Below are positions 1-64,000 of a DNA stretch of 64,000 nucleotides, piece after piece. How positions within the stretch are numbered: position 1 is the first letter of the stretch; each line of letters starts with the position of its first letter. Made by a program: the position numbers and the translations under genes. The stretch is from Setoptus koraiensis (taxonomy: Eukaryota; Animalia; Arthropoda), in contig CM106585.1 in the NCBI GenBank assembly GCA_048013815.1, forward strand, positions 7,502,001 through 7,566,000. Reading direction: 5' to 3'. The notes under the pieces are model-generated. The model made no database searches. It saw only the letters and a program-made list of their open reading frames with translations, and was not told where the DNA came from.

Positions 1-2423
1 CTATCAAACAGCTTCGAGCTTCATACTTTTCCTTTTCCATACACAGGTGAATCTCAGGCAAACTCAGCAGTTGAGTCGCGATGGTTGCTTCTATTATTTG
101 CATGACTTAAACACTAAAACCGCCCACTCCTTTACTCTTTTTTTATTATTAGCAATGTCCATTTACTTTATTCGTTTCATCTCTAAATCTAACTTGACTC
201 AACCTAGCTTAATCACAACCAGACTGCCACCTGTTTCTGGCTTTCACACTCGCTTCTCTGCTGTGTCTGAGTCGGTGTAGTTGTAGTTGTATCGGTTTAA
301 TCCAGAAATAAATGGAAGAAAATTAGCACACACACACACTCAAGGAGTGAGAGCGAGAGAGAAAGTAGTCTAATGAACTCGGATACGGACAATCAACTAT
401 TTTTATCCCCTTGCCTCGGCGTTGTTCGTCTTTCACTTAGATCGCACTGGCCGAATACAAACAACTCATATGAGCAACCGCAGTTGCTGTTGATGGGTAT
501 TAGTCCGAGCCGCCTGCTGTCTCGTCGCTAATATTTAATGCAGGCAAACTAATGTGTGTCGCCGTCTAATTTATTATTATATAACTCGCTATTGGTAAGT
601 ACGCCAGTAATGAGCAACAGGCCAGTTATTGCCGTTACGTAATGCTGCAGCAAGCGCCAACATTAGCTACTTCTACTTGTTGCATCTTGAAAGTCATTGA
701 CCGAAGCGAACTCTTCATCAAGATCAAACGGTTGTATAAGGTGAGTAGTGTTAGTTGTTGTCTTCCACACATACGCGCCATCTATATTGCGTCACGCAAA
801 AGAGATAAAAAGTTACTACAAGAACATACCGAGGCATCCTGTGTGTTCAACTCACAAGAGGCTTATTGTCGTTGTCGGCAACAACAACTCTCATCTATCG
901 AATAGCCATAGAACAGCTATCGTGAAGAAGAACAGAGGTTCACTTAGCATCATGATTTAGTTGCTCTTCATCTATACTGTTGAATGCATCTATGATTATT
1001 CTATCATCATGAATAGCGGGATGTTGCAAAAAATAATGGTGATATAATCAGTCTAGCCGATTCTATCTAATGATGAGACTGTCTGTCCATTTTAGAACCT
1101 TGGCTTTGGGGTAACTGAGCCGATTTTTCAGATTGTACCGACTTGGGACTCCAAAGTTGGGAGATTTTCCTCTTCCTGCCGGCATAAGTATCGCAGCGTC
1201 TGCTGTTATGAGTGCTTCCTAAAAAATGAGGCTTTTTCGTTTGTTTTTTCGAAGCATTTATATTCACTATTCGTATCATTGTTCGTGCAAACTAGCAATC
1301 AATTAAATTCATTTGTCGACCCTTTTTTTTGCTTTTTCAAGCTAGCTGCTAGCACAAAATCCACTAATACCACCAGGCTAATAAGTCCATTAGCACTTGA
1401 CTTATTGGCCTATAGACTCGAAATTTGTTGGCGGAGTCCTCGCATCTTTGACTCTCAAACTAGATCGTGCATTTGGTTTATATCTTGTTTCGAATCTGGG
1501 AATAGAGGTTCCGCCACTCTTGAAAAGACATACTAAATACTGCTTATTCGATTTTATGCTGCCGATTATGCTGCTGATTTTATAAAACTAATGCAACCTA
1601 TTGCCTACAATATATTCATATTCATTTTTATCATGCGACTGATGCCTCTACATATCAAAGCTGATGAACCATACATATTTAGTCGAGGTTGGCGAAATTT
1701 GTCTACGCTCAAACATTATATTTCACCTCGCGCCACGGAAAACTCTATTGAAAGGAGAGAAAGTCGTCGGACGGTTGAATTAAATTCTGAATATGTTCGG
1801 GAGATGGGAACATTAAATCAAAAAATAGTAATCCACTCTTGCATTAATCAACCCGTGAAAGCTCGGCCTCAGTCAGGTAAAGAAAGAGGGCCAACTCTGA
1901 TATCTGAACTCGATATTGCTATAGTACTAATGATAGTAATACAATTTTATGGTACAACTGTAAAAAGTGCTAATAGATCTAGATAGTTAGAAGGAAAACA
2001 AATCAAAGATGAGCTGTCTGTGTGAGATGTAAGTGAAACACGAAATCTTCTGGTTGCATTTTTTGCTTCTGCATTTATTTTGTTTGTATATCTAAACACA
2101 ATATGCTCTATTAAACCATTGACTAATGTGGAGTCCGACAATGTCTAGTTATAATGATTTTCAACATCTCCATCGGGGCTCTATTTGAAGATAATATTTT
2201 TGTTGGGATTGCGAAATAGATGACAAAGATTAGTTGTGTGCAATGAGCAATAGCAGTCAATGGCAGTTGATAGCAGAAAGTAGAATTAGAGCAAGTTAAG
2301 ATGCTAATAATTGCAAGCATAACAGTTACGTTATAAAACTAATTGAATCGTACTCATCATGCACATATAACATTAATAATTATATTATTAATTATATCAT
2401 CTATATAATATATGAATATAATA

Positions 2424-2584
2424 TTATACAAATAAGAAGCGAGGCCTACTTTTGCAAAATCTTCTATGCCTAGACCAGTCGCTAATGCGACACTTCAAGC
2501 TACAGTAGTAGGATTGATAGCATATATTGCATTTGATATTGGCTAAACGTCCGCACTCAGCTGAACAATATAGCGATGGCAAAA
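2424..2584 (-). CDS. Terminal exon encoding a MYND-type zinc finger; upstream exons not resolved
   Basis: CSAECGRLANIKCNICYQSYYCSLKCRISDWSRHRRFC fits the MYND pattern (C..C...C..C..YCS..C...DW..H...C); preceded on the minus strand by a tttgcag acceptor ending at 2585. Confidence 0.6.
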
Positions 2585-3540
2585 CTGCAAAGTGGTAATT
2601 GTGATAGAAATGATACGATTGTTGTGTTGTGCTCGATGGATAACGGCGTGTATGCAATTGGGCGCAGATAAAACGGTGGTGATGGTGATGTGATTGTTGT
2701 GATTGGTGCGATGATGTTTTGGGTTTCGGTTATTTTGGAGTTTCGGAATTTCGGTTATTTTGGAGTTCGAATTGGAGTTGGTTTTGGTCGTGTTGACAAA
2801 TCGGGTGAGTAAGATGAGCGAAAGGGACGAGAGATAAGAGAGAATGGGGAGCCTCGTTAGCCACTATTCCAAAGCCTAATTACTGAGTAACAACACTTGC
2901 CTATCATTACAATAATGAACACATGACACGAATAATATGTACGCATTGTTGTCTATATCTACTGACGTCTGTTTTGTAATCATCTAGACCAATTGTTGTT
3001 GACATTGATGCTTGAACCAGCAATAACAATCTGTCCTTCACATATGCCAAACATATTCTTTCATTCTCATTCATATTATAACTCGACAATACCTGTAGTA
3101 TTAATGACCATAACAAGTATATATGACTTTAACTACTTACTAATCTTCGTTCTATCACTAGTCATGTCATTTTGGGGCGATCTGAATGATGCGTTGACAT
3201 TGGAACGAGCTCTATAGTCGTTTGTGGAATGAAATAATGCATCTAATTATATCGTGCACACGGATGAATGGTTTGTCGGATTACAAGCAACGACAATATA
3301 TGTATAATTGCATATGTTGAGGTGAGGATCAATCATTGATATCATCGAAAGATGTTGTGAGAAGCAGAGAAAGGATAAGGATAGAAGAAGGGAGAATATG
3401 GTTATTATGTGTGCTTTTGTGTCAGATTGAATGAACTAACGCTGTGTTTAACCGCTGTGTGTCACTCCTAACACCAAGACTAGCACCCCGAATAATAAAC
3501 TAGCGAGTTAGCGAATAATTAAACTAGAGCAATTGTGATA

Positions 3541-6500
3541 TTATCGCTTCTTAAAGGTGGCACTGAATAGGCGCTTGGCACCAGATATCACGCCCGTCTT
3601 GACTGATTCCGGCGCACACGCAGCCGGAATTAGTAGTTTGGTCTGGCCAGCGAGGTTGTTTTTCGCTGCACCGGAAGTGGTGTGCCTGTCTGGTGCTAGT
3701 CTCGTGTGTTTAGCTGTTGTCTCTTGTAGTTGTCTTATATTATTGCTAGTGATTGTTTTTTTACCATTTAAATTATTGTCGCTAATTGATGCGCTCATCA
3801 GGCCTCCTTTTGTTCCATAAACATTAATGGATGGCAGTCTGTTTCTTCCGGGCGCGCCCGCTGTTCTGTTCGGCCCGGTGGCTCCGCTTGATCTAGACCT
3901 GTAGCGAGTGCTTGCTGTCACATTGTCGCCCACCATCAATCTGTTCGTGCCACTACCGCGAATAGCTCCGTAGCGCGGTGTGTCGCCCGATGTGGTATTT
4001 CTCAGCCGACCCCTAGAGGCAATAGTGCCTTGCGACAGTGTTGAGGCACCACCGCTACCCAGCGATTGTGACGATTGTCTGGGCCGGCCCTTGTACGGAT
4101 AAATGGCCGTCTCTTGATCTGGTATGTTGAGCTTGAGAAAGACACCCTGAGTGGGATACACCTGATGCAAGACAGCGTTGTCCTCGTTCTCCGACAGCAG
4201 TCTATAAGTCTCTGTGACAAACTTAAATCTGTTCTTTCTCAAACTGGACAATGATATATCTGTCGAGGTGGCTATGACATTGCGCAACTCGGCCAACGTT
4301 ATGCGTCTCTTTTGTGGCAACTCAATACGAGCTATGCACTCCTTTCTGGCATTAAAATGACCATCGTGCACTATATAAATAAAATATTTTCTATTTTTCA
4401 TCACCCTATCCAATTCTATTTCTGTGTCTATTGTTGAGCCCCTTTCGTCGTCCATATCACTAGCATTGGGATCGTTTCTGGCATAATCAATCTTGAATCT
4501 GCTCTCGATTATTTCACTAGGCGATATAACCATCATCTGCTGCTGCTGCTGTTGCGATCCGCCGTCACTCGAATGCTGCTGCTGCTGACTAGACTGATTA
4601 GCAGCACCGCCAATTAAATTCAAAATACCCGATATGGCACCATGGCCACCGGAAGCTTGTTGCTTTTGCTGGTGTTGTTGTTGTTGTTGTTTTTGCTGCT
4701 GCTGCTGCTGTTGTTGTTGCTGTTGTTGACCAACTACAGCCACTCCTTCCATTGTGACCCAACCGTCAGAATCGCTTGTATCGCCCGCCATCTTCTCATT
4801 TGTAAATTTGATTTTGCCCACGACACTCTTGTCTCTCACATCAACAATCTCAAGATCTGTCTTGCGTCGGTCTAATTTGTTCACCACCGTCGGATGATGA
4901 CCAACACCGCCGTGGCCCACTGTAGATTCACTTGTTTGCTGATGCTCTTTCAGAGAAATGTCTTGGTCTTGCTCGCCACTTTGTTCCGCTGCCATCGTTG
5001 TCGTTTGCACATTAGACTCTTGCTTCTTCAGTATAGACACCGGGCCTCGTTTTGCATTTCCGGCTGACGTTTGTGAGCCGGCTGTTTGCTTGTCCGTTGC
5101 AACTGTCTGTTGTGGCCCGTCGTTGTTGTTGTTGTCGTCTTGTTGTGAAACAGCTTTCTTGGGGCTCTTCTTATCCATGCTAGACGATTTGCCACTATTG
5201 TGATGACTCGAAGCGCTCGAATGTTTGCCACTAGTCGATTGTGAGGCCCGCGCAACCTCGATCAGAGGGTTCGGTGTGGGCCTCTCCTCGGGATTGTCGT
5301 CGTTGTTGGGATCAGATGAGCGAATTGAGTTGACAAGAGCAGCGGGCAACTCTATAGAGTCAACCGAGTTTATTTTAACCATTTTGCCGCCTTCATCGGT
5401 CGTCTCGGATTTTTTGTCAGACAATGGTGTCTTCGTTGCTTCTTGCATATCGTTGATTGTTGTTTTCGATTTGCCAGTGTCTCCATTCAGTCTTGACTGC
5501 TCATTTGTATTGAATAATACTTTTTCAACCATATTGACGCGCTCGCTTATATCCCGCAATTCATCGGCATTGTTCGCCCGCTGATTGTCATTGTTGATGG
5601 ATTTGTTTTTGTTGCTTTTGTCACCAGTGTTGGTCTCATTGATAGTCATAGAAATAGTCCCTTTTCTGTCCAATTTTTCCTCAAACATATCACCACTCTT
5701 TGTATGCTGCTCATTGTTAGCGCCAGAAGGTGTCTCTTTAAACTGAATCATAACTGTGTTGTCGTTGTTGATCTTGTTCAGTTTGTTAATTTGGTCTCTA
5801 TCAGCTTGCTGTTTTACATCTAAACCAGCACTACCGATTTCCATCGATTGTGCCAAATTGTTGTTTGTTTCCGTGGGCTGCACGATTGCCATGGCTTTGT
5901 TGTTTGCATTCATCATAGATGTGTACTCTCTCGATAATTGTCTCTTTGGCTTAGCTGGGGCACCATTATTTGGCGAGCCATCATTCTTTGTCGTGTTCAT
6001 CGCACCATCCATAATAATCACCGAGTCGCCAACGCTTTGCGCCAGTTTGCCTACATGATTGTCGTTCTGCACCATAATGGCCTGATCTAATTTATTCATC
6101 ATGGCTGGGTTTCCACGTACTTCGTGTTCGGTGGTGGATGCAAATCCAACCGATTCGTGCAGTCCACTGGTGACCGTGCCCATGATCTTCTTGTTCGCAT
6201 CATTTATCAAGCCACTTGCCAGATTAGTAGCGGCCGTGCTGGATCTCGTTTCTATTTCGTCCAACAAAGCTGGTCGTAGTGTCGTAACGGAAGATCCTGT
6301 TGACGTTTTATCCAATCGGGTATTGCCACTTGTTGTATCAATGGTAGAGTTGTTACTCGTACTTGCCGCATTGAGTTTTGCACCGCCTAGTCTAGTCAAT
6401 TTCGATGATGTTTTGTCACCGCTTGAATTAGCCCCAGTAGTATCTTTGTTGGGTGGCGACGAGGACGAGCTAGATTGAGGTGTTGCAGCTTGAGCTTGCC

Positions 6501-7464
6501 CTGTGAATAAAAGGAGGAGAGAAACAGATTGAGTATTGTGATAGACATGCATAGTTAGCCTAAAAAGATGACCGTTTTTCCACTGAGAACGCGCCGAAAA
6601 ATCGTTTTTTTTTCTTCCAGGAAATAACTCTTAAAAAAGCGCTCCAGATAATTGGGGCGAAAAATGATCGCCCTTTTCTCTGCTTTCATTCTTTGGGAAC
6701 GAGTGCTTACTTTTTTTGTACGCGCGCCAGCAATGGATTGCAAATATCGCTATTATGGTGACAACAATCACAATGTTAGACAATATAACCAACATTTCAA
6801 CTAGCGACAACAAGCCGTCTGGTCGTGTAAATAGTGACCAATGTTCACCAGCAAACTGATGGCGACCTTGATTGCCCGTCGATTTGCCAGTGGTATAACG
6901 AGGACCCAAAACTGTCTGAGGGGTTCTCCTTTGGTAGAGGGCTTGATTAATATTGGCCACTGTTGTGGGCCACAACAATAAATTTGTTGGCACTGGCGGC
7001 TGCCGAAAAACTGGCTTGTATAACTTGGCATTGGGCAATTGACTGGCTTCGGTGCTGATGTTAACTTTCTGTTTAGATCTACCACTATGTTTGTCTTCTT
7101 CTTTAGAACTGGAGGGCGCTTGATTATTGTTTTGTGACACTTTTGCCGCTGAAACGGAAGGCTGCACTTGCTGTTTACTGGCAGACTGATCGCTGGAACT
7201 TTTTGTTATAGGAATTCGTGAAGGAGTTAAAAACTTCACTGATGTGACCGTGGTTGTTGTAGATGGGGCCAATTTTGTGCTACTCGTCGCCATCGTTGTC
7301 GGTGTTGATGACGATAACGTAGTGGTCTCCATCGTTTTATTTGATGCAGTTCTAATTGCATTGGCAGCTGATGTTGAGGCCGTCTTGAAGAGAGCGCCCA
7401 CGAAAACGTTCGTCTCATTGGAAGATGTGAGATTTTTTTTCTCAAAGAATTCGCCCAGTCTCAT
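3541..7464 (-). CDS. Large single-pass membrane protein: S/T-rich ectodomain, TM helix, long N/Q/S-rich cytoplasmic tail with one globular domain; intron 6501..6710
   Basis: ORF 6631..7464 ends in a TM segment (LVILSNIVIVVTIIAIFAIHCW) followed by RAYKK; phase-1 donor A|GTAAGC at 6710 matches phase-1 acceptor ttattcacag at 6501, joining it in frame to the 1003-aa ORF; globular block KYFIYIVHDG...QGVFLKLNIP. Confidence 0.65.
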
Positions 7465-7477
7465 CTTTGCGATTCGA

Positions 7478-8104
7478 TTAGCTGTTTATTTTGCTATCAT
7501 CAGCCTGTAAAGTGTTGTTTTCGGGAACCTCTTTCACAACTTTTTGATAGTTTGATATTGTGTTGGTCGGTTGTGCTGGCTTCGGTGTAGTTGTTGTTGT
7601 TGTAGTTGTTGATGTTGTAGAAGTTGTTGTTGTGCTAGTTGTTGTAGTTGCAGCAGCTTGCTTTTTTCTGGCCACACTGATAGTGGGCCACCTTTGGGGC
7701 CTCTGCGGACCTACACGGGCTATGGGTATCCGTCTGTAACTAGGTGGCGTTGTTGTGGTTTTTATTTGGGTATCACTAACTATATTATGTGGTCGGACTG
7801 TGTTAGTGTCAGCATTGGTGGTAATGGTGAAATCATTATTGTTAGTCGTTATTGTTGTTTGTCGGTTGTTGAAAATTGTAGATTTTGCTAATAATCGATT
7901 GTTGTTAAATCGTAAAACTGTTTCATTCTCTTGTGCTAATCTTTTCTTGGCTTGATTAGATGCAGTGATTGTAGAAAAATTAGTTATATTTATCTGTTTT
8001 CGCTGTTGTAGCATGGTGTCGGCGACGATGGTTTTATTGATTGTTGAGACACTCGGATTGCTTTGTAAAGTTGTCAATCTCGAGGCTGTTCTAGGCTCAG
8101 CCAT
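7478..8104 (-). CDS. Thr-rich mucin-like segment, probably an upstream part of the same membrane-protein gene (junction unresolved)
   Basis: 208-aa ORF with poly-Thr tracts, same strand, ending 14 bp before the next ORF in a different frame; no clean splice pair found. Confidence 0.4.
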   Translation of the reverse strand: MAEPRTASRLTTLQSNPSVSTINKTIVADTMLQQRKQINITNFSTITASNQAKKRLAQENETVLRFNNNRLLAKSTIFNNRQTTITTNNNDFTITTNADTNTVRPHNIVSDTQIKTTTTPPSYRRIPIARVGPQRPQRWPTISVARKKQAAATTTTSTTTTSTTSTTTTTTTTPKPAQPTNTISNYQKVVKEVPENNTLQADDSKINS

Positions 8105-8429
8105 AATGCCAGATGACGATTTACACGATACCTTTCAATTATTCTCTCGATTGTCGCATGATGCTTCCGATGTGATAATCCTTAAGACACTTGACTGGAC
8201 TTGACTCGTTCACTAAGTTGATCCTCCCGCGATGATGGTTTTTGCTAGGGATAAGATTTCATCTAACTAAAATCCACCCTTTTAACGATTGATTAAATTC
8301 AGATCATTATTATTGCACGTGGCATTGGAAAAATCTCTTCCTGAACCACTTTTATGAGGGGCTGGTTGACCATGGTAAATAGGATAAATTTGCATATTTA
8401 TCTATTTTTGTCAACTCCTTTTTTGACAT

Positions 8430-8567
8430 TCAACACCGAAAAATTGAAGTACTACAACTCGCCAATGACTGCACATGCAGTTTTGAGCATTTAGTTGGCA
8501 TGCAAGTGCCCAAACGTAATTTTGTGTAGTAGAAATATTGAGCTTTCTTAGCAAAATGATTGAATAG
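8430..8567 (-). CDS. Possible exon with an NRF-6 N-terminal-domain-like motif
   Basis: After a ccattttcag acceptor the frame reads LFNHFAKKAQYFYYTKLRLGTCMPTKCSKLHVQSLASC, resembling the LG.C.P..CS...V..L motif of NRF domains; short match only. Confidence 0.3.
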   Translation of the reverse strand, partial: LFNHFAKKAQYFYYTKLRLGTCMPTKCSKLHVQSLASCSTSIFRC

Positions 8568-10953
8568 CTGAAAATGGATTGATTTAAAATCGATGATGAT
8601 TTGATTGACAGTTCATCTGAGCGGCGTTTGGTGTTTTGTTTGACATAGTAGATTTACATTGTTGTTATGTCACCAGAAACAAACATTAACATTAACAATT
8701 GTCGTAGGAGGAAATAGAAAAGAGTGTTGTTATATGATGATTAATCATTAGTTAAAGTCAGTTCATGCTTGTCTGTTGTTGTTGATGGATAATCGTTGCT
8801 ACAAAATGTCGAACACGGACATACATTCTTGAGGTTTATGTTTGTAACTCATGGGATGAATTGTTTGTTTTCTCGTGGGTCGTCTGACAATCTAGATGAA
8901 TTTTCTCTAGATTGTTGGTATTCCTTTCGATTCTTTCACTGTAGCTACAGTCAACATTTTTTCTCTTGAATTGACAAACTTGATGCGAGTTGACAAAACT
9001 TCCTAGTTAAGAAAAGAACACAGAGTCCGTGCCTGAAGCGAAACTGTTTCGCTGACCTATCTAACAAGACGATCCGAACGAACATTTACTTTTTGATTCA
9101 ATAATTCCAGTCGTTGCACAGTGTTGCGTGGGACACATTTGCATACAATATATAGGGCATTACGTTTTTTGCGTTGCACCAGCGACCCGCAGACATGCGG
9201 ACTGTCGCACGAGTTTACGAGAGCTTACCGAAAAACAAGGAGTAGCCTTGAATGAGTGTGTCAACCTCAGGCCAGCCACCACCACAGAACATATTTTCTA
9301 TTTGACGTTGTGGCTGGTGCTGACCAGTTCACATAAAACAAGAGGGGAAAAAAGGAAGGCTCTAGAAAGAGATTACGGCTAACGGTTAAATCAGCAGCGC
9401 AAACAGCAGCGAGACTGGCCCGAAATTTGTGCTCTGTGAACTGCTCAGATTGTAATTAGCCTAGATTGTATTTTGCGCCCACCATTAGCGCCATCGCGGT
9501 TGCTAGCAAAACTGGTCCTCTTCATTTTGCCCGTCTCCCCTCTGCTCCCCTCCCACCGCAAAAGTAGCTCGTAGTACGTGAGCACGTGCTTCCAATTTTT
9601 CGCTAGCTTCTGGTGTTCAGCTAAAATGTGGTGTTCATAGAGAGGCAGCGTATGGTCGCTTCTGCTGTTGTGTAGTTAGATAAACTAATGACCCAAACTA
9701 AACTTAATGGTAACTTTAATATATCTCTCCCTCTATCTCCCTTTCGATATTATTCAAAGGCTGCTCAATCATAAGTGAGGCCACTCAAACGACATCGTCA
9801 ACATTATCACCAAAAAGGCCAGCTCAGGTGAGTCAGCTTTGTGTACGCGCAATGCTAATCGCTGCACCTAGCGCTCAGATAATAATGTATGCGTTACTGT
9901 TCGCCGGATATAGAGACGGTGAGACAGAAAGATCCTCATTATAAGTGCTGGGTATTGTAATTTTTAGTGCGTGACGAGACACACACACACTCTGGCGATG
10001 GTTGAAAAACCATGCAAACGCAGCGGAATAGAAATATTTCAGTTGTGCACTATTCAGTCAGTCGGTCAGTTATGTGTTTTTGCTTGTGTCTGTTCAATAT
10101 TGTCCAGCCTCTAACGTGAGAGCGTTTGCTTTGAGTAACGTTGACTTGCAGTTAACGGTTTGTCAATTGTCAACCAGCCGAAAAAGGATCCACCTGACAC
10201 GGGCAAATTACGCATGCACAAACACAAACGTATTAATAGCCCTGCCAGAGGCGACAAAAATACGCGCGATTCTTCCTCTCTCTACACGATCAGACGAGCG
10301 GAGAACTCACCCACCACCGCCCGGTTATCACAAGCGGATCAAAGTTGCCCTTTGTATGTGTCTGACGATGCGAGCCCGGCTTGTCCGTGCGATTCTCCTG
10401 CGACCATCGGACGAAACGGATCTAAATCTATACTGAATGGGTGGCAGACTAATTACAATTCATTTAGAAAATTTCCATGGTGGCAGAAACGAGACAATAG
10501 AAGTTAGCTAAATATATTTTTTATCGAACTACACATGGATGATAATATCAATGACAGTGGTAATCATATAATAGCAATAATAGTAATAATAGTGATTACT
10601 ATCGTAAATGGTTTTGCCAGCGCGAAATTGCAGGTAGAAGCATTCTTTTATTGAGACGATTGGTGGTTGCTGCAACGTCTTAGGAGGATTTGAGAACTCT
10701 TGTTGGTGATTAGGTTGGTTGATGTTCAGTGAATATAAACCAAACAATATCACGATTGCCGGCATCTTTGCGGGGTGATTTTCACTGCGCTTGCGGTGGT
10801 TCACTGTTAAGTTAGTTATTGGTGTGGTCGGTGGGCAATGGCGGCAGGGACAAATGGCCGATGTTAGCTGGTCAGAGTACCTCTCCCTGCTAAATTTGGG
10901 CAATAAGTTAAAGAGGAGTGTACGGAAATGAAATATACGTTGGAGGTACGACC

Positions 10954-12429
10954 TTATCCATCGTTCGATTGGGGTGGCGGTTTCTCATTGCTAGTCATTT
11001 GCTTTCTTTGGGGTGGCCAAAGTTTCGCATCGAATTTTGCCTTGAACTCACTAATTAGAACGGCCTCGAAATTTTCATCACTATACTTGGTGTCGAGGCC
11101 CTTTTCCAACTCCGTAGCTAACGACAATCCCTTCTCGAAGAGTTTATGGAAATATGGTATCCTCTTTCCATCTCTTAGTAGGGAAGCTTTTAATAGATCT
11201 GTGTGCTTGCAATTCTCACTTGCTGCGTTGATCCCAGCTAATAGACACCACAGTTCTTTGTTTGTCGCATTACTTAGAGAAGAATAAAATCTTTTGTCTA
11301 TAAGACGAGCATACTTTCCCATAGATAGATCGAGTTGAACTGGTTCGAAAATTGCGATTAATAACAACCTAACACAATTTTCAAACTGTTTCATGAGCGT
11401 CGCATTTTTCATATCCTTAATGCTAGCCCTCAACCAGCAAATTGCTACGTAAAAAGGTAGTTTAAAGTTTAGTTTGAAAGTGAGTTTAAATACCGCCATA
11501 TCAGTCCAATCTAAAGGCAATCGTATTGCATATTGATGGAAAATCTCACGTTTCCTATACGAATAAGCGTCATACACACCTTTTCGGTTGGCATCTTGCG
11601 AATGAAAGAAGTAGATAACATCAGCGAGTGTGCTCTTGAAAGGTGCGTAATCTTCTCTGGCTATAGCTTGGTAAGATTCGATAAATTTCTCACTTATCAG
11701 AGGGAATGATGGAGGCCAAGCAGTACGTACGAAAAAACCAAATCTATTGAATAAAAGTCCTTGCAGATGTTTCATAGAATTGTATCTCGATTTCGTTAGA
11801 ATTCTAAAGCTGGCCATACTAAACAGGGCAAAGAATGCAATAGAGTCTTGTTTGTGTGATATATCCGAGTACCACTCATTGAATCGTTTATCATCTACTT
11901 CTACAGTTCCTGCGGTGTAACATTTCGATTCCGGAATATTGATCTCCTTTTTGCAATTAAAGTCTACCTCCATTCTAGTAGATAGATTTTCTGGTATAAT
12001 CAGTTCTCTGACGGGTCCTCTCCTAGGAGACTCTATCATCTTGCGTCCGTGAGTCGCGTTGTAATCCGTATTGAACAGATCTGGAGCCAACTGCAACATC
12101 AAGTTCATCAATATTGCGAAACTCGAATCCTTCACTTCTGTGTTCAAAGTGGCATGGAAGTTGTGGAAATAAATCAGTAGTTGCTCGTCGGTTATCTCTT
12201 TTCGTAGCTCGTATTTCGGTATATCCTCTATACAATAGTCCATCCAAACTAATTCTTCATTTGGATCGAATTTAGACCAATATTTCTCAGTAGATTTGTT
12301 GTAAGGTGGTGTTTCCGACGACGAGCTAGGGCTACTTGAATCATTTTTTGGGTCGCCACCAGAATTGATTTTCGGGTCTTCATTTAGGCTCCTTTCATCT
12401 TGGTTTGGTTCTGGAACTTGTTCTGCCAT
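10954..12429 (-). CDS. Plant-rhabdovirus-like nucleocapsid (N) protein, endogenous viral element copy A, 491 aa, intact and intronless
   Basis: Collinear N motifs: WMDYCIEDIPKY (W.D..L..I..Y), FSMASFRILTKS (A...RL.TK), LPLDWTDMAVFKL (cf. F.Y.GMHAY.L), KYARLIDKRFYSSLSNATNKELWCLLAGI (YAR..D..YF..LQ...C..L...LA); length typical of N. Confidence 0.78.
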   Translation of the reverse strand: MAEQVPEPNQDERSLNEDPKINSGGDPKNDSSSPSSSSETPPYNKSTEKYWSKFDPNEELVWMDYCIEDIPKYELRKEITDEQLLIYFHNFHATLNTEVKDSSFAILMNLMLQLAPDLFNTDYNATHGRKMIESPRRGPVRELIIPENLSTRMEVDFNCKKEINIPESKCYTAGTVEVDDKRFNEWYSDISHKQDSIAFFALFSMASFRILTKSRYNSMKHLQGLLFNRFGFFVRTAWPPSFPLISEKFIESYQAIAREDYAPFKSTLADVIYFFHSQDANRKGVYDAYSYRKREIFHQYAIRLPLDWTDMAVFKLTFKLNFKLPFYVAICWLRASIKDMKNATLMKQFENCVRLLLIAIFEPVQLDLSMGKYARLIDKRFYSSLSNATNKELWCLLAGINAASENCKHTDLLKASLLRDGKRIPYFHKLFEKGLSLATELEKGLDTKYSDENFEAVLISEFKAKFDAKLWPPQRKQMTSNEKPPPQSNDG

Positions 12430-13059
12430 ATTTTTCGGGTTTGTAAATAATCTAATATCTAGTAAGAGAGTACCAAGTTATCTTGTGATATAAATATTAG
12501 ATGGGTTATGTTGAGAATGAACGATTGTTTATTCAACAGGGCGCTGTTACTATTATCGAGTGATACCAAGTATGTTACATAATTGACTGAATTGCCAGTG
12601 CAAGCTGTTGAAGATTTGATGCAATGCAACAGCATGCGTGTTCGATCGAACGATGAAAAAGTGTCGTAGCAACACGTCTGATAGACGCCGCCAGTTTGTT
12701 GAAATAAGTACAAGCGAAATTGATTTCTATCTTCTCTTGATGTTTCTACAGTACAAGAAACGCTTCATCATTGTATCCGCGACCGGCGGACAAACTGGCG
12801 GCGTCTATCAGACGTGTTGCTACGACACTTTTTCATCGTTCGATCGAACACGCATGTTGTTGCATTGCATCAAATCTTCAACAGCTTGCACTGGCAATTC
12901 AGTCAATTATGTAACATACTTGGTATCACTCGATAATAGTAACAGCGCCCTGTTGAATAAACAATCGTTCATTCTCAACATAACCCATCTAATATTTATA
13001 TCACAAGATAACTTGGTACTCTCTTACTAGATATTAGATTATTTACAAACCCGAAAAAT

Positions 13060-14550
13060 ATGGCAGAACAAGTTCCAGAACCAAACCAAGATGAAAGGAG
13101 CCTAAATGAAGACCCGAAAATCAATTCTGGTGGCGACCCAAAAAATGATTCAAGTAGCCCTAGCTCGTCGTCGGAAACACCACCTTACAACAAATCTACT
13201 GAGAAATATTGGTCTAAATTCGATCCAAATGAAGAATTAGTTTGGATGGACTATTGTATAGAGGATATACCGAAATACGAGCTACGAAAAGAGATAACCG
13301 ACGAGCAACTACTGATTTATTTCCACAACTTCCATGCCACTTTGAACACAGAAGTGAAGAATTCGAGTTTCGCAATATTGATGAACTTGATGTTGCAGTT
13401 GGCCCCAGATCTGTTCAATACGTATTATAACGCGACTCACGGACACAAGATGATAGAGTCTCCTATGAGAGGACCCGTCAGAGAACTGATTATACCAGAA
13501 AATCTATCTACTAGAATAGAGGTAGACTTCAATTGCAAAAAGGAGATCAATATTCCGAAATCGAATTGTGACAGAGAAGGAACTGTAGAAGTAGATGATA
13601 AACGATTCAATGAGTGGTACTCGGATATATCACACAAACAAGACTCTATTGCATTCTTTGCCCTGTTTAGTATAGCCAGCTTTAGAATTCTAACAAAATC
13701 GAGATACAATTCTATGAAACATCTGCAAGGACTTTTATTCAAAAGATTTCGTAGCTTCTCAAGTTCTGCTGACCCTGAAGTATTCCCTCTTATAAGTGAG
13801 AAATTTATCGAATCTTACCAAGCTATCGCCAGAGAAGATTACGCACCTTTCAAGAGTACACTTGCTGATGTTATATACTTTTTTAATTCACCAGTACTAA
13901 AGGAAGCTAGCTCACCACTTGACTCAATTCTGTACAACCATTATGAAAAACGCGATTATTTCTATCGCTATGCAATTCGATTGCCTCTAAATTGGACTGA
14001 TATGGCGGTATTTAGAATCTTTTTTGGAATTGAACGCACAGATCTTCGTAAGTTAGTTTTATGGTTGAGGGACCGAATTGAGGAAATGAAAAATACCTCG
14101 ATCATGAAACAGTTTAAAAATTTTGCAAGGCTGTTTTTCACCTGCTGTTGGCGACACTATCGACCTTCTTCTATGAAAAGGTATGCTCGCCTTATAGACA
14201 AAAGATTTTATTCTTCTCTAAGTGATGCGACAAACAAAGAATTATGGTGTCTATTAGCCGGGATCGGAGCGTCAAACAATTCAAATTATATGGGGCAAAA
14301 GAATATACACATATTAAAAGCTTTCCTACCAAGAAATAAAAAGAGGATATCATATTTTCGGAAGATCTTCAAGAAGGGATTCTCGTTGGGTGAAGCGTTG
14401 AGAAAGGGCCTTGACACCAAGTATAGTGATGAAAATTTCAACGTTCTAATCAGTGAGTGTAAGGCGAAATTTGATGCGAAACTCTGGCCACCCCAAAGAA
14501 AGCAAATGACTAGCAATGAGAAACCGCCACCCCAATCGAACGATGGATAG
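13060..14550 (+). CDS. Plant-rhabdovirus-like nucleocapsid (N) protein, endogenous viral element copy B, 496 aa, intact and intronless
   Basis: Inverted paralogue of copy A; first 100 aa identical; retains RYARLIDKRFYSSLSDATNKELWCLLAGI and LPLNWTDMAVF. Confidence 0.78.
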   Translation: MAEQVPEPNQDERSLNEDPKINSGGDPKNDSSSPSSSSETPPYNKSTEKYWSKFDPNEELVWMDYCIEDIPKYELRKEITDEQLLIYFHNFHATLNTEVKNSSFAILMNLMLQLAPDLFNTYYNATHGHKMIESPMRGPVRELIIPENLSTRIEVDFNCKKEINIPKSNCDREGTVEVDDKRFNEWYSDISHKQDSIAFFALFSIASFRILTKSRYNSMKHLQGLLFKRFRSFSSSADPEVFPLISEKFIESYQAIAREDYAPFKSTLADVIYFFNSPVLKEASSPLDSILYNHYEKRDYFYRYAIRLPLNWTDMAVFRIFFGIERTDLRKLVLWLRDRIEEMKNTSIMKQFKNFARLFFTCCWRHYRPSSMKRYARLIDKRFYSSLSDATNKELWCLLAGIGASNNSNYMGQKNIHILKAFLPRNKKRISYFRKIFKKGFSLGEALRKGLDTKYSDENFNVLISECKAKFDAKLWPPQRKQMTSNEKPPPQSNDG

Positions 14551-15280
14551 GGTCGTACCTCCAACGTATATTTCATTTCCGTACACTCCTCTTTAACTTA
14601 TTGCCCAAATTTAGCAGGGAGAGGTACTCTGACCAGCTAACATCGGCTATTTGTCCCTGCCGCCATTGCCCACCGACCACACCAATAACTAACTTAACAG
14701 TGAACCACCGCAAGCGCAGTGAAAATCACCCCGCAAAGATGCCGGCAATCGTGATATTGTTTGGTTTCTTCTCACTGAACATCAACCAACCTAATCATCA
14801 ACAAGAGTTCTCAAATCCTCCTAAGACGTTGCAGCAACCACCTATGGTCTCGATAAAAGAATGCTTCCACCTGCAATTTCGCGCTGGCAAAACCATTTAC
14901 AATAGTAATCACTATTATTACTATTATTGCTATTATATGATTACCACTGTCATTGATATTATCATCCATGTGTAGTTCGATAAAAAATATATTTAGCTAA
15001 CTTCTATTGTCTCGTTTCTGCCACCATGGAAATTTTCTAAATGAATTGTAATACTTCTGCCACCCATTCAGTATAGATTTAGATCCTATTCCTTTGATCG
15101 AAGAATCTCGCGGACAAACCGAGCTCGATAATATAGAGAAAAACCGTCGTGCCGAAACAAGATCAAAAACAAATCGCAAATAGATCTGATAAATTTTACT
15201 CTTTTAGATACATTGAATAATTAATATGACAGTTCTCAACAATTACATAACACATGGACATAAGACAGGCAGGGTTAATA

Positions 15281-17866
15281 TCACAGAAATGACGAAGAGG
15301 AGGAGGACGAACTTGATGACGAGTTCGAATGCTGAACATTTGGTTTCTTGTTATTATTACCTGTCCGTGGCTCAATAACACCATCTAAAACGTAAGCTAG
15401 TGCTGTAGACGTCAATTTCCTGTCGCAGTCCTCAATTGTTGCATCTAATTTGATTAGTAATGATTCCTTTCTACTATCGAAGGCTAGCTTCTTGTCTGAT
15501 TCAACTTTTGAGAAAAGATTATTCGCTTCTATTTCGTCAACTATATCCAGAAGTCTAGACTTGATTTCTTTGAGACTGTTCAATAATGTAGATTTGATAT
15601 CGCGACCCAATGATCTGTAGCCGTCATCGTTGTCTGAGTCGTTGGAGTCTTCATTTTCGGCTATGTTGATCAACGATCTGGGCGTTGAGCTAACCTTGGA
15701 AAGGTTAGAACCAATAGATTTCTTTTGATGATGATTGAGAGTTACAACAGGCATGAAGTCATCGTCGTCTTGCCGCGACAGCTGTTTCACTCTTTTCAAA
15801 CTTATCCTTTGGTTACAATCCAGTTGATCTTGAAGACATTGCAATTCTTGATGAAGACGGCTGATTAGTTTGTCTTTGTCACAATCCAACTGATGATTTT
15901 GTTTGTTAGCTTCGTTCAGGGTATCCAAGTCTTTCTTCATTTTTTCAATTATGTCATCTTTCATCTTGACGCGTGAATCGTTATTTTTACTATCAAGTTC
16001 TAACTGCCGGTGCTTCTCATTCAATGAAGCGATCACCTCTCTGGACTCTTTGAGTTCTTCTGCCAACTTAACCAAGTCACTGGCTAGTTTTTGATTTTCA
16101 CTTTCGAGATTGTTTTTGTCTTTCTGCATGATGACGAATGAATCTTGCAGTGAATTATAAGTTTGATTCTGAATACGTAGCTCCTCTTTTTTGTCATCCA
16201 GCTCTTTCTGAAGATTCTCGCATTTAGCTCTCAGAAGCAAGTTTTGTCTGGTTTTTCTCACAAGAGCAGAATTCTTTTCCATCACGGTCTTGCCAACTTT
16301 TTCATAATCCCTTTGCAATTCATTGTAGGATTCTTCACTATTTCTGATGGATTGTTTTAGTTGCTCGATGAAGAAATTTTGATCTTTAATTTTGGAGTTC
16401 AACATGACACTGATAGCCTTGTTAGAAGATAAATCGTTTGTTGATGTCTGACTCTTAGCAGCTTTGGCCTGCGTGCTCTTGGAGGAATTTGTCAAAAATG
16501 ATACGTCGCGGAACTGCGACTTCAAACACTTATAAACCATTTTGAAATTGCTGCTTGTAGAGTTGCTAGCGCGACCTGCGTTGGCCGGAAGTGAAGCACT
16601 CGATCGAGGTTTGTTAATTTGCTGACTTGTATGTCTTTCGGGTGCTCTTCGCGTTGTCCTAACGAAAGATCTGTCGTCTTTGACCTGTGAAACGCATCGC
16701 CGATGATGTTGATTGGGTTCCGTTTCTAAAGAGTCAGGTTCGAAGCTTTCGTCATCTTTACGATGGTCGTCAAAATCATGATGCACTTGAAGTGACGAGA
16801 ATGAATTATCGCTCGTCTTATTTAAAGGATTTATTCCTCTCGATTGAGAGACATTAGTCAATAGATGAGATCCTGTGCAATTACACTCCAAGGTCGTATG
16901 AAAATTTTCCATTTTATTACTCAATGGTTGAACATGACTGTCCAAATACTTTTGATATGTTTGGTTGGACCGAGAATCGGGTAAATTTCCATAGATTGCA
17001 CGCTGGTTTTTCACCATGAGTTCCTTGTACTCATTACGTCCGTACCTATTACCAGTATTACTATCTGTACTATAGTCACAACTGTTTACTTGATCGAATG
17101 TAGGATTGTTAGAGGCAAATACTGGTGGCAATGGGGGCGGAGGTTGCTGATATGTGGGCAGATATTTGGTCGGTTGCTCGAACCAATTCGGATTATAGTT
17201 CGCATAAATGGAACAGTCAATACATTGTTGTGGGTCGACAAAACAATTTCGATTCTGTATTGGTGTTTGCACAATCAAGTTTGATGAATTTTGAGGATTA
17301 GAGTTGTTGTGGACACAATTGAAATCCGGTGAACACAGACAAGTGTAATAGGGAAAACTAGAGTTGGTGTTGCTTCTTGGACCATATGATAATTCCTCTG
17401 ATGTGTTGTGTAGGTCAGGTATGCTGTTAACGTAAATATTTGATATCTGACCAATATGGGAAACGTAATTTGATTCCGTATCGATAGCTTTTAATGGCGT
17501 AGAACAAGAGACCGGACGTGCTATCTCGTCTACTTTTGTTTGAAAGCTGACACGACGCGGCCGAGGCGTTGGTACATCAATAGGTTTCGACGCTTCGAAA
17601 CAGAAGCGACAATCTGGCGGGCATTTACTACAGTCAATGTTACCGTAAGTACTGTTTGGCGATTCGTCCTCGTCACGAGAGCTTTGTCCTATTAGTTGTT
17701 TTAGGTTACCATTTTTGGTTATTGTCATGAGCAAATCAGGTTGACACTCAGTATTAGTTGAATTGGTAGGTTTAACAGTGAGAGATTCGTGTTGAGAACC
17801 GTAAACATTTTGATAGACTTCATCCAGTCGTTGCTTTGATGGCGGCGGATGTCTGGGAGTTTTCAT
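15281..17866 (-). CDS. Uncharacterised 861-aa protein: disordered N/S/P-rich N-terminal half, coiled-coil C-terminal half
   Basis: Long ATG-initiated ORF; E/K/L/Q heptad-rich segment at about aa 495-700; no family recognised. Confidence 0.75.
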   Translation of the reverse strand: MKTPRHPPPSKQRLDEVYQNVYGSQHESLTVKPTNSTNTECQPDLLMTITKNGNLKQLIGQSSRDEDESPNSTYGNIDCSKCPPDCRFCFEASKPIDVPTPRPRRVSFQTKVDEIARPVSCSTPLKAIDTESNYVSHIGQISNIYVNSIPDLHNTSEELSYGPRSNTNSSFPYYTCLCSPDFNCVHNNSNPQNSSNLIVQTPIQNRNCFVDPQQCIDCSIYANYNPNWFEQPTKYLPTYQQPPPPLPPVFASNNPTFDQVNSCDYSTDSNTGNRYGRNEYKELMVKNQRAIYGNLPDSRSNQTYQKYLDSHVQPLSNKMENFHTTLECNCTGSHLLTNVSQSRGINPLNKTSDNSFSSLQVHHDFDDHRKDDESFEPDSLETEPNQHHRRCVSQVKDDRSFVRTTRRAPERHTSQQINKPRSSASLPANAGRASNSTSSNFKMVYKCLKSQFRDVSFLTNSSKSTQAKAAKSQTSTNDLSSNKAISVMLNSKIKDQNFFIEQLKQSIRNSEESYNELQRDYEKVGKTVMEKNSALVRKTRQNLLLRAKCENLQKELDDKKEELRIQNQTYNSLQDSFVIMQKDKNNLESENQKLASDLVKLAEELKESREVIASLNEKHRQLELDSKNNDSRVKMKDDIIEKMKKDLDTLNEANKQNHQLDCDKDKLISRLHQELQCLQDQLDCNQRISLKRVKQLSRQDDDDFMPVVTLNHHQKKSIGSNLSKVSSTPRSLINIAENEDSNDSDNDDGYRSLGRDIKSTLLNSLKEIKSRLLDIVDEIEANNLFSKVESDKKLAFDSRKESLLIKLDATIEDCDRKLTSTALAYVLDGVIEPRTGNNNKKPNVQHSNSSSSSSSSSSSFL

Positions 17867-18059
17867 TTTATTTAATTTCTTTAGTTGTGGTCAATTGATA
17901 ATGGTGTGCAAATGAATAGTGAAGCCATTGAAGAGAACAATTGAGATTGATTAGAGAATGTTGATTGACAATGGGTGCTCAAAAACAATAGTGAAAATGA
18001 AAGCGCACAAATGTGTCGCTTGTCACTGTTGGACGGAATAAGCGCAATTTCAATCGATT

Positions 18060-19028
18060 TTATCGACTTACCTTGAGAGAGTTGAACTTGCTATGCTGAT
18101 TTTCCATTAACAGTTGTTTTGAGTCATCTTGGAGATTTTTTACTCGTGCCAGAGTTTCCTCGCCGCTCATAGTAATGACATTCAGAGCATTCTTCTCACG
18201 TCGACGGCGTGGTGGTTTTATGGGTACATCAAGATCAGAGTTTGAGTGCACGTCAACATAGAACGTGCCACAATCAACGTTCGATGATGATTCATCATTA
18301 TTTGGGTAGATGGTGTTGTTGGCGTTATTAGCGTGATTATTATTATTATGATGTTGTTGATTGTTTGCCGTCAGGTTTATTCCAGAATCAACAGACAGAT
18401 GAAGATTTTCGAGGTGATCAGTTTTTTCATCAACGGAACGTTGTTGTGGTTGATGCGCAATTGATTCGTAAAACACAGTTGGACAGTGTGTTTCCGTAAT
18501 ATTGTCGACAACAATTTCATACGAATCATTTGTGTGATTGTTTTGCCAATCGTCAATTGGGCACGATGAATCCAAATGTGGTTGGCATTCGAGCGAATGC
18601 GAGTGATCATGGGCATCCATTTTTTGATAGCCAGCATCAATTTCGTTGCCGCGGTTTTTCACATATAGGCCATCATCATTAGAATTCCATTGATTGTCGT
18701 GTAGACCAGAGTGGTCGGTTGTTGTTATAATTAAGTTGGCGTCACGTTGCGTTTTATTATGGTTCATTTGTTTGTTTAATCGAGATTGACGAGGCATCGG
18801 ACGAACAGGACAGGCCGGAATTGGTCGCACAAATAGGTTTGTTTTACATGGTTTAGATGTTGGTTGTGTTAGTTGATGCACATAGTCGTTGAATTGAATC
18901 GCGAGCGGCATCATCATTTGTTTGAATAGTTTCAATTTCACATAATTAGACGGGTTACATTTAAGAATAATATGATTAGTTTTGATCTTATATTTGATAC
19001 GGTGAGAGTTGAGCTTTCGAGCAGTCAT
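18060..19028 (-). CDS. Uncharacterised N/H/D-rich disordered protein (true start may be the internal MMMPL)
   Basis: 322-aa ORF, low complexity, PIKPPRRRR motif near the C-terminus; no family recognised. Confidence 0.55.
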   Translation of the reverse strand: MTARKLNSHRIKYKIKTNHIILKCNPSNYVKLKLFKQMMMPLAIQFNDYVHQLTQPTSKPCKTNLFVRPIPACPVRPMPRQSRLNKQMNHNKTQRDANLIITTTDHSGLHDNQWNSNDDGLYVKNRGNEIDAGYQKMDAHDHSHSLECQPHLDSSCPIDDWQNNHTNDSYEIVVDNITETHCPTVFYESIAHQPQQRSVDEKTDHLENLHLSVDSGINLTANNQQHHNNNNHANNANNTIYPNNDESSSNVDCGTFYVDVHSNSDLDVPIKPPRRRREKNALNVITMSGEETLARVKNLQDDSKQLLMENQHSKFNSLKVSR

Positions 19029-20855
19029 TTTATATAGCCTGTTTGAGAATGTCTATTTGAGTACTTGTGATTTGTAGTGTTTTTTAGTAGTGATGCAAAG
19101 ATAGTTGGTTAGATCTACGTTCACACAGAGACTACTATGCATAAAGGCCACCAGTCGAATGACTGTTGAATCGTCAACAGAATAACAAAACGCAAGCAGA
19201 TGTAATAAGAAACTTCACTTTATCATGGTCAAAGTCATTTCATTTGAATACCATCGTGTCTCGCATCACGAGCATCAAAGGCAATGTAGCACAAATCACA
19301 ATGCAACACATGCTAATGTGCCATATCACACATTGCTAGTACCAGTACTGGGTGATCATTATCATTCGTCTGTTACGCGCATACATTCCAGCATGCAGAG
19401 ATAACCTAACGACCAGATTCCATCATCTCAGACGGTACCTCTTCCTGATTGTAATGTTAGTTGAATGTAATGACGGATGAAAAAAAAAAGTCCAGTAAAA
19501 AGAAGAAACCCTCTACTCGAACTATAGGAGGAAGTGGGGACCCGCCATACGCTCACTGTGTGAGTGTGTCCGATTCAAAGAGAACGTATAAGTGGCAGCA
19601 CGTGAGAACTTTCGCAGTGATTCCATCGCAGTGAAATATGTCAATAGATGAGAACGTTTGCGATTTGTAAGTTTAGCCATCTGTGATCATCATTGCATAA
19701 AATCTGCCCGTACGGTAATGCTTGCTACAATGCACAACCAACAACAGCATGGCGGGAAGTACCATCAATGGAATCTAATGGTGCACAATCTATTTCGGAG
19801 ACAAACTATTAGTTGTTTGTTTCTATAATGACAGGAATGTAAGGAATAATGACATTTTGCGACGTCTACAGAGTAATATTAGTTCTTATTAACAACAATT
19901 TATTTCATTTCTGTTGAAATGTAATCTTTAGAATATAGAGTAATAGACCATTGAGTGTAAATATTCATCAATGGCTACTCGATATAACATAAAACACGAG
20001 TTGCTTAACAATTTTGACAATTTGTAGTTAGTATACTGATTAAACAATGATTGCAAGAACGCCAAAAAACTTCTATTATTTTACACATATACCTATATGT
20101 ATATATACAGTGGTTGCTCTCAAAATATTCAATATCTCATCTAAGAGTATATTTGTTTACTAGAAACGCACATTTTACCGGCCTTGCTAATAAATCATAA
20201 TGATAAAGCATCAGACTAAATCTAAAGCAAGCGAATAGATTTGTCGATGTTGCAATTAGCATTATACTATACAAATTGTGTATAACAGTATAATGAAACG
20301 CATACTTAGTTACTCTCATTTCAGGTATAATAATTGCCTATTGAAGTAATAAATGACAATCACAAATTGTCGGCTGTGCGTGAGAAGTACAGAAATTGGT
20401 AGTTTAAAAAAAATTATTGTGAAAACAACGTGCTCTTAAGAAGATTATTAACATCTTCTCTCGATTTGACAAATGAGAGATTATTGCTTTGTTTTTCTTC
20501 TTTGATGATTAGCTTTGCCAACGGTAAACGACACGAAAGCTCGCATTCGTCAACTACCAGATATTAGATTGAAGATTATAGTAGTAGTAACGATAATGTG
20601 AGCTATTCGACAAAATACGATATCTTAGTGAGTTCATTTCCCTGGATCGAGGAAACGATCAGCGAATCGACGATACTTGAGGTTTCAGATTTAGTTTGGA
20701 TGGAGAGTATAGTTTCGCTTGGGCCGATGGACAAAGTGTGTAAAGATTGAAGGTTAGAGTGACTGTCGTTGAGGATTAGATAGCTGATTGAGGTGTTATT
20801 TTTCCAATTGAGTTGAAATAGCGCGGCTTGATGAAGAGAGTTCTTGTAATTAGTA

Positions 20856-23800
20856 TCACTGAAATAGACCGGATATAAAGTTACCAGGTCCAGATGGACG
20901 CTGAAAATTTCATCAGAGTTGAGTTTTCAGTTATAGTGTTTGTTTAGTGAGTTGAAATAGATATAGATAGAGATGTAGGTGAAGGTATATAGATACAGGT
21001 AAAGATTTAGATGAAGTTAAAGATATCAGATAGCAAATCAGAAAATTGAGAATGTCATCTGAGGTAACTGCGGTATAATCATGTGCACTCACCTGGTTCT
21101 GAGGGGGTTGTTTCTGCTGTTGCTGATGTTGTTGGTGCAATGGTGGGGCGTGCGGAGGTCTGTGCGTTTGTTGTGGATTTTGAGGACCCATGAGGCCCCT
21201 TTGCTGCAGCTGTTGTTGTTGTTGCTGTTGTTGTGGTGGCGGAGGGCCAGGCCTTCGCTGACCTTGCTGTTGTTGTGTTTGTGAGGATGTCGGAGGTTTC
21301 TGTTGTTGTTGTTGTTGCTGCTGTTGTTGCGGTGGTTGCTGAGAAGGACCTTTTAAAGCAGAGGCAGCCTCCGCAGATTTCATCAATGCAGCTTGCAGGT
21401 CTTCAATTTGTTGGCGCAAATTGAATTTCTCCTCCTCACTTGTTGACAAGATCTTTAATAATCTTTCAAGTTCAGCTTGCGCTTGCTTAAGCTCTTTGCC
21501 AACTCTCTCGAGTTCAACTTTCAACTTAGCTTTATCTTCTTCTAATACTTGAATTTGTTGCTTCAATTGTGTAACTAATTTATTTTGATCGCCTGACTGA
21601 TCTTGTTGTTGCTGTTTCGATGCTGCTTCCAACTCTGACTTCAGTCGTTCAATACCTTTTTCTCGTTCATCCAGTTTTTTCTGGAAAGACTGAAGCTCTG
21701 CATGTTTCTGTTGAAGATGGTGATCAGACTTCTCCTGTTGTTGCTGTAACGAGTTTAGGTCACTCTACATGAAGCGATACAGGATGGATTAGACAATATA
21801 CATTTGATTAGAAATTGTATCACAGAATGATGTATACTACCTATGATCAAAGAAACAAGGGAAAAAATTCATCGAAGGATCAAAACTTGTACGAATATGA
21901 TTAACAAAACAGAAAAATAGAAACGAACCTCTCGTTTCTCTAATTCCAAAATCAATTTCTCTAATTGAGTTTGGAACCTCTCTCGTTCAAGTTCAAAGTT
22001 GGATATTTCTTGCTGTGCCTTCTCTAATTTTTGTCGTAATACTTTAGATGACTGTTGATGTTTGTTGGCCTCTTCCCTTTGAACATCGAGTTCTTTCCTT
22101 AGTTGGTCGACTTGCTCAATAAGTTGATTTAATTTCTGTTGCTGTTCACCTATTTGCTGATCTTGAGTCGGTTTCTTGGATTCTTGAGATTGCTCTCCAG
22201 ACTGATCAACACTTTGCTGCTGTTTTATTATCATCTGTTGTTGTTGGTGACTTTGTTCATTCAACACCTTGTTCCTATCATTCAATTTAATTATCTCGCG
22301 CTTCATATCTTCTGATGTCTTTTGGAAGGCTTTGATAGCCTCGACAGCTTTCTCAAATTTAGATTTCAATTCGGCATTCTCAGTTGTTGCTTGCTTGAGT
22401 TGCTGTTCCATCATTTTGAGAGCCTCTTGCAATTGTTGCAATTGTTCTTTCTGCTGCTGCATCCTCAACTGATATTGCTCGCGTTCCTGGTTAGACATTT
22501 GTTGCTGTTGAAGCTGCTTTTGCTGTTGAAGCTCCTGCTGCTGTTGGGCCCCTTGTTGACGAACTTGTTCGTAAGCAGTTGCTAGTTCTTGCACTTCGAT
22601 CTGCAGTTGATTTCTTTCTTCACTCACTTTCTGCAACTCGTTGGTCGACTTATTCACTATCTCTTGGAGTCTCTTCATCTCATTATGCATTTTATCTAAC
22701 TCTTGTTTGCTGGGCTGAGGAGGACCATGCTGAGATGACTGCTGCTGGGTTTGTTGCTGCTGTTGTTGTTGCTGGACTTGACGTTGTTGTAGTTGCATTT
22801 GTTGATGGATTTCTTTATTTTGCTGTTGCACGGATTTGTTGTCGTTTTCTAATCTACCGATATAATGAGCTGCGTCCTCTAAATCTTGCTTCAGACGTTC
22901 TATTTCCATTTGGAGGCGCTGATTCTCAGCCATCGTCTTTTGGAGATCTGTTTCGGATTTAACTAACATTTGTTTCAATCTAGCAACATCATCGGTCTTA
23001 GCTTGGGGTTGAGGGGATTGTTGGCTCTGCTGAGGTGCGGGTGCATTTGATACGGCTTGTTGAGGAACACCTTTGCTGATCGTCTCTATTTGAAGTTGGA
23101 GCTGTTGAATCTGATTTTGCATTACTTTGGCCTCTTGAGCGAACTGGTCTCGTTCTTTCTGCGCCTTGAGAAGTTCTTGCTGCTTGCGTTCTATCTTGTC
23201 TCGCATTTTCTCAAACTCAATCATACCTCTCTCGACATCTTGCTTCTGTTTGGATTCGGTTTGCTTATACTTTTCAAGTCTCATCTCTGAAGCTTCGAGT
23301 TCGCGGCGTAACAACTCTTTGTCCAACTCGTAGTTCTGTTGTTTTTCTTTGAGTTGTGAAAATTCCTTACGTTGTTGCTGGTATTTTTCTCTGATCGTAT
23401 TCAGTTCTTGACAAACACGTAGGAGTTCCTCATCATGGATTCGTTTAGTTTCCTGTATTGAGGTGGATTGTGTATTTCTAAATCTATCAACCTCTGTTTG
23501 CAATTGTAAGAGTTGTTGCTGCAACCTATCCTTATCTGAAGTTAATTTTTCACAGTCTCCATGAGTTGAATCGTACTTGGCTTGTACTTTTTCTAGTTGC
23601 AATTTAAATCTCTCTAGCTCCATTGTTAACTTTTCTTCGTTAGATTTGGATTTCAAAAGTTGCTGTTGATGTTGCTGCTCACTTTGTTGGAGAGATGATT
23701 TTGAATCTAGCATCATCCTTTCTTTCTCTAACTGAAGTTTGTTAATTTCTCTTTGGTATTGATCCAGCTTGGCTAAGGCCCGTTCTAATTCAGAGGACAT

Positions 23801-26800
23801 CTTGATTATATCATCTTGAGTCTGTTGGCGAGTGCCCTGCGATTGTTGCATTCTTTCACAATCGAATTTCATTCGATCATGCTCAACTTGAAGCTTGTCT
23901 CTTTCACTTTGTAGTTTGCGTGACTCTACCTGAAGTTTCTCATATCTTTCCCGTATAACTTCTAGATCCATTTGACATTTATCGAAATCTACACGAAGTT
24001 TTTCCTCAACATCAGTCAATTTAAGTAATTGTGAATTGGTGCGAGTGTACATATCTTGGATTTTCTCTAACTCCTCTAGAGCACGTTTCAAGTCCTCCTT
24101 AGCTTTCGCACAAATGTTTTGCGATTTTTCCAACTCAATTAGTAATCGTTCGCGCTCCGTTTCTGTTTGGTCAATCTTAGATTCTAGCTTCACTATTTCG
24201 CTCTGGGCACGTTGCAATTTTTCTATGGCCATATTTAACTCAGTTTGTTTGATTTCAAACTCTTCATTTGTTTTATCTGATTGGTGCAACAGCAAATCGT
24301 ATTTTTCTTTCAGTATTCGAACTTCAGTGTGCATCTCATGTTCCGACTTCTCCATAACTTTTTGTTGGCGTTGAAGTCGTTCTCGAAGATCATGCAACTC
24401 GACCTGTTGCATATCCCGTTCTTTGATGTGTTTCTGGATTTGTTGCTGGAGATTTTCAACTCTATCTTTATATACATCGACTTGTTGACTCTGCATATCT
24501 TTGTCTTTGAGATGTTTATCCATTTCTCTTTCTAATCGATCGTATTTATCTCTCAACTTTTCACACTCTTTTGCTGACATATCTTTATCTTGTTGCAGGC
24601 GATGCTGCTGAATTTGAGAAGATTGTAATTGCATCTCAATAGATTTCAACTCGTGATTAATTCTATCGCGCTCAGTTTGGTGATGTCTCAGTTCATCATT
24701 TGATTTCTCGAACCTCTCCTCGAGCCTTTTATATTCGTTTTGGGTCCTTTCGAGTTGCGTCTGAATCTTTTCCAATTGAATATGGTTCTTATTTAAATTA
24801 GTTTGTAGTCTCTCTATGTCCGATTTCAATTGGTTATTATCCGCCAGTGCGCTATCTCTCTCGGTTTGAGACCTGTTGATGAGTGCTTGTTGTCTCTCAT
24901 ATTCTTCTTGAAGGGCTTCACGCTCGCTTGTTGCATTTTCTAAGCGAGCTTTTAATCGATAAATTTCATTCTGTGAACGCTCAAACTTTTCTGACAATTG
25001 ATCTAATTCGGTTTGCGCTCTGTCACGTTCAGTTTGATTCATGCGCATCTCAGCTTGAGCCCGACGAAGCTCCTGTTTCTGTTTGTCCATCAACTCTTGC
25101 AGCCTCTCCATCTCAGCTGCATTGTCACTGCTGAGACCTCCAGTCGAACGTAGACCTAGACTGCTTGCGCTTCGTTCACCTGCGACATTTTTGGGGGGGT
25201 CGTAGGGTGAAGGAGCCAGGCGTTGTGCTCTTTCGAGTTTCTCTTTCATCCTTTCTAGTTCTGATTGAAGGGATCGTTTATCTTGCTCCAATTTTTCAAT
25301 TATGACCTCGTTAGCTGCTGCCGATGATGAGTTTCTATCACCGTATCTATCTAGAGAAAGTGATAATGCTGAGTGTCCACGCTGTAACGAAGATGAAGAG
25401 TATGGTTCATATTTCATTTCAAGTCGTTGTTTTTCGTTGCACACTTTTTCGTAGCGAACCTGTTTAATAATATAAGACAATGGTTAGCATGTTTGATGAT
25501 GGTTTTACCATTTTTAATGAAGCATGGTTGTTCGTGCATTCCAAATAATAAGTAAACTAAACTATTTGATGGTTCCAAAGAATTGGATCGTGACGGGGCT
25601 CTAGAATATCTCGTGTGGTGGGCACACAAAAAGGTGTCGCTTGCAATAAAAATAAATGAACTTGAAGGTGCTTTGAAGGAAGTGTCTTGCTAGGATAACA
25701 AATAAATGTAATAGTTCGGGTGGTTTTCGGGATGCACAACATAATGGTGGCCAAAATTAAACTAATAACTTTGGTCTCGCTCGCTTATGGTCGGGTGAAT
25801 ATTCTCGGGGAAGGGAAAATGGGAAGGAATTTCGGAAGCATGCAAATCAAAAGAAACAAAAATACATTTTTACATAATACTAACCTGAATCTTGTCTAAA
25901 TCTGACTTTAGTGAATGCAATTTCATTTTGTATTCGGCGATATTTCTTTCATGAGAGTCCTTCTCTTCGTTAAGCTCATGCTCGGCTCTATCTCGTTGAT
26001 CTCTAAGTATGCTAATTTGTTTTTCTTTATCACCCAGAGTGTCTTCCATCAATGAGGTCGAATGATGCGAATGATGATCATTCATAAGCAGTAAATTATT
26101 GCCAGTGTTTGTTTGTCCAGACGATGTATTAAATTGATTATTGTGATGTTGCATTGAATGATGCGACGCCGATTGATATTGTTGCGACGACGAATTGGCC
26201 AAACGCGATCTTGTTATCTCTAATTCGTTGTCTTTTTCCATTAGAACACTGTCTAAGTTCTCAATTTTGCGTTGCAACACACTAATCTTTTGGTCTTTGA
26301 CCTCGATGAGATCCCTCAAGTCTTGCAACTCGTGACTAATCTTGTTCCTGTCCAAGCTAGAGGCTCGTGTTTGTTGTGATTTCTTTTCAATTAATTTGTT
26401 TCGTTCCTCTAGTCTATTGCGCAATTCTTCAACATCGGCTTGCAACAACGAATAGTGTTCCTCTTTGGCCACCAGTGACTCTTTCAGCACACCAATGTGG
26501 CGTTGATAGTCCTGATGCTGCTCCTCGAGAGTCTTCATTTTGGCGCTCATGGCCAAAAACTCTTGGTCGCGTTTCGACAACTTCATGCGCAACTCCTCCA
26601 TCTAGAGACGGCGGCCGGAAGTGGGCGTATTCACAGAATAGAATTTTTGAGAGATTATTGTTAGTCACAACACAGAATAGCGAGAGGGGCAGAGAGAGAG
26701 AGAGAGAGAGAGAGCAACGAGTTGGCGATCTGCGCATTTGTTCGACTCGGGCAAATGAGCAAACGAAACAAACAGTCACCTTTATGATGTCCTTCTCCTT

Positions 26801-29180
26801 GCTTTCGATGATCGATTCAAAATGGCGCAGTCTCGCCTCCAGTTCAATGTTGCGCGTTTTGATGCGATCCATCTCGATGCGTTCGTCGTCGAACAATTTC
26901 TTGGCCATTCCCTTGTTGTTCATCATGTCCATCATCTTTTTAATGGAATCGTCGCGCGCCGCCAGAGTCTGTTTCTGTGTCTCTAGGCGCATCTCCAGCT
27001 CTCTGATGGTGTCGCGCAACATGCAGTTCTCCTTGAACAGGCTCTCCTTCTCTTGGCACAACAGATCGATGTGACGCTGAATGTCCTGAATAGCGCGCAC
27101 GTGTCCCATTTTGAGTGATATCACCAGATTTAGTGGCGCAGACAAAGAGCAAAGTTGTTAGTTGGTTAGTTGTTGCTACACAACTACATATGCAACTATG
27201 CGACACACTTTTGTGCTCGCAAGCGAGTGTGACCGGGCCAGAGTTGGCAAAGTTCGGCAACAATTATACGCCATTAGCGACAAATATACTCACTTGGTCG
27301 GCATGTCTGACGCGCAACTCATGCGCCAACCTAAGCTCCTCCTCCATCTGTTGAATGAGCGTCGCTTGTTTCTGCGCGCCGCGCACCAAACAACCACACG
27401 CCAAACGAGCCAGTGAGCCCAGTGAGCCAATTGAACCAAATCCAAAGCCAAAGCCAGAGCCGAGGGCCACAGGGCAACCGGCAGCAGTTGTTGGGCAGCG
27501 GCAGCAGCGATGGTTCGATCGATGGTTTTGTCAATGTGTCCAAATGTGTTTTTTGTGTGTCCGTTTGCGCAGATGATGCACGCGCGAATATGCACCATGT
27601 CAACAGTAGGATGAATGGGTACAGGTTATGAAGAAGGTCATGGCGAAGAGGAAAGAGAGTGTGCGTTAGATACGGCAGATGGCAAATGTACGTGCTGGTT
27701 CATCTATATTTTGCGCGTGACACACACACACACACACACACACACACTGACACACACAAGGTGCACGAGTGTTATTGTCGTGGCCCGCGGTGCACTCTTA
27801 TAATATGTGTTGTGATAAACGACCAACCGGATCCCCGGCAGTAGCCGTCCGATCTGTTGCTCCGGCAGCGAGCAGCCGATCAAACGCAAGCTGCAACTTT
27901 GTTGTTGTTTGTCAACCGGGCCCCAGTGTCAGCTGCTGCTCAATTGGCGTTGAGCGTGTTGAGCGGCACACTGATTGAGGGGCCCTGGACGCGGGCCACA
28001 TTGCAACACACTGATGGCTGGTGCTGGTGCGCTGGTCAGCACAACTTACCTGATTTTCGACGCGCATTATCTTGAGTTGGTCGTTCAACAGGGCAAATTT
28101 GGTTGTTTCCTCTTTGCGTAAGGCGCGCTCCTTTTTCAGCTCAGGACTCCAGAATGTCTTAATGGAATGCATAGATGAGCCCAGTTTTTGCGTTACAGCA
28201 TCCAGTTCGTGCTTTACTTGGGCATATTGATTTTGCAGCACTTGTATGCGAGATTGTAGCTCGAATGTAGACGACGAGCCGCCTGGCAGTCCGACGCCGC
28301 CCATGCCCATGTTGGCGCTGTTAGACAGTTGACTTTGGTGACGCGACGGCGATATGTGATGCGATTGCTGCGATGGCATTGTAGACGATGATAATGAAAG
28401 ATCGTGATTGACTAACGAGTGTTGCTGTTGATGATGTTGCTGCTGCTGCTGCTGGTGCGACATCATCGACATCGACGGGTGCTGCTGCTGCTGCTGATGA
28501 TGATGCTGTTGTTGTTGTTGATGGTGATGATGATGATGAGATGGATTGGGCAACGTACTAGTGCTACCAATGGCGTTGTGATGCATCCCGGACGACGAGC
28601 TCATATAATGATAACCGGGTACATTGTTGCATGGACAGCCTACGCCTAGACAGGGACCGTTTGGTTCGCCAGGCACACCGGACGGGCCAGCCAAATTCAT
28701 TGGATTCGTTTGGCTTCTGTGATGGCCAGCACTGGAGCCACTGGGGCCCATTAACGTCGAGCTACCGTATTGGGCGCCACCGGCGGACAGTGGAGCGCTG
28801 TTCATGGCATCGTCCATGAGCATTTGTTGGCTGGTTGAATTTTGGTTTGCGCTTGAGCCGCTCTGGTAATAGCCGTTGTTGGTTACATTGGATTGCATTT
28901 GATTACTATTGTGATGATGATGATGCATTTGATTGGATGTGTGCAGAGCACCGCTAGAGCCGACGACACCGTGCGACGATTGATTCAACGACGACGAAGC
29001 GCCCCCAGCAGACGAATAGGGTATGCTGGCCAGTGATCCATGGTGCGTTGGCTGGTTCTGATGATGCGACATGGACATTGATGAGCCGGCTGGCATGTGA
29101 TACGAAGATGATTGCATGCTGGGATTCGAGTGATGGTGCGATCTAATTTGATGATGGTGATGATGATGAGATTGGTGCAT
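20856..29180 (-). CDS. brp: Bruchpilot / ERC-CAST active-zone scaffold, about 2159 aa; exons 28050..29180, 27294..27371, 26780..27085, 25885..26601, 21929..25459, 21093..21764, 20856..20900
   Basis: CAST signature SSMHSIKTFWSPELKKERALRKEE; ERC segments (DTIRELEMRLETQKQTLAARDDSIKK, EQHQDYQRHIGVLKESL); very long coiled coil; Q-rich tail; last exon RPSGPGNFISGLFQ* resembles the Brp C-terminus. All six introns are GT..AG and phase 0. Confidence 0.9.
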
Positions 29181-32100
29181 CGCTCAATCTAGCTCAAGCC
29201 AGCCCAAGCAGCCACAACCACAAGCAGCGAGCAACTGTAGTGTGCGTAGTGTCAGTTGTGTGTGTGTGTGTGCGCGTAGCTATACTGGGCCCTAGGTATG
29301 CTCTACTCTGGGTCCGTTATCTGTAGGTGTGCTAGACTGTGGATGAGTATTATGTGTGCTTGTTTGCGGATTTGTTGTTGGCGTTGTTGTCGCCGTTGTT
29401 GTTGCCGTTTTCGTTGTCGGACGCTAGCGATGGTCACAGGCGCTATGCTAATGCCGTGTGTGTGTGTGTGTGTGTGTGTACAATAAATAAAAACAATTGA
29501 TTATTGTGCTGTTGTGATAGCGCTGACCATGACCTGGGCTAGCTTCGCAATGCGTGATGCGGTGCGCAATAATAATCAATGGCGGCGATGAAGGGTGCAA
29601 TTGTCAATTGAGGGGCATGCAACACACAGGGGCCTCGCAATTGATATTCATGCTATGCGCTGATGCTGTCGATGCTGTCGATGCTGTCGATGATGTCGAC
29701 GATGTCGATGCTGTCGATGATGTTTATGATGTTTATGTTTATGGCCACTACTAATGTTTGCCTGGCTGACCATTACACATTAAACAGTGGTTGCCAGTGT
29801 TTAAACGCTCAAATGGCACACACCATCACCTTACGCATAACCATTTGTGACGATGTGGGCCGCTGCCAATCGGGGGGATCGCTGCTCGCTGCTCGCTGAA
29901 AAGATTACAGCCAGCTCCAGTCAATTAAATGGCCTCACATATATAAATATATATATATCTACACGTATATATATATCCGAACCTGCGCGTGTGTGTGTGT
30001 GTGTGTGTTCAACAGACTGTGTTGTGTGTGTTGTGTGTGTGGCAAGCAGCGTTTGTCTCCATTGGCGCTTTTGCTGCTGCTGTTGGTGCCAGCACTACTT
30101 GTAATGGGTCGTGTTGTCGTTGTTGCTCACGAATATATCGCCAGCTATCTTCGCGCTGCTGCTGCTGCTGCCACTAGACGCTGCTCGCGAGCTAGGCGCC
30201 CATCTATTTATCAGCGATGGTCCTCACTTGTGTGTGTGTGTGTGTGTGTGTTCCACTTGTGTATTGTATTGTGTCGCTTGATGGCTTGCTTGCCAGTGAC
30301 CGTCTGCGCTGCTTGTGTGTGTGTGTGTGTGTGTGTGTGTTGTGCGCCTCTCAGTGCCGATGCTTGGAGGCTCATCTGGTTCAACTCGATAAACAAGGCG
30401 CCAGATAGTTTCAACGAGATCGCTGCTGCTGTCTTTGTGGTGCTGCTGCCGCTGGCCACTATAACTGCACATCTAGCTGAATTATGTGTGCGGCGGGCTA
30501 TACTTTTGCTTTTGTTATTGCGCTGCTACTTCTACTTTTACTTGACTTGCTTTGGGTGAAAATAAATAATTCCTAGCTCGCCCACTTCCACGCTAGGTCA
30601 TCTGCTGCGCGCGCGTTATGCCTCTCGCTATGCTGTTCGCGTTGGTTGTTGGGTGCGCGTCGTTCGGTGTCGGTCGGTCGTTCGCCGTTGCTCGTTCGCC
30701 GTTGCTCGTTCGCCGTTGCTCGTTCCTCGCCGTCGCTTGTTCGTGCGCTGTACGCGTGCTCTAAAGTGGCACACACGCACGCACACACACACACACTGCT
30801 CCGCTATTACGCGCGCGTGTTACGTAACTTGGCAGGCTGGCAATTTCGCTGGCCCCACTGCCTGTCGCTGCCCCTTAACTGGTGGACGCTGGCGCTGGTT
30901 GGCGCTGGCTAGCCAACAATGGCGAGCTGTAGGAATATTTGGGCGTGTAGAGCGCGTGCGTTACTGCCAACGTAAATTGTCTGTGTGTGTGTGTGTGCGT
31001 TGGTAGAAGAGCGAAACGGGAATGAGAGCGACTGACCCAGTCTAATAATATCTGATCGGCACACACACATTACTGTTCGGGCCCCCCGCCCCAGAATGCA
31101 CCCCGGTCGGTCGGTCGGGCCGGCCGGCCGCTTGCCCGTCAATTCGTTGTGCAAACACACCCTCATACTATGCTGCCAGTATGGCAACTAAACGCTCGTG
31201 TGCACCAGCGACAATGGGCATCGAGAAATACAACTAATGTCATCTGACGCCGCCGCTCCACAGCGCTACTGCTGCTGCCGCTGGCTGGCTGGCTGGCGGT
31301 GCAGATGTCGTGCAGATGCGCTTCGCGTGCATATACATTTATATATAAATAATTCAGCCGGGTACGTGCTCTGAAAGTGCCCCCCCCCCGCGAGCGCAAC
31401 TGCTGCCGTGCCCATGGCGCATGCCCGTGTCAGCCCAAAGCCAGTGTGGCCCCGCGGTTGGCCCGATGGTGCAGCGGCTCGCAAAGTATTGCTGCTCTTG
31501 TTTCGTATCTGGATATTAATCGACGGCGCGAACAATGCACCAGCGCACTGCACCAGCGACGGGCCAACCAGCCGATGCGCCAATGCGCCAAACTGCCGAT
31601 GCACCATTGCACCATCGCACCAATGCGCCGGAACAAGCGAGTGTGTGATACTATTACAGTGAGAGACAGAGATTACTATACACTGGCAGCAGCATTTCAT
31701 TGATGCGCGCCCCTTTGCTGCTAGCACCAGCACTAGCGTCACTGTGGCCCAGTTGATGTTGACTCTGTCAACGGCACGCCATTCATGCTGTTTGGCCCAC
31801 TGGCATCGCTGCATTTATACGCAACTGTATTCTAGGATTGTCCGCCGGCCCTATGATTGGTGCTGTTGTTGTTGTTGCTGCTGCTGCTGCTCGTCGAAAG
31901 TAACAACGACTGCCGGACAGTGCGTGCCTGTGTGTGTGTGTGTGTGACACAAGGAAGACAGGATGTGGTGATGGTCATTGCACTGCTCGCCAGTGACACA
32001 CTACATGCAAATGGAGCAGTAGATGATACGTGAAACAACAACAGATGCCAGTGCCAACGCCGATGCAAATGCAAGTGCAAATTCAAATTCGAATGCAAAT

Positions 32101-32270
32101 GGTGCAAGCAGCCTCCAGTTGGCACTGCACAGCGAATTTGGATACTGGACATGGGCTCTTTCATCGATTCTTTATGGCCTCTACCAACAATAACCGCAGC
32201 TATAGCTAACTGTTTGCTGGCTCGCACTGTCCGGCAACACGCACACACACACACACACTGTGTGACAGCG
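26680..32270. repeat. Microsatellite-dense, GC-richer zone: many (CA/TG)n, (GA)n and (CTG/TTG)n tracts, a 9-bp repeat near 29664 and a 14-bp repeat at 30679..30725
   Basis: Directly visible tracts, e.g. (GA)n about 26690, (CA)n 27720-27757, (TG)n about 29455, 29990, 30230, 30316; (gatgctgtc)n; (cgttcgccgttgct)x3. Confidence 0.9.
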
Positions 32271-33093
32271 AGCGGACATAACAATGCCAACAACCATTCA
32301 TCATGTTCTACTTTTTTACAACCAGTACGGATACACACATCAATCCGTGTAGCGGGTCCACTTGATAGCTTGCTCTCTGTTTAGATACACCCTCCAGCAC
32401 CGGATGCCGGAAAGATGCTCTCTAATAGATATTGTTATACTTCTCACGTGTATTTTCTCACGTTGCTACTTTGCGAGCAGGCCAATCTGCGCTACTTAAA
32501 TAATCTCAACACATTCCCACAAAACAATCTATTTTCTTTTCTTTTATCATCGTGGTGCCATCAACCTGTTGCAAACAAACTCCGTCTATCTTATCACTCT
32601 ATTTATTCGTCAACATATAAACAATTCATCGCCATAGCTCTACTTTGGCTTGCTTGTTTTATACCTGTATTTGTGCTCATTTTGGGCCAACCATGCCGGG
32701 AATGAACGATCCTGAAATTGTCTTACATGGGACCCAGAATGACGAAGATGAGCACATGTATTGTTTGGTTTTGTTCAGTTCAGTCGAGTCAGATATTTGA
32801 TGGGCCCCTTTCACTTTTATGCGTAATCCACCTGAGTCGCACAAATCCTAGTGATATAAAATTCACATCTATATACATACATCGGTGTCTGATCTGTTGT
32901 AGCTATTATCCACTTGTGTTCGATACGTTTGGACGCCGAAAGAGAAACGACATTGATAAACATGACCAAGAAAAGATTAGTATAATTCGTAGCGAATTTC
33001 TTGCAGATCGGAATCATTGCTTGAAATTCTAATTTAATTTATTCTTTTTTTTGTATCAATTACTTTATAACAGGTAACAATTGAATTAATTAA

Positions 33094-33654
33094 TTAATTA
33101 ATCTCGGGCTTGAACGATATATCGCCAGATATGGCCCTCTCTCTCCATAGTAGTCTGGTATGCTGCAATTGTTGTTTTCTCTCTTGCCAGGATTGTAGTT
33201 CGGCCTGGGCCTTTTCGAGTCTTTCCTGATTGCCCTCATTCCGGGCCAATCTAAATTCTTTCCTGTACATCTCGTCTAGCAGACCAATGCGAACAAATAG
33301 CGGTATTGGATCTTTGTCCAACGGATTTTTCACAGCAGGATCAAAGGGACAATTCTTTTTTATATACTCTATATGACCAGTTTTGTAGGCAATTAAATCC
33401 TTCAAATACTCCACCCTATTTTCGTATTCTATCTGTGCCTCTTCATCTTGGGCCACTCGTTCCTGGAGTGTTTCTTCTAGCATCCTCTGAGAATATTGCG
33501 CACTATTGTACAAAGTTACTGCTCTAGTTACTGTTTCCTTGTCACATTGCGAAAATTCATTCAAGTCTAAAGAAGCTTCCATAGCAGCTATCTTCATAGG
33601 ACTCACACAAATGACAGCTACGATCAGAACTAGAAATACAGTTATTGATTTCAT
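33094..33654 (-). CDS. Small predicted secreted orphan protein, 186 aa, single exon
   Basis: N-terminal signal peptide-like MKSITVFLVLIVAVICVSP; charged helical body; flanked by AT-rich non-coding DNA. Confidence 0.75.
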   Translation of the reverse strand: MKSITVFLVLIVAVICVSPMKIAAMEASLDLNEFSQCDKETVTRAVTLYNSAQYSQRMLEETLQERVAQDEEAQIEYENRVEYLKDLIAYKTGHIEYIKKNCPFDPAVKNPLDKDPIPLFVRIGLLDEMYRKEFRLARNEGNQERLEKAQAELQSWQERKQQLQHTRLLWRERAISGDISFKPEIN

Positions 33655-34133
33655 TGTGATTGATGTAATTAATTGACAAATAATTGTTGTACAAATAATG
33701 TGAACTAGATAACTAGATAACCAACTTGTTAATTCAGCTATGGATATCTATAAATTCGAATATTCGCTTGAACAGCGGTAGATAAAGACCCAGCGAGCTA
33801 ATAATAGTCGTACCTGTTGATAATGAAGATATCACAAAGGCAAGCGTGTGTGTTAGTGAGCAACTTGCCGAGGAATAGTTTATCACATGATGTTGTATGA
33901 CTAGTATATCATACAAAACATCTTCGCTGATTTCGAATAGCGAGTACATTTGGAATGAACTATTTATGGAATAAATCTAGACTGTGGCATGGAAATGGAA
34001 TATTCATTGTATTAGTGTACTTACGATTCACAAGATTCAACTAGGTAGGTAGCCAGATTATCAAATTGTGTATTTAAAAAACCGGTTATCAAGAATAGCA
34101 CAATCTTTCGATTTTCGGGATTTTGTAGGTATG

Positions 34134-36587
34134 TTAGGTATTGGCCGACATTCCGGTATAGTTAGCGAAAAAACTTGGATACTCGGCTTGCATTTCAGCG
34201 AGAAACTTGTTCTTCAATTTTCTAATGCACTTCCTATAATTTGGTAATGATCTATGCCTAACAATGTCGTAGCTAGGTGCATGAGGCATATGAATTATGA
34301 AGGCATTTGGTAGAACGATGAAATAGTATTGCTTCGCAGCTAGTATCATCGTATGCGATACCTTATTCCAACCAAAGCCTACAAATCTCTCATCGTACAG
34401 AGGAATATCTTTTGGCGCCACAATATATGGCTCATATTCTGGCTTCCAATAGACTCTATAGGGCTTGGTTGAGACGCGCCAAATCTCATAATTGGTGGGA
34501 GCATGACCTCTAGGCCACAATTGATGCCTAAATGTGAAAAAATTTCCCATATTGAGTTGTGTCATCAATTCCGCTTTTGTTTCTGGTAGCTCCATTTTGT
34601 AACGTTGATTTTCGAATGCTGGTATCACAAATACTGACTTGTTAAATGTATCTTTACTCGGCGAGGGCCCTAAATCGATCACTTGAGATAAGTCGCCATT
34701 CTTCAACGTTGACAATGTGCTCCTTATATTGTCATATAGTTCATTGGCCGGCAAAAAGTCTATATCTGTTAAAAATACATAGGAAGTTGTTACGTGCTTC
34801 AACGCAATATTTCTCAATTTGTTGATGGGATAAATGAAACCATCCCGATAGACAATGTGATAGCCAATATTTTTCCTCTTGGACAGTATATCTGATTCTT
34901 GGGCAAACTGTAAGAATTGATATGATTCCATGTCAGATAGATAAAGAGCCAAACTTATGGGTCCAGGCCATAGTGAGCACAATTGTTCCAACATTTGCAG
35001 TCGATCCATTGATAGTTGCACCACTAGTGTAACGTCAAATTCATCTTTTGGGGAATATTCAAAGTCAAGATAGTATAAATGAGTTCTGTATGTGATGGCG
35101 CTAGACCGTTGAAATTCTTTACAAAAGTGATTGTTTTCCAGGGCCTCTATTGGAGAGAACGATTGCTCGTTTATACCGAGAGATTCATGTTGATCTAATT
35201 TAGAATATTTTCTCGTGTAATTGCAACCAATCAATTGTCTCTGCAACAATTTACCATCATATTCCAAGAAGGATAGGTGAAAGTTCTCAAAATAGTCCAT
35301 GTATTTATTGTTGCTTGAGGTAAATTTTACAGGTGAGTTCCAGTGGATTATTTTGACTAGATTTATGTCTGTGTTGCAGAGTTTATCAATCAGACTGTTT
35401 TCGCTCAATTGCACGTTCCATTGACAAGGTAACATATAGACTAGATGTGGATTGTTGCGTAGCACTGCATTAACAATATCCTGATCTGCCAATGTGGTAG
35501 CCAAAAGAGATGTTAATTCAGTCTCTGTTACAACTCTCCATAACTCCGACCATTTCAATTCACGAAGTTGCTCTAAATTGAAGAGAATCACCCCTGTGTT
35601 GAAACCACGACCCAAAGCTGGCCACGTGTTATCGTTCTTTCTTGACCTGCTCAAGTACCAATCACTCTGATTCTCAACTAAACCTATTGATTTCCCTCTG
35701 TTAGACTGATCCTTGGCTACATGTATACTTGCCATGTCACCTATCATACCGCTGTGTTCCATAGCATCAAAGTGTTTATAGAGCTCATAAATATCTGCTG
35801 CAACAACTAGATCTGTGTCTAGTACGATCAGTCTTTTTACCGATTCAGGTAATATTGTCGGCAGTAGTAATTTCATCAGTCCGTATAATCGCGAGTAATG
35901 ATAGTTGGGAATCCAGGATACCTCGTGCTCATAGTGAGTCATATTGTAATAGCTCACAGTGAGGCTTGGCACTTTCCATGTGGCAAACAAAACAGTAAGA
36001 ATTGAATGGGCAATCTGGTCAACAAGGATATGCAAATGAATTGGATTTTTCCTATAAAACAATATAGACTTTATAAGAGTAGTCATGCTTCTGGTGGAAT
36101 TGTAGCCACCACAAACAATCGCTATATCTATCGTAGAACATTCCGGCCGATGTTGTTGTCCGGTGAGAGAGGATGAGTTGGTAGCAGCCCACAATTCTCC
36201 AACGTCAGCACTGTGATGATCGGCTTGAATTTTACTCTGATAATCAATGAAATTGTGTTCTTCTTGTAAAAAGTCTAAATTTAACGTTGTTATATTCAAC
36301 TCCAACTCCTTGAGTTTTAAAGACAGTAATTTGTTCGATTGTAGAGTGGACAACAACTTGTATTTGAGTTCCTTGTTTTCATCAGCCAATATCTTCATGG
36401 TATCCTTATCAAGGCGAATAATGGCATCTTGGTTGTCGATTAGGGCTTCTTCTTTCAGGTCTACATATTTCTTGTCATTCAATTCTCGCAATGTGCTAAC
36501 TGTGTATAAATAGAAGCAATATATTATGAATATTGCCAGCACTAATAATGCATTACGAATTATTCTACAGCTCACATTGTTCATCAT
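34134..36587 (-). CDS. LARGE: LARGE xylosyl/glucuronyltransferase (GT8 + GT49 domains), intronless
   Basis: Type II TM anchor and coiled stem; IAIVCGGYNS, YSRLYGLMKLLLP, IVLDTD, GRGFNTGVILF, LADQDIVNA; second domain QLSMDRLQML, YPINKLRN, LTDIDFLP, GFGWNKVSH. Confidence 0.96.
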   Translation of the reverse strand: MMNNVSCRIIRNALLVLAIFIIYCFYLYTVSTLRELNDKKYVDLKEEALIDNQDAIIRLDKDTMKILADENKELKYKLLSTLQSNKLLSLKLKELELNITTLNLDFLQEEHNFIDYQSKIQADHHSADVGELWAATNSSSLTGQQHRPECSTIDIAIVCGGYNSTRSMTTLIKSILFYRKNPIHLHILVDQIAHSILTVLFATWKVPSLTVSYYNMTHYEHEVSWIPNYHYSRLYGLMKLLLPTILPESVKRLIVLDTDLVVAADIYELYKHFDAMEHSGMIGDMASIHVAKDQSNRGKSIGLVENQSDWYLSRSRKNDNTWPALGRGFNTGVILFNLEQLRELKWSELWRVVTETELTSLLATTLADQDIVNAVLRNNPHLVYMLPCQWNVQLSENSLIDKLCNTDINLVKIIHWNSPVKFTSSNNKYMDYFENFHLSFLEYDGKLLQRQLIGCNYTRKYSKLDQHESLGINEQSFSPIEALENNHFCKEFQRSSAITYRTHLYYLDFEYSPKDEFDVTLVVQLSMDRLQMLEQLCSLWPGPISLALYLSDMESYQFLQFAQESDILSKRKNIGYHIVYRDGFIYPINKLRNIALKHVTTSYVFLTDIDFLPANELYDNIRSTLSTLKNGDLSQVIDLGPSPSKDTFNKSVFVIPAFENQRYKMELPETKAELMTQLNMGNFFTFRHQLWPRGHAPTNYEIWRVSTKPYRVYWKPEYEPYIVAPKDIPLYDERFVGFGWNKVSHTMILAAKQYYFIVLPNAFIIHMPHAPSYDIVRHRSLPNYRKCIRKLKNKFLAEMQAEYPSFFANYTGMSANT

Positions 36588-36983
36588 GGAAATCTTGTTC
36601 TAGTTATCCTCTAAGACGTTAAGTATTTTGTGAATCTATCAAGCCCATATAAATCAACGGAAGTGAGAAGATTTCATTATAGCAGGAATCAAACTCGGAT
36701 GAAACTTGTCTTATTTTAATGATGTACAAGAAAATGATACTGTGGGGGGTCTATATCTTGTTAGAGCTAACAATGTATGTAAACATTCTGGTGCCACTGG
36801 GCCCCAGTTGGTGCATCCTAAATCTTGTGACCTCATTTATAGATGGCGCTCGACACGTCAGAGAAAAAACCGGACAACTTGGAATAGTAGTAATTGAAAC
36901 CAAACTTTTGCATTAGAATAAATACAGGAAACTCTAACGCATAAAGAAACATCAGCCCTGATACATTCGGTAATAACCCTAGT

Positions 36984-38614
36984 TTAGGACAAGTCTTTAA
37001 TGAATTTAGAAGCTTTTGTTCTAGACGAATAGATTATATCATTAATTGAGACGCCATCGTATGATTGACCTACGAGTGTGAGGGGTAGAGTTAATTCTTC
37101 AATATTTTTTCTAATAAAATCCGTACGAGATTCGTGGCCAACAATGTATTGAGCAATGCCTTCTTTCCATACTTTTACAGTGACCCTGGCCGGTTCACAA
37201 CTAATATTCAGTATTTTCTTAACCTCGTCCAATGCTATACCAATATATTTTTCGTTCGGTATAGAATCGATATCGTTTGTGCCCATGATTTGCTCGAACC
37301 AAGATCCTCCAATCATGGCAGTCATCCGGAACGAATCTCGTCCATTATCATGCATTGGTAAGGATGTTGAATCGAAAGTAATGCCCAATACCCTGCTCTT
37401 TGAGTCTGAGTGAGTCAAAAAACCAAATGCTTGTGCTTCTTTAGGTAAAGAGTTCCTCAAACCTTGATATTCAAGGCAGACGCAAGCTACAGGGGAAAAT
37501 GGTATTTGATTGAGAGTTTTTTTTATATCCAAAAGTGTACTTCCAGCATCTGTTCCAAGTATACCTGCGAGACGATTGGAAGGTAAAGCAGCGAAAATAT
37601 GATCCGCTTTGAATGTGATCGCCTCACCATCCAATGATCTCACATTCACATCCCACTCTTTGTTTTGTCCATAAGTTATCAGTTCCACAGGACTTTGATT
37701 GTATATTTGACAGGTTATGTCTTGATCATTACCACTCATGATACTGTCACATAGCCTCTCTGTGAGAGTCTGAAGTCCATTTTTGAAATTATATGTCGTC
37801 ACTTTTTCTTTCAGAGCACGCTTCACACTACTAGTCATAGCGATGTCCGAGCGTAAAGATTCATCCATAACTAAAGGCGTGCTTTTTAACATCCCTTTCA
37901 AAATTGATCCGTTGAGTTGTTCCCCATCAAAAATTGTTTGAAAAACGGATCTTAAACTTAACTTCCTAGAATCACCGGCTGTTATACCTCTCAGTAGCGG
38001 GTTAAATATTGCATTAGCAGCCTGTTCTCCCAATCGATACGCAAAAAACTCATGAATTGAAGGATCTTCATAAGGATATTTAGTGGCATCGATTTTTGGA
38101 GTTTTCATATCTCTTGAAATAATTTTATAAACTCTTTCTGTGGTGCCCGGCAGGAATTCGAGCAAGCCAAAAAGGCCAGAGGGAGTCTTCTGGAGTTTTT
38201 CTTCTATATAGATGTATCGATTCTTTGCTGCCTCATTTTGGGGAAGAACGAACTCCAGATCATCTTCCAATCCTAGTTCAGAAGCCTAATTTGAAACAGT
38301 TTTTAATTGAAGAGATTGTTAAGCAACGAGCAGACACGTAAAACAGACACTAATTATCATTTATTATTATTTCTTACCAGAGTTAGAGTATTCTTTGGTG
38401 CCGGTCCGTTCACGAATCGGATGCTTCTCGGTCCAAGCTCATGTATCACACCATCATTGTGTCTCTTCGTTTCGATACATCCACCAATTCGTTCGCTGGA
38501 CTCAAAGAGTGTTATCTTTTTGATAGGATTATTTGCCAATCGTGAAAATCTCTTTAAGTAGTGCATAAGAGACAATCCGGAGATTCCTCCACCCACAACG
38601 ACAATTCTTGCCAT
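36984..38614 (-). CDS. PPOX: Protoporphyrinogen oxidase, exons 38378..38614 and 36984..38285 (about 512 aa)
   Basis: FAD motif VVVGGGISGL, ELGPRSIR, LLRGITAGDSRKLS, GFGFL-like QAFGFL, LGITFDS, IAQYIVGH, YDGVSIND; in-frame 92-bp GT..AG intron. Confidence 0.93.
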
Positions 38615-38854
38615 GAATCGATATAGTGGCCGATATAGTGGCCGAATAGTGATTAAAAATATTTATTATATGTTGGCTTTACAGTAGGATGATTGACAAG
38701 TATACAATATATAAATAAACTCTCTACTTTTTATTGGACGCGAGCACATGTGTTTGAGTGTCTTTGCGTGCGTCAATGTTTACTAAATGAGACCTGCGTC
38801 GATTTGGTGCGTTTACATGAATGGAATATACATGGATGATATATGATGTATTGT

Positions 38855-40747
38855 TTAATTGAATAATGGTTTGAGTTTGGGTCTCGTCAAAGTACCCATG
38901 CGCTTAGATTTGTTACTACTCTTAGAACTTGAACTGATTGCGTTGTTGGTGATGCTGGCTGATCCCTCGCCAAGTAGACGAGATCCTAAGGATGGTGTCG
39001 TTTTTTGTACATACTCAGACCAGAAATCTTCTGGTATAACATTGAACAAAGCAGACATGACTTTTATTTGAGAGCTTGATTCCTCTGATATCACTTTTGT
39101 TCCAGGGTCTCGCACCGAGTTGCCTACTATTGTAGGAGCAATAGCTCTAGCTAAGGCTTTGGTCGACATTTTGTTTCTATCTTCGTGTCGAGCTATCGCA
39201 TGGAAATGTTGCATGAGAAAAGATAATGTATCCAGATTTGCTGGGGGTAAACTCTTTATGGTGATAGATAAAAACGCATTTTGATCGAATTCTTCCTCGC
39301 ACTCAACAGCGGCAACAAAGTCTCGCCATAGCACCTTGGTGAGCAGTTGGTCATCTAGACTCATGAGGAATCTCTTGACTACGCCGCATAGAACGTGGAC
39401 ATCTTCTTTGGATAAATTAGGCATTCCAGTCTTTGATTTCAATATCTTCTGTTGAAGTTTTTCAATTTCATTCATTGATCCGCCCACCCGATACAATCCT
39501 TCTGAGAAAATGTTTTCGCCCCTTTCGATCTCATTGCAACAATGAACAATTAGAGCAGGAACTTTAGGGATCGAATCTTTGTTAACATAATCAGATATGA
39601 GTACCATTTTAACTTTAGAACGGGTTTGTGGTGCAGTTATTCGGATGCATGGCAGAGGACAAGCTTCTTTACATTGGGTATGGCAGCTGGAGGCACAGTC
39701 CTCACATTTGAGAATGTTTTCTAGGAAAAATAGCTTCTGGTCACAAGCGCTACAGATCTCAGGCCTGAATAATTTTTTCTGCACAAATGAGTGAGGTCGC
39801 TGTATATTCATTGAAGCCGATGATGGGTTAATTGGTTTGGATGCGGATTTAAAGAAATTTGACTGAGATTTGGCGCTCGATGCATGTGCACTAGATCTAG
39901 TTCTCATGGCTGGCGTGCTTGTTGCAGATACCATTTTTTCTTTGCGTTCAGTCTCAAGATACCTAAGCTCTTGTTCAATATTTTCGAAGTCGCAGACATT
40001 ATCGAGGTTGTTGCTATCTGAATCTAGCATCTCGACATCTTCAACATCGAACGTATTCTGTCTAATATTGGTTGTCTTGCGTCGCGACGACCTAGGTTTA
40101 GAAAAAATATCGTCATCTGGACCGTGATCAACAGGCCTATAGAGTAAAGTTGGCTCATTGTTTTGATTGGGTTCATCAGAGTTAGTCTCTGTATCGAGCA
40201 TATTAGCCAAGTTGTTCATTCCTCCATGAATAGATTCCTCAGTTCGATCGTAGTCTAAACCAGAAGCCCCATCGCTAGAGTCGTCCGACAAAATGGGTGA
40301 TAGGCGCCTGACATCGAGACAACTAAAGACACGCTCTCTGTGATCGTTATTGCGAAATGTTTCAGTGTCTTCGAGCATGGTTCTAACAGTTCTAATTTGT
40401 TCATACAATGTTTTGCGTTCTCTGTCGACGTTCTTCTTCTCTTCTGATTCACGTACCAGCGCTGATCTAGTATCAACAAGTTGCCTGTTTAGTTTTTTCA
40501 CCTCCTTTTCTAAGCTCTCAATTTTCATTAGAAGAGCTTGTGTCTCTTTCGAATGGGCTGCCTTATTTCTATGCCATTGCTTTTCCAGCATTGTCAGCAT
40601 GTTGAGACACTCATCTTCCTCTCTATGTCCATCGGCAATATATTTGCATATTATTCTTTGCATGTCATCATATTGTGCTATAAATGATAATTGGCTGGTG
40701 ATTGGGTCAACCCGACCGGTTGGTGTGTCTTGGAGAGTATTCATCAT
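38855..40747 (-). CDS. RACGAP1: Rac GTPase-activating protein 1 (MgcRacGAP/CYK-4/tumbleweed), intronless
   Basis: N-terminal coiled coil, LSDDSSD..LDYDRTEE motif, C1 domain (HSF...C..C...C..C...CH..C...CPLPC), RhoGAP with arginine finger GLYRVGG. Confidence 0.92.
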   Translation of the reverse strand: MMNTLQDTPTGRVDPITSQLSFIAQYDDMQRIICKYIADGHREEDECLNMLTMLEKQWHRNKAAHSKETQALLMKIESLEKEVKKLNRQLVDTRSALVRESEEKKNVDRERKTLYEQIRTVRTMLEDTETFRNNDHRERVFSCLDVRRLSPILSDDSSDGASGLDYDRTEESIHGGMNNLANMLDTETNSDEPNQNNEPTLLYRPVDHGPDDDIFSKPRSSRRKTTNIRQNTFDVEDVEMLDSDSNNLDNVCDFENIEQELRYLETERKEKMVSATSTPAMRTRSSAHASSAKSQSNFFKSASKPINPSSASMNIQRPHSFVQKKLFRPEICSACDQKLFFLENILKCEDCASSCHTQCKEACPLPCIRITAPQTRSKVKMVLISDYVNKDSIPKVPALIVHCCNEIERGENIFSEGLYRVGGSMNEIEKLQQKILKSKTGMPNLSKEDVHVLCGVVKRFLMSLDDQLLTKVLWRDFVAAVECEEEFDQNAFLSITIKSLPPANLDTLSFLMQHFHAIARHEDRNKMSTKALARAIAPTIVGNSVRDPGTKVISEESSSQIKVMSALFNVIPEDFWSEYVQKTTPSLGSRLLGEGSASITNNAISSSSKSSNKSKRMGTLTRPKLKPLFN

Positions 40748-41930
40748 GCCAAGTTACATGGGTTATGTGTGAGATATTAAATTTGTGAGATGTGAAGCCG
40801 TAGTTGTTGTTTAGTTTGATGTTAATATTGGTCCCAATTTAGTCAATAATGTTGTCATGAATCCAGCATGCAAGCGCATTGAACGGATGAGAACGCTCGT
40901 GTGAGAAGACCGTTGGAGAAAAAAACCGTTTGTGTTTATGCGCGCAACCTCTTACATTGTTCGTCACTCTGCACTGCAGAGTCTGCAGTTAACTATTTCC
41001 CAGCACTAACTGCTGCCCGCGTACACTGCACGAGGTAAGCGAAAAAGCGCGCCCTGGCGGATCGTTTTCGCAACAACAGCATTGTTGTTGTAAAAGGCGC
41101 ACACGCATCAGGCTTGTTTACAAGAACCACTCACGCACAACATACAATATTCATGTCAAATGTATTTTGCCTCTACTATGTGCACTTTCCCGAATGCATC
41201 TATGTCGGTTATGGAAAAATCCAGCAGGGCCCTTCTCTCTCAACCAGCAGCCTCAGTGATTATCAGGGCGAAAAACTGAGAGACAAATTTACTCTAATGC
41301 ACAGCAGAGCACGCAATCAAAATAAAAGAACAGAGCAATTTCGACTCGAAACTTTCGAGTGATGCCAGCGCCTCTGACAGACCGTTTCATAAACTGGTTT
41401 AGAACGGCAATGGACAAAAACGAACACATCAGAAGAAATAGAGCAATCTTCTGATACCGACACACACACACACAGTCAGACCTGTTGTGCCGCACAACTT
41501 GCTATTGCTGCTAACACACACAAAGGCTGGAAAGGTGTGTTTTATGCGTGATTTGGTCAATCTTGTGCGCCCGATCTCTTTGAATTCGTTTGTGCTTGAA
41601 ATGGTGGTGACTGCGGTAAAAGCGGCTGGATGGTTAACACTTGTACGCATAGCGCGAGATTTTGAAAAATAAACTATTGATTCTGTAAATAGTAGAATGA
41701 TATTCACAGATGAAGGGGGAGATAAACGCGTACAAGTTCATGCATTTGGATAGATTATACCCCCTGCGCGAACTCGGCGATCGCCACAGCTGTTATGCCG
41801 TATGTGCGGAAGGCACACACAGAAAAAGCACTATGTGCATGTGCACAGAAAGTATGAAAGAAGTCTGATTACACCCAGTAGGTTAACCATAATACTAAAT
41901 TATTACACGTTGCCAATTCAGTCGGCACCA

Positions 41931-42003
41931 TTATCATTATTATTATTACTACTATTATTAATATTATTATTATTATTATTACCACTATTATTATTATTAT
42001 TAC
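41931..42003 (+). repeat. (TTA/CTA)n microsatellite just upstream of the SerRS start
   Basis: About 70 bp imperfect trinucleotide tract, directly visible. Confidence 0.9.
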
Positions 42004-42091
42004 TTTAGGAACACTATTACATACATTCTACTATATTTAATTCTATTATGATATAAATAGAGAAAGAGAGAGGCATACCCAAGATTCCAAG

Positions 42092-43737
42092 ATGGTCCTA
42101 GACATGGATATGTTTCGATCGGACAAGGGTCAGTAGATTTGTAATTTCCCCCGGCAGTCCTAAGCTAGTTTTATCCACTCTAACCTAATGTTTTTCTCCA
42201 ACTTCTCTTCGACCTCTATCACATATTAGGCGGTGACCCTGAACGTGTTCGAGCCAATGCTAGAAAGCGCTTTGATAAGGAGGAAAGTGTCGATAAAGTT
42301 ATGGAACTAGATGCTCTGTGGAGAAAATTAAGATACAATCTGGATCAGTTGAACAAGGCCAAAAATACTATTTCAAAGGAATACGGTAGTAGAATGAAAC
42401 AATTGAGATCTAAAGACGCAACTTCGACGGCACCAGTCGCCTCAAAGCCAGCCACCACTCCACCCTCAACACCAACTAGCAAAGATGATGCCTCACAGCA
42501 ACAGGCCTCCGCCGAGCTAGATCTGAGCTCCTTGTTAACTGCCATCAATTACATTGGTGCAAATGTAAACCTGGATGAATTGAAATCTCTACGAAGTCAA
42601 GTTGAGTCGCAGGTGATCGGCTTGAACAAGCAATTGGAAGATTGCGAAACTAAACGTAACGAATATTTAAGAGAAATCGGCAATCTTATTCATCCAGACG
42701 TGCCCATATCCAACGATGAAGAAGAAAATGTCATAGTTCGCGAATGGGGAACTAAGTTGGAGGCAAGTCACATTGGAGCAGAGAAACTTTACTCTCATGT
42801 AGATCTAATCGAGATGATCGGTGGCCTGGATGTTGAACGAGGTTCCCTGATTGCCGGATCGCGAGGCTTCTTTCTATTGGGAACTGGAATCTGGTTGCAA
42901 CAAGCAGTCATTCAATACGCCTTGAGATTTATTGATGATCTAGAATTCCAACCTATTTACACCCCATTCTGGATGCGCAAGCAGATAATGGGTCAAGTGG
43001 CTCAACTCAGCCAGTTCGACGAGGAGTTATACAAAATAGTCTCCAGCAAAGGAAATGAAGATAGTGAAGAAAAGTACCTTATAGCGACAAGTGAACAGCC
43101 TATTGCTGCACTTCATCTAAATGAATGGCTCAACCCATCTAAATTACCACTTCGATATGGTGGATTCTCAACTTGTTTCCGTCAGGAAGTAGGATCGCAT
43201 GGTAGGGATACAAGAGGAATATTTAGGGTTCACCAATTTGAAAAGATAGAACAGTTTGTTGTGTCTGCTCCATCAAAATCTTGGGAGCATTTTCACGAAA
43301 TGGTTGCAAATGCGGAAAAATTCTATCAATCATTAGAAATCCCCTACAGAATAGTGAATATTGTTTCAGGTGCTCTGAATAACGCTGCGGCAATGAAATT
43401 TGACCTAGAGGCCTGGTTTCCAGGTTCAGCCGCTCATAGGGAACTAGTTTCGGTATCTAACTGCACTGACTATCAATCAAGGCGTTTACAGATAAGATTT
43501 GGTCAAACTAAGAAAATGACAGGGCAAGTTGAGTATGTTCACATGTTGAATGGAACTCTATGCGCTGTAACCAGGTGTATCTGTGCAATTTTGGAAAACT
43601 ATCAAACCAAGGATGGAATCCGTATACCCAAAGTTCTTCAAGAATTTATGCCCAAGAAATATAGAGAGTTTATACCATTTGTAGCTAAGCCGGGTGAATC
43701 TACCCAGTCGACTGTACAATCTGGTGACAACCAATAA
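42092..43737 (+). CDS. SARS1: Cytoplasmic seryl-tRNA synthetase, exons 42092..42128 and 42230..43737 (about 514 aa)
   Basis: Splicing restores MVLDMDMFRSDKGGDPERVR; class II motifs ATSEQPI, FRQEVGSHGRDTRGIFRVHQFEK, ELVSVSNCTDYQSRRL, HMLNGT. Confidence 0.97.
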
Positions 43738-43879
43738 GTTTATCAATCCAAGGAATAAAGCTCGAATCTTAAACCTCTTGATGAGGAACTCAAGTTTTAT
43801 ATTAGATGCTTGTCAAAACTGAGGATGGAGCTCCTCGCACTGAGGTCTCACTCAACGCTACTCAATTGTAACAAATAAT

Positions 43880-44428
43880 CTAAATTACAGAGAAGAACTG
43901 TTTAAGAATCAACCATACTTGATCACGTAACGTTTGAGGTTTACAATGTTCCTCTAGCCAGCTAAAGATGCTTGCTGACAATTGATTGAAGTTTCCAAAT
44001 GACACATATTGATCGAATGACTTGAATAACGAGTCACATATGGCTTGGAAGATTTCAAATTTTGCTTGTTCACTCATTTGGTTGGTCTGTTGTCCTGGTT
44101 GCGACAGATGGTGTTGCTTAACCATTTGTTCATAATTTGCCTTCATAATTTGCAGAGCGTACACTTCCTTACGTAGTGTCTTTAATTCATGCTCTTGCTT
44201 CTGTTTTGACTTTTGCAAATATTGTATATATTCTATACTCCTTTGCAGAATGGTGGCCTTACTCAATTTGTAGCTAGATATTGAATCTTGTTGTTGGCAC
44301 GTGGGAACCATATACTGGAGGTCTTCGTATCCTTTCTTGATAGCATCGCGGCGCTTTTGTTCGGCTTGTGTGTGGGCCTCTCGCCTGCGCTCCTTATAGC
44401 CAAATGTTGGTGTGGTATCGTTAGACAT
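43880..44428 (-). CDS. MLX: Max-like protein X (Mlx/Bigmax) bHLH-ZIP factor
   Basis: KERRREAHTQAEQKRRDAIKKGYEDLQ, KLSKATILQRSIEYI, leucine zipper, C-terminal DCD (SWLEEHCKPQTLR). Confidence 0.93.
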   Translation of the reverse strand: MSNDTTPTFGYKERRREAHTQAEQKRRDAIKKGYEDLQYMVPTCQQQDSISSYKLSKATILQRSIEYIQYLQKSKQKQEHELKTLRKEVYALQIMKANYEQMVKQHHLSQPGQQTNQMSEQAKFEIFQAICDSLFKSFDQYVSFGNFNQLSASIFSWLEEHCKPQTLRDQVWLILKQFFSVI

Positions 44429-45587
44429 ATTTTACCAAATAAGAATCTCTCATTAAAAAAAATAATCCTATAATTAGCATGCGATACAATTATTATGTAA
44501 CTGTTTACTTTGGCCTAATAACTCCTTGTGATTATAAACCGAGCACCAGTGACATTCCAGTTAGTAGACGAACCGTAGAGTTCATCTAATAAAATTAACT
44601 AGTTTTTTCCTTCTTCTCCGTTAGTAGTGGATACGTGCGTTTGAAGGAGGATATTTCAAACATAAGTTAACAATTATGTATACATATACCACCATTTACA
44701 ATACAATAAAGACCATCTGTATGTTTAGATAGAACGAGCAAAAACACTACAAGCAGCACGGCTACAATCTCATTTATAGCTGATCAATGTTATTATCACC
44801 ATCATACCAACAAATATATAAATATATTTGTTATTTTGATAAGAATCGTCACCCTGCTTTCCACTGCGTATTAACGCCTATCCATGCTGGTCTGTGCGCC
44901 ATTAATTTACGCATATCGTGTTCACTAGTGGCACGATCAACGACTGCGAGAGATAGGTAAACCAAATTGTCAGTTACGTTCAGAGTGAAAACGCTAATTA
45001 GTGATAGTTGTTTATCGATGAGCGTGTTTATGACTAATTATAATAATGTATTGAGTAATCAAAAATGCACAAACGGTCACCAGTGCTGGCTTGTTTTTAT
45101 TTATCAAAAGGCATAATGCTGATGCACACTTGTCGTTTCCGGTGTCGTTGTTGTGAACTGTCGATGTATTGAAATTCGTTGTTTTAGCACATGGTTATTG
45201 TTGGAAAGTATGTTCGGTGTTTTGACTCTTATTTCGTGTTTTTATCGTGTTTTTTCGCAGTGAAACGTCACGTCATTTGTTGAATGTGCAGCCCACCCAT
45301 AAAACAAGTGTGGTCCATCATCTTGGCACACGCCATAAGCACCTGTGACACGGCTCGGAAAGCCACTCCTGGCGAACAAAAGTGAAAGCTCTTTTCCGTC
45401 ACACATATGCCCTTTGTCATGAAAATAAGCTCATTTTTATTATTTTATTTCGTTGATCTGTTATTATATCCCCACTATATCAACATCGAACGTCCAATCA
45501 CTAGTCTTCAGTTGTCGTAAAGTCAGAACAATATTCAGCTTTATTCAGCTTTAATTTCCAACCAAATAATTGAACAATCTACCAAAA

Positions 45588-47120
45588 ATGGAATCCAAAT
45601 TGGATCAATTGAGCGGCTTGCATATAGACTCTCAGCCGGCTTTAACCAGACTCACCGGCATAGTGTGCACCATCGGTCCGGCATCCAAGAGCCAGGACAC
45701 GCTGTTGAGTATGATTGACGCTGGAATGAATATTGCACGTCTGAACTTCAGCCACGGCTCTCACGAATATCATGCAAGCACTATAAGTGCCGTTCGTGAG
45801 GCTGTGGCCAAGTACAGCAAGGATCACAATATACCATTGCGTCCCGTCGGAATAGCGTTGGATACCAAAGGACCAGAGATAAGAACGGGCCTGCTCAGCG
45901 CTGGGGCCTCTGGTGAGGTAGAATTGATAAAGGGAAATCTGATAAGAGTCACCACAGACGAACAATACAAAGAAAACTCATCGGCAGAAAACCTGTACGT
46001 TGATTACGCAAACATAAGCCAAGTAGTTGTGCCTGGCAACAAGGTCTACGTTGACGATGGCCTCATATCTTTGATAGTGAAAGATGTGCAACCGAAACAT
46101 ATCACATGCCAGATAGAGAACGGTGGTTTGCTTGGTTCCAGGAAGGGAGTTAATTTGCCCGGAGTTGCTGTGGATCTTCCGGCTGTGTCGGAGAAAGATA
46201 AACAAGATTTACAATTTGGTGTGGAACAAGATGTCGATATGGTGTTTGCGTCATTCATTAGAAGCGCAGATGGCGTCAACGAAATTAGAAAGCTTTTAGG
46301 TGAGAAAGGAAAGAATATTTTGATCATATCAAAGATCGAAAATCACGAAGGTGTTAAAAGAATTGATGAAATCATAGAAGCATCTGATGGTATCATGGTG
46401 GCCAGAGGCGATCTGGGTATAGAGATTCCTGCTGAAAAAGTTTTCTTGGCTCAAAAGATGATGATCAGTAAGTGTAACATTGCTGGTAAACCGGTCATTT
46501 GTGCCACTCAGATGCTTGAGTCCATGGTTAGCAAACCGCGTCCAACAAGAGCTGAAAGTTCTGATGTTGCCAATGCAGTGCTAGACGGTGCTGATTGTGT
46601 CATGCTGTCTGGTGAAACGGCTAAGGGCGACTACCCAGTTGAGGCTGTGAAAATGATGCATGCCATTGCTCTAGAGGCGGAGGCTGCTATGTTCACTACC
46701 AGTTTCTTCACGGAACTAAGTTTTAAGACTCCCACACCTACAGACCCGTCCACAGCGGTTGCTATTGCTGCCGTGAGTGCCGCTTCCAAAATGCAAGCTA
46801 CAGCGATAATTGCTCTTACTACAACTGGAGAGACGGCTCACAAGCTTTCTAAATTCAAGCCTAGGTGTTCAATCATAGCTGTTTCGCGTCGGGCGAGGAC
46901 AACTCGCCAAGGTCACCTATGGCGAGGAGTACTGCCATTGCTCTATACCACTGAAAAATTGGCAGACTGGACTCAAGATGTGGATGCACGCGTTGGCAGT
47001 GCCATTCGGTTCGGTAAGAGTAGATCAATCATCAAAAAAGGAGACAACGTCGTTGTTGTGACTGGCTGGAGACACGGTCCTGGTTCTACAAACACTTTAA
47101 GAATTCAAACAGTCGAATAG
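45588..47120 (+). CDS. PK: Pyruvate kinase, intronless (ATG at 45588)
   Basis: [79 protein letters not shown]. Confidence 0.98.
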
Positions 47121-48081
47121 CCGTCTCAGCATAGATGTGCGTCGCTGCCTCATGTTGATTTCTTTAGAAAAAATTCCAAACTTGTTGATTACTAATTAAA
47201 TGCAATATGCTTCGCTTGAAAAAGTAGAATTCCAACCTATCGGTTTTTTCTCTTCTAACGTCGTTTCCTGTCCGAGTAAACATTGAACAAGGTTACATAC
47301 ATTCAATTGATGTTTCGAATACTATCGCCCCCGGATGCATTACCGTTTTCGACGGATTGAATTGAATCACTAATATTATAAAATGCCTTCGAAGCTATCT
47401 TTCTTGACTTGAATCTTTATCATAATGCTGAAAGGATACGTGGTGACCAACATCTCCTGTCGTAGAAGGGTTCAAAAAGCAAAATCATAACTTTATATAG
47501 TCTATTTGTCATCCAAGACTAAAACCGCTGTGAACAATCATCAGTAATGAGACATTGAAATCCTGTGAATAAGCTCGCCTTCTATCTCGACTACGGTAGA
47601 TTGTTTTCCTACTTGTTGAGTAGCACTACAATACAATTGAACAAATACCATTTTATTTAAAATTGGAGACCACCATGTCGAATAATTATTATGAACGTGT
47701 ATGGAATAACTCAAAGTCAAAGTCACTCTTCTGGGACAAGCTTCGGCTGAAAAACCTCATCGCTTTTTGTACTCATAATGCACTAACAAGTGCATTGTTG
47801 ATATGAAGTGCTTGTATAATGCACCCCAATCGCACTTAGTTAATGTCGTCATGCACTGGAAGTTTCAGCCAATTAGCACGAAATCGGTGGTCTTGACAAC
47901 ACGTCCAAGACAATACATTCACAATTTTTTGCACAGATTGAGTCTCTGTCTCTATTTAAAGCATTCAATAAAAGAAGAGACAAACTAGTCGTAATCGCCA
48001 GAACAATTTCAACCCAACTCCAAGTATCATTCTAATTATCATCATAATAAGATAGAAATTGAAAAAACTCATTACTCGATC

Positions 48082-48873
48082 ATGACTGAAAAGGTTGCTA
48101 TTATCACTGGGTCCAGTTCTGGTATAGGTGAGGCCACAGCAAAATTATTTCTCAAGAACGGATATCAGGTTGTCATTACAGGTAGCAAACAGGAAAAATT
48201 GGACAAAGTTGTAGAAGGTTGTAAAGGGTTATCCCCTAAGGGATTTGAGCCGTTGGCCGTTGTCGCCGACTTTCGTCAACCTGATAATGTAGAAATTATT
48301 TTGCAGAAGACCTTGGAAAGATTTGGTCGACTAGATGTTCTTGTAAACAATGCTGGAACAATCATTAGACCTTCTGAAGGAAATCTAAAGGATACTTATG
48401 ATGCATACCGTGAAACTATGTCGATCAACTTGGATTCGACAGTAAAATTAACATTGGCTGCGGCGGAACACCTGAAGAAGACCAAGGGCAATGTTGTCAA
48501 TGTGTCTAGTGTTGGTTGCTTGAAACCTTCGGACAAAGCCTATGCTTATTGTACTTCAAAAGCTGCTATGACAATGTTTTCCAAATGTTTGGCCATTGAT
48601 TTAGCACCAGATGTCAGAGTTAACACAGTGTTACCAGGACCCGTGGCGACACCATTAGTTAACAATGTTGGAATAACTGAGGACATGTTTCGCAAACTTG
48701 TTGGAGGCACCTGTCTTACCGGTCGCGTAGGCGAGCCTGACGAGATAGCCAAAGCGATAGCATATTTGGCTTCGGACGACGCACTTTTCGTCACTGGAAC
48801 CGATCTGGTGATTGACGGTGGTTACCTCATCAGACCTAACTCTATGGCTTCAACTATAAAGCAACAACAATAA
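48082..48873 (+). CDS. Classical short-chain dehydrogenase/reductase (FabG-like), intronless
   Basis: TGSSSGIG cofactor motif, LVNNAG, VSS, catalytic YCTSK, PG.V.T, TGTDLVIDGG. Confidence 0.93.
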   Translation: MTEKVAIITGSSSGIGEATAKLFLKNGYQVVITGSKQEKLDKVVEGCKGLSPKGFEPLAVVADFRQPDNVEIILQKTLERFGRLDVLVNNAGTIIRPSEGNLKDTYDAYRETMSINLDSTVKLTLAAAEHLKKTKGNVVNVSSVGCLKPSDKAYAYCTSKAAMTMFSKCLAIDLAPDVRVNTVLPGPVATPLVNNVGITEDMFRKLVGGTCLTGRVGEPDEIAKAIAYLASDDALFVTGTDLVIDGGYLIRPNSMASTIKQQQ

Positions 48874-50163
48874 GCTCAGTTTATCTCGCTGACCGATGAA
48901 AATAGGAGTTTCTGCTCTGGCAAGTTTGAAGACAATTACATCAATACATGATCATGTTCCGTATGAGCTTCTTACAATAAACCTGGCTCTTAATACGTCA
49001 ACCAGATACTTCACCCATTGTCTAGCCAATCACCAATTATTATGATAATAAATACTTTGTCTCATTGTTATTTTATCCCCACGGTACACACATACTTATA
49101 CAATTAGGACTCAATTATAATATATATCAGTATATTGTTGCCACTGTTTTGTATATAATGAGTAATAATGGTGGCTCCTCAGGAAAAAAGGAAAATAGAT
49201 TAAAATGCTTCCAGGTTTGCAAAGAGAGACGATGTCATGTTTTATGGAAGAAAAATCCTTAGAAGGGTCAAAACAGCCCTTCTAGACATGTGTCAGATTG
49301 GCAAGTTCCCAGAATCAATCCAGGATCATATGCCGTCTCCATGCAGTCTGAGCAGCAGCTAGATTCACTTATTACCTGCAGGATTGGCCAGATTCAGCTA
49401 ACAACAGCATCAAAGAAACACACACACACACTTGTAAGCGTAGCTGTGTCGGGACGCAATTTGGCGGGGTGGGCGTGCGAGGTTATCGTCCACGAAATCA
49501 ATGACTGGAAATGTTGGCTATTCTTTGATTGATTAGTCCAGTTGATAAGCTATTTGTGGTTGATTTATGAGTGGACTCGAGAGTGTATTTGTTAATTGAG
49601 ACAACACTAATTAACAAATCGTCACCAGTCCGAACCCTTTATCGTTATAAAATGCTCGAATGATGTGATGCGGATTTGACGGGGGCGTGTACGCGGCACG
49701 CCATGACACCTGGTGTGTTCCGCACAAACTTCGTGCATCTGTTTAGCCAATAGATCATACAGTACCATTGTCACTGACTATTTGTCAGTGAGCTAGACTC
49801 TTTGTAAACTTCCACGTAGCTGCAAAATCTTACCCTAAAGAATGCTCGAAATCGCCATTATCTATCTCTTTAACCGTTATAACAGTTTTGCCCAATTGTT
49901 ATACTATTCTAGTTAGGAGGAATACATTCAATGATTAATCTATTTATTTCGAAACGCATATAATTTTTGTCATCGATTGAAGATCTACATACCTATCACC
50001 ATTCGTAGCTTTATCATAGACACAAAAAAGGAAGGGCCATCAGTTACTGGATGATTGCTTAACTCAGACTAGATTGGCTTAGCGGACTCTCGATAGAACT
50101 CAACTACTATTATTAATATTTTTGTAAAACTACAGGAAATAGATCAGTTATTGTCCACTTAAA

Positions 50164-51250
50164 ATGTTTTTTAATTTAAGAAGATTGGATATTTACAGGA
50201 AGGTACCCAAAGATCTCACCCAACCAACAGTTGGAGGCGCTGTAATCTCAGTCTTCTGCATTCTATTCATCGGTATTCTATTCATAACAGAACTATGGGA
50301 CTTTCTCACGCCAGTAATGTAAGCAATATCATAATCCAATATCTCAATATCATAACATATACGAAATCAGTTGACTACAGTACTAACTGTGATTCTATTA
50401 TACCATATCTATTATTCTTCTGAAAATAGAATTAACGAATTATTTGTGGATCAATCTAATGGTCATGAAAAGATTGATGTCAGGTTGAATGTGTCACTGC
50501 CTAGACTCAATTGTAAATATGCCGGTTTGGATATACAAGACGAGTCTGGTAGACATGAGGTCGGAGCTCTAGACAATATGATCAAAGCTCCATTAGACAA
50601 TGGTGTCGGCTGCAGAATTGAAGTAGTTTTCCAAATAAACAAGGTTCCTGGAAATTTCCATTTATCTACTCATTCTTCCTCTCAACAACCATCAACCATT
50701 GACATGGCTCATGAGATACACGAGATATCGTTCGGCGATGATGTGAAATTTTTGAATCTTCATGGTAGCTTCGATCCACTTGGGAAGATTAAAAAATTAG
50801 ACGCTGCAGGTGAGAAAAGTGCCTCTATTCAACTTTCTTTTCTTGAATAAGCCCCCCCCCTGCCAGATACAACTTACTAATGTTTCTCACTGTTCTCCTT
50901 CTCTCATGAACTCTTTAGCTCTAGAATCGCACGAGTATCATCTGAGGATAGTCCCATCAATATATGAAGAATTGAATGGTGTTGTTCTGAGGCCTTATCA
51001 GTATAGCTTTGCTTATAAGAAATACATTTCCATGAGTTTCTCTGGTCATGTCATACCAGCCATTTGGTTCAAGTACGATATAAACCCAATTAGTGTAAAA
51101 TACGTCGAACGAAGAAAACCAGTTTACGAGTTTATCTGCATGACATGCGCTATTGTTGGCGGCACTTTCACGGTGGCTGGCATCATAGATTCTCTGGTCT
51201 ATACAGCATCCAATATATTTGAAAAGTTAGAGCTAGGAAAGTTGATGTAG
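50164..51250 (+). CDS. ERGIC1: ER-Golgi intermediate compartment protein 1 (ERGIC-32), exons 50164..50318, 50430..50809, 50919..51250 (about 288 aa)
   Basis: LRRLDIYRKVPKDLTQPT, INKVPGNFHLSTH, PAIWFKYDINPISVKY, CAIVGGTFTVAGIIDS, C-terminal LGKLM; phase-compatible GT..AG introns. Confidence 0.9.
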
Positions 51251-52276
51251 TTCTGCAACAAGAATTTACTTCACAATATACAAATCAATTCTCTCATGTT
51301 GTAACCATTATATTAATTCAAAGAATATCAATAAATTAATTTATATAGTAAATATTATATTAGTATGATATAATGACGCACGTCAATGATTGATATATCT
51401 CGGTAACAATTCCGAGAGACATGCTGACGATTATAGCTGGGCAGGTCAGGATGGTCAGTCTGGGTTTGGTTGTTGTTCAAACTTGGCGCAATAAAGAACC
51501 AAACAGGTCCTTTTGGTTGTGACCCGCTACTCCTGATAGTGACCATTGTTCTACTGCGATACGCTGGACACTTCTGGGTGCTATCACCGGCCCGACGCGC
51601 CAGACGACACACCCCCTTCCACAGAACACTGGTGTAGGTACCAGTGTACACATGTTGCTGATTTACACGTCTATGCCACGGACGGACAGTACACTGGACA
51701 CACAGGTTTCGTTGTAAGTGTATCCAACCCACATACATTTTCGGTACATGCATCCCATAGGTTGGTACGGGTGGTGTTGTTATTGTTTTTTTTTTTTTGT
51801 TATCATCAGCACAAGTATAATCAACATTGTTAGCCTGTCCGGCTTTTAACAAATTCAATCAACTTGTTTGTATCCATCGTCAGCCTAACGATTAGCATAT
51901 TTATAAATCATCTCATGTGTTGTATGAGGACAAAGAATCAGCATGGACATCAAATTCGATTTGCCACCAGCATCCAAACTCGTTGAAGCATCATCACGGA
52001 TATCATCATCATCGCTATTCGCCACTTCAGCCATCATGATCATAATCATAATCTAATTTTTTAGTTACCATTATAATTCCTGCTCACTAATCAATCATCA
52101 TGGACAATGAGTTTAAAAGCTTATTCTTTCTCTTCAGCAACTAGATTAGGAATAATTCAACCGGCGCAAGAACGAGAGTTTAATCCATCTCAGTAGTTTT
52201 TATTATTGACCTGTTAGTTAATTGACCACGAAACGACCACATTTAGATAAATAGATAGGTAGAAACGACAATTACG

Positions 52277-53696
52277 ATGATGAACAATAACAATTCTAGC
52301 TTCATCAATAACGGATGTAGTAACAATGATAATTGTATGGGACACCATCATCAAAATCATTTTAATGGCACCTATGTCAACAATGACAACGGAAACTCTA
52401 CGCTAAATGGAACAAATCATCAGTTGTGTTGCAGAAACAAAGATGACAACCAAATGCAGAATCATAATGATTATGAGCCTTATAGTAATAGTAGTCATTT
52501 ACTTGATATTAGCTCATGCGAGAGCCACACGCAATATCATGTGCCTGATTATGCGACACCTTTCAATGAATTCTCTTTACATTATAAAAGTTTAAGAGCG
52601 GATTATGAGACGCTTAAAACACAAAATGCTGTTCTTAGGGAAGAGTTGGAAAAAGTCCGAAAAGTCGATAGAATTGTTATGGTGAGTAAACTGTTACAAA
52701 GTAACTCCAAGTCGTAGAACTTTCATCTCTTAGCACTAATCAGACCATTCAACGAATACAATGATACTTGTCCTTTGAACAGATCGAACGAGAACTCGAA
52801 CAGGCCCGTCTAGCACACCGACAATTGACGGAATCATCGAAAAGAATGGAAAAGCAAGCTAAAGATATTATCGCACTTTTGAAGTCGCCACTCATACATA
52901 ATACTGTAACTAAGGAACAAAATGGTAAGTAAAATTCGAAAGTTACAATGAACTCTTGTCATTTTCATATATTATACAAACATACTGAAAATTTGACCAC
53001 AATTTCTCTCATTTGCAAGCATTATCTTTAGAGCTCCAGTTTAAAATTCAAGAACAAGAAAAAGATATCCAGAAATTGAATTCTCACATAATTGAACAGA
53101 GTAAACATATACGTTTTTTGGATCTAGCATTTCAAGAGCAAGAGCGGCGATGCAAGGAATCGCACATACCTCGAGAAAAACTTCATCTCTTATTGACAAG
53201 CCTTGATCATGACAAAACACAGTCTCAGCCTATAAACCAGACAACAACGCCGATACAAGCTCATGAGAATAACGAAGATTCGCAAATTCTACTGACCGGA
53301 ACGAGATCAATCAACAACAATCTACTACCCACCGGTGTTAAAGACTCTGTCATGAACTCAGACTATGGTTCAAATACTCGGACTTTACCTGGCGGACATG
53401 GCGTAAATACTTTAGACCAAGGCAGAGTTGAGAACGTTACTTCAAGTCTAAGTAAAATTAATTTGTCCACAATGTCTGGATCCAATAGTTCCTCTACAGA
53501 TGTCGGCGGTCATCCCAAAGTTACCGAGATAAATCAAAACAAAAAAATACTTACAGGACTCAACCGAGCAAGCTCTAGTTTGGTTCAATCAGCTGCACCT
53601 ACCTCATTGGGGACAACGAACTCATTTCCTAATTTAGACCAAAACTGCATCATTCCCTCCCTTCTTTCTGATAAAACTCTCCAAAATGATCGATAA
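52277..53696 (+). CDS. Reduced angiomotin-like coiled-coil protein, exons 52277..52681, 52783..52924 and 53020 (or 53032)..53696
   Basis: Spliced QNAVLREELEKVRKVDRIVMIERELEQARLAHRQLTESSKRME resembles the start of the angiomotin coiled coil; LNSHIIEQSKHIRFL resembles LHA.IIEKDAMIKVL; donors GTGAGT and GTAAGT. Confidence 0.55.
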
Positions 53697-54240
53697 CAAT
53701 AAATGTTTTTTTATTGTTTCTTAACTGAAACTTCATTCTCTCTTTTCTGTGAACAATATTTTTTGACTGTGCAATTATTTATCTAAATAATTATGACCAC
53801 CATGATATTCAAGTTGAGTGATCTGGTTTTGGTGCCACCCTTATATAAAACATGGTGATTTACTGATTCCTTGTAGACCAGCTCTTTCGAGAAGAACTTG
53901 AAATAAAGTCCTGCTACTTCCGTCATACGGGACTTGATTGAATGCTTGAGTGATTTTGTACCATGAAAGTGATTTAGATACTGAGTTAAGTATGAGTTGT
54001 TTTCATTCACCTCTGTTGTGAGTCTCTCTTGTATGATCAAGATAATAAAAACAACTGTTATATCAGACAAGTTGTTTGTGTTGCATAACATAGAGAATGC
54101 GAATTGCATTATTGGAATCTGAATAAACAGTCGGTGTTTCTCTTTTCTGGAGCGCGCATTTTTTCACCATTAACATTTTTTATCCGGAAAGTTCAATCCC
54201 ATTTAAGCTTGAAGATAAAAAGTTGCAATGTATATCAAAA

Positions 54241-55141
54241 ATGAACTTACTTGATAAAGTCGCATTAAACTTCGTGTTCATCATCATTTGTTCATCATAT
54301 TCTTTTGTGGAATCATATTCATTTGCTCACAATATCAGATTATTTCAATCGCTTGGCCCTCGCCACAACAATAATCCTACAAAGAGTGATCATCGTTTAC
54401 AGATTCCCAAGAATGTTAGAATACCCAACGAGCCACTCAAGCAAAAACGAAAGGCAAAGTATTCACCGGACGTATTGCTTCTTACAAGCTACAATCCTCT
54501 CGCCAAACTGTCAGGAAATTCTGGAATGAACTATAATAATAAAACAGTTGGTTCAACCGTTGAATTGAACTTGAGCAACCTAAAAAATGAATCATTTCAC
54601 AAAGTTTTAAAATCGGGCTCAGAGGCTGTAAAGTTACATGACGACATGATGCTCGAAAGCCCAAACGATGGAATGGTGCGGGTCAGAATGTACTTTCACC
54701 AGGCCATACATGATGATCCCAAACACTATGGAAATGGTCCGTGGAACTTTTGGGGGTATGTATTCAGAATGATGATGCTTCCAATAGGATAAATTGAGTA
54801 GTTTAGAAAGTCTACAGCAATACTTTATATATTTCGCAACTTTTTCTAGTCATGGGTGGGGATACGAGTACGGATTCGACCCCGAAGATTACGACAGAAG
54901 ACGTTATCAAAGAGGTTATACAATAGAAAAGGCATACGGTAGAGACTTTTGCCAAAATCAGACCAATTGCAGACGAGAGGACCCAAAATTTTTCGAGAAG
55001 GCACGCAAATACAGCCCAAACATGCCAACATTCATAACAGATACAGGAGAGAGGCTAACACGTTTCTCAAGTGGACAAGAGGAACCTACTAAGACACCAG
55101 ATGAAATATTGGCACTATTATGGAAAAGGATTCCCATCTAA
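54241..55141 (+). CDS. Predicted secreted protein of unknown function, exons 54241..54755 and 54850..55141 (about 268 aa)
   Basis: Signal-like VALNFVFIIICSSYSFVES; phase-2 intron GG|GTATGT..TTTCTAG|T joins GPWNFWG to HGWGYEYGFDPEDY...AYGRDFC. Confidence 0.7.
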
Positions 55142-55218
55142 TTTAATCTTGTTTATATCTAGTCATGAATACTATATTCTGTTAGTAGAGTATTAAAAAT
55201 CAATATTCATCTTCTATT

Positions 55219-58200
55219 CTACCTTCTTCCCACTGGCAATGGATACTGAACATTAATTTTAGTCCTGGTAGTCGTTGTAATCTGTTGTCCGTCTTGACAG
55301 CCTATAGCCACGCCGTATGATTGTTTTCTTAACAGGCCCACCGGAGTTGATTCAATTTGGATGTCCTTCATACAACCAGTGAATGATTCCAACTCTAGTC
55401 CAGTAGATGCTGTGTAAGTTTTCTTGTTCAACATAGGCCAGACACCACCAAAGAAAACCAGATCCATATCGAGCATTTGAAGTTTATCGTCAATGACAGA
55501 CTCTTTGAATTCGTCGTCGACAGATAAGACTAGCTGATTGAGCTCTTTTTCTGCTGTTATCTTGAACCAGCGACCATTATTATATTCTTTGCTGGTTGTC
55601 ATATTATGCTCGACATACACTGTATTGTTTTCCGTCAGTTTACCGACACTATAAACAAGACGTCCTCGTTTAAGCTGAATTGCCAGATAATTGTGCGATT
55701 GGGTACTTATAGACAAGAATACCAACGAGTTTTGGTCAGTTGTACGAATATTCATGGATAGCATGTACCTGGTGGGATCATATAATCTACTTTGTGTCGC
55801 TAGAGCGTACGATTGAATGCCGCTAAACGAGAACGTTGCTGGATCACGGGGCTCTTGAGCACCCTCCATACATCCCTGACAACCTTGATTTGTTTTGAAA
55901 TTCCACAAGCCAACTTGTTGGCCATTCAGAGTTGCGTCATATAAGCATCCAGTCAAGCGAGCAGACTCAATTTGTTTTGGTACGACAAAAGAGTCACCAG
56001 TTGATGGCAAGCCACCGATATAGAAATGGATGTTTGCCTCGCCGTAGGGTGATGTTTGTAATTGTGACACAGGTAATGATAAATGCAGAGGATGTCTTAC
56101 TTCTTGGGTGTCTATTTCCTTTGAATGAGGCACAGACTTCACACTCAATCTGGCAGTATCGTCAGTGAAGTTGAGCTCTATCTTGTACCATAATTCATCA
56201 TCAAGTAGATTGTTATCATTGGAGATTAACTTTCTCGGATGGGTCAAAACTTGATATCCCGAGGGAGTATACGAGCCTAGATTGTAAATAACTCTGATGT
56301 GACGATCTATCATCTCTACAGCCAGATAATCTTCATTCACCTTGCTACCCAAAAACAGTAACAATGCATCAGTGTCTTGCTGTCCATGAGTTGAATAAAT
56401 CAGAGTAACCTGTTCTATATTAAAACCACCCAAATTAACCCCAGATCCGGCTGCGCCTGATAAAACAGATGGCACAAAATATGATCTAGTACATATGCTA
56501 GAATCGGAGCTAGGCATCAATGATACATGAACACTCGTTGATTCTTGGTGACCCAGTTGGATTTTGCGTTTCAGTAAATCAAGATCCAAATCTAGTTTCT
56601 CTTCGAGTTTTAGTAGTCTCTTGAGGGTCTCATTACTACTCAATTTGTACTCGATTGCCTGAAGAAGATCCCGATTGGCCTTGTCTAGAACCAGGCTGAG
56701 ATTACCTAACGAAGATTGGGATCCAGCACTTAATCTCTCAAACTGTGGCAGCAGAGTCTTGTAGATTAGATCAGCTAAGAGCTGCAATCGTTTGTGAATA
56801 TCGGCGATGCGATCTAATAGTTTACGTAGAAATCTATCGATTTCCTGTAGTTGACCGTATAAGTCCTTACCGGCCAATTGTTTCAATCCAGCGTTAATGG
56901 CATCTAAGGCTAAAGCTATATTCCTAACTTCATCGAACAATCCTTCAATTATTCTACGATTCTTCTCCAATTCCAGAGATAGACGCTGCAAGTCTTGATC
57001 TCGAAGCTTTTTAGCTTTCTCCAAAAGTTCCAACGATTTTCTCTTCGATTCTTTGGCTCTATCAACCAAGGACTCATCGAAATCTGGCACTGCTTGCTTG
57101 TAGGCTTTCTCAGCCGCATCGAAGGCTCTCCTGGCAGCTTTTTCAGCATCTTTTATAGAGCTAACAATTAATTTGTAGGCGTTTGCTGCTTTCATAGCAT
57201 AGTCGGCCACATCACGAGTTGAATTGAATAGGCCGTCTAGTTCTTTCGATTTCTTCAGTAACTCGTCACCATGTTCGCGGCATTTATCAACATACTTTTT
57301 CTGATATTCTGGATTCAATCTAGACAGAATACTTCTTCTTTCCTCTAAATCGTGTGCACTACTGTTAAGATCGGATAACTGACGAGGCAATTGATCCAAA
57401 TATGTAGACTCCTCAGCGAGACAACTTTTAGTTATTTCTAGCAGTCTCTTCGAATCCTCGATAAGTTTATTTCCTTCGTTGTATCTCAATCCACTTTCTT
57501 TAAGAAGATCGAGAATGGCCTGGTATTTCTTTCTACCTTCTTGAACTAGATCATTTGATTTTTGCACTGGTTGAAGCACTTGATCCTGGACTATCCTACT
57601 GAATTCTAATAATGTCTTTGTCAGCTGCTCTATTCTTCTTAATAGCTCTGCAGACTTCTCTGGATCTATCAGCAAGTTTCTTATACGCTCTAATAGAGCT
57701 TTGGCCTTGCGTAGTTCTCTTTCGGCATCATCCAGATATGGCTTGAAATTTCTCTGTTTTAGTTCTCTTAAAATCATCTCACTCTCTTGGAGAATACGTT
57801 CAATTCTGCTGGGTGACAGACCACTTGGACCGAAACCATGCTCATTTAAAGCTTTAATTGTTTTACGTATCCTATCCCAGAGGTCATTTAATATGCCATT
57901 GAGAGTTTTTTCGGCCAACAATTTCGCTTGATTGGCCTCGTACACCACATTTGGTGCTCTTGAGTTTAACTCTTTCGCGCGTAAGTACAATATGTCGGCA
58001 ATTGTCTCTTGGCTAAAGTTCAACATATAACTATCAACCAATTCCTTGCCTTGATCAATTACTTTCAGATATTTACTTAGACGCTCGGCCAACTTGTTTG
58101 CCCTGTTCTGTAAGTAAGCTAATCGTTTAAGAGGTCCATTCTTGAGTTCCGGTACCAATCGTAGAATCTCGTCAAACAACAAACCTATTTCGTCTAAATC

Positions 58201-58986
58201 ATCTAGGAGTAGTCCACTACAATCGTTGTCACACTGAATTGTGCGCGATTTGTTGTTCTGTAAATTCATATCAACATTAAATAACGCTCCCTCTACTTGA
58301 TCCATATGATATTTGGCTCTGATAAGTGTACGATCAAGGCCCGCCAAAACCAGTGAAAAGTCTTCTCTTGACACTGGTATGTCGCTCAATCTCAATTGTT
58401 GCTTGCCATTCTCGTCATCAATATTATTAATGTAGTACCAACCTGGCTCAGTCAATGGCATCTTTATAGTTTGATTGGTGTTCCATCCTGATGTCAGTTC
58501 GTCTGTTCTTAAAAGTTTGTAACCAATCCTCATATGCTTGTTCTGCGGTCCACCCTCCAACACGAGATCTGGCTCGTCAACAAATCTACCCGATGTGTCA
58601 CCACGCGTGACAATGTGATTGATTAAAAATTGAAGATCACCGCCGTAAGTGAAAATCTTCCATGAATAATACACTTCCGGTGCCTGCCAATAATAAGTGT
58701 TCACGGGCCAATTACTGACCTCATCGTTGGGTATGACCAAATGCCTATTGATGAAAGTCGGCTTATACTGGTTTATACCTGCTAGATCCACAATTTCCCA
58801 ATCTTCCACAGAGCGATTGTTGATGGCAACATTTTTTGCTAGACAATATTCGCCACCGTTGATTGTTAATATAATTGCTAGTGACAATATAATAGTTAAT
58901 AATGTAGACACAATAGTATTTTTTTGTTGACTAGCTGTTCGAATCTCGCGACATCCCCAATGAATATTGCTGTACTTTGAGTACAT
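55219..58986 (-). CDS. Truncated-architecture laminin alpha chain: signal, L4/IV domain, coiled coil, two LG domains; single exon, 1255 aa
   Basis: L4 motifs YWQAP...TYGGDL, EPDLVLEG, LIRAKY; CDNDCSGLLLDDL at the start of the rod; about 550-aa coiled coil; LG motifs DYLAVEMIDRHI, TGCLYDATLNGQQVGLWNF, FTGCMKDIQI. Confidence 0.85.
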   Translation of the reverse strand: MYSKYSNIHWGCREIRTASQQKNTIVSTLLTIILSLAIILTINGGEYCLAKNVAINNRSVEDWEIVDLAGINQYKPTFINRHLVIPNDEVSNWPVNTYYWQAPEVYYSWKIFTYGGDLQFLINHIVTRGDTSGRFVDEPDLVLEGGPQNKHMRIGYKLLRTDELTSGWNTNQTIKMPLTEPGWYYINNIDDENGKQQLRLSDIPVSREDFSLVLAGLDRTLIRAKYHMDQVEGALFNVDMNLQNNKSRTIQCDNDCSGLLLDDLDEIGLLFDEILRLVPELKNGPLKRLAYLQNRANKLAERLSKYLKVIDQGKELVDSYMLNFSQETIADILYLRAKELNSRAPNVVYEANQAKLLAEKTLNGILNDLWDRIRKTIKALNEHGFGPSGLSPSRIERILQESEMILRELKQRNFKPYLDDAERELRKAKALLERIRNLLIDPEKSAELLRRIEQLTKTLLEFSRIVQDQVLQPVQKSNDLVQEGRKKYQAILDLLKESGLRYNEGNKLIEDSKRLLEITKSCLAEESTYLDQLPRQLSDLNSSAHDLEERRSILSRLNPEYQKKYVDKCREHGDELLKKSKELDGLFNSTRDVADYAMKAANAYKLIVSSIKDAEKAARRAFDAAEKAYKQAVPDFDESLVDRAKESKRKSLELLEKAKKLRDQDLQRLSLELEKNRRIIEGLFDEVRNIALALDAINAGLKQLAGKDLYGQLQEIDRFLRKLLDRIADIHKRLQLLADLIYKTLLPQFERLSAGSQSSLGNLSLVLDKANRDLLQAIEYKLSSNETLKRLLKLEEKLDLDLDLLKRKIQLGHQESTSVHVSLMPSSDSSICTRSYFVPSVLSGAAGSGVNLGGFNIEQVTLIYSTHGQQDTDALLLFLGSKVNEDYLAVEMIDRHIRVIYNLGSYTPSGYQVLTHPRKLISNDNNLLDDELWYKIELNFTDDTARLSVKSVPHSKEIDTQEVRHPLHLSLPVSQLQTSPYGEANIHFYIGGLPSTGDSFVVPKQIESARLTGCLYDATLNGQQVGLWNFKTNQGCQGCMEGAQEPRDPATFSFSGIQSYALATQSRLYDPTRYMLSMNIRTTDQNSLVFLSISTQSHNYLAIQLKRGRLVYSVGKLTENNTVYVEHNMTTSKEYNNGRWFKITAEKELNQLVLSVDDEFKESVIDDKLQMLDMDLVFFGGVWPMLNKKTYTASTGLELESFTGCMKDIQIESTPVGLLRKQSYGVAIGCQDGQQITTTTRTKINVQYPLPVGRR

Positions 58987-59267
58987 TATTGAGAGGCGCT
59001 TGTAGAAATGGTAATAGGTGATTCAAAGTTTTTGTTTTAATTTATCCTTGTTTTATTTTGACGTTAATCTCAGTAAATTGAACTTTGCAGACCCCTCTCG
59101 ATACATTTTCTCTTGATTACGGCCTTTGTCATTGTATATTTGTATGATATATCAATAATAATGATTGTTTATTTACAAATTTTTGCTTAAATTATCATCT
59201 AAGAATCACTAAAACAAGACACATACTGAATTAACAATGCTCTAAGTCCAGATGTCGATCTTGGTGT

Positions 59268-61748
59268 GTGCTAAAAGCATTGCTTGGACAAGCTAACATC
59301 TGCTGTCTCAACAAGTGTCGTTTCTAACTTTTATTCCAATCTCTGTGATAATCTTAAACAAATGCAAATCAATCAATGAAGATTCTTGATCATGAACAGG
59401 ATGGCCAGATCGATTGAGCTGTTTCTATCTCTAGTTATGGGGTAATGAAAGATACTGAGAAGGATTTTGAGCTTGGACAGTGGGGTCTTTTGCAGAGAGG
59501 CATATCATACTCAAATGCGCGTTAGGTTGGCTATTTAAGGATGGTGAGATAGTCATTGACGCCCACTCAATCCGGGCTTGCGTGAGGAAAAGAACTGATT
59601 CTTGAAGAAAATTCTCACTCTGGAGAAAAAAAATGCAGAGAAGAGATAATACTCTATTCTTGATTGGAATACTGTAAAAAGGGCTTTATTATTTATTATG
59701 GCCTAGGGAGATTCACAATTCAAAATGGAAAAACATAAAGCCAAATTCTACCATAATAGATTGGTGTAAGATGGGAAAAAATCGTAAATCTTTCTTCCAT
59801 AATTCAACCTGTCTCAGGTATTTGTCTATATTAGGTATTATCACTGAGCTTGATTCAGAACCATCTAAACAACTGGATTGAAACATGCTAAGAGCAATGA
59901 GATTGGATTGGATGCTAACACAACTTCTTTAGTTTTTTGGGTGCGTGGGCGAACATCCAATTGACGCAGGCTTAGGCGATGTAAAATAACGTTAAGAGTA
60001 GATCTGAAGTAGTAAGTCTGAAACTGTAGCTTTGAGCTTGGTTCGAACTATCGGATGATGGAAGTTTGATGAGCCTTAGAAATGTGTTTCACTTGTTATA
60101 TCATAAATGATGAAATAGTTCGAATGAAAGTGATGTGATGTTACAAAGATTCCTGTTGAACAAACTAACCTATTTTTGTGATTGTTGTTCATATGTCACA
60201 CCATGTATAATCCAGGGTTAAAATACAAGTTCTTGTCGAAACCTATCCAAGTAATTTNNNNNNNNNNNNNNNNNNNNNNNNNNNNNNNNNNNNNNNNNNN
60301 NNNNNNNNNNNNNNNNNNNNNNNNNNNNNNNNNNNNNNNNNNNNNNNNNNNNNNNNNNNNNNNNNNNNNNNNNNNNNNNNNNNNNNNNNNNNNNNNNNNN
60401 NNNNNNNNNNNNNNNNNNNNNNNNNNNNNNNNNNNNNNNNNNNNNNNNNNNNNNNNNNNNNNNNNNNNNNNNNNNNNNNNNNNNNNNNNNNNNNNNNNNN
60501 NNNNNNNNNNNNNNNNNNNNNNNNNNNNNNNNNNNNNNNNNNNNNNNNNNNNNNNNNNNNNNNNNNNNNNNNNNNNNNNNNNNNNNNNNNNNNNNNNNNN
60601 NNNNNNNNNNNNNNNNNNNNNNNNNNNNNNNNNNNNNNNNNNNNNNNNNNNNNNNNNNNNNNNNNNNNNNNNNNNNNNNNNNNNNNNNNNNNNNNNNNNN
60701 NNNNNNNNNNNNNNNNNNNNNNNNNNNNNNNNNNNNNNNNNNNNNNNNNNNNNNNNNGTGCTAAAAGCATTGCTTGGACAAGCTAACATCTGCTGTCTCA
60801 ACAAGTGTCGTTTCTAACTTTTATTCCAATCTCTGTGATAATCTTAAACAAATGCAAATCAATCAATGAAGATTCTTGATCATGAACAGGATGGCCAGAT
60901 CGATTGAGCTGTTTCTATCTCTAGTTATGGGGTAATGAAAGATACTGAGAAGGATTTTGAGCTTGGACAGTGGGGTCTTTTGCAGAGAGGCATATCATAC
61001 TCAAATGCGCGTTAGGTTGGCTATTTAAGGATGGTGAGATAGTCATTGACGCCCACTCAATCCGGGCTTGCGTGAGGAAAAAGAACTGATTCTTGAAGAA
61101 AATTCTCACTCTGGAGAAAAAAAATGCAGAGAAGAGATAATACTCTATTCTTGATTGGAATACTGTAAAAAGGGCTTTATTATTTATTATGGCCTAGGGA
61201 GATTCACAATTCAAAATGGAAAAACATAAAGCCAAATTCTACCATAATAGATTGGTGTAAGATGGGAAAAAATCGTAAATCTTTCTTCCATAATTCAACC
61301 TGTCTCAGGTATTTGTCTATATTAGGTATTATCACTGAGCTTGATTCAGAACCATCTAAACAACTGGATTGAAACATGCTAAGAGCAATGAGATTGGATT
61401 GGATGCTAACACAACTTCTTTAGTTTTTTGGGTGCGTGGGCGAACATCCAATTGACGCAGGCTTAGGCGATGTAAAATAACGTTAAGAGTAGATCTGAAG
61501 TAGTAAGTCTGAAACTGTAGCTTTGAGCTTGGTTCGAACTATCGGATGATGGAAGTTTGATGAGCCTTACAAATGTGTTTCACTTGTTATATCATAAATG
61601 ATGAAATAGTTCGAATGAAAGTGATGTGATGTTACAAAGATTTCTGTTGAACAAACTAACCTATTTTTGTGATTGTTGTTCATATGTCACACCATGTATA
61701 ATCCAGGGTTAAAATACAAGTTCTTGTCGAAACCTATCCAAGTAATTT
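59268..61748. other. Scaffold gap (500 N, 60258..60757) flanked by a ~990-bp direct duplicate (59268..60257 and 60758..61748); probable assembly artefact
   Basis: Copies differ by about 2 substitutions and one 1-bp homopolymer indel; the duplicate starts and ends exactly at the gap edges; round gap size. Confidence 0.85.
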
Positions 61749-63106
61749 CTATAACTTGCTTGTGGCCCTCCGCTGAAATTCTTTGCCGAACATCTTGACT
61801 CACCTGTTTAAATGAAAGGATGTTAACTATATTTGTATATGATCTGATTGTAATCTATTTCATGCATCTTCAATAATTGCTACTTACCATATTGATAATT
61901 TCCATTAAATGGTTTTTACAAGAATAGTTTCTAAGATGCATGGAAAGATACATACATAACCACGAGCCTGCATCTTCATTTCTGACGGACACAAAACCTA
62001 TGAGATAAGAGTTATAAGGATAAGTAAGTTTCCTCGCAATTATCAGCATCAGTCGATATGAGTTGAATACATACCAGGATTACAGGAGAAACACAGTAAC
62101 ATGTCTGTTCTAGTTGGTTGGAATTTCTCGTCAAGTTCTGATAATCTGCTGATCTTAGGTGAAGTGGGCATCGATGGCAAGAGTTGAGAGTACTGAGATT
62201 GTGGGGGTGACTCTGGTTGGGAATGGAACAAGCTAATGTCATGTTTTTTAACCCCGTAATCCGCCAGTCCTAAATGCGGAGAAAAATACAAAGAGAAATA
62301 GTTTCATAAGTGGCCCATCATGAATAAGTTGCTGAAGAGAGGAATGGCCTCTGTTGATTAGTAGGCCCAGCAATCATGTTCATACAACACTTACTTCCAC
62401 GACACGCTTGAACGATGAAAACTTTTGGTTTTCCAATCATTTGCTTGCACCTTTTGTTATCAAACATACTAATTATGTCATTGAGATCCATTTCGATTCC
62501 ATCGGTGCCATAAATAGCACTTTCCGTTCCATGGGACAGTAGTATGACAATGAGGGCGTCGTATTTTAGTTTGCATGAAGCGGAAGCTTGCATCAGAAAA
62601 CTCTTCATTTTATGTGAGGTAAGATCACGCATACATTGCACCTGAAATCCTAATTGATTGAACACATCGCTCAGCTGAGTGGCATCAATGTCTGATCCGC
62701 GCCTTTTCGGGAACATGTCACCCTCAAAGTTGACATTGTTGATAATTAAACAAGGTCCTCTAGGTTTTGAGGTCATTTTGTAGTCTAGTAAGGGATTTCT
62801 ATGCCAGATTTTGTTTAGTTTTACCTCAATTGGGTCATAGTTGCTTCGCTTTGACGGGTTCAGTAGTATGTCGCTATGTGTTCTTCGAATAGATCTAGGC
62901 TCAGTTAGAGGCGCGTTTTTGGTTGAAGTTGATGGGTTGCTTGACTGACTTTGGGTATTTTCTCCATCGTCGTCGAATGACAAAACCTTGAAAGGTTTCT
63001 TGTTTTTTATTGGAGATGGTGAGCAACGATCCGATATGCTAGTATGGGGTCTTTTGGCTGTGCGATCTATAACAGCGATCGACTTGGATCTCGACATATG
63101 CATCAT
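61687..63106 (-). CDS. Caspase, exons 62395..63106, 62075..62269, 61888..61997, 61687..61803 (about 377 aa)
   Basis: PRGPCLIINNVNF, RRGSDID, catalytic LSHG and QACRG; p10 PTRTDMLLCFSCNPGFVSVRNEDAGSW; C-terminal KQVIEI...KNLYFNP; all introns GT..AG with compatible phases. Confidence 0.95.
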
Positions 63107-64000
63107 TATTGTCTTGTTACGCTATTATGCGTTGTTTGGGAGATATTTAAAGTATTAATGTGGTCAAATCTAATTGTATTGTAAGCTGTTCGGCCAATGA
63201 TGAAGCTATAGATGGGTGTGGGCGAGACGTGTAGTGTTGAAAGAGCGGTTGTTGATATCAAGTGATATATTTTTTTGAGTGATTTCGAGACTTTTGAGAA
63301 TTGTAGTTTCAAAGGTGAAAGCTTGGTTTTGATACTGCTATGAAGTTGCGCGTTTCTGAAAGCTAAATAAGGCTCATTAACAATTATAAGTGGCGTTTTT
63401 CACTATTCTATGGCAACTAAAGTAATAATAATAATAACTATTTTGTGTCCCAACTGATCATTTATGCAAATTTAACAAGTGTGCCAAGCCGGTGAGTGCG
63501 CCTGTTCTGCTCCGTTCCACTATTGTAGCGATCGGCGTATGGTGAATGATAATAATAAATATCGATATTATCAAGTCCAACGCTGGCTCCAAAATAGATA
63601 TTTGGATAGAGATCCTATAATGTGTTGACGGTCATGACGAAATCAGTTGTTGATTGTCCATTATAAACAATAGACTACTAAATGGGTCACATATAAATAC
63701 GTGTCAAAGTAAAACTGGGCATTTGTTGTTGTGAGAATGTCTCTCACAAAAGTTGGCGAATTCAATGAAGTGATATATCAAATAATCAATTGGTGTTCTG
63801 TGAGTATCAACAAGTGGACATTACATTACATGGGTGGGTAATACAATGATGAAGACTAATATAACTTCATAATGGGTTGAGTGTGCGAGTGTTGGCAGTG
63901 CATTTAAATATATGCAAATACAATTATAAACAACAACAACAAAAGTGAAGTGATAATAATAATCAATACTACAGTGGTGCTACAGTCAACCGTTCACAGT

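Follow-up and report, generated by a model that had tools for sequence, protein, structure and literature searches.

What are two open frames resembling rhabdovirus nucleocapsid (N) genes doing in the DNA of a mite: are they drifting remnants of an insertion, or genes that the host has kept? The window analysed here (the whole stretch of 64,000 nucleotides) belongs, judging from its sequences, to what is likely an eriophyoid mite; by identity, the nearest named pyruvate kinase is that of Fragariocoptes setiger (80%), with other named mites at 65-72%. Within it, both full-length, stop-free ORFs of the preliminary description were recovered (N1 and N2; Table 1). Rhabdovirus N insertions are already known in mites (excerpt of PMC11512250), mosquitoes (excerpt of PMC5497376), and plants (PMC3136472); in the literature searched, no report was found of this host, of the palindrome or of the diversified half described below. 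Our preferred reading, held tentatively and at somewhat less than an even chance, is that a PF03216-type N gene was integrated, duplicated and converted, and is kept as a protein that would act as an antiviral decoy.

Table 1. Features of the N-like gene pair, in window positions.
Feature	Position	Strand	Remark
Left palindrome arm	10371..12699	.	Ungapped match from 10406; looser homology out to ~10371
N-like gene, left copy (N1)	10954..12429	-	491 aa, 1476 nt; single stop-free ORF
Diverged block of N1, codons 228-450	11080..11748	-	27% DNA difference from N2
YaRifdxxxfxxL-type segment	N1 11275..11313; N2 14182-14220	- (N1)	Identical in both copies
GmH-aligned segment	N1 11488..11508; N2 13993-14013	- (N1)	Reads DMA in both copies
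Common upstream spacer of divergent N1/N2	12430..13059	.	Palindromic itself, 1 difference in 270 bp
Unique loop separating the arms	12700..12789	.	90 nt; X1 contig stops exactly at 12699
Right palindrome arm	12790..15127	.	Ungapped match up to 15098; looser homology out to ~15127
N-like gene, right copy (N2)	13060..14550	+	496 aa, 1491 nt; stop-free ORF
Diverged block of N2	13741..14427	+	More basic than N1 block
3' non-coding part of right arm	14551..15098	+	Mirrors 10406-10953

The palindrome and its surroundings

N1 and N2 point away from each other, each in one arm of a 4.7-kb palindrome whose loop is short; the gene had been described as duplicated, and it is present twice, in a palindromic arrangement that had been overlooked. 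The arms are almost identical at the centre and the ends (the 3' non-coding parts are 95-100% identical over most 100-nt blocks), and diverge over codons 228-450. This patchwork, where the longest identical run reaches 300 nt against a maximum of 95 in 2000 shuffles, is combined with long inverted arms and a short loop, as in a converting palindrome. Both promoters likely lie in the common spacer, and N2 starts in a context with A at -3 and G at +4. GC3 of the N genes (0.39-0.40) falls within the 0.34-0.44 of seven host ORFs, denoting no compositional separation, and Rfam gave no matches over 8000-18000. A third N copy was not found by tblastn within the 64-kb window.

Two minor observations concern the same region. 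The 151-aa frame behind each stop and a 136-aa spacer frame matched no protein family; and a possible viral gene-end motif at 15134, whose pattern had been fitted to the window, was rejected, as 12 of 100 shuffles gave equally many matches.

The pair was said to lie between ordinary host genes, which stands insofar as the locus is in mite DNA; for the immediate neighbours (208, 284, 1029, and 861 aa), no Pfam match exceeds the cut-off, and the nearest clearly identified host gene, Cast/ELKS, is about 26 kb away. As had been claimed, P, M, G and L genes were not detected next to the pair in scans of 26 out of 56 long ORFs (23 and 3 in two scans, including the longest ORFs next to the pair), absence of P and M being weak evidence since both are poorly conserved; no other viral family exceeded the cut-off in that set. 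A synteny search with the 1182-aa Cast-like ORF found no locus.

Physical linkage of the viral gene to flanking DNA, already assumed in the preliminary description, was borne out by contigs of public runs, in a comparison that covered the left half of the palindrome. An overlapping chain reaches from the flank into the ORF (X6 10088-10602, exact; X1 10418-11019; X6 10719-11112), and exact contigs cross the left junction in both X3 and X6, as in an endogenous element; one run is marked as DNA (a guessed kind), and none of those listed is marked as RNA. Both the loop junctions and the connection between the right arm and the 861-aa gene are inferred. Separately, run X7 (share 0.05), found through this region, has a few shallow contigs, mostly in ORFs, to which no weight is given. 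In X3, there is little cover at 9650-10279, and left-arm contigs have a depth of 3.8-5.8 against 17.7 for the right-arm contig, a pattern that may hint at copy-number variation, although depth and holes do not show it.

In this context, the palindrome could be an assembly artefact, with two divergent alleles of a single locus laid out as inverted copies and the genes themselves real. Such an error would fit a scaffolded assembly in which a gap elsewhere in the window is surrounded by a 990-bp duplication, as well as the finding that no listed contig of the left-half comparison spans the loop or the complete palindrome, and the depth of X1 arm-specific contigs (104, about half the ~190-225 of flank contigs, depth being no copy number). 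We regard it as very unlikely: the outer arm joins two different flanks, with the left junction crossed by the exact X3 and X6 contigs; an X3 contig with 16 differences from the left arm, as many as the right arm of the window has, continues for 787 nt into other sequence; and the X1 contigs stop at 10418 and 12699, the points at which assembly of a palindrome would be expected to branch. A lone X1 contig over the inner arms has nine differences where the arms differ at 17; it was not counted as a converted mosaic, since assembler bubble removal could yield the same.

Because they repeat each other, the inner arms can pair with hardly a mismatch (folding energy of -572 kcal/mol for 691 nt); this raises the question of whether RNA is the working product, with read-through of the palindrome giving a hairpin and antiviral or self-silencing small RNAs while the open frames are incidental. 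The 861-aa gene is transcribed in the direction of the right arm, stopping some 150 nt short of it, and mosquito insertions yield piRNAs (excerpt of PMC5497376). On the other hand, both genes are read outwards from the centre, which leaves no mRNA with the two arms together; the frames stay open exactly where pairing is worst (70-75%); and small RNAs must closely match the sequence of a current virus, which would be unlikely for those of a copy that diverged long ago. Altogether, we consider an RNA product quite unlikely.

Relationship to rhabdovirus N proteins

Homology to the PF03216 family, as originally proposed, is upheld in a qualified form. N1 matched the profile at E 1.2e-4 (22.1 bits, profile positions 108-293 of 293) and N2 at E 0.018 (14.9 bits), whereas trimmed cores reached 23.1 bits at best, with E for N1 ranging from 6e-5 to 1.2e-4. 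Since all these scores fall under the gathering cut-off of 25 bits, N1 and N2 would be divergent homologues rather than formal members; PF03216 was the best family in each scan, and with the full proteins no other Pfam family reached E<=0.1. Moreover, the only relative among 1,835,955,588 representatives, P0001 (24% identity, E 5.4e-5), itself matches PF03216 (E 2.4e-5), providing a transitive link, and alignment scores to P0001 were 148 and 116, whereas 300 shuffles of each gave at most 56 and 61.

The motif order named earlier is present in the left protein (residues 62, 206, 308, 373, and 390), and compared by eye the motifs of both proteins are collinear, from N- to C-terminus, with a published alignment of plant-rhabdovirus N proteins, from which the GmH and YaRifdxxxfxxLQtkxC motifs are taken (PMC3136472). 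The latter is matched through L, also by eye, and its tail departs from QtkxC as the PYDV row does. In N1 and N2 alike, GmH is replaced by DMA; G and H are retained in P0001, and the viral rows carry G in 8/8 and H in 6/8 (PMC3136472). The replacement may have changed the way in which RNA is normally bound.

None of the sequence searches with N1 or N2 turned up a named viral N sequence. A word-indexed protein search gave 0/6057 candidates for N1 and 0/6788 for a three-sequence alignment, a PDB sequence search only myosin at E 0.8, and exact look-up of six window proteins 0/6; viral contigs, metagenome contigs and the ESM Atlas held no match. Nor was a close relative found among the 1.84 billion representatives, despite many eriophyoid-like data sets in a related collection. 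The structure comparison that had been proposed neither supports nor refutes homology, having been run on AlphaFold models of low confidence (mean pLDDT 32.8 and 39.5 on two- and three-sequence alignments), mostly helical. With these as queries, Foldseek on viral models gave no match at E<=0.001 either time, and a wide PDB structure search returned short helical pieces (best Z 6.5) with no mononegaviral N among the best 50 rows; the predicted structures would thus bear neither for nor against an N fold. A plant-virus donor, as first suggested, was not established; the domain is also present in a rhabdo-like virus associated with mites (excerpt of PMC11512250).

Divergence, open frames and possible use

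Aligned as proteins, N1 and N2 are identical in 385/499 columns, and the N2 block is the more basic (35 K+R over residues 280-450, against 28 in N1). The rates show neither purifying nor positive selection, because dN/dS is compatible with 1 (0.95, CI 0.65-1.4, in the diverged block; 0.72, CI 0.44-1.18, in ungapped segments; intervals including 1 in every region tested) and differences are spread evenly over codon positions (65/55/60). Positions shared with P0001 are not depleted of N1/N2 differences (p 0.40). Even so, the description of both copies as kept intact holds, with both frames open beyond neutral expectation: only 7/20,000 neutral simulations stayed stop-free, and the analytic probability of no stop ranged from 0.012 (most cautious count) to 3e-5 (7e-5 on all aligned codons), in a test subject to ascertainment, as the locus was picked because intact. 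Length differences between the copies net to whole codons.

A third copy, 82-88% identical, was detected in contigs of two other data sets (X1 and X3). On a 13,067-nt X1 contig, its interval 11756-12526 shows 94 substitutions and 24 gap letters, compared with 16 differences between the arms there, and it has upstream non-coding DNA in common out to ~12650 (joint 12526-12574). Because this non-coding DNA is shared, the split of the third copy occurred in the host. It may be a paralogue or an orthologue, and could belong to a co-sampled mite lineage.

These results bear on whether the pair is a neutral relic, i.e., a duplicated, drifting insertion whose frames are open by luck or whose diverged halves came from two virus strains. 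The near-neutral dN/dS and the even spread over codon positions agree with it, and duplicated rhabdovirus insertions are common in mosquitoes (excerpt of PMC5497376). It is nonetheless distinctly unlikely in our judgement, given the low probability of no stop, the in-frame net of indels, and the third copy that split within the host. Furthermore, dS between N1 and N2 is low (0.24-0.35) at 66% protein identity, which is unlike divergence inside a virus.

Domestication for a non-antiviral host job, either as an RNA-binding or scaffolding protein or as a factor delivered to the plant, would also explain the open frames; the GmH change suggests altered biochemistry, and a planthopper element needed for development offers a precedent (excerpt of PMC10636211). 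Under housekeeping co-option, however, dN/dS should lie far below 1 and relatives should carry orthologues, whereas the rates are near 1 and no close relative was found among the representatives searched. The effector idea raised earlier, and with it delivery to the plant, is weakened by an N-terminus with neither hydrophobic stretch nor signal peptide (hydropathy of N-terminal windows at most -1.44). We therefore hold such a job to be unlikely.

Under the preferred decoy reading, one N gene of an unsampled PF03216-type rhabdovirus would very probably have given rise to both copies, through reverse transcription of N mRNA and germline integration, a route proposed because the N gene alone is present. 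Duplication in the host followed by gene conversion is highly probable as the next step; it would homogenise the first 100 codons together with the promoter side and the 3' flank, whereas codons 228-450 would remain distinct or arrive from a paralogue. Selection would then, quite probably, keep both frames open yet let or drive amino-acid change in the C-terminal half. If so, chances are about even that the cytoplasmic proteins would bind or join viral N/P complexes and spoil genome encapsidation, and likewise about even that the two copies would differ in virus specificity through the varied C-terminal half. A model for such a decoy is the ground-squirrel endogenous bornavirus N, which inhibits bornavirus replication when expressed (excerpt of PMC10636211).

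The two genes, full-length and differing mainly in one half, are a natural pair for locating specificity. To our knowledge, no cognate virus is known for N1 or N2, hence no demonstrated target. As an unlikely extension, the mite might run a small recombining family of N decoys, with uniform promoters and N-terminal parts and shuffled C-terminal halves that track rhabdoviruses; at the same low probability, such a family would resemble a plant R-gene or TRIM5 cluster. If that reading were true, it would imply antiviral immunity acting through proteins, in a lineage whose member A. lycopersici is without clear R2D2, AGO2 and RdRP genes (PMC7738191). It would likewise be fossil evidence of a plant-type rhabdovirus lineage replicating in the eriophyoid germline; no such lineage tied to eriophyoids was found in the literature searched.

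Protein-level use of non-retroviral virus genes in arthropods has been called an open question (excerpt of PMC10636211) and has few worked cases, and the N pair is a compact, testable one in a lineage of very streamlined genomes. It is also a pointer to a rhabdovirus lineage of eriophyoid mites that has not been sampled, with a bearing on what these crop pests and virus vectors may carry. Were the frames unexpressed, the locus would be an ordinary viral fossil with an unusual arrangement.

Comparison with known systems

The closest counterparts are the RNLS of plant genomes and the N/CP proteins of cyto-, nucleo-, dichorha-, and varicosaviruses (PF03216; PMC3136472), which share length, motif order and the YaRifd-type motif, and, for the RNLS, a lone N gene in host DNA. 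In contrast, the present genes lie in an animal host as a palindromic pair, read DMA at GmH, score below the Pfam cut-off and can be assigned to no genus. The ORFs are intronless, as had been pointed out, an argument of little weight because the host lineage is intron-poor (PMC7738191). In another plant-feeding mite, Tetranychus urticae, there are two rhabdovirus N insertions with large ORFs of 1032 and 1239 nt (excerpt of PMC11512250); these share N origin and a long ORF with our pair, which differs, as far as that excerpt goes, in mite lineage, in its full-length 1476/1491-nt ORFs, and in its inverted arrangement with a diversified half.

A lone mononegaviral N kept as an ORF is also seen in the EBLN of ground squirrel and miniopterid bats, in mammalian hosts and from another virus family, and with function shown there (excerpt of PMC10636211), whereas that of N1 and N2 is a proposal. 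Among co-opted arthropod elements, planthopper NlToEVE14 (same excerpt) and the partitivirus-like RdRPs of Brevipalpus yothersi (PMC13517406) are likewise lineage-restricted genes of non-retroviral RNA viruses retained in plant-feeding arthropods. Those elements derive from dsRNA viruses and have been shown to be expressed, whereas ours is the N of a negative-strand virus, known from sequence.

As for architecture, the mammalian Y chromosome carries gene-bearing palindromes homogenised by arm-to-arm conversion. The pair described here shares their inverted arms, short loop and near identity over long tracts, and departs from them in its far smaller size, its virus-derived gene and its diverged central coding block.

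The palindromic gene pair and its linkage to mite DNA

The assembly holds an intact pair of genes resembling the rhabdovirus nucleoprotein (N), designated N1 (left) and N2 (right), which form a palindrome and are linked to mite DNA; contigs of public sequencing runs contain an extra copy. Both ORFs of the preliminary description were present, with the positions, strands and lengths listed in the table. Its claim of a duplication stood (385 of 499 protein alignment columns are identical), but it had missed that N1, N2, the 630-bp spacer between these divergent genes and their 3' flanks constitute a single palindrome. The loop spans 90 nt, four shorter matching pieces (78-92%) lie between the inner and outer ungapped arms, and homology peters out at ~10371 (left) and ~15127 (right).

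Features of the region (positions within the window; paired arms separated by a slash)
Feature	Position	Strand	Remarks
Three consecutive low-complexity ORFs	3541-8134	minus	1029, 284 and 218 codons, stop to stop; no family
Non-coding DNA left of palindrome	8161-9600		highly polymorphic between runs, several haplotypes per run; one 402-nt X3 contig has 23 differences
N1 ORF	10954-12429	minus	491 aa
N2 ORF	13060-14550	plus	496 aa
Inner ungapped arms	11595-12699/12790-13894		1105 nt, 96%
Outer ungapped arms	10406-11062/14442-15098		657 nt, 96%
TCAGT, presumed initiator-like candidate	12899-12904		mirrored in left arm; ~160 nt upstream of each start codon
AT-rich run, presumed TATA-like candidate	~12990-13000		mirrored in left arm; ~65 nt upstream of each start codon
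Coiled-coil gene, single ORF	15281-17866	minus	861 aa; no Pfam family above cut-off; 3' end converges on right arm, ~150 nt away
Cast/ELKS (bruchpilot-like) exons	18060-29183	minus	intron-split, neighbourhood otherwise intron-poor; one stop-free stretch of 1204 codons
Two adjoining equal-length ORFs	31266-31814, 31832-32380	minus	182 codons; GC-rich stretch (54-56%)
Single-ORF host genes	34134-59022		LARGE-like glycosyltransferase, amine oxidase-like, RacGAP-like, seryl-tRNA synthetase, pyruvate kinase, short-chain dehydrogenase, shortened laminin-alpha-like (1255 aa)
Direct repeat	59268-61748		990 bp, 99.7%
Scaffold gap	~60258-60757		500 N, flanked by the repeat

At least half of the query words were present in six of the 13 listed public sequencing runs, from four studies; since X3 and X4 appear to be a single data set deposited under two entries, while the assembly may itself derive from the sample of X2, X5 and X6, these represent about two independent data sets. 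Contigs of four runs were aligned to 6500-12789, which takes in the left half of the palindrome and its flank. The left arm end was crossed without differences by contigs of X6 (10088-10602) and X3 (9935-10445), and contigs of X1 (10418-11019) and X6 (10719-11112) extended the chain into the N1 ORF, bearing out at this end the earlier claim that the genes adjoin host DNA. A block specific to N1 was matched exactly in X1 (418 nt), X3 (392 nt) and X6 (421 nt). Another X3 contig differed from the left arm (10418-11037) at 16 positions, the count for the window's right arm, and continued 787 nt beyond the arm; if this extension is the right flank, the contig would end at ~15873, inside the 861-aa gene. 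None of the listed contigs of the four runs over 6500-12789 covers the whole palindrome, and X1 contigs end at 10418 and 12699, where a palindrome is expected to branch. That its arms are mis-assembled alleles is unlikely.

Homology of the two proteins

In the HMMER comparison that had been proposed, PF03216, the Pfam family of plant-rhabdovirus-type N, was the sole family at E<=0.1 for the full-length proteins (N1, E 1.2e-4, residues 197-400; N2, E 0.018), both below the cut-off of 25 bits, with trimmed cores reaching up to 23.1 bits. Among 1,835,955,588 representatives, HMMER retrieved one relative, the singleton P0001 (322 aa, 24% identity, E 5.4e-5; own PF03216 match, E 2.4e-5), and shuffle tests confirmed its pairing with each mite protein. 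P0001 is encoded on a 3171-nt contig and may come from a virus or from another insertion. Comparison by eye with a published N alignment (Figure S5 of PMC3136472) showed both mite proteins to be collinear with it: the W..D...I..Y segment lies at the N-terminal end, followed by the 'RxxTK' helix and then the YaRifd motif. The GmH position reads DMA in both, whereas G occurs in 8/8 viral rows and H in 6/8 (PMC3136472), and P0001 retains both residues. Predicted folds were of too poor quality for fold comparison. The PF03216-type identity proposed earlier is thus upheld as to best family, relative and motif order, but not as to score or GmH, and we take N1 and N2 to be divergent homologues of plant-rhabdovirus-type N, short of formal PF03216 membership or of placement in a genus.

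Divergence, additional copies and possible function

The arms agree at 99-100% of positions in the spacer and in codons 1-100 and at 94-98% as far as codon 227; agreement falls to 69-82% per 100 columns in codons 228-450 and returns to 95-100% in the greater part of the 3' flank. Within the ORF, the longest stretch free of differences measures 300 nt, compared with no more than 95 in 2000 shuffles. This patchwork is what arm-to-arm conversion, or a paralogue replacing one arm's middle, produces. Codons 228-450 differ at 27% of their bases (65/55/60 by codon position), with dN 0.33, dS 0.35 and dN/dS 0.95 (CI 0.65-1.4), and five segments free of gaps, selected by DNA identity, gave 0.72 (0.44-1.18); with ratios near 1, the rates alone fit drift as well as mixed selection. 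Length differences net to whole codons. Only 7/20,000 neutral simulations stayed stop-free, and the analytic chance of open frames is 0.012 (most cautious count) or 7e-5 (all aligned codons), tests weakened by ascertainment, as intactness was the reason for selecting this locus. A neutral relic, compatible with the rates and less so with the open frames, is doubtful. In viral N genes whose proteins are 66% identical, synonymous sites would be saturated, so the divergence of N1 and N2 probably arose in the host.

The end of a 13,067-nt X1 contig corresponds to 11756-12526 but departs from it by 94 substitutions and 24 gap letters, against 16 differences between the window's own arms, and X3 holds a similar third copy (87 substitutions, 24 gap letters over 621 nt) with an identical joint in the upstream DNA. 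Since this copy contains non-coding DNA upstream of the start codon, duplication in the host took in the promoter region as well as the gene; the copy may be a paralogue, or an orthologue from a co-sampled mite lineage. On another X1 contig there is a C-terminal version in which one segment is 21 nt (whole codons) shorter than in N1, and summed X1 contig depths, which give no copy number, fit three C-terminal versions.

We infer that an N mRNA was reverse-transcribed and integrated, that duplication in the host and then conversion followed, and that selection probably retains N1 and N2 as proteins. Because neither has a signal peptide or membrane span and the start context is good, their products would be expected inside the cell. 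In rhabdovirus N, the C-terminal half contributes to the RNA groove and to binding of neighbouring N and of P. A copy with altered GmH and a diversified C-terminal half would suit a decoy that enters viral complexes and spoils them, and we tentatively favour antiviral decoys, by analogy with the squirrel bornavirus-like N summarised in passages of PMC10636211. A host job other than antiviral defence is conceivable, although rather unlikely. The palindrome could also be a hairpin source of small RNAs, as its inner arms pair almost perfectly; yet N1 and N2 point outward and the frames stay open where pairing is poorest, leaving this improbable.

Host lineage, donor virus and known systems

Among the 120 best of 3017 matches, the nearest named one to the window's pyruvate kinase by identity was from Fragariocoptes setiger, a gall mite (80%); the remaining named mites reached 65-72%, and one unnamed protein 96%. 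Host ORFs are dense and long, resembling those described for the eriophyoid Aculops lycopersici, in which 83.7% of genes are given as intronless (passages of PMC7738191). Consequently, the host is likely an eriophyoid mite, and in this intron-poor lineage intronless N1 and N2 carry no weight as a sign of viral origin. Elsewhere in the window, the 1029- and 284-codon ORFs share a frame parted by a single stop (6631-6633), and the 218-codon ORF overlaps the 284-codon one by 8 nt; all three could belong to a single gene if read-through, a sequencing error or small introns are involved. The 990-bp repeat around the scaffold gap is likely one sequence placed twice by scaffolding, and it also gives rise to false low GC and spurious ORFs at that place.

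The donor virus may have had mites, plants or both as hosts, since a mite-associated rhabdo-like virus with a PF03216-type domain (passages of PMC11512250) and plant rhabdovirus replication in Brevipalpus mites (excerpts of PMC11757783) are described. Within the literature covered, mostly outside subscription journals and exclusive of the supplements of eriophyoid genome papers and Table S2 of PMC11512250, either of which may list such genes, we found no report of rhabdovirus-derived endogenous viral elements in eriophyoid genomes, nor one joining a palindrome and gene conversion with an endogenous viral nucleoprotein element, nor, judging by titles and the opening of abstracts, any on the present case; in the relevant passages of PMC13253887, eriophyids feature solely as potential vectors of emaraviruses. 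Rhabdovirus N insertions are already known in plants (PMC3136472), in mosquitoes, where they are often duplicated (in part of PMC5497376), and in Tetranychus urticae, with large ORFs (PMC11512250, in part), and virus-derived genes have been reported to be expressed in Brevipalpus (in sections of PMC13517406) and, in one planthopper case, to be functional (PMC10636211).
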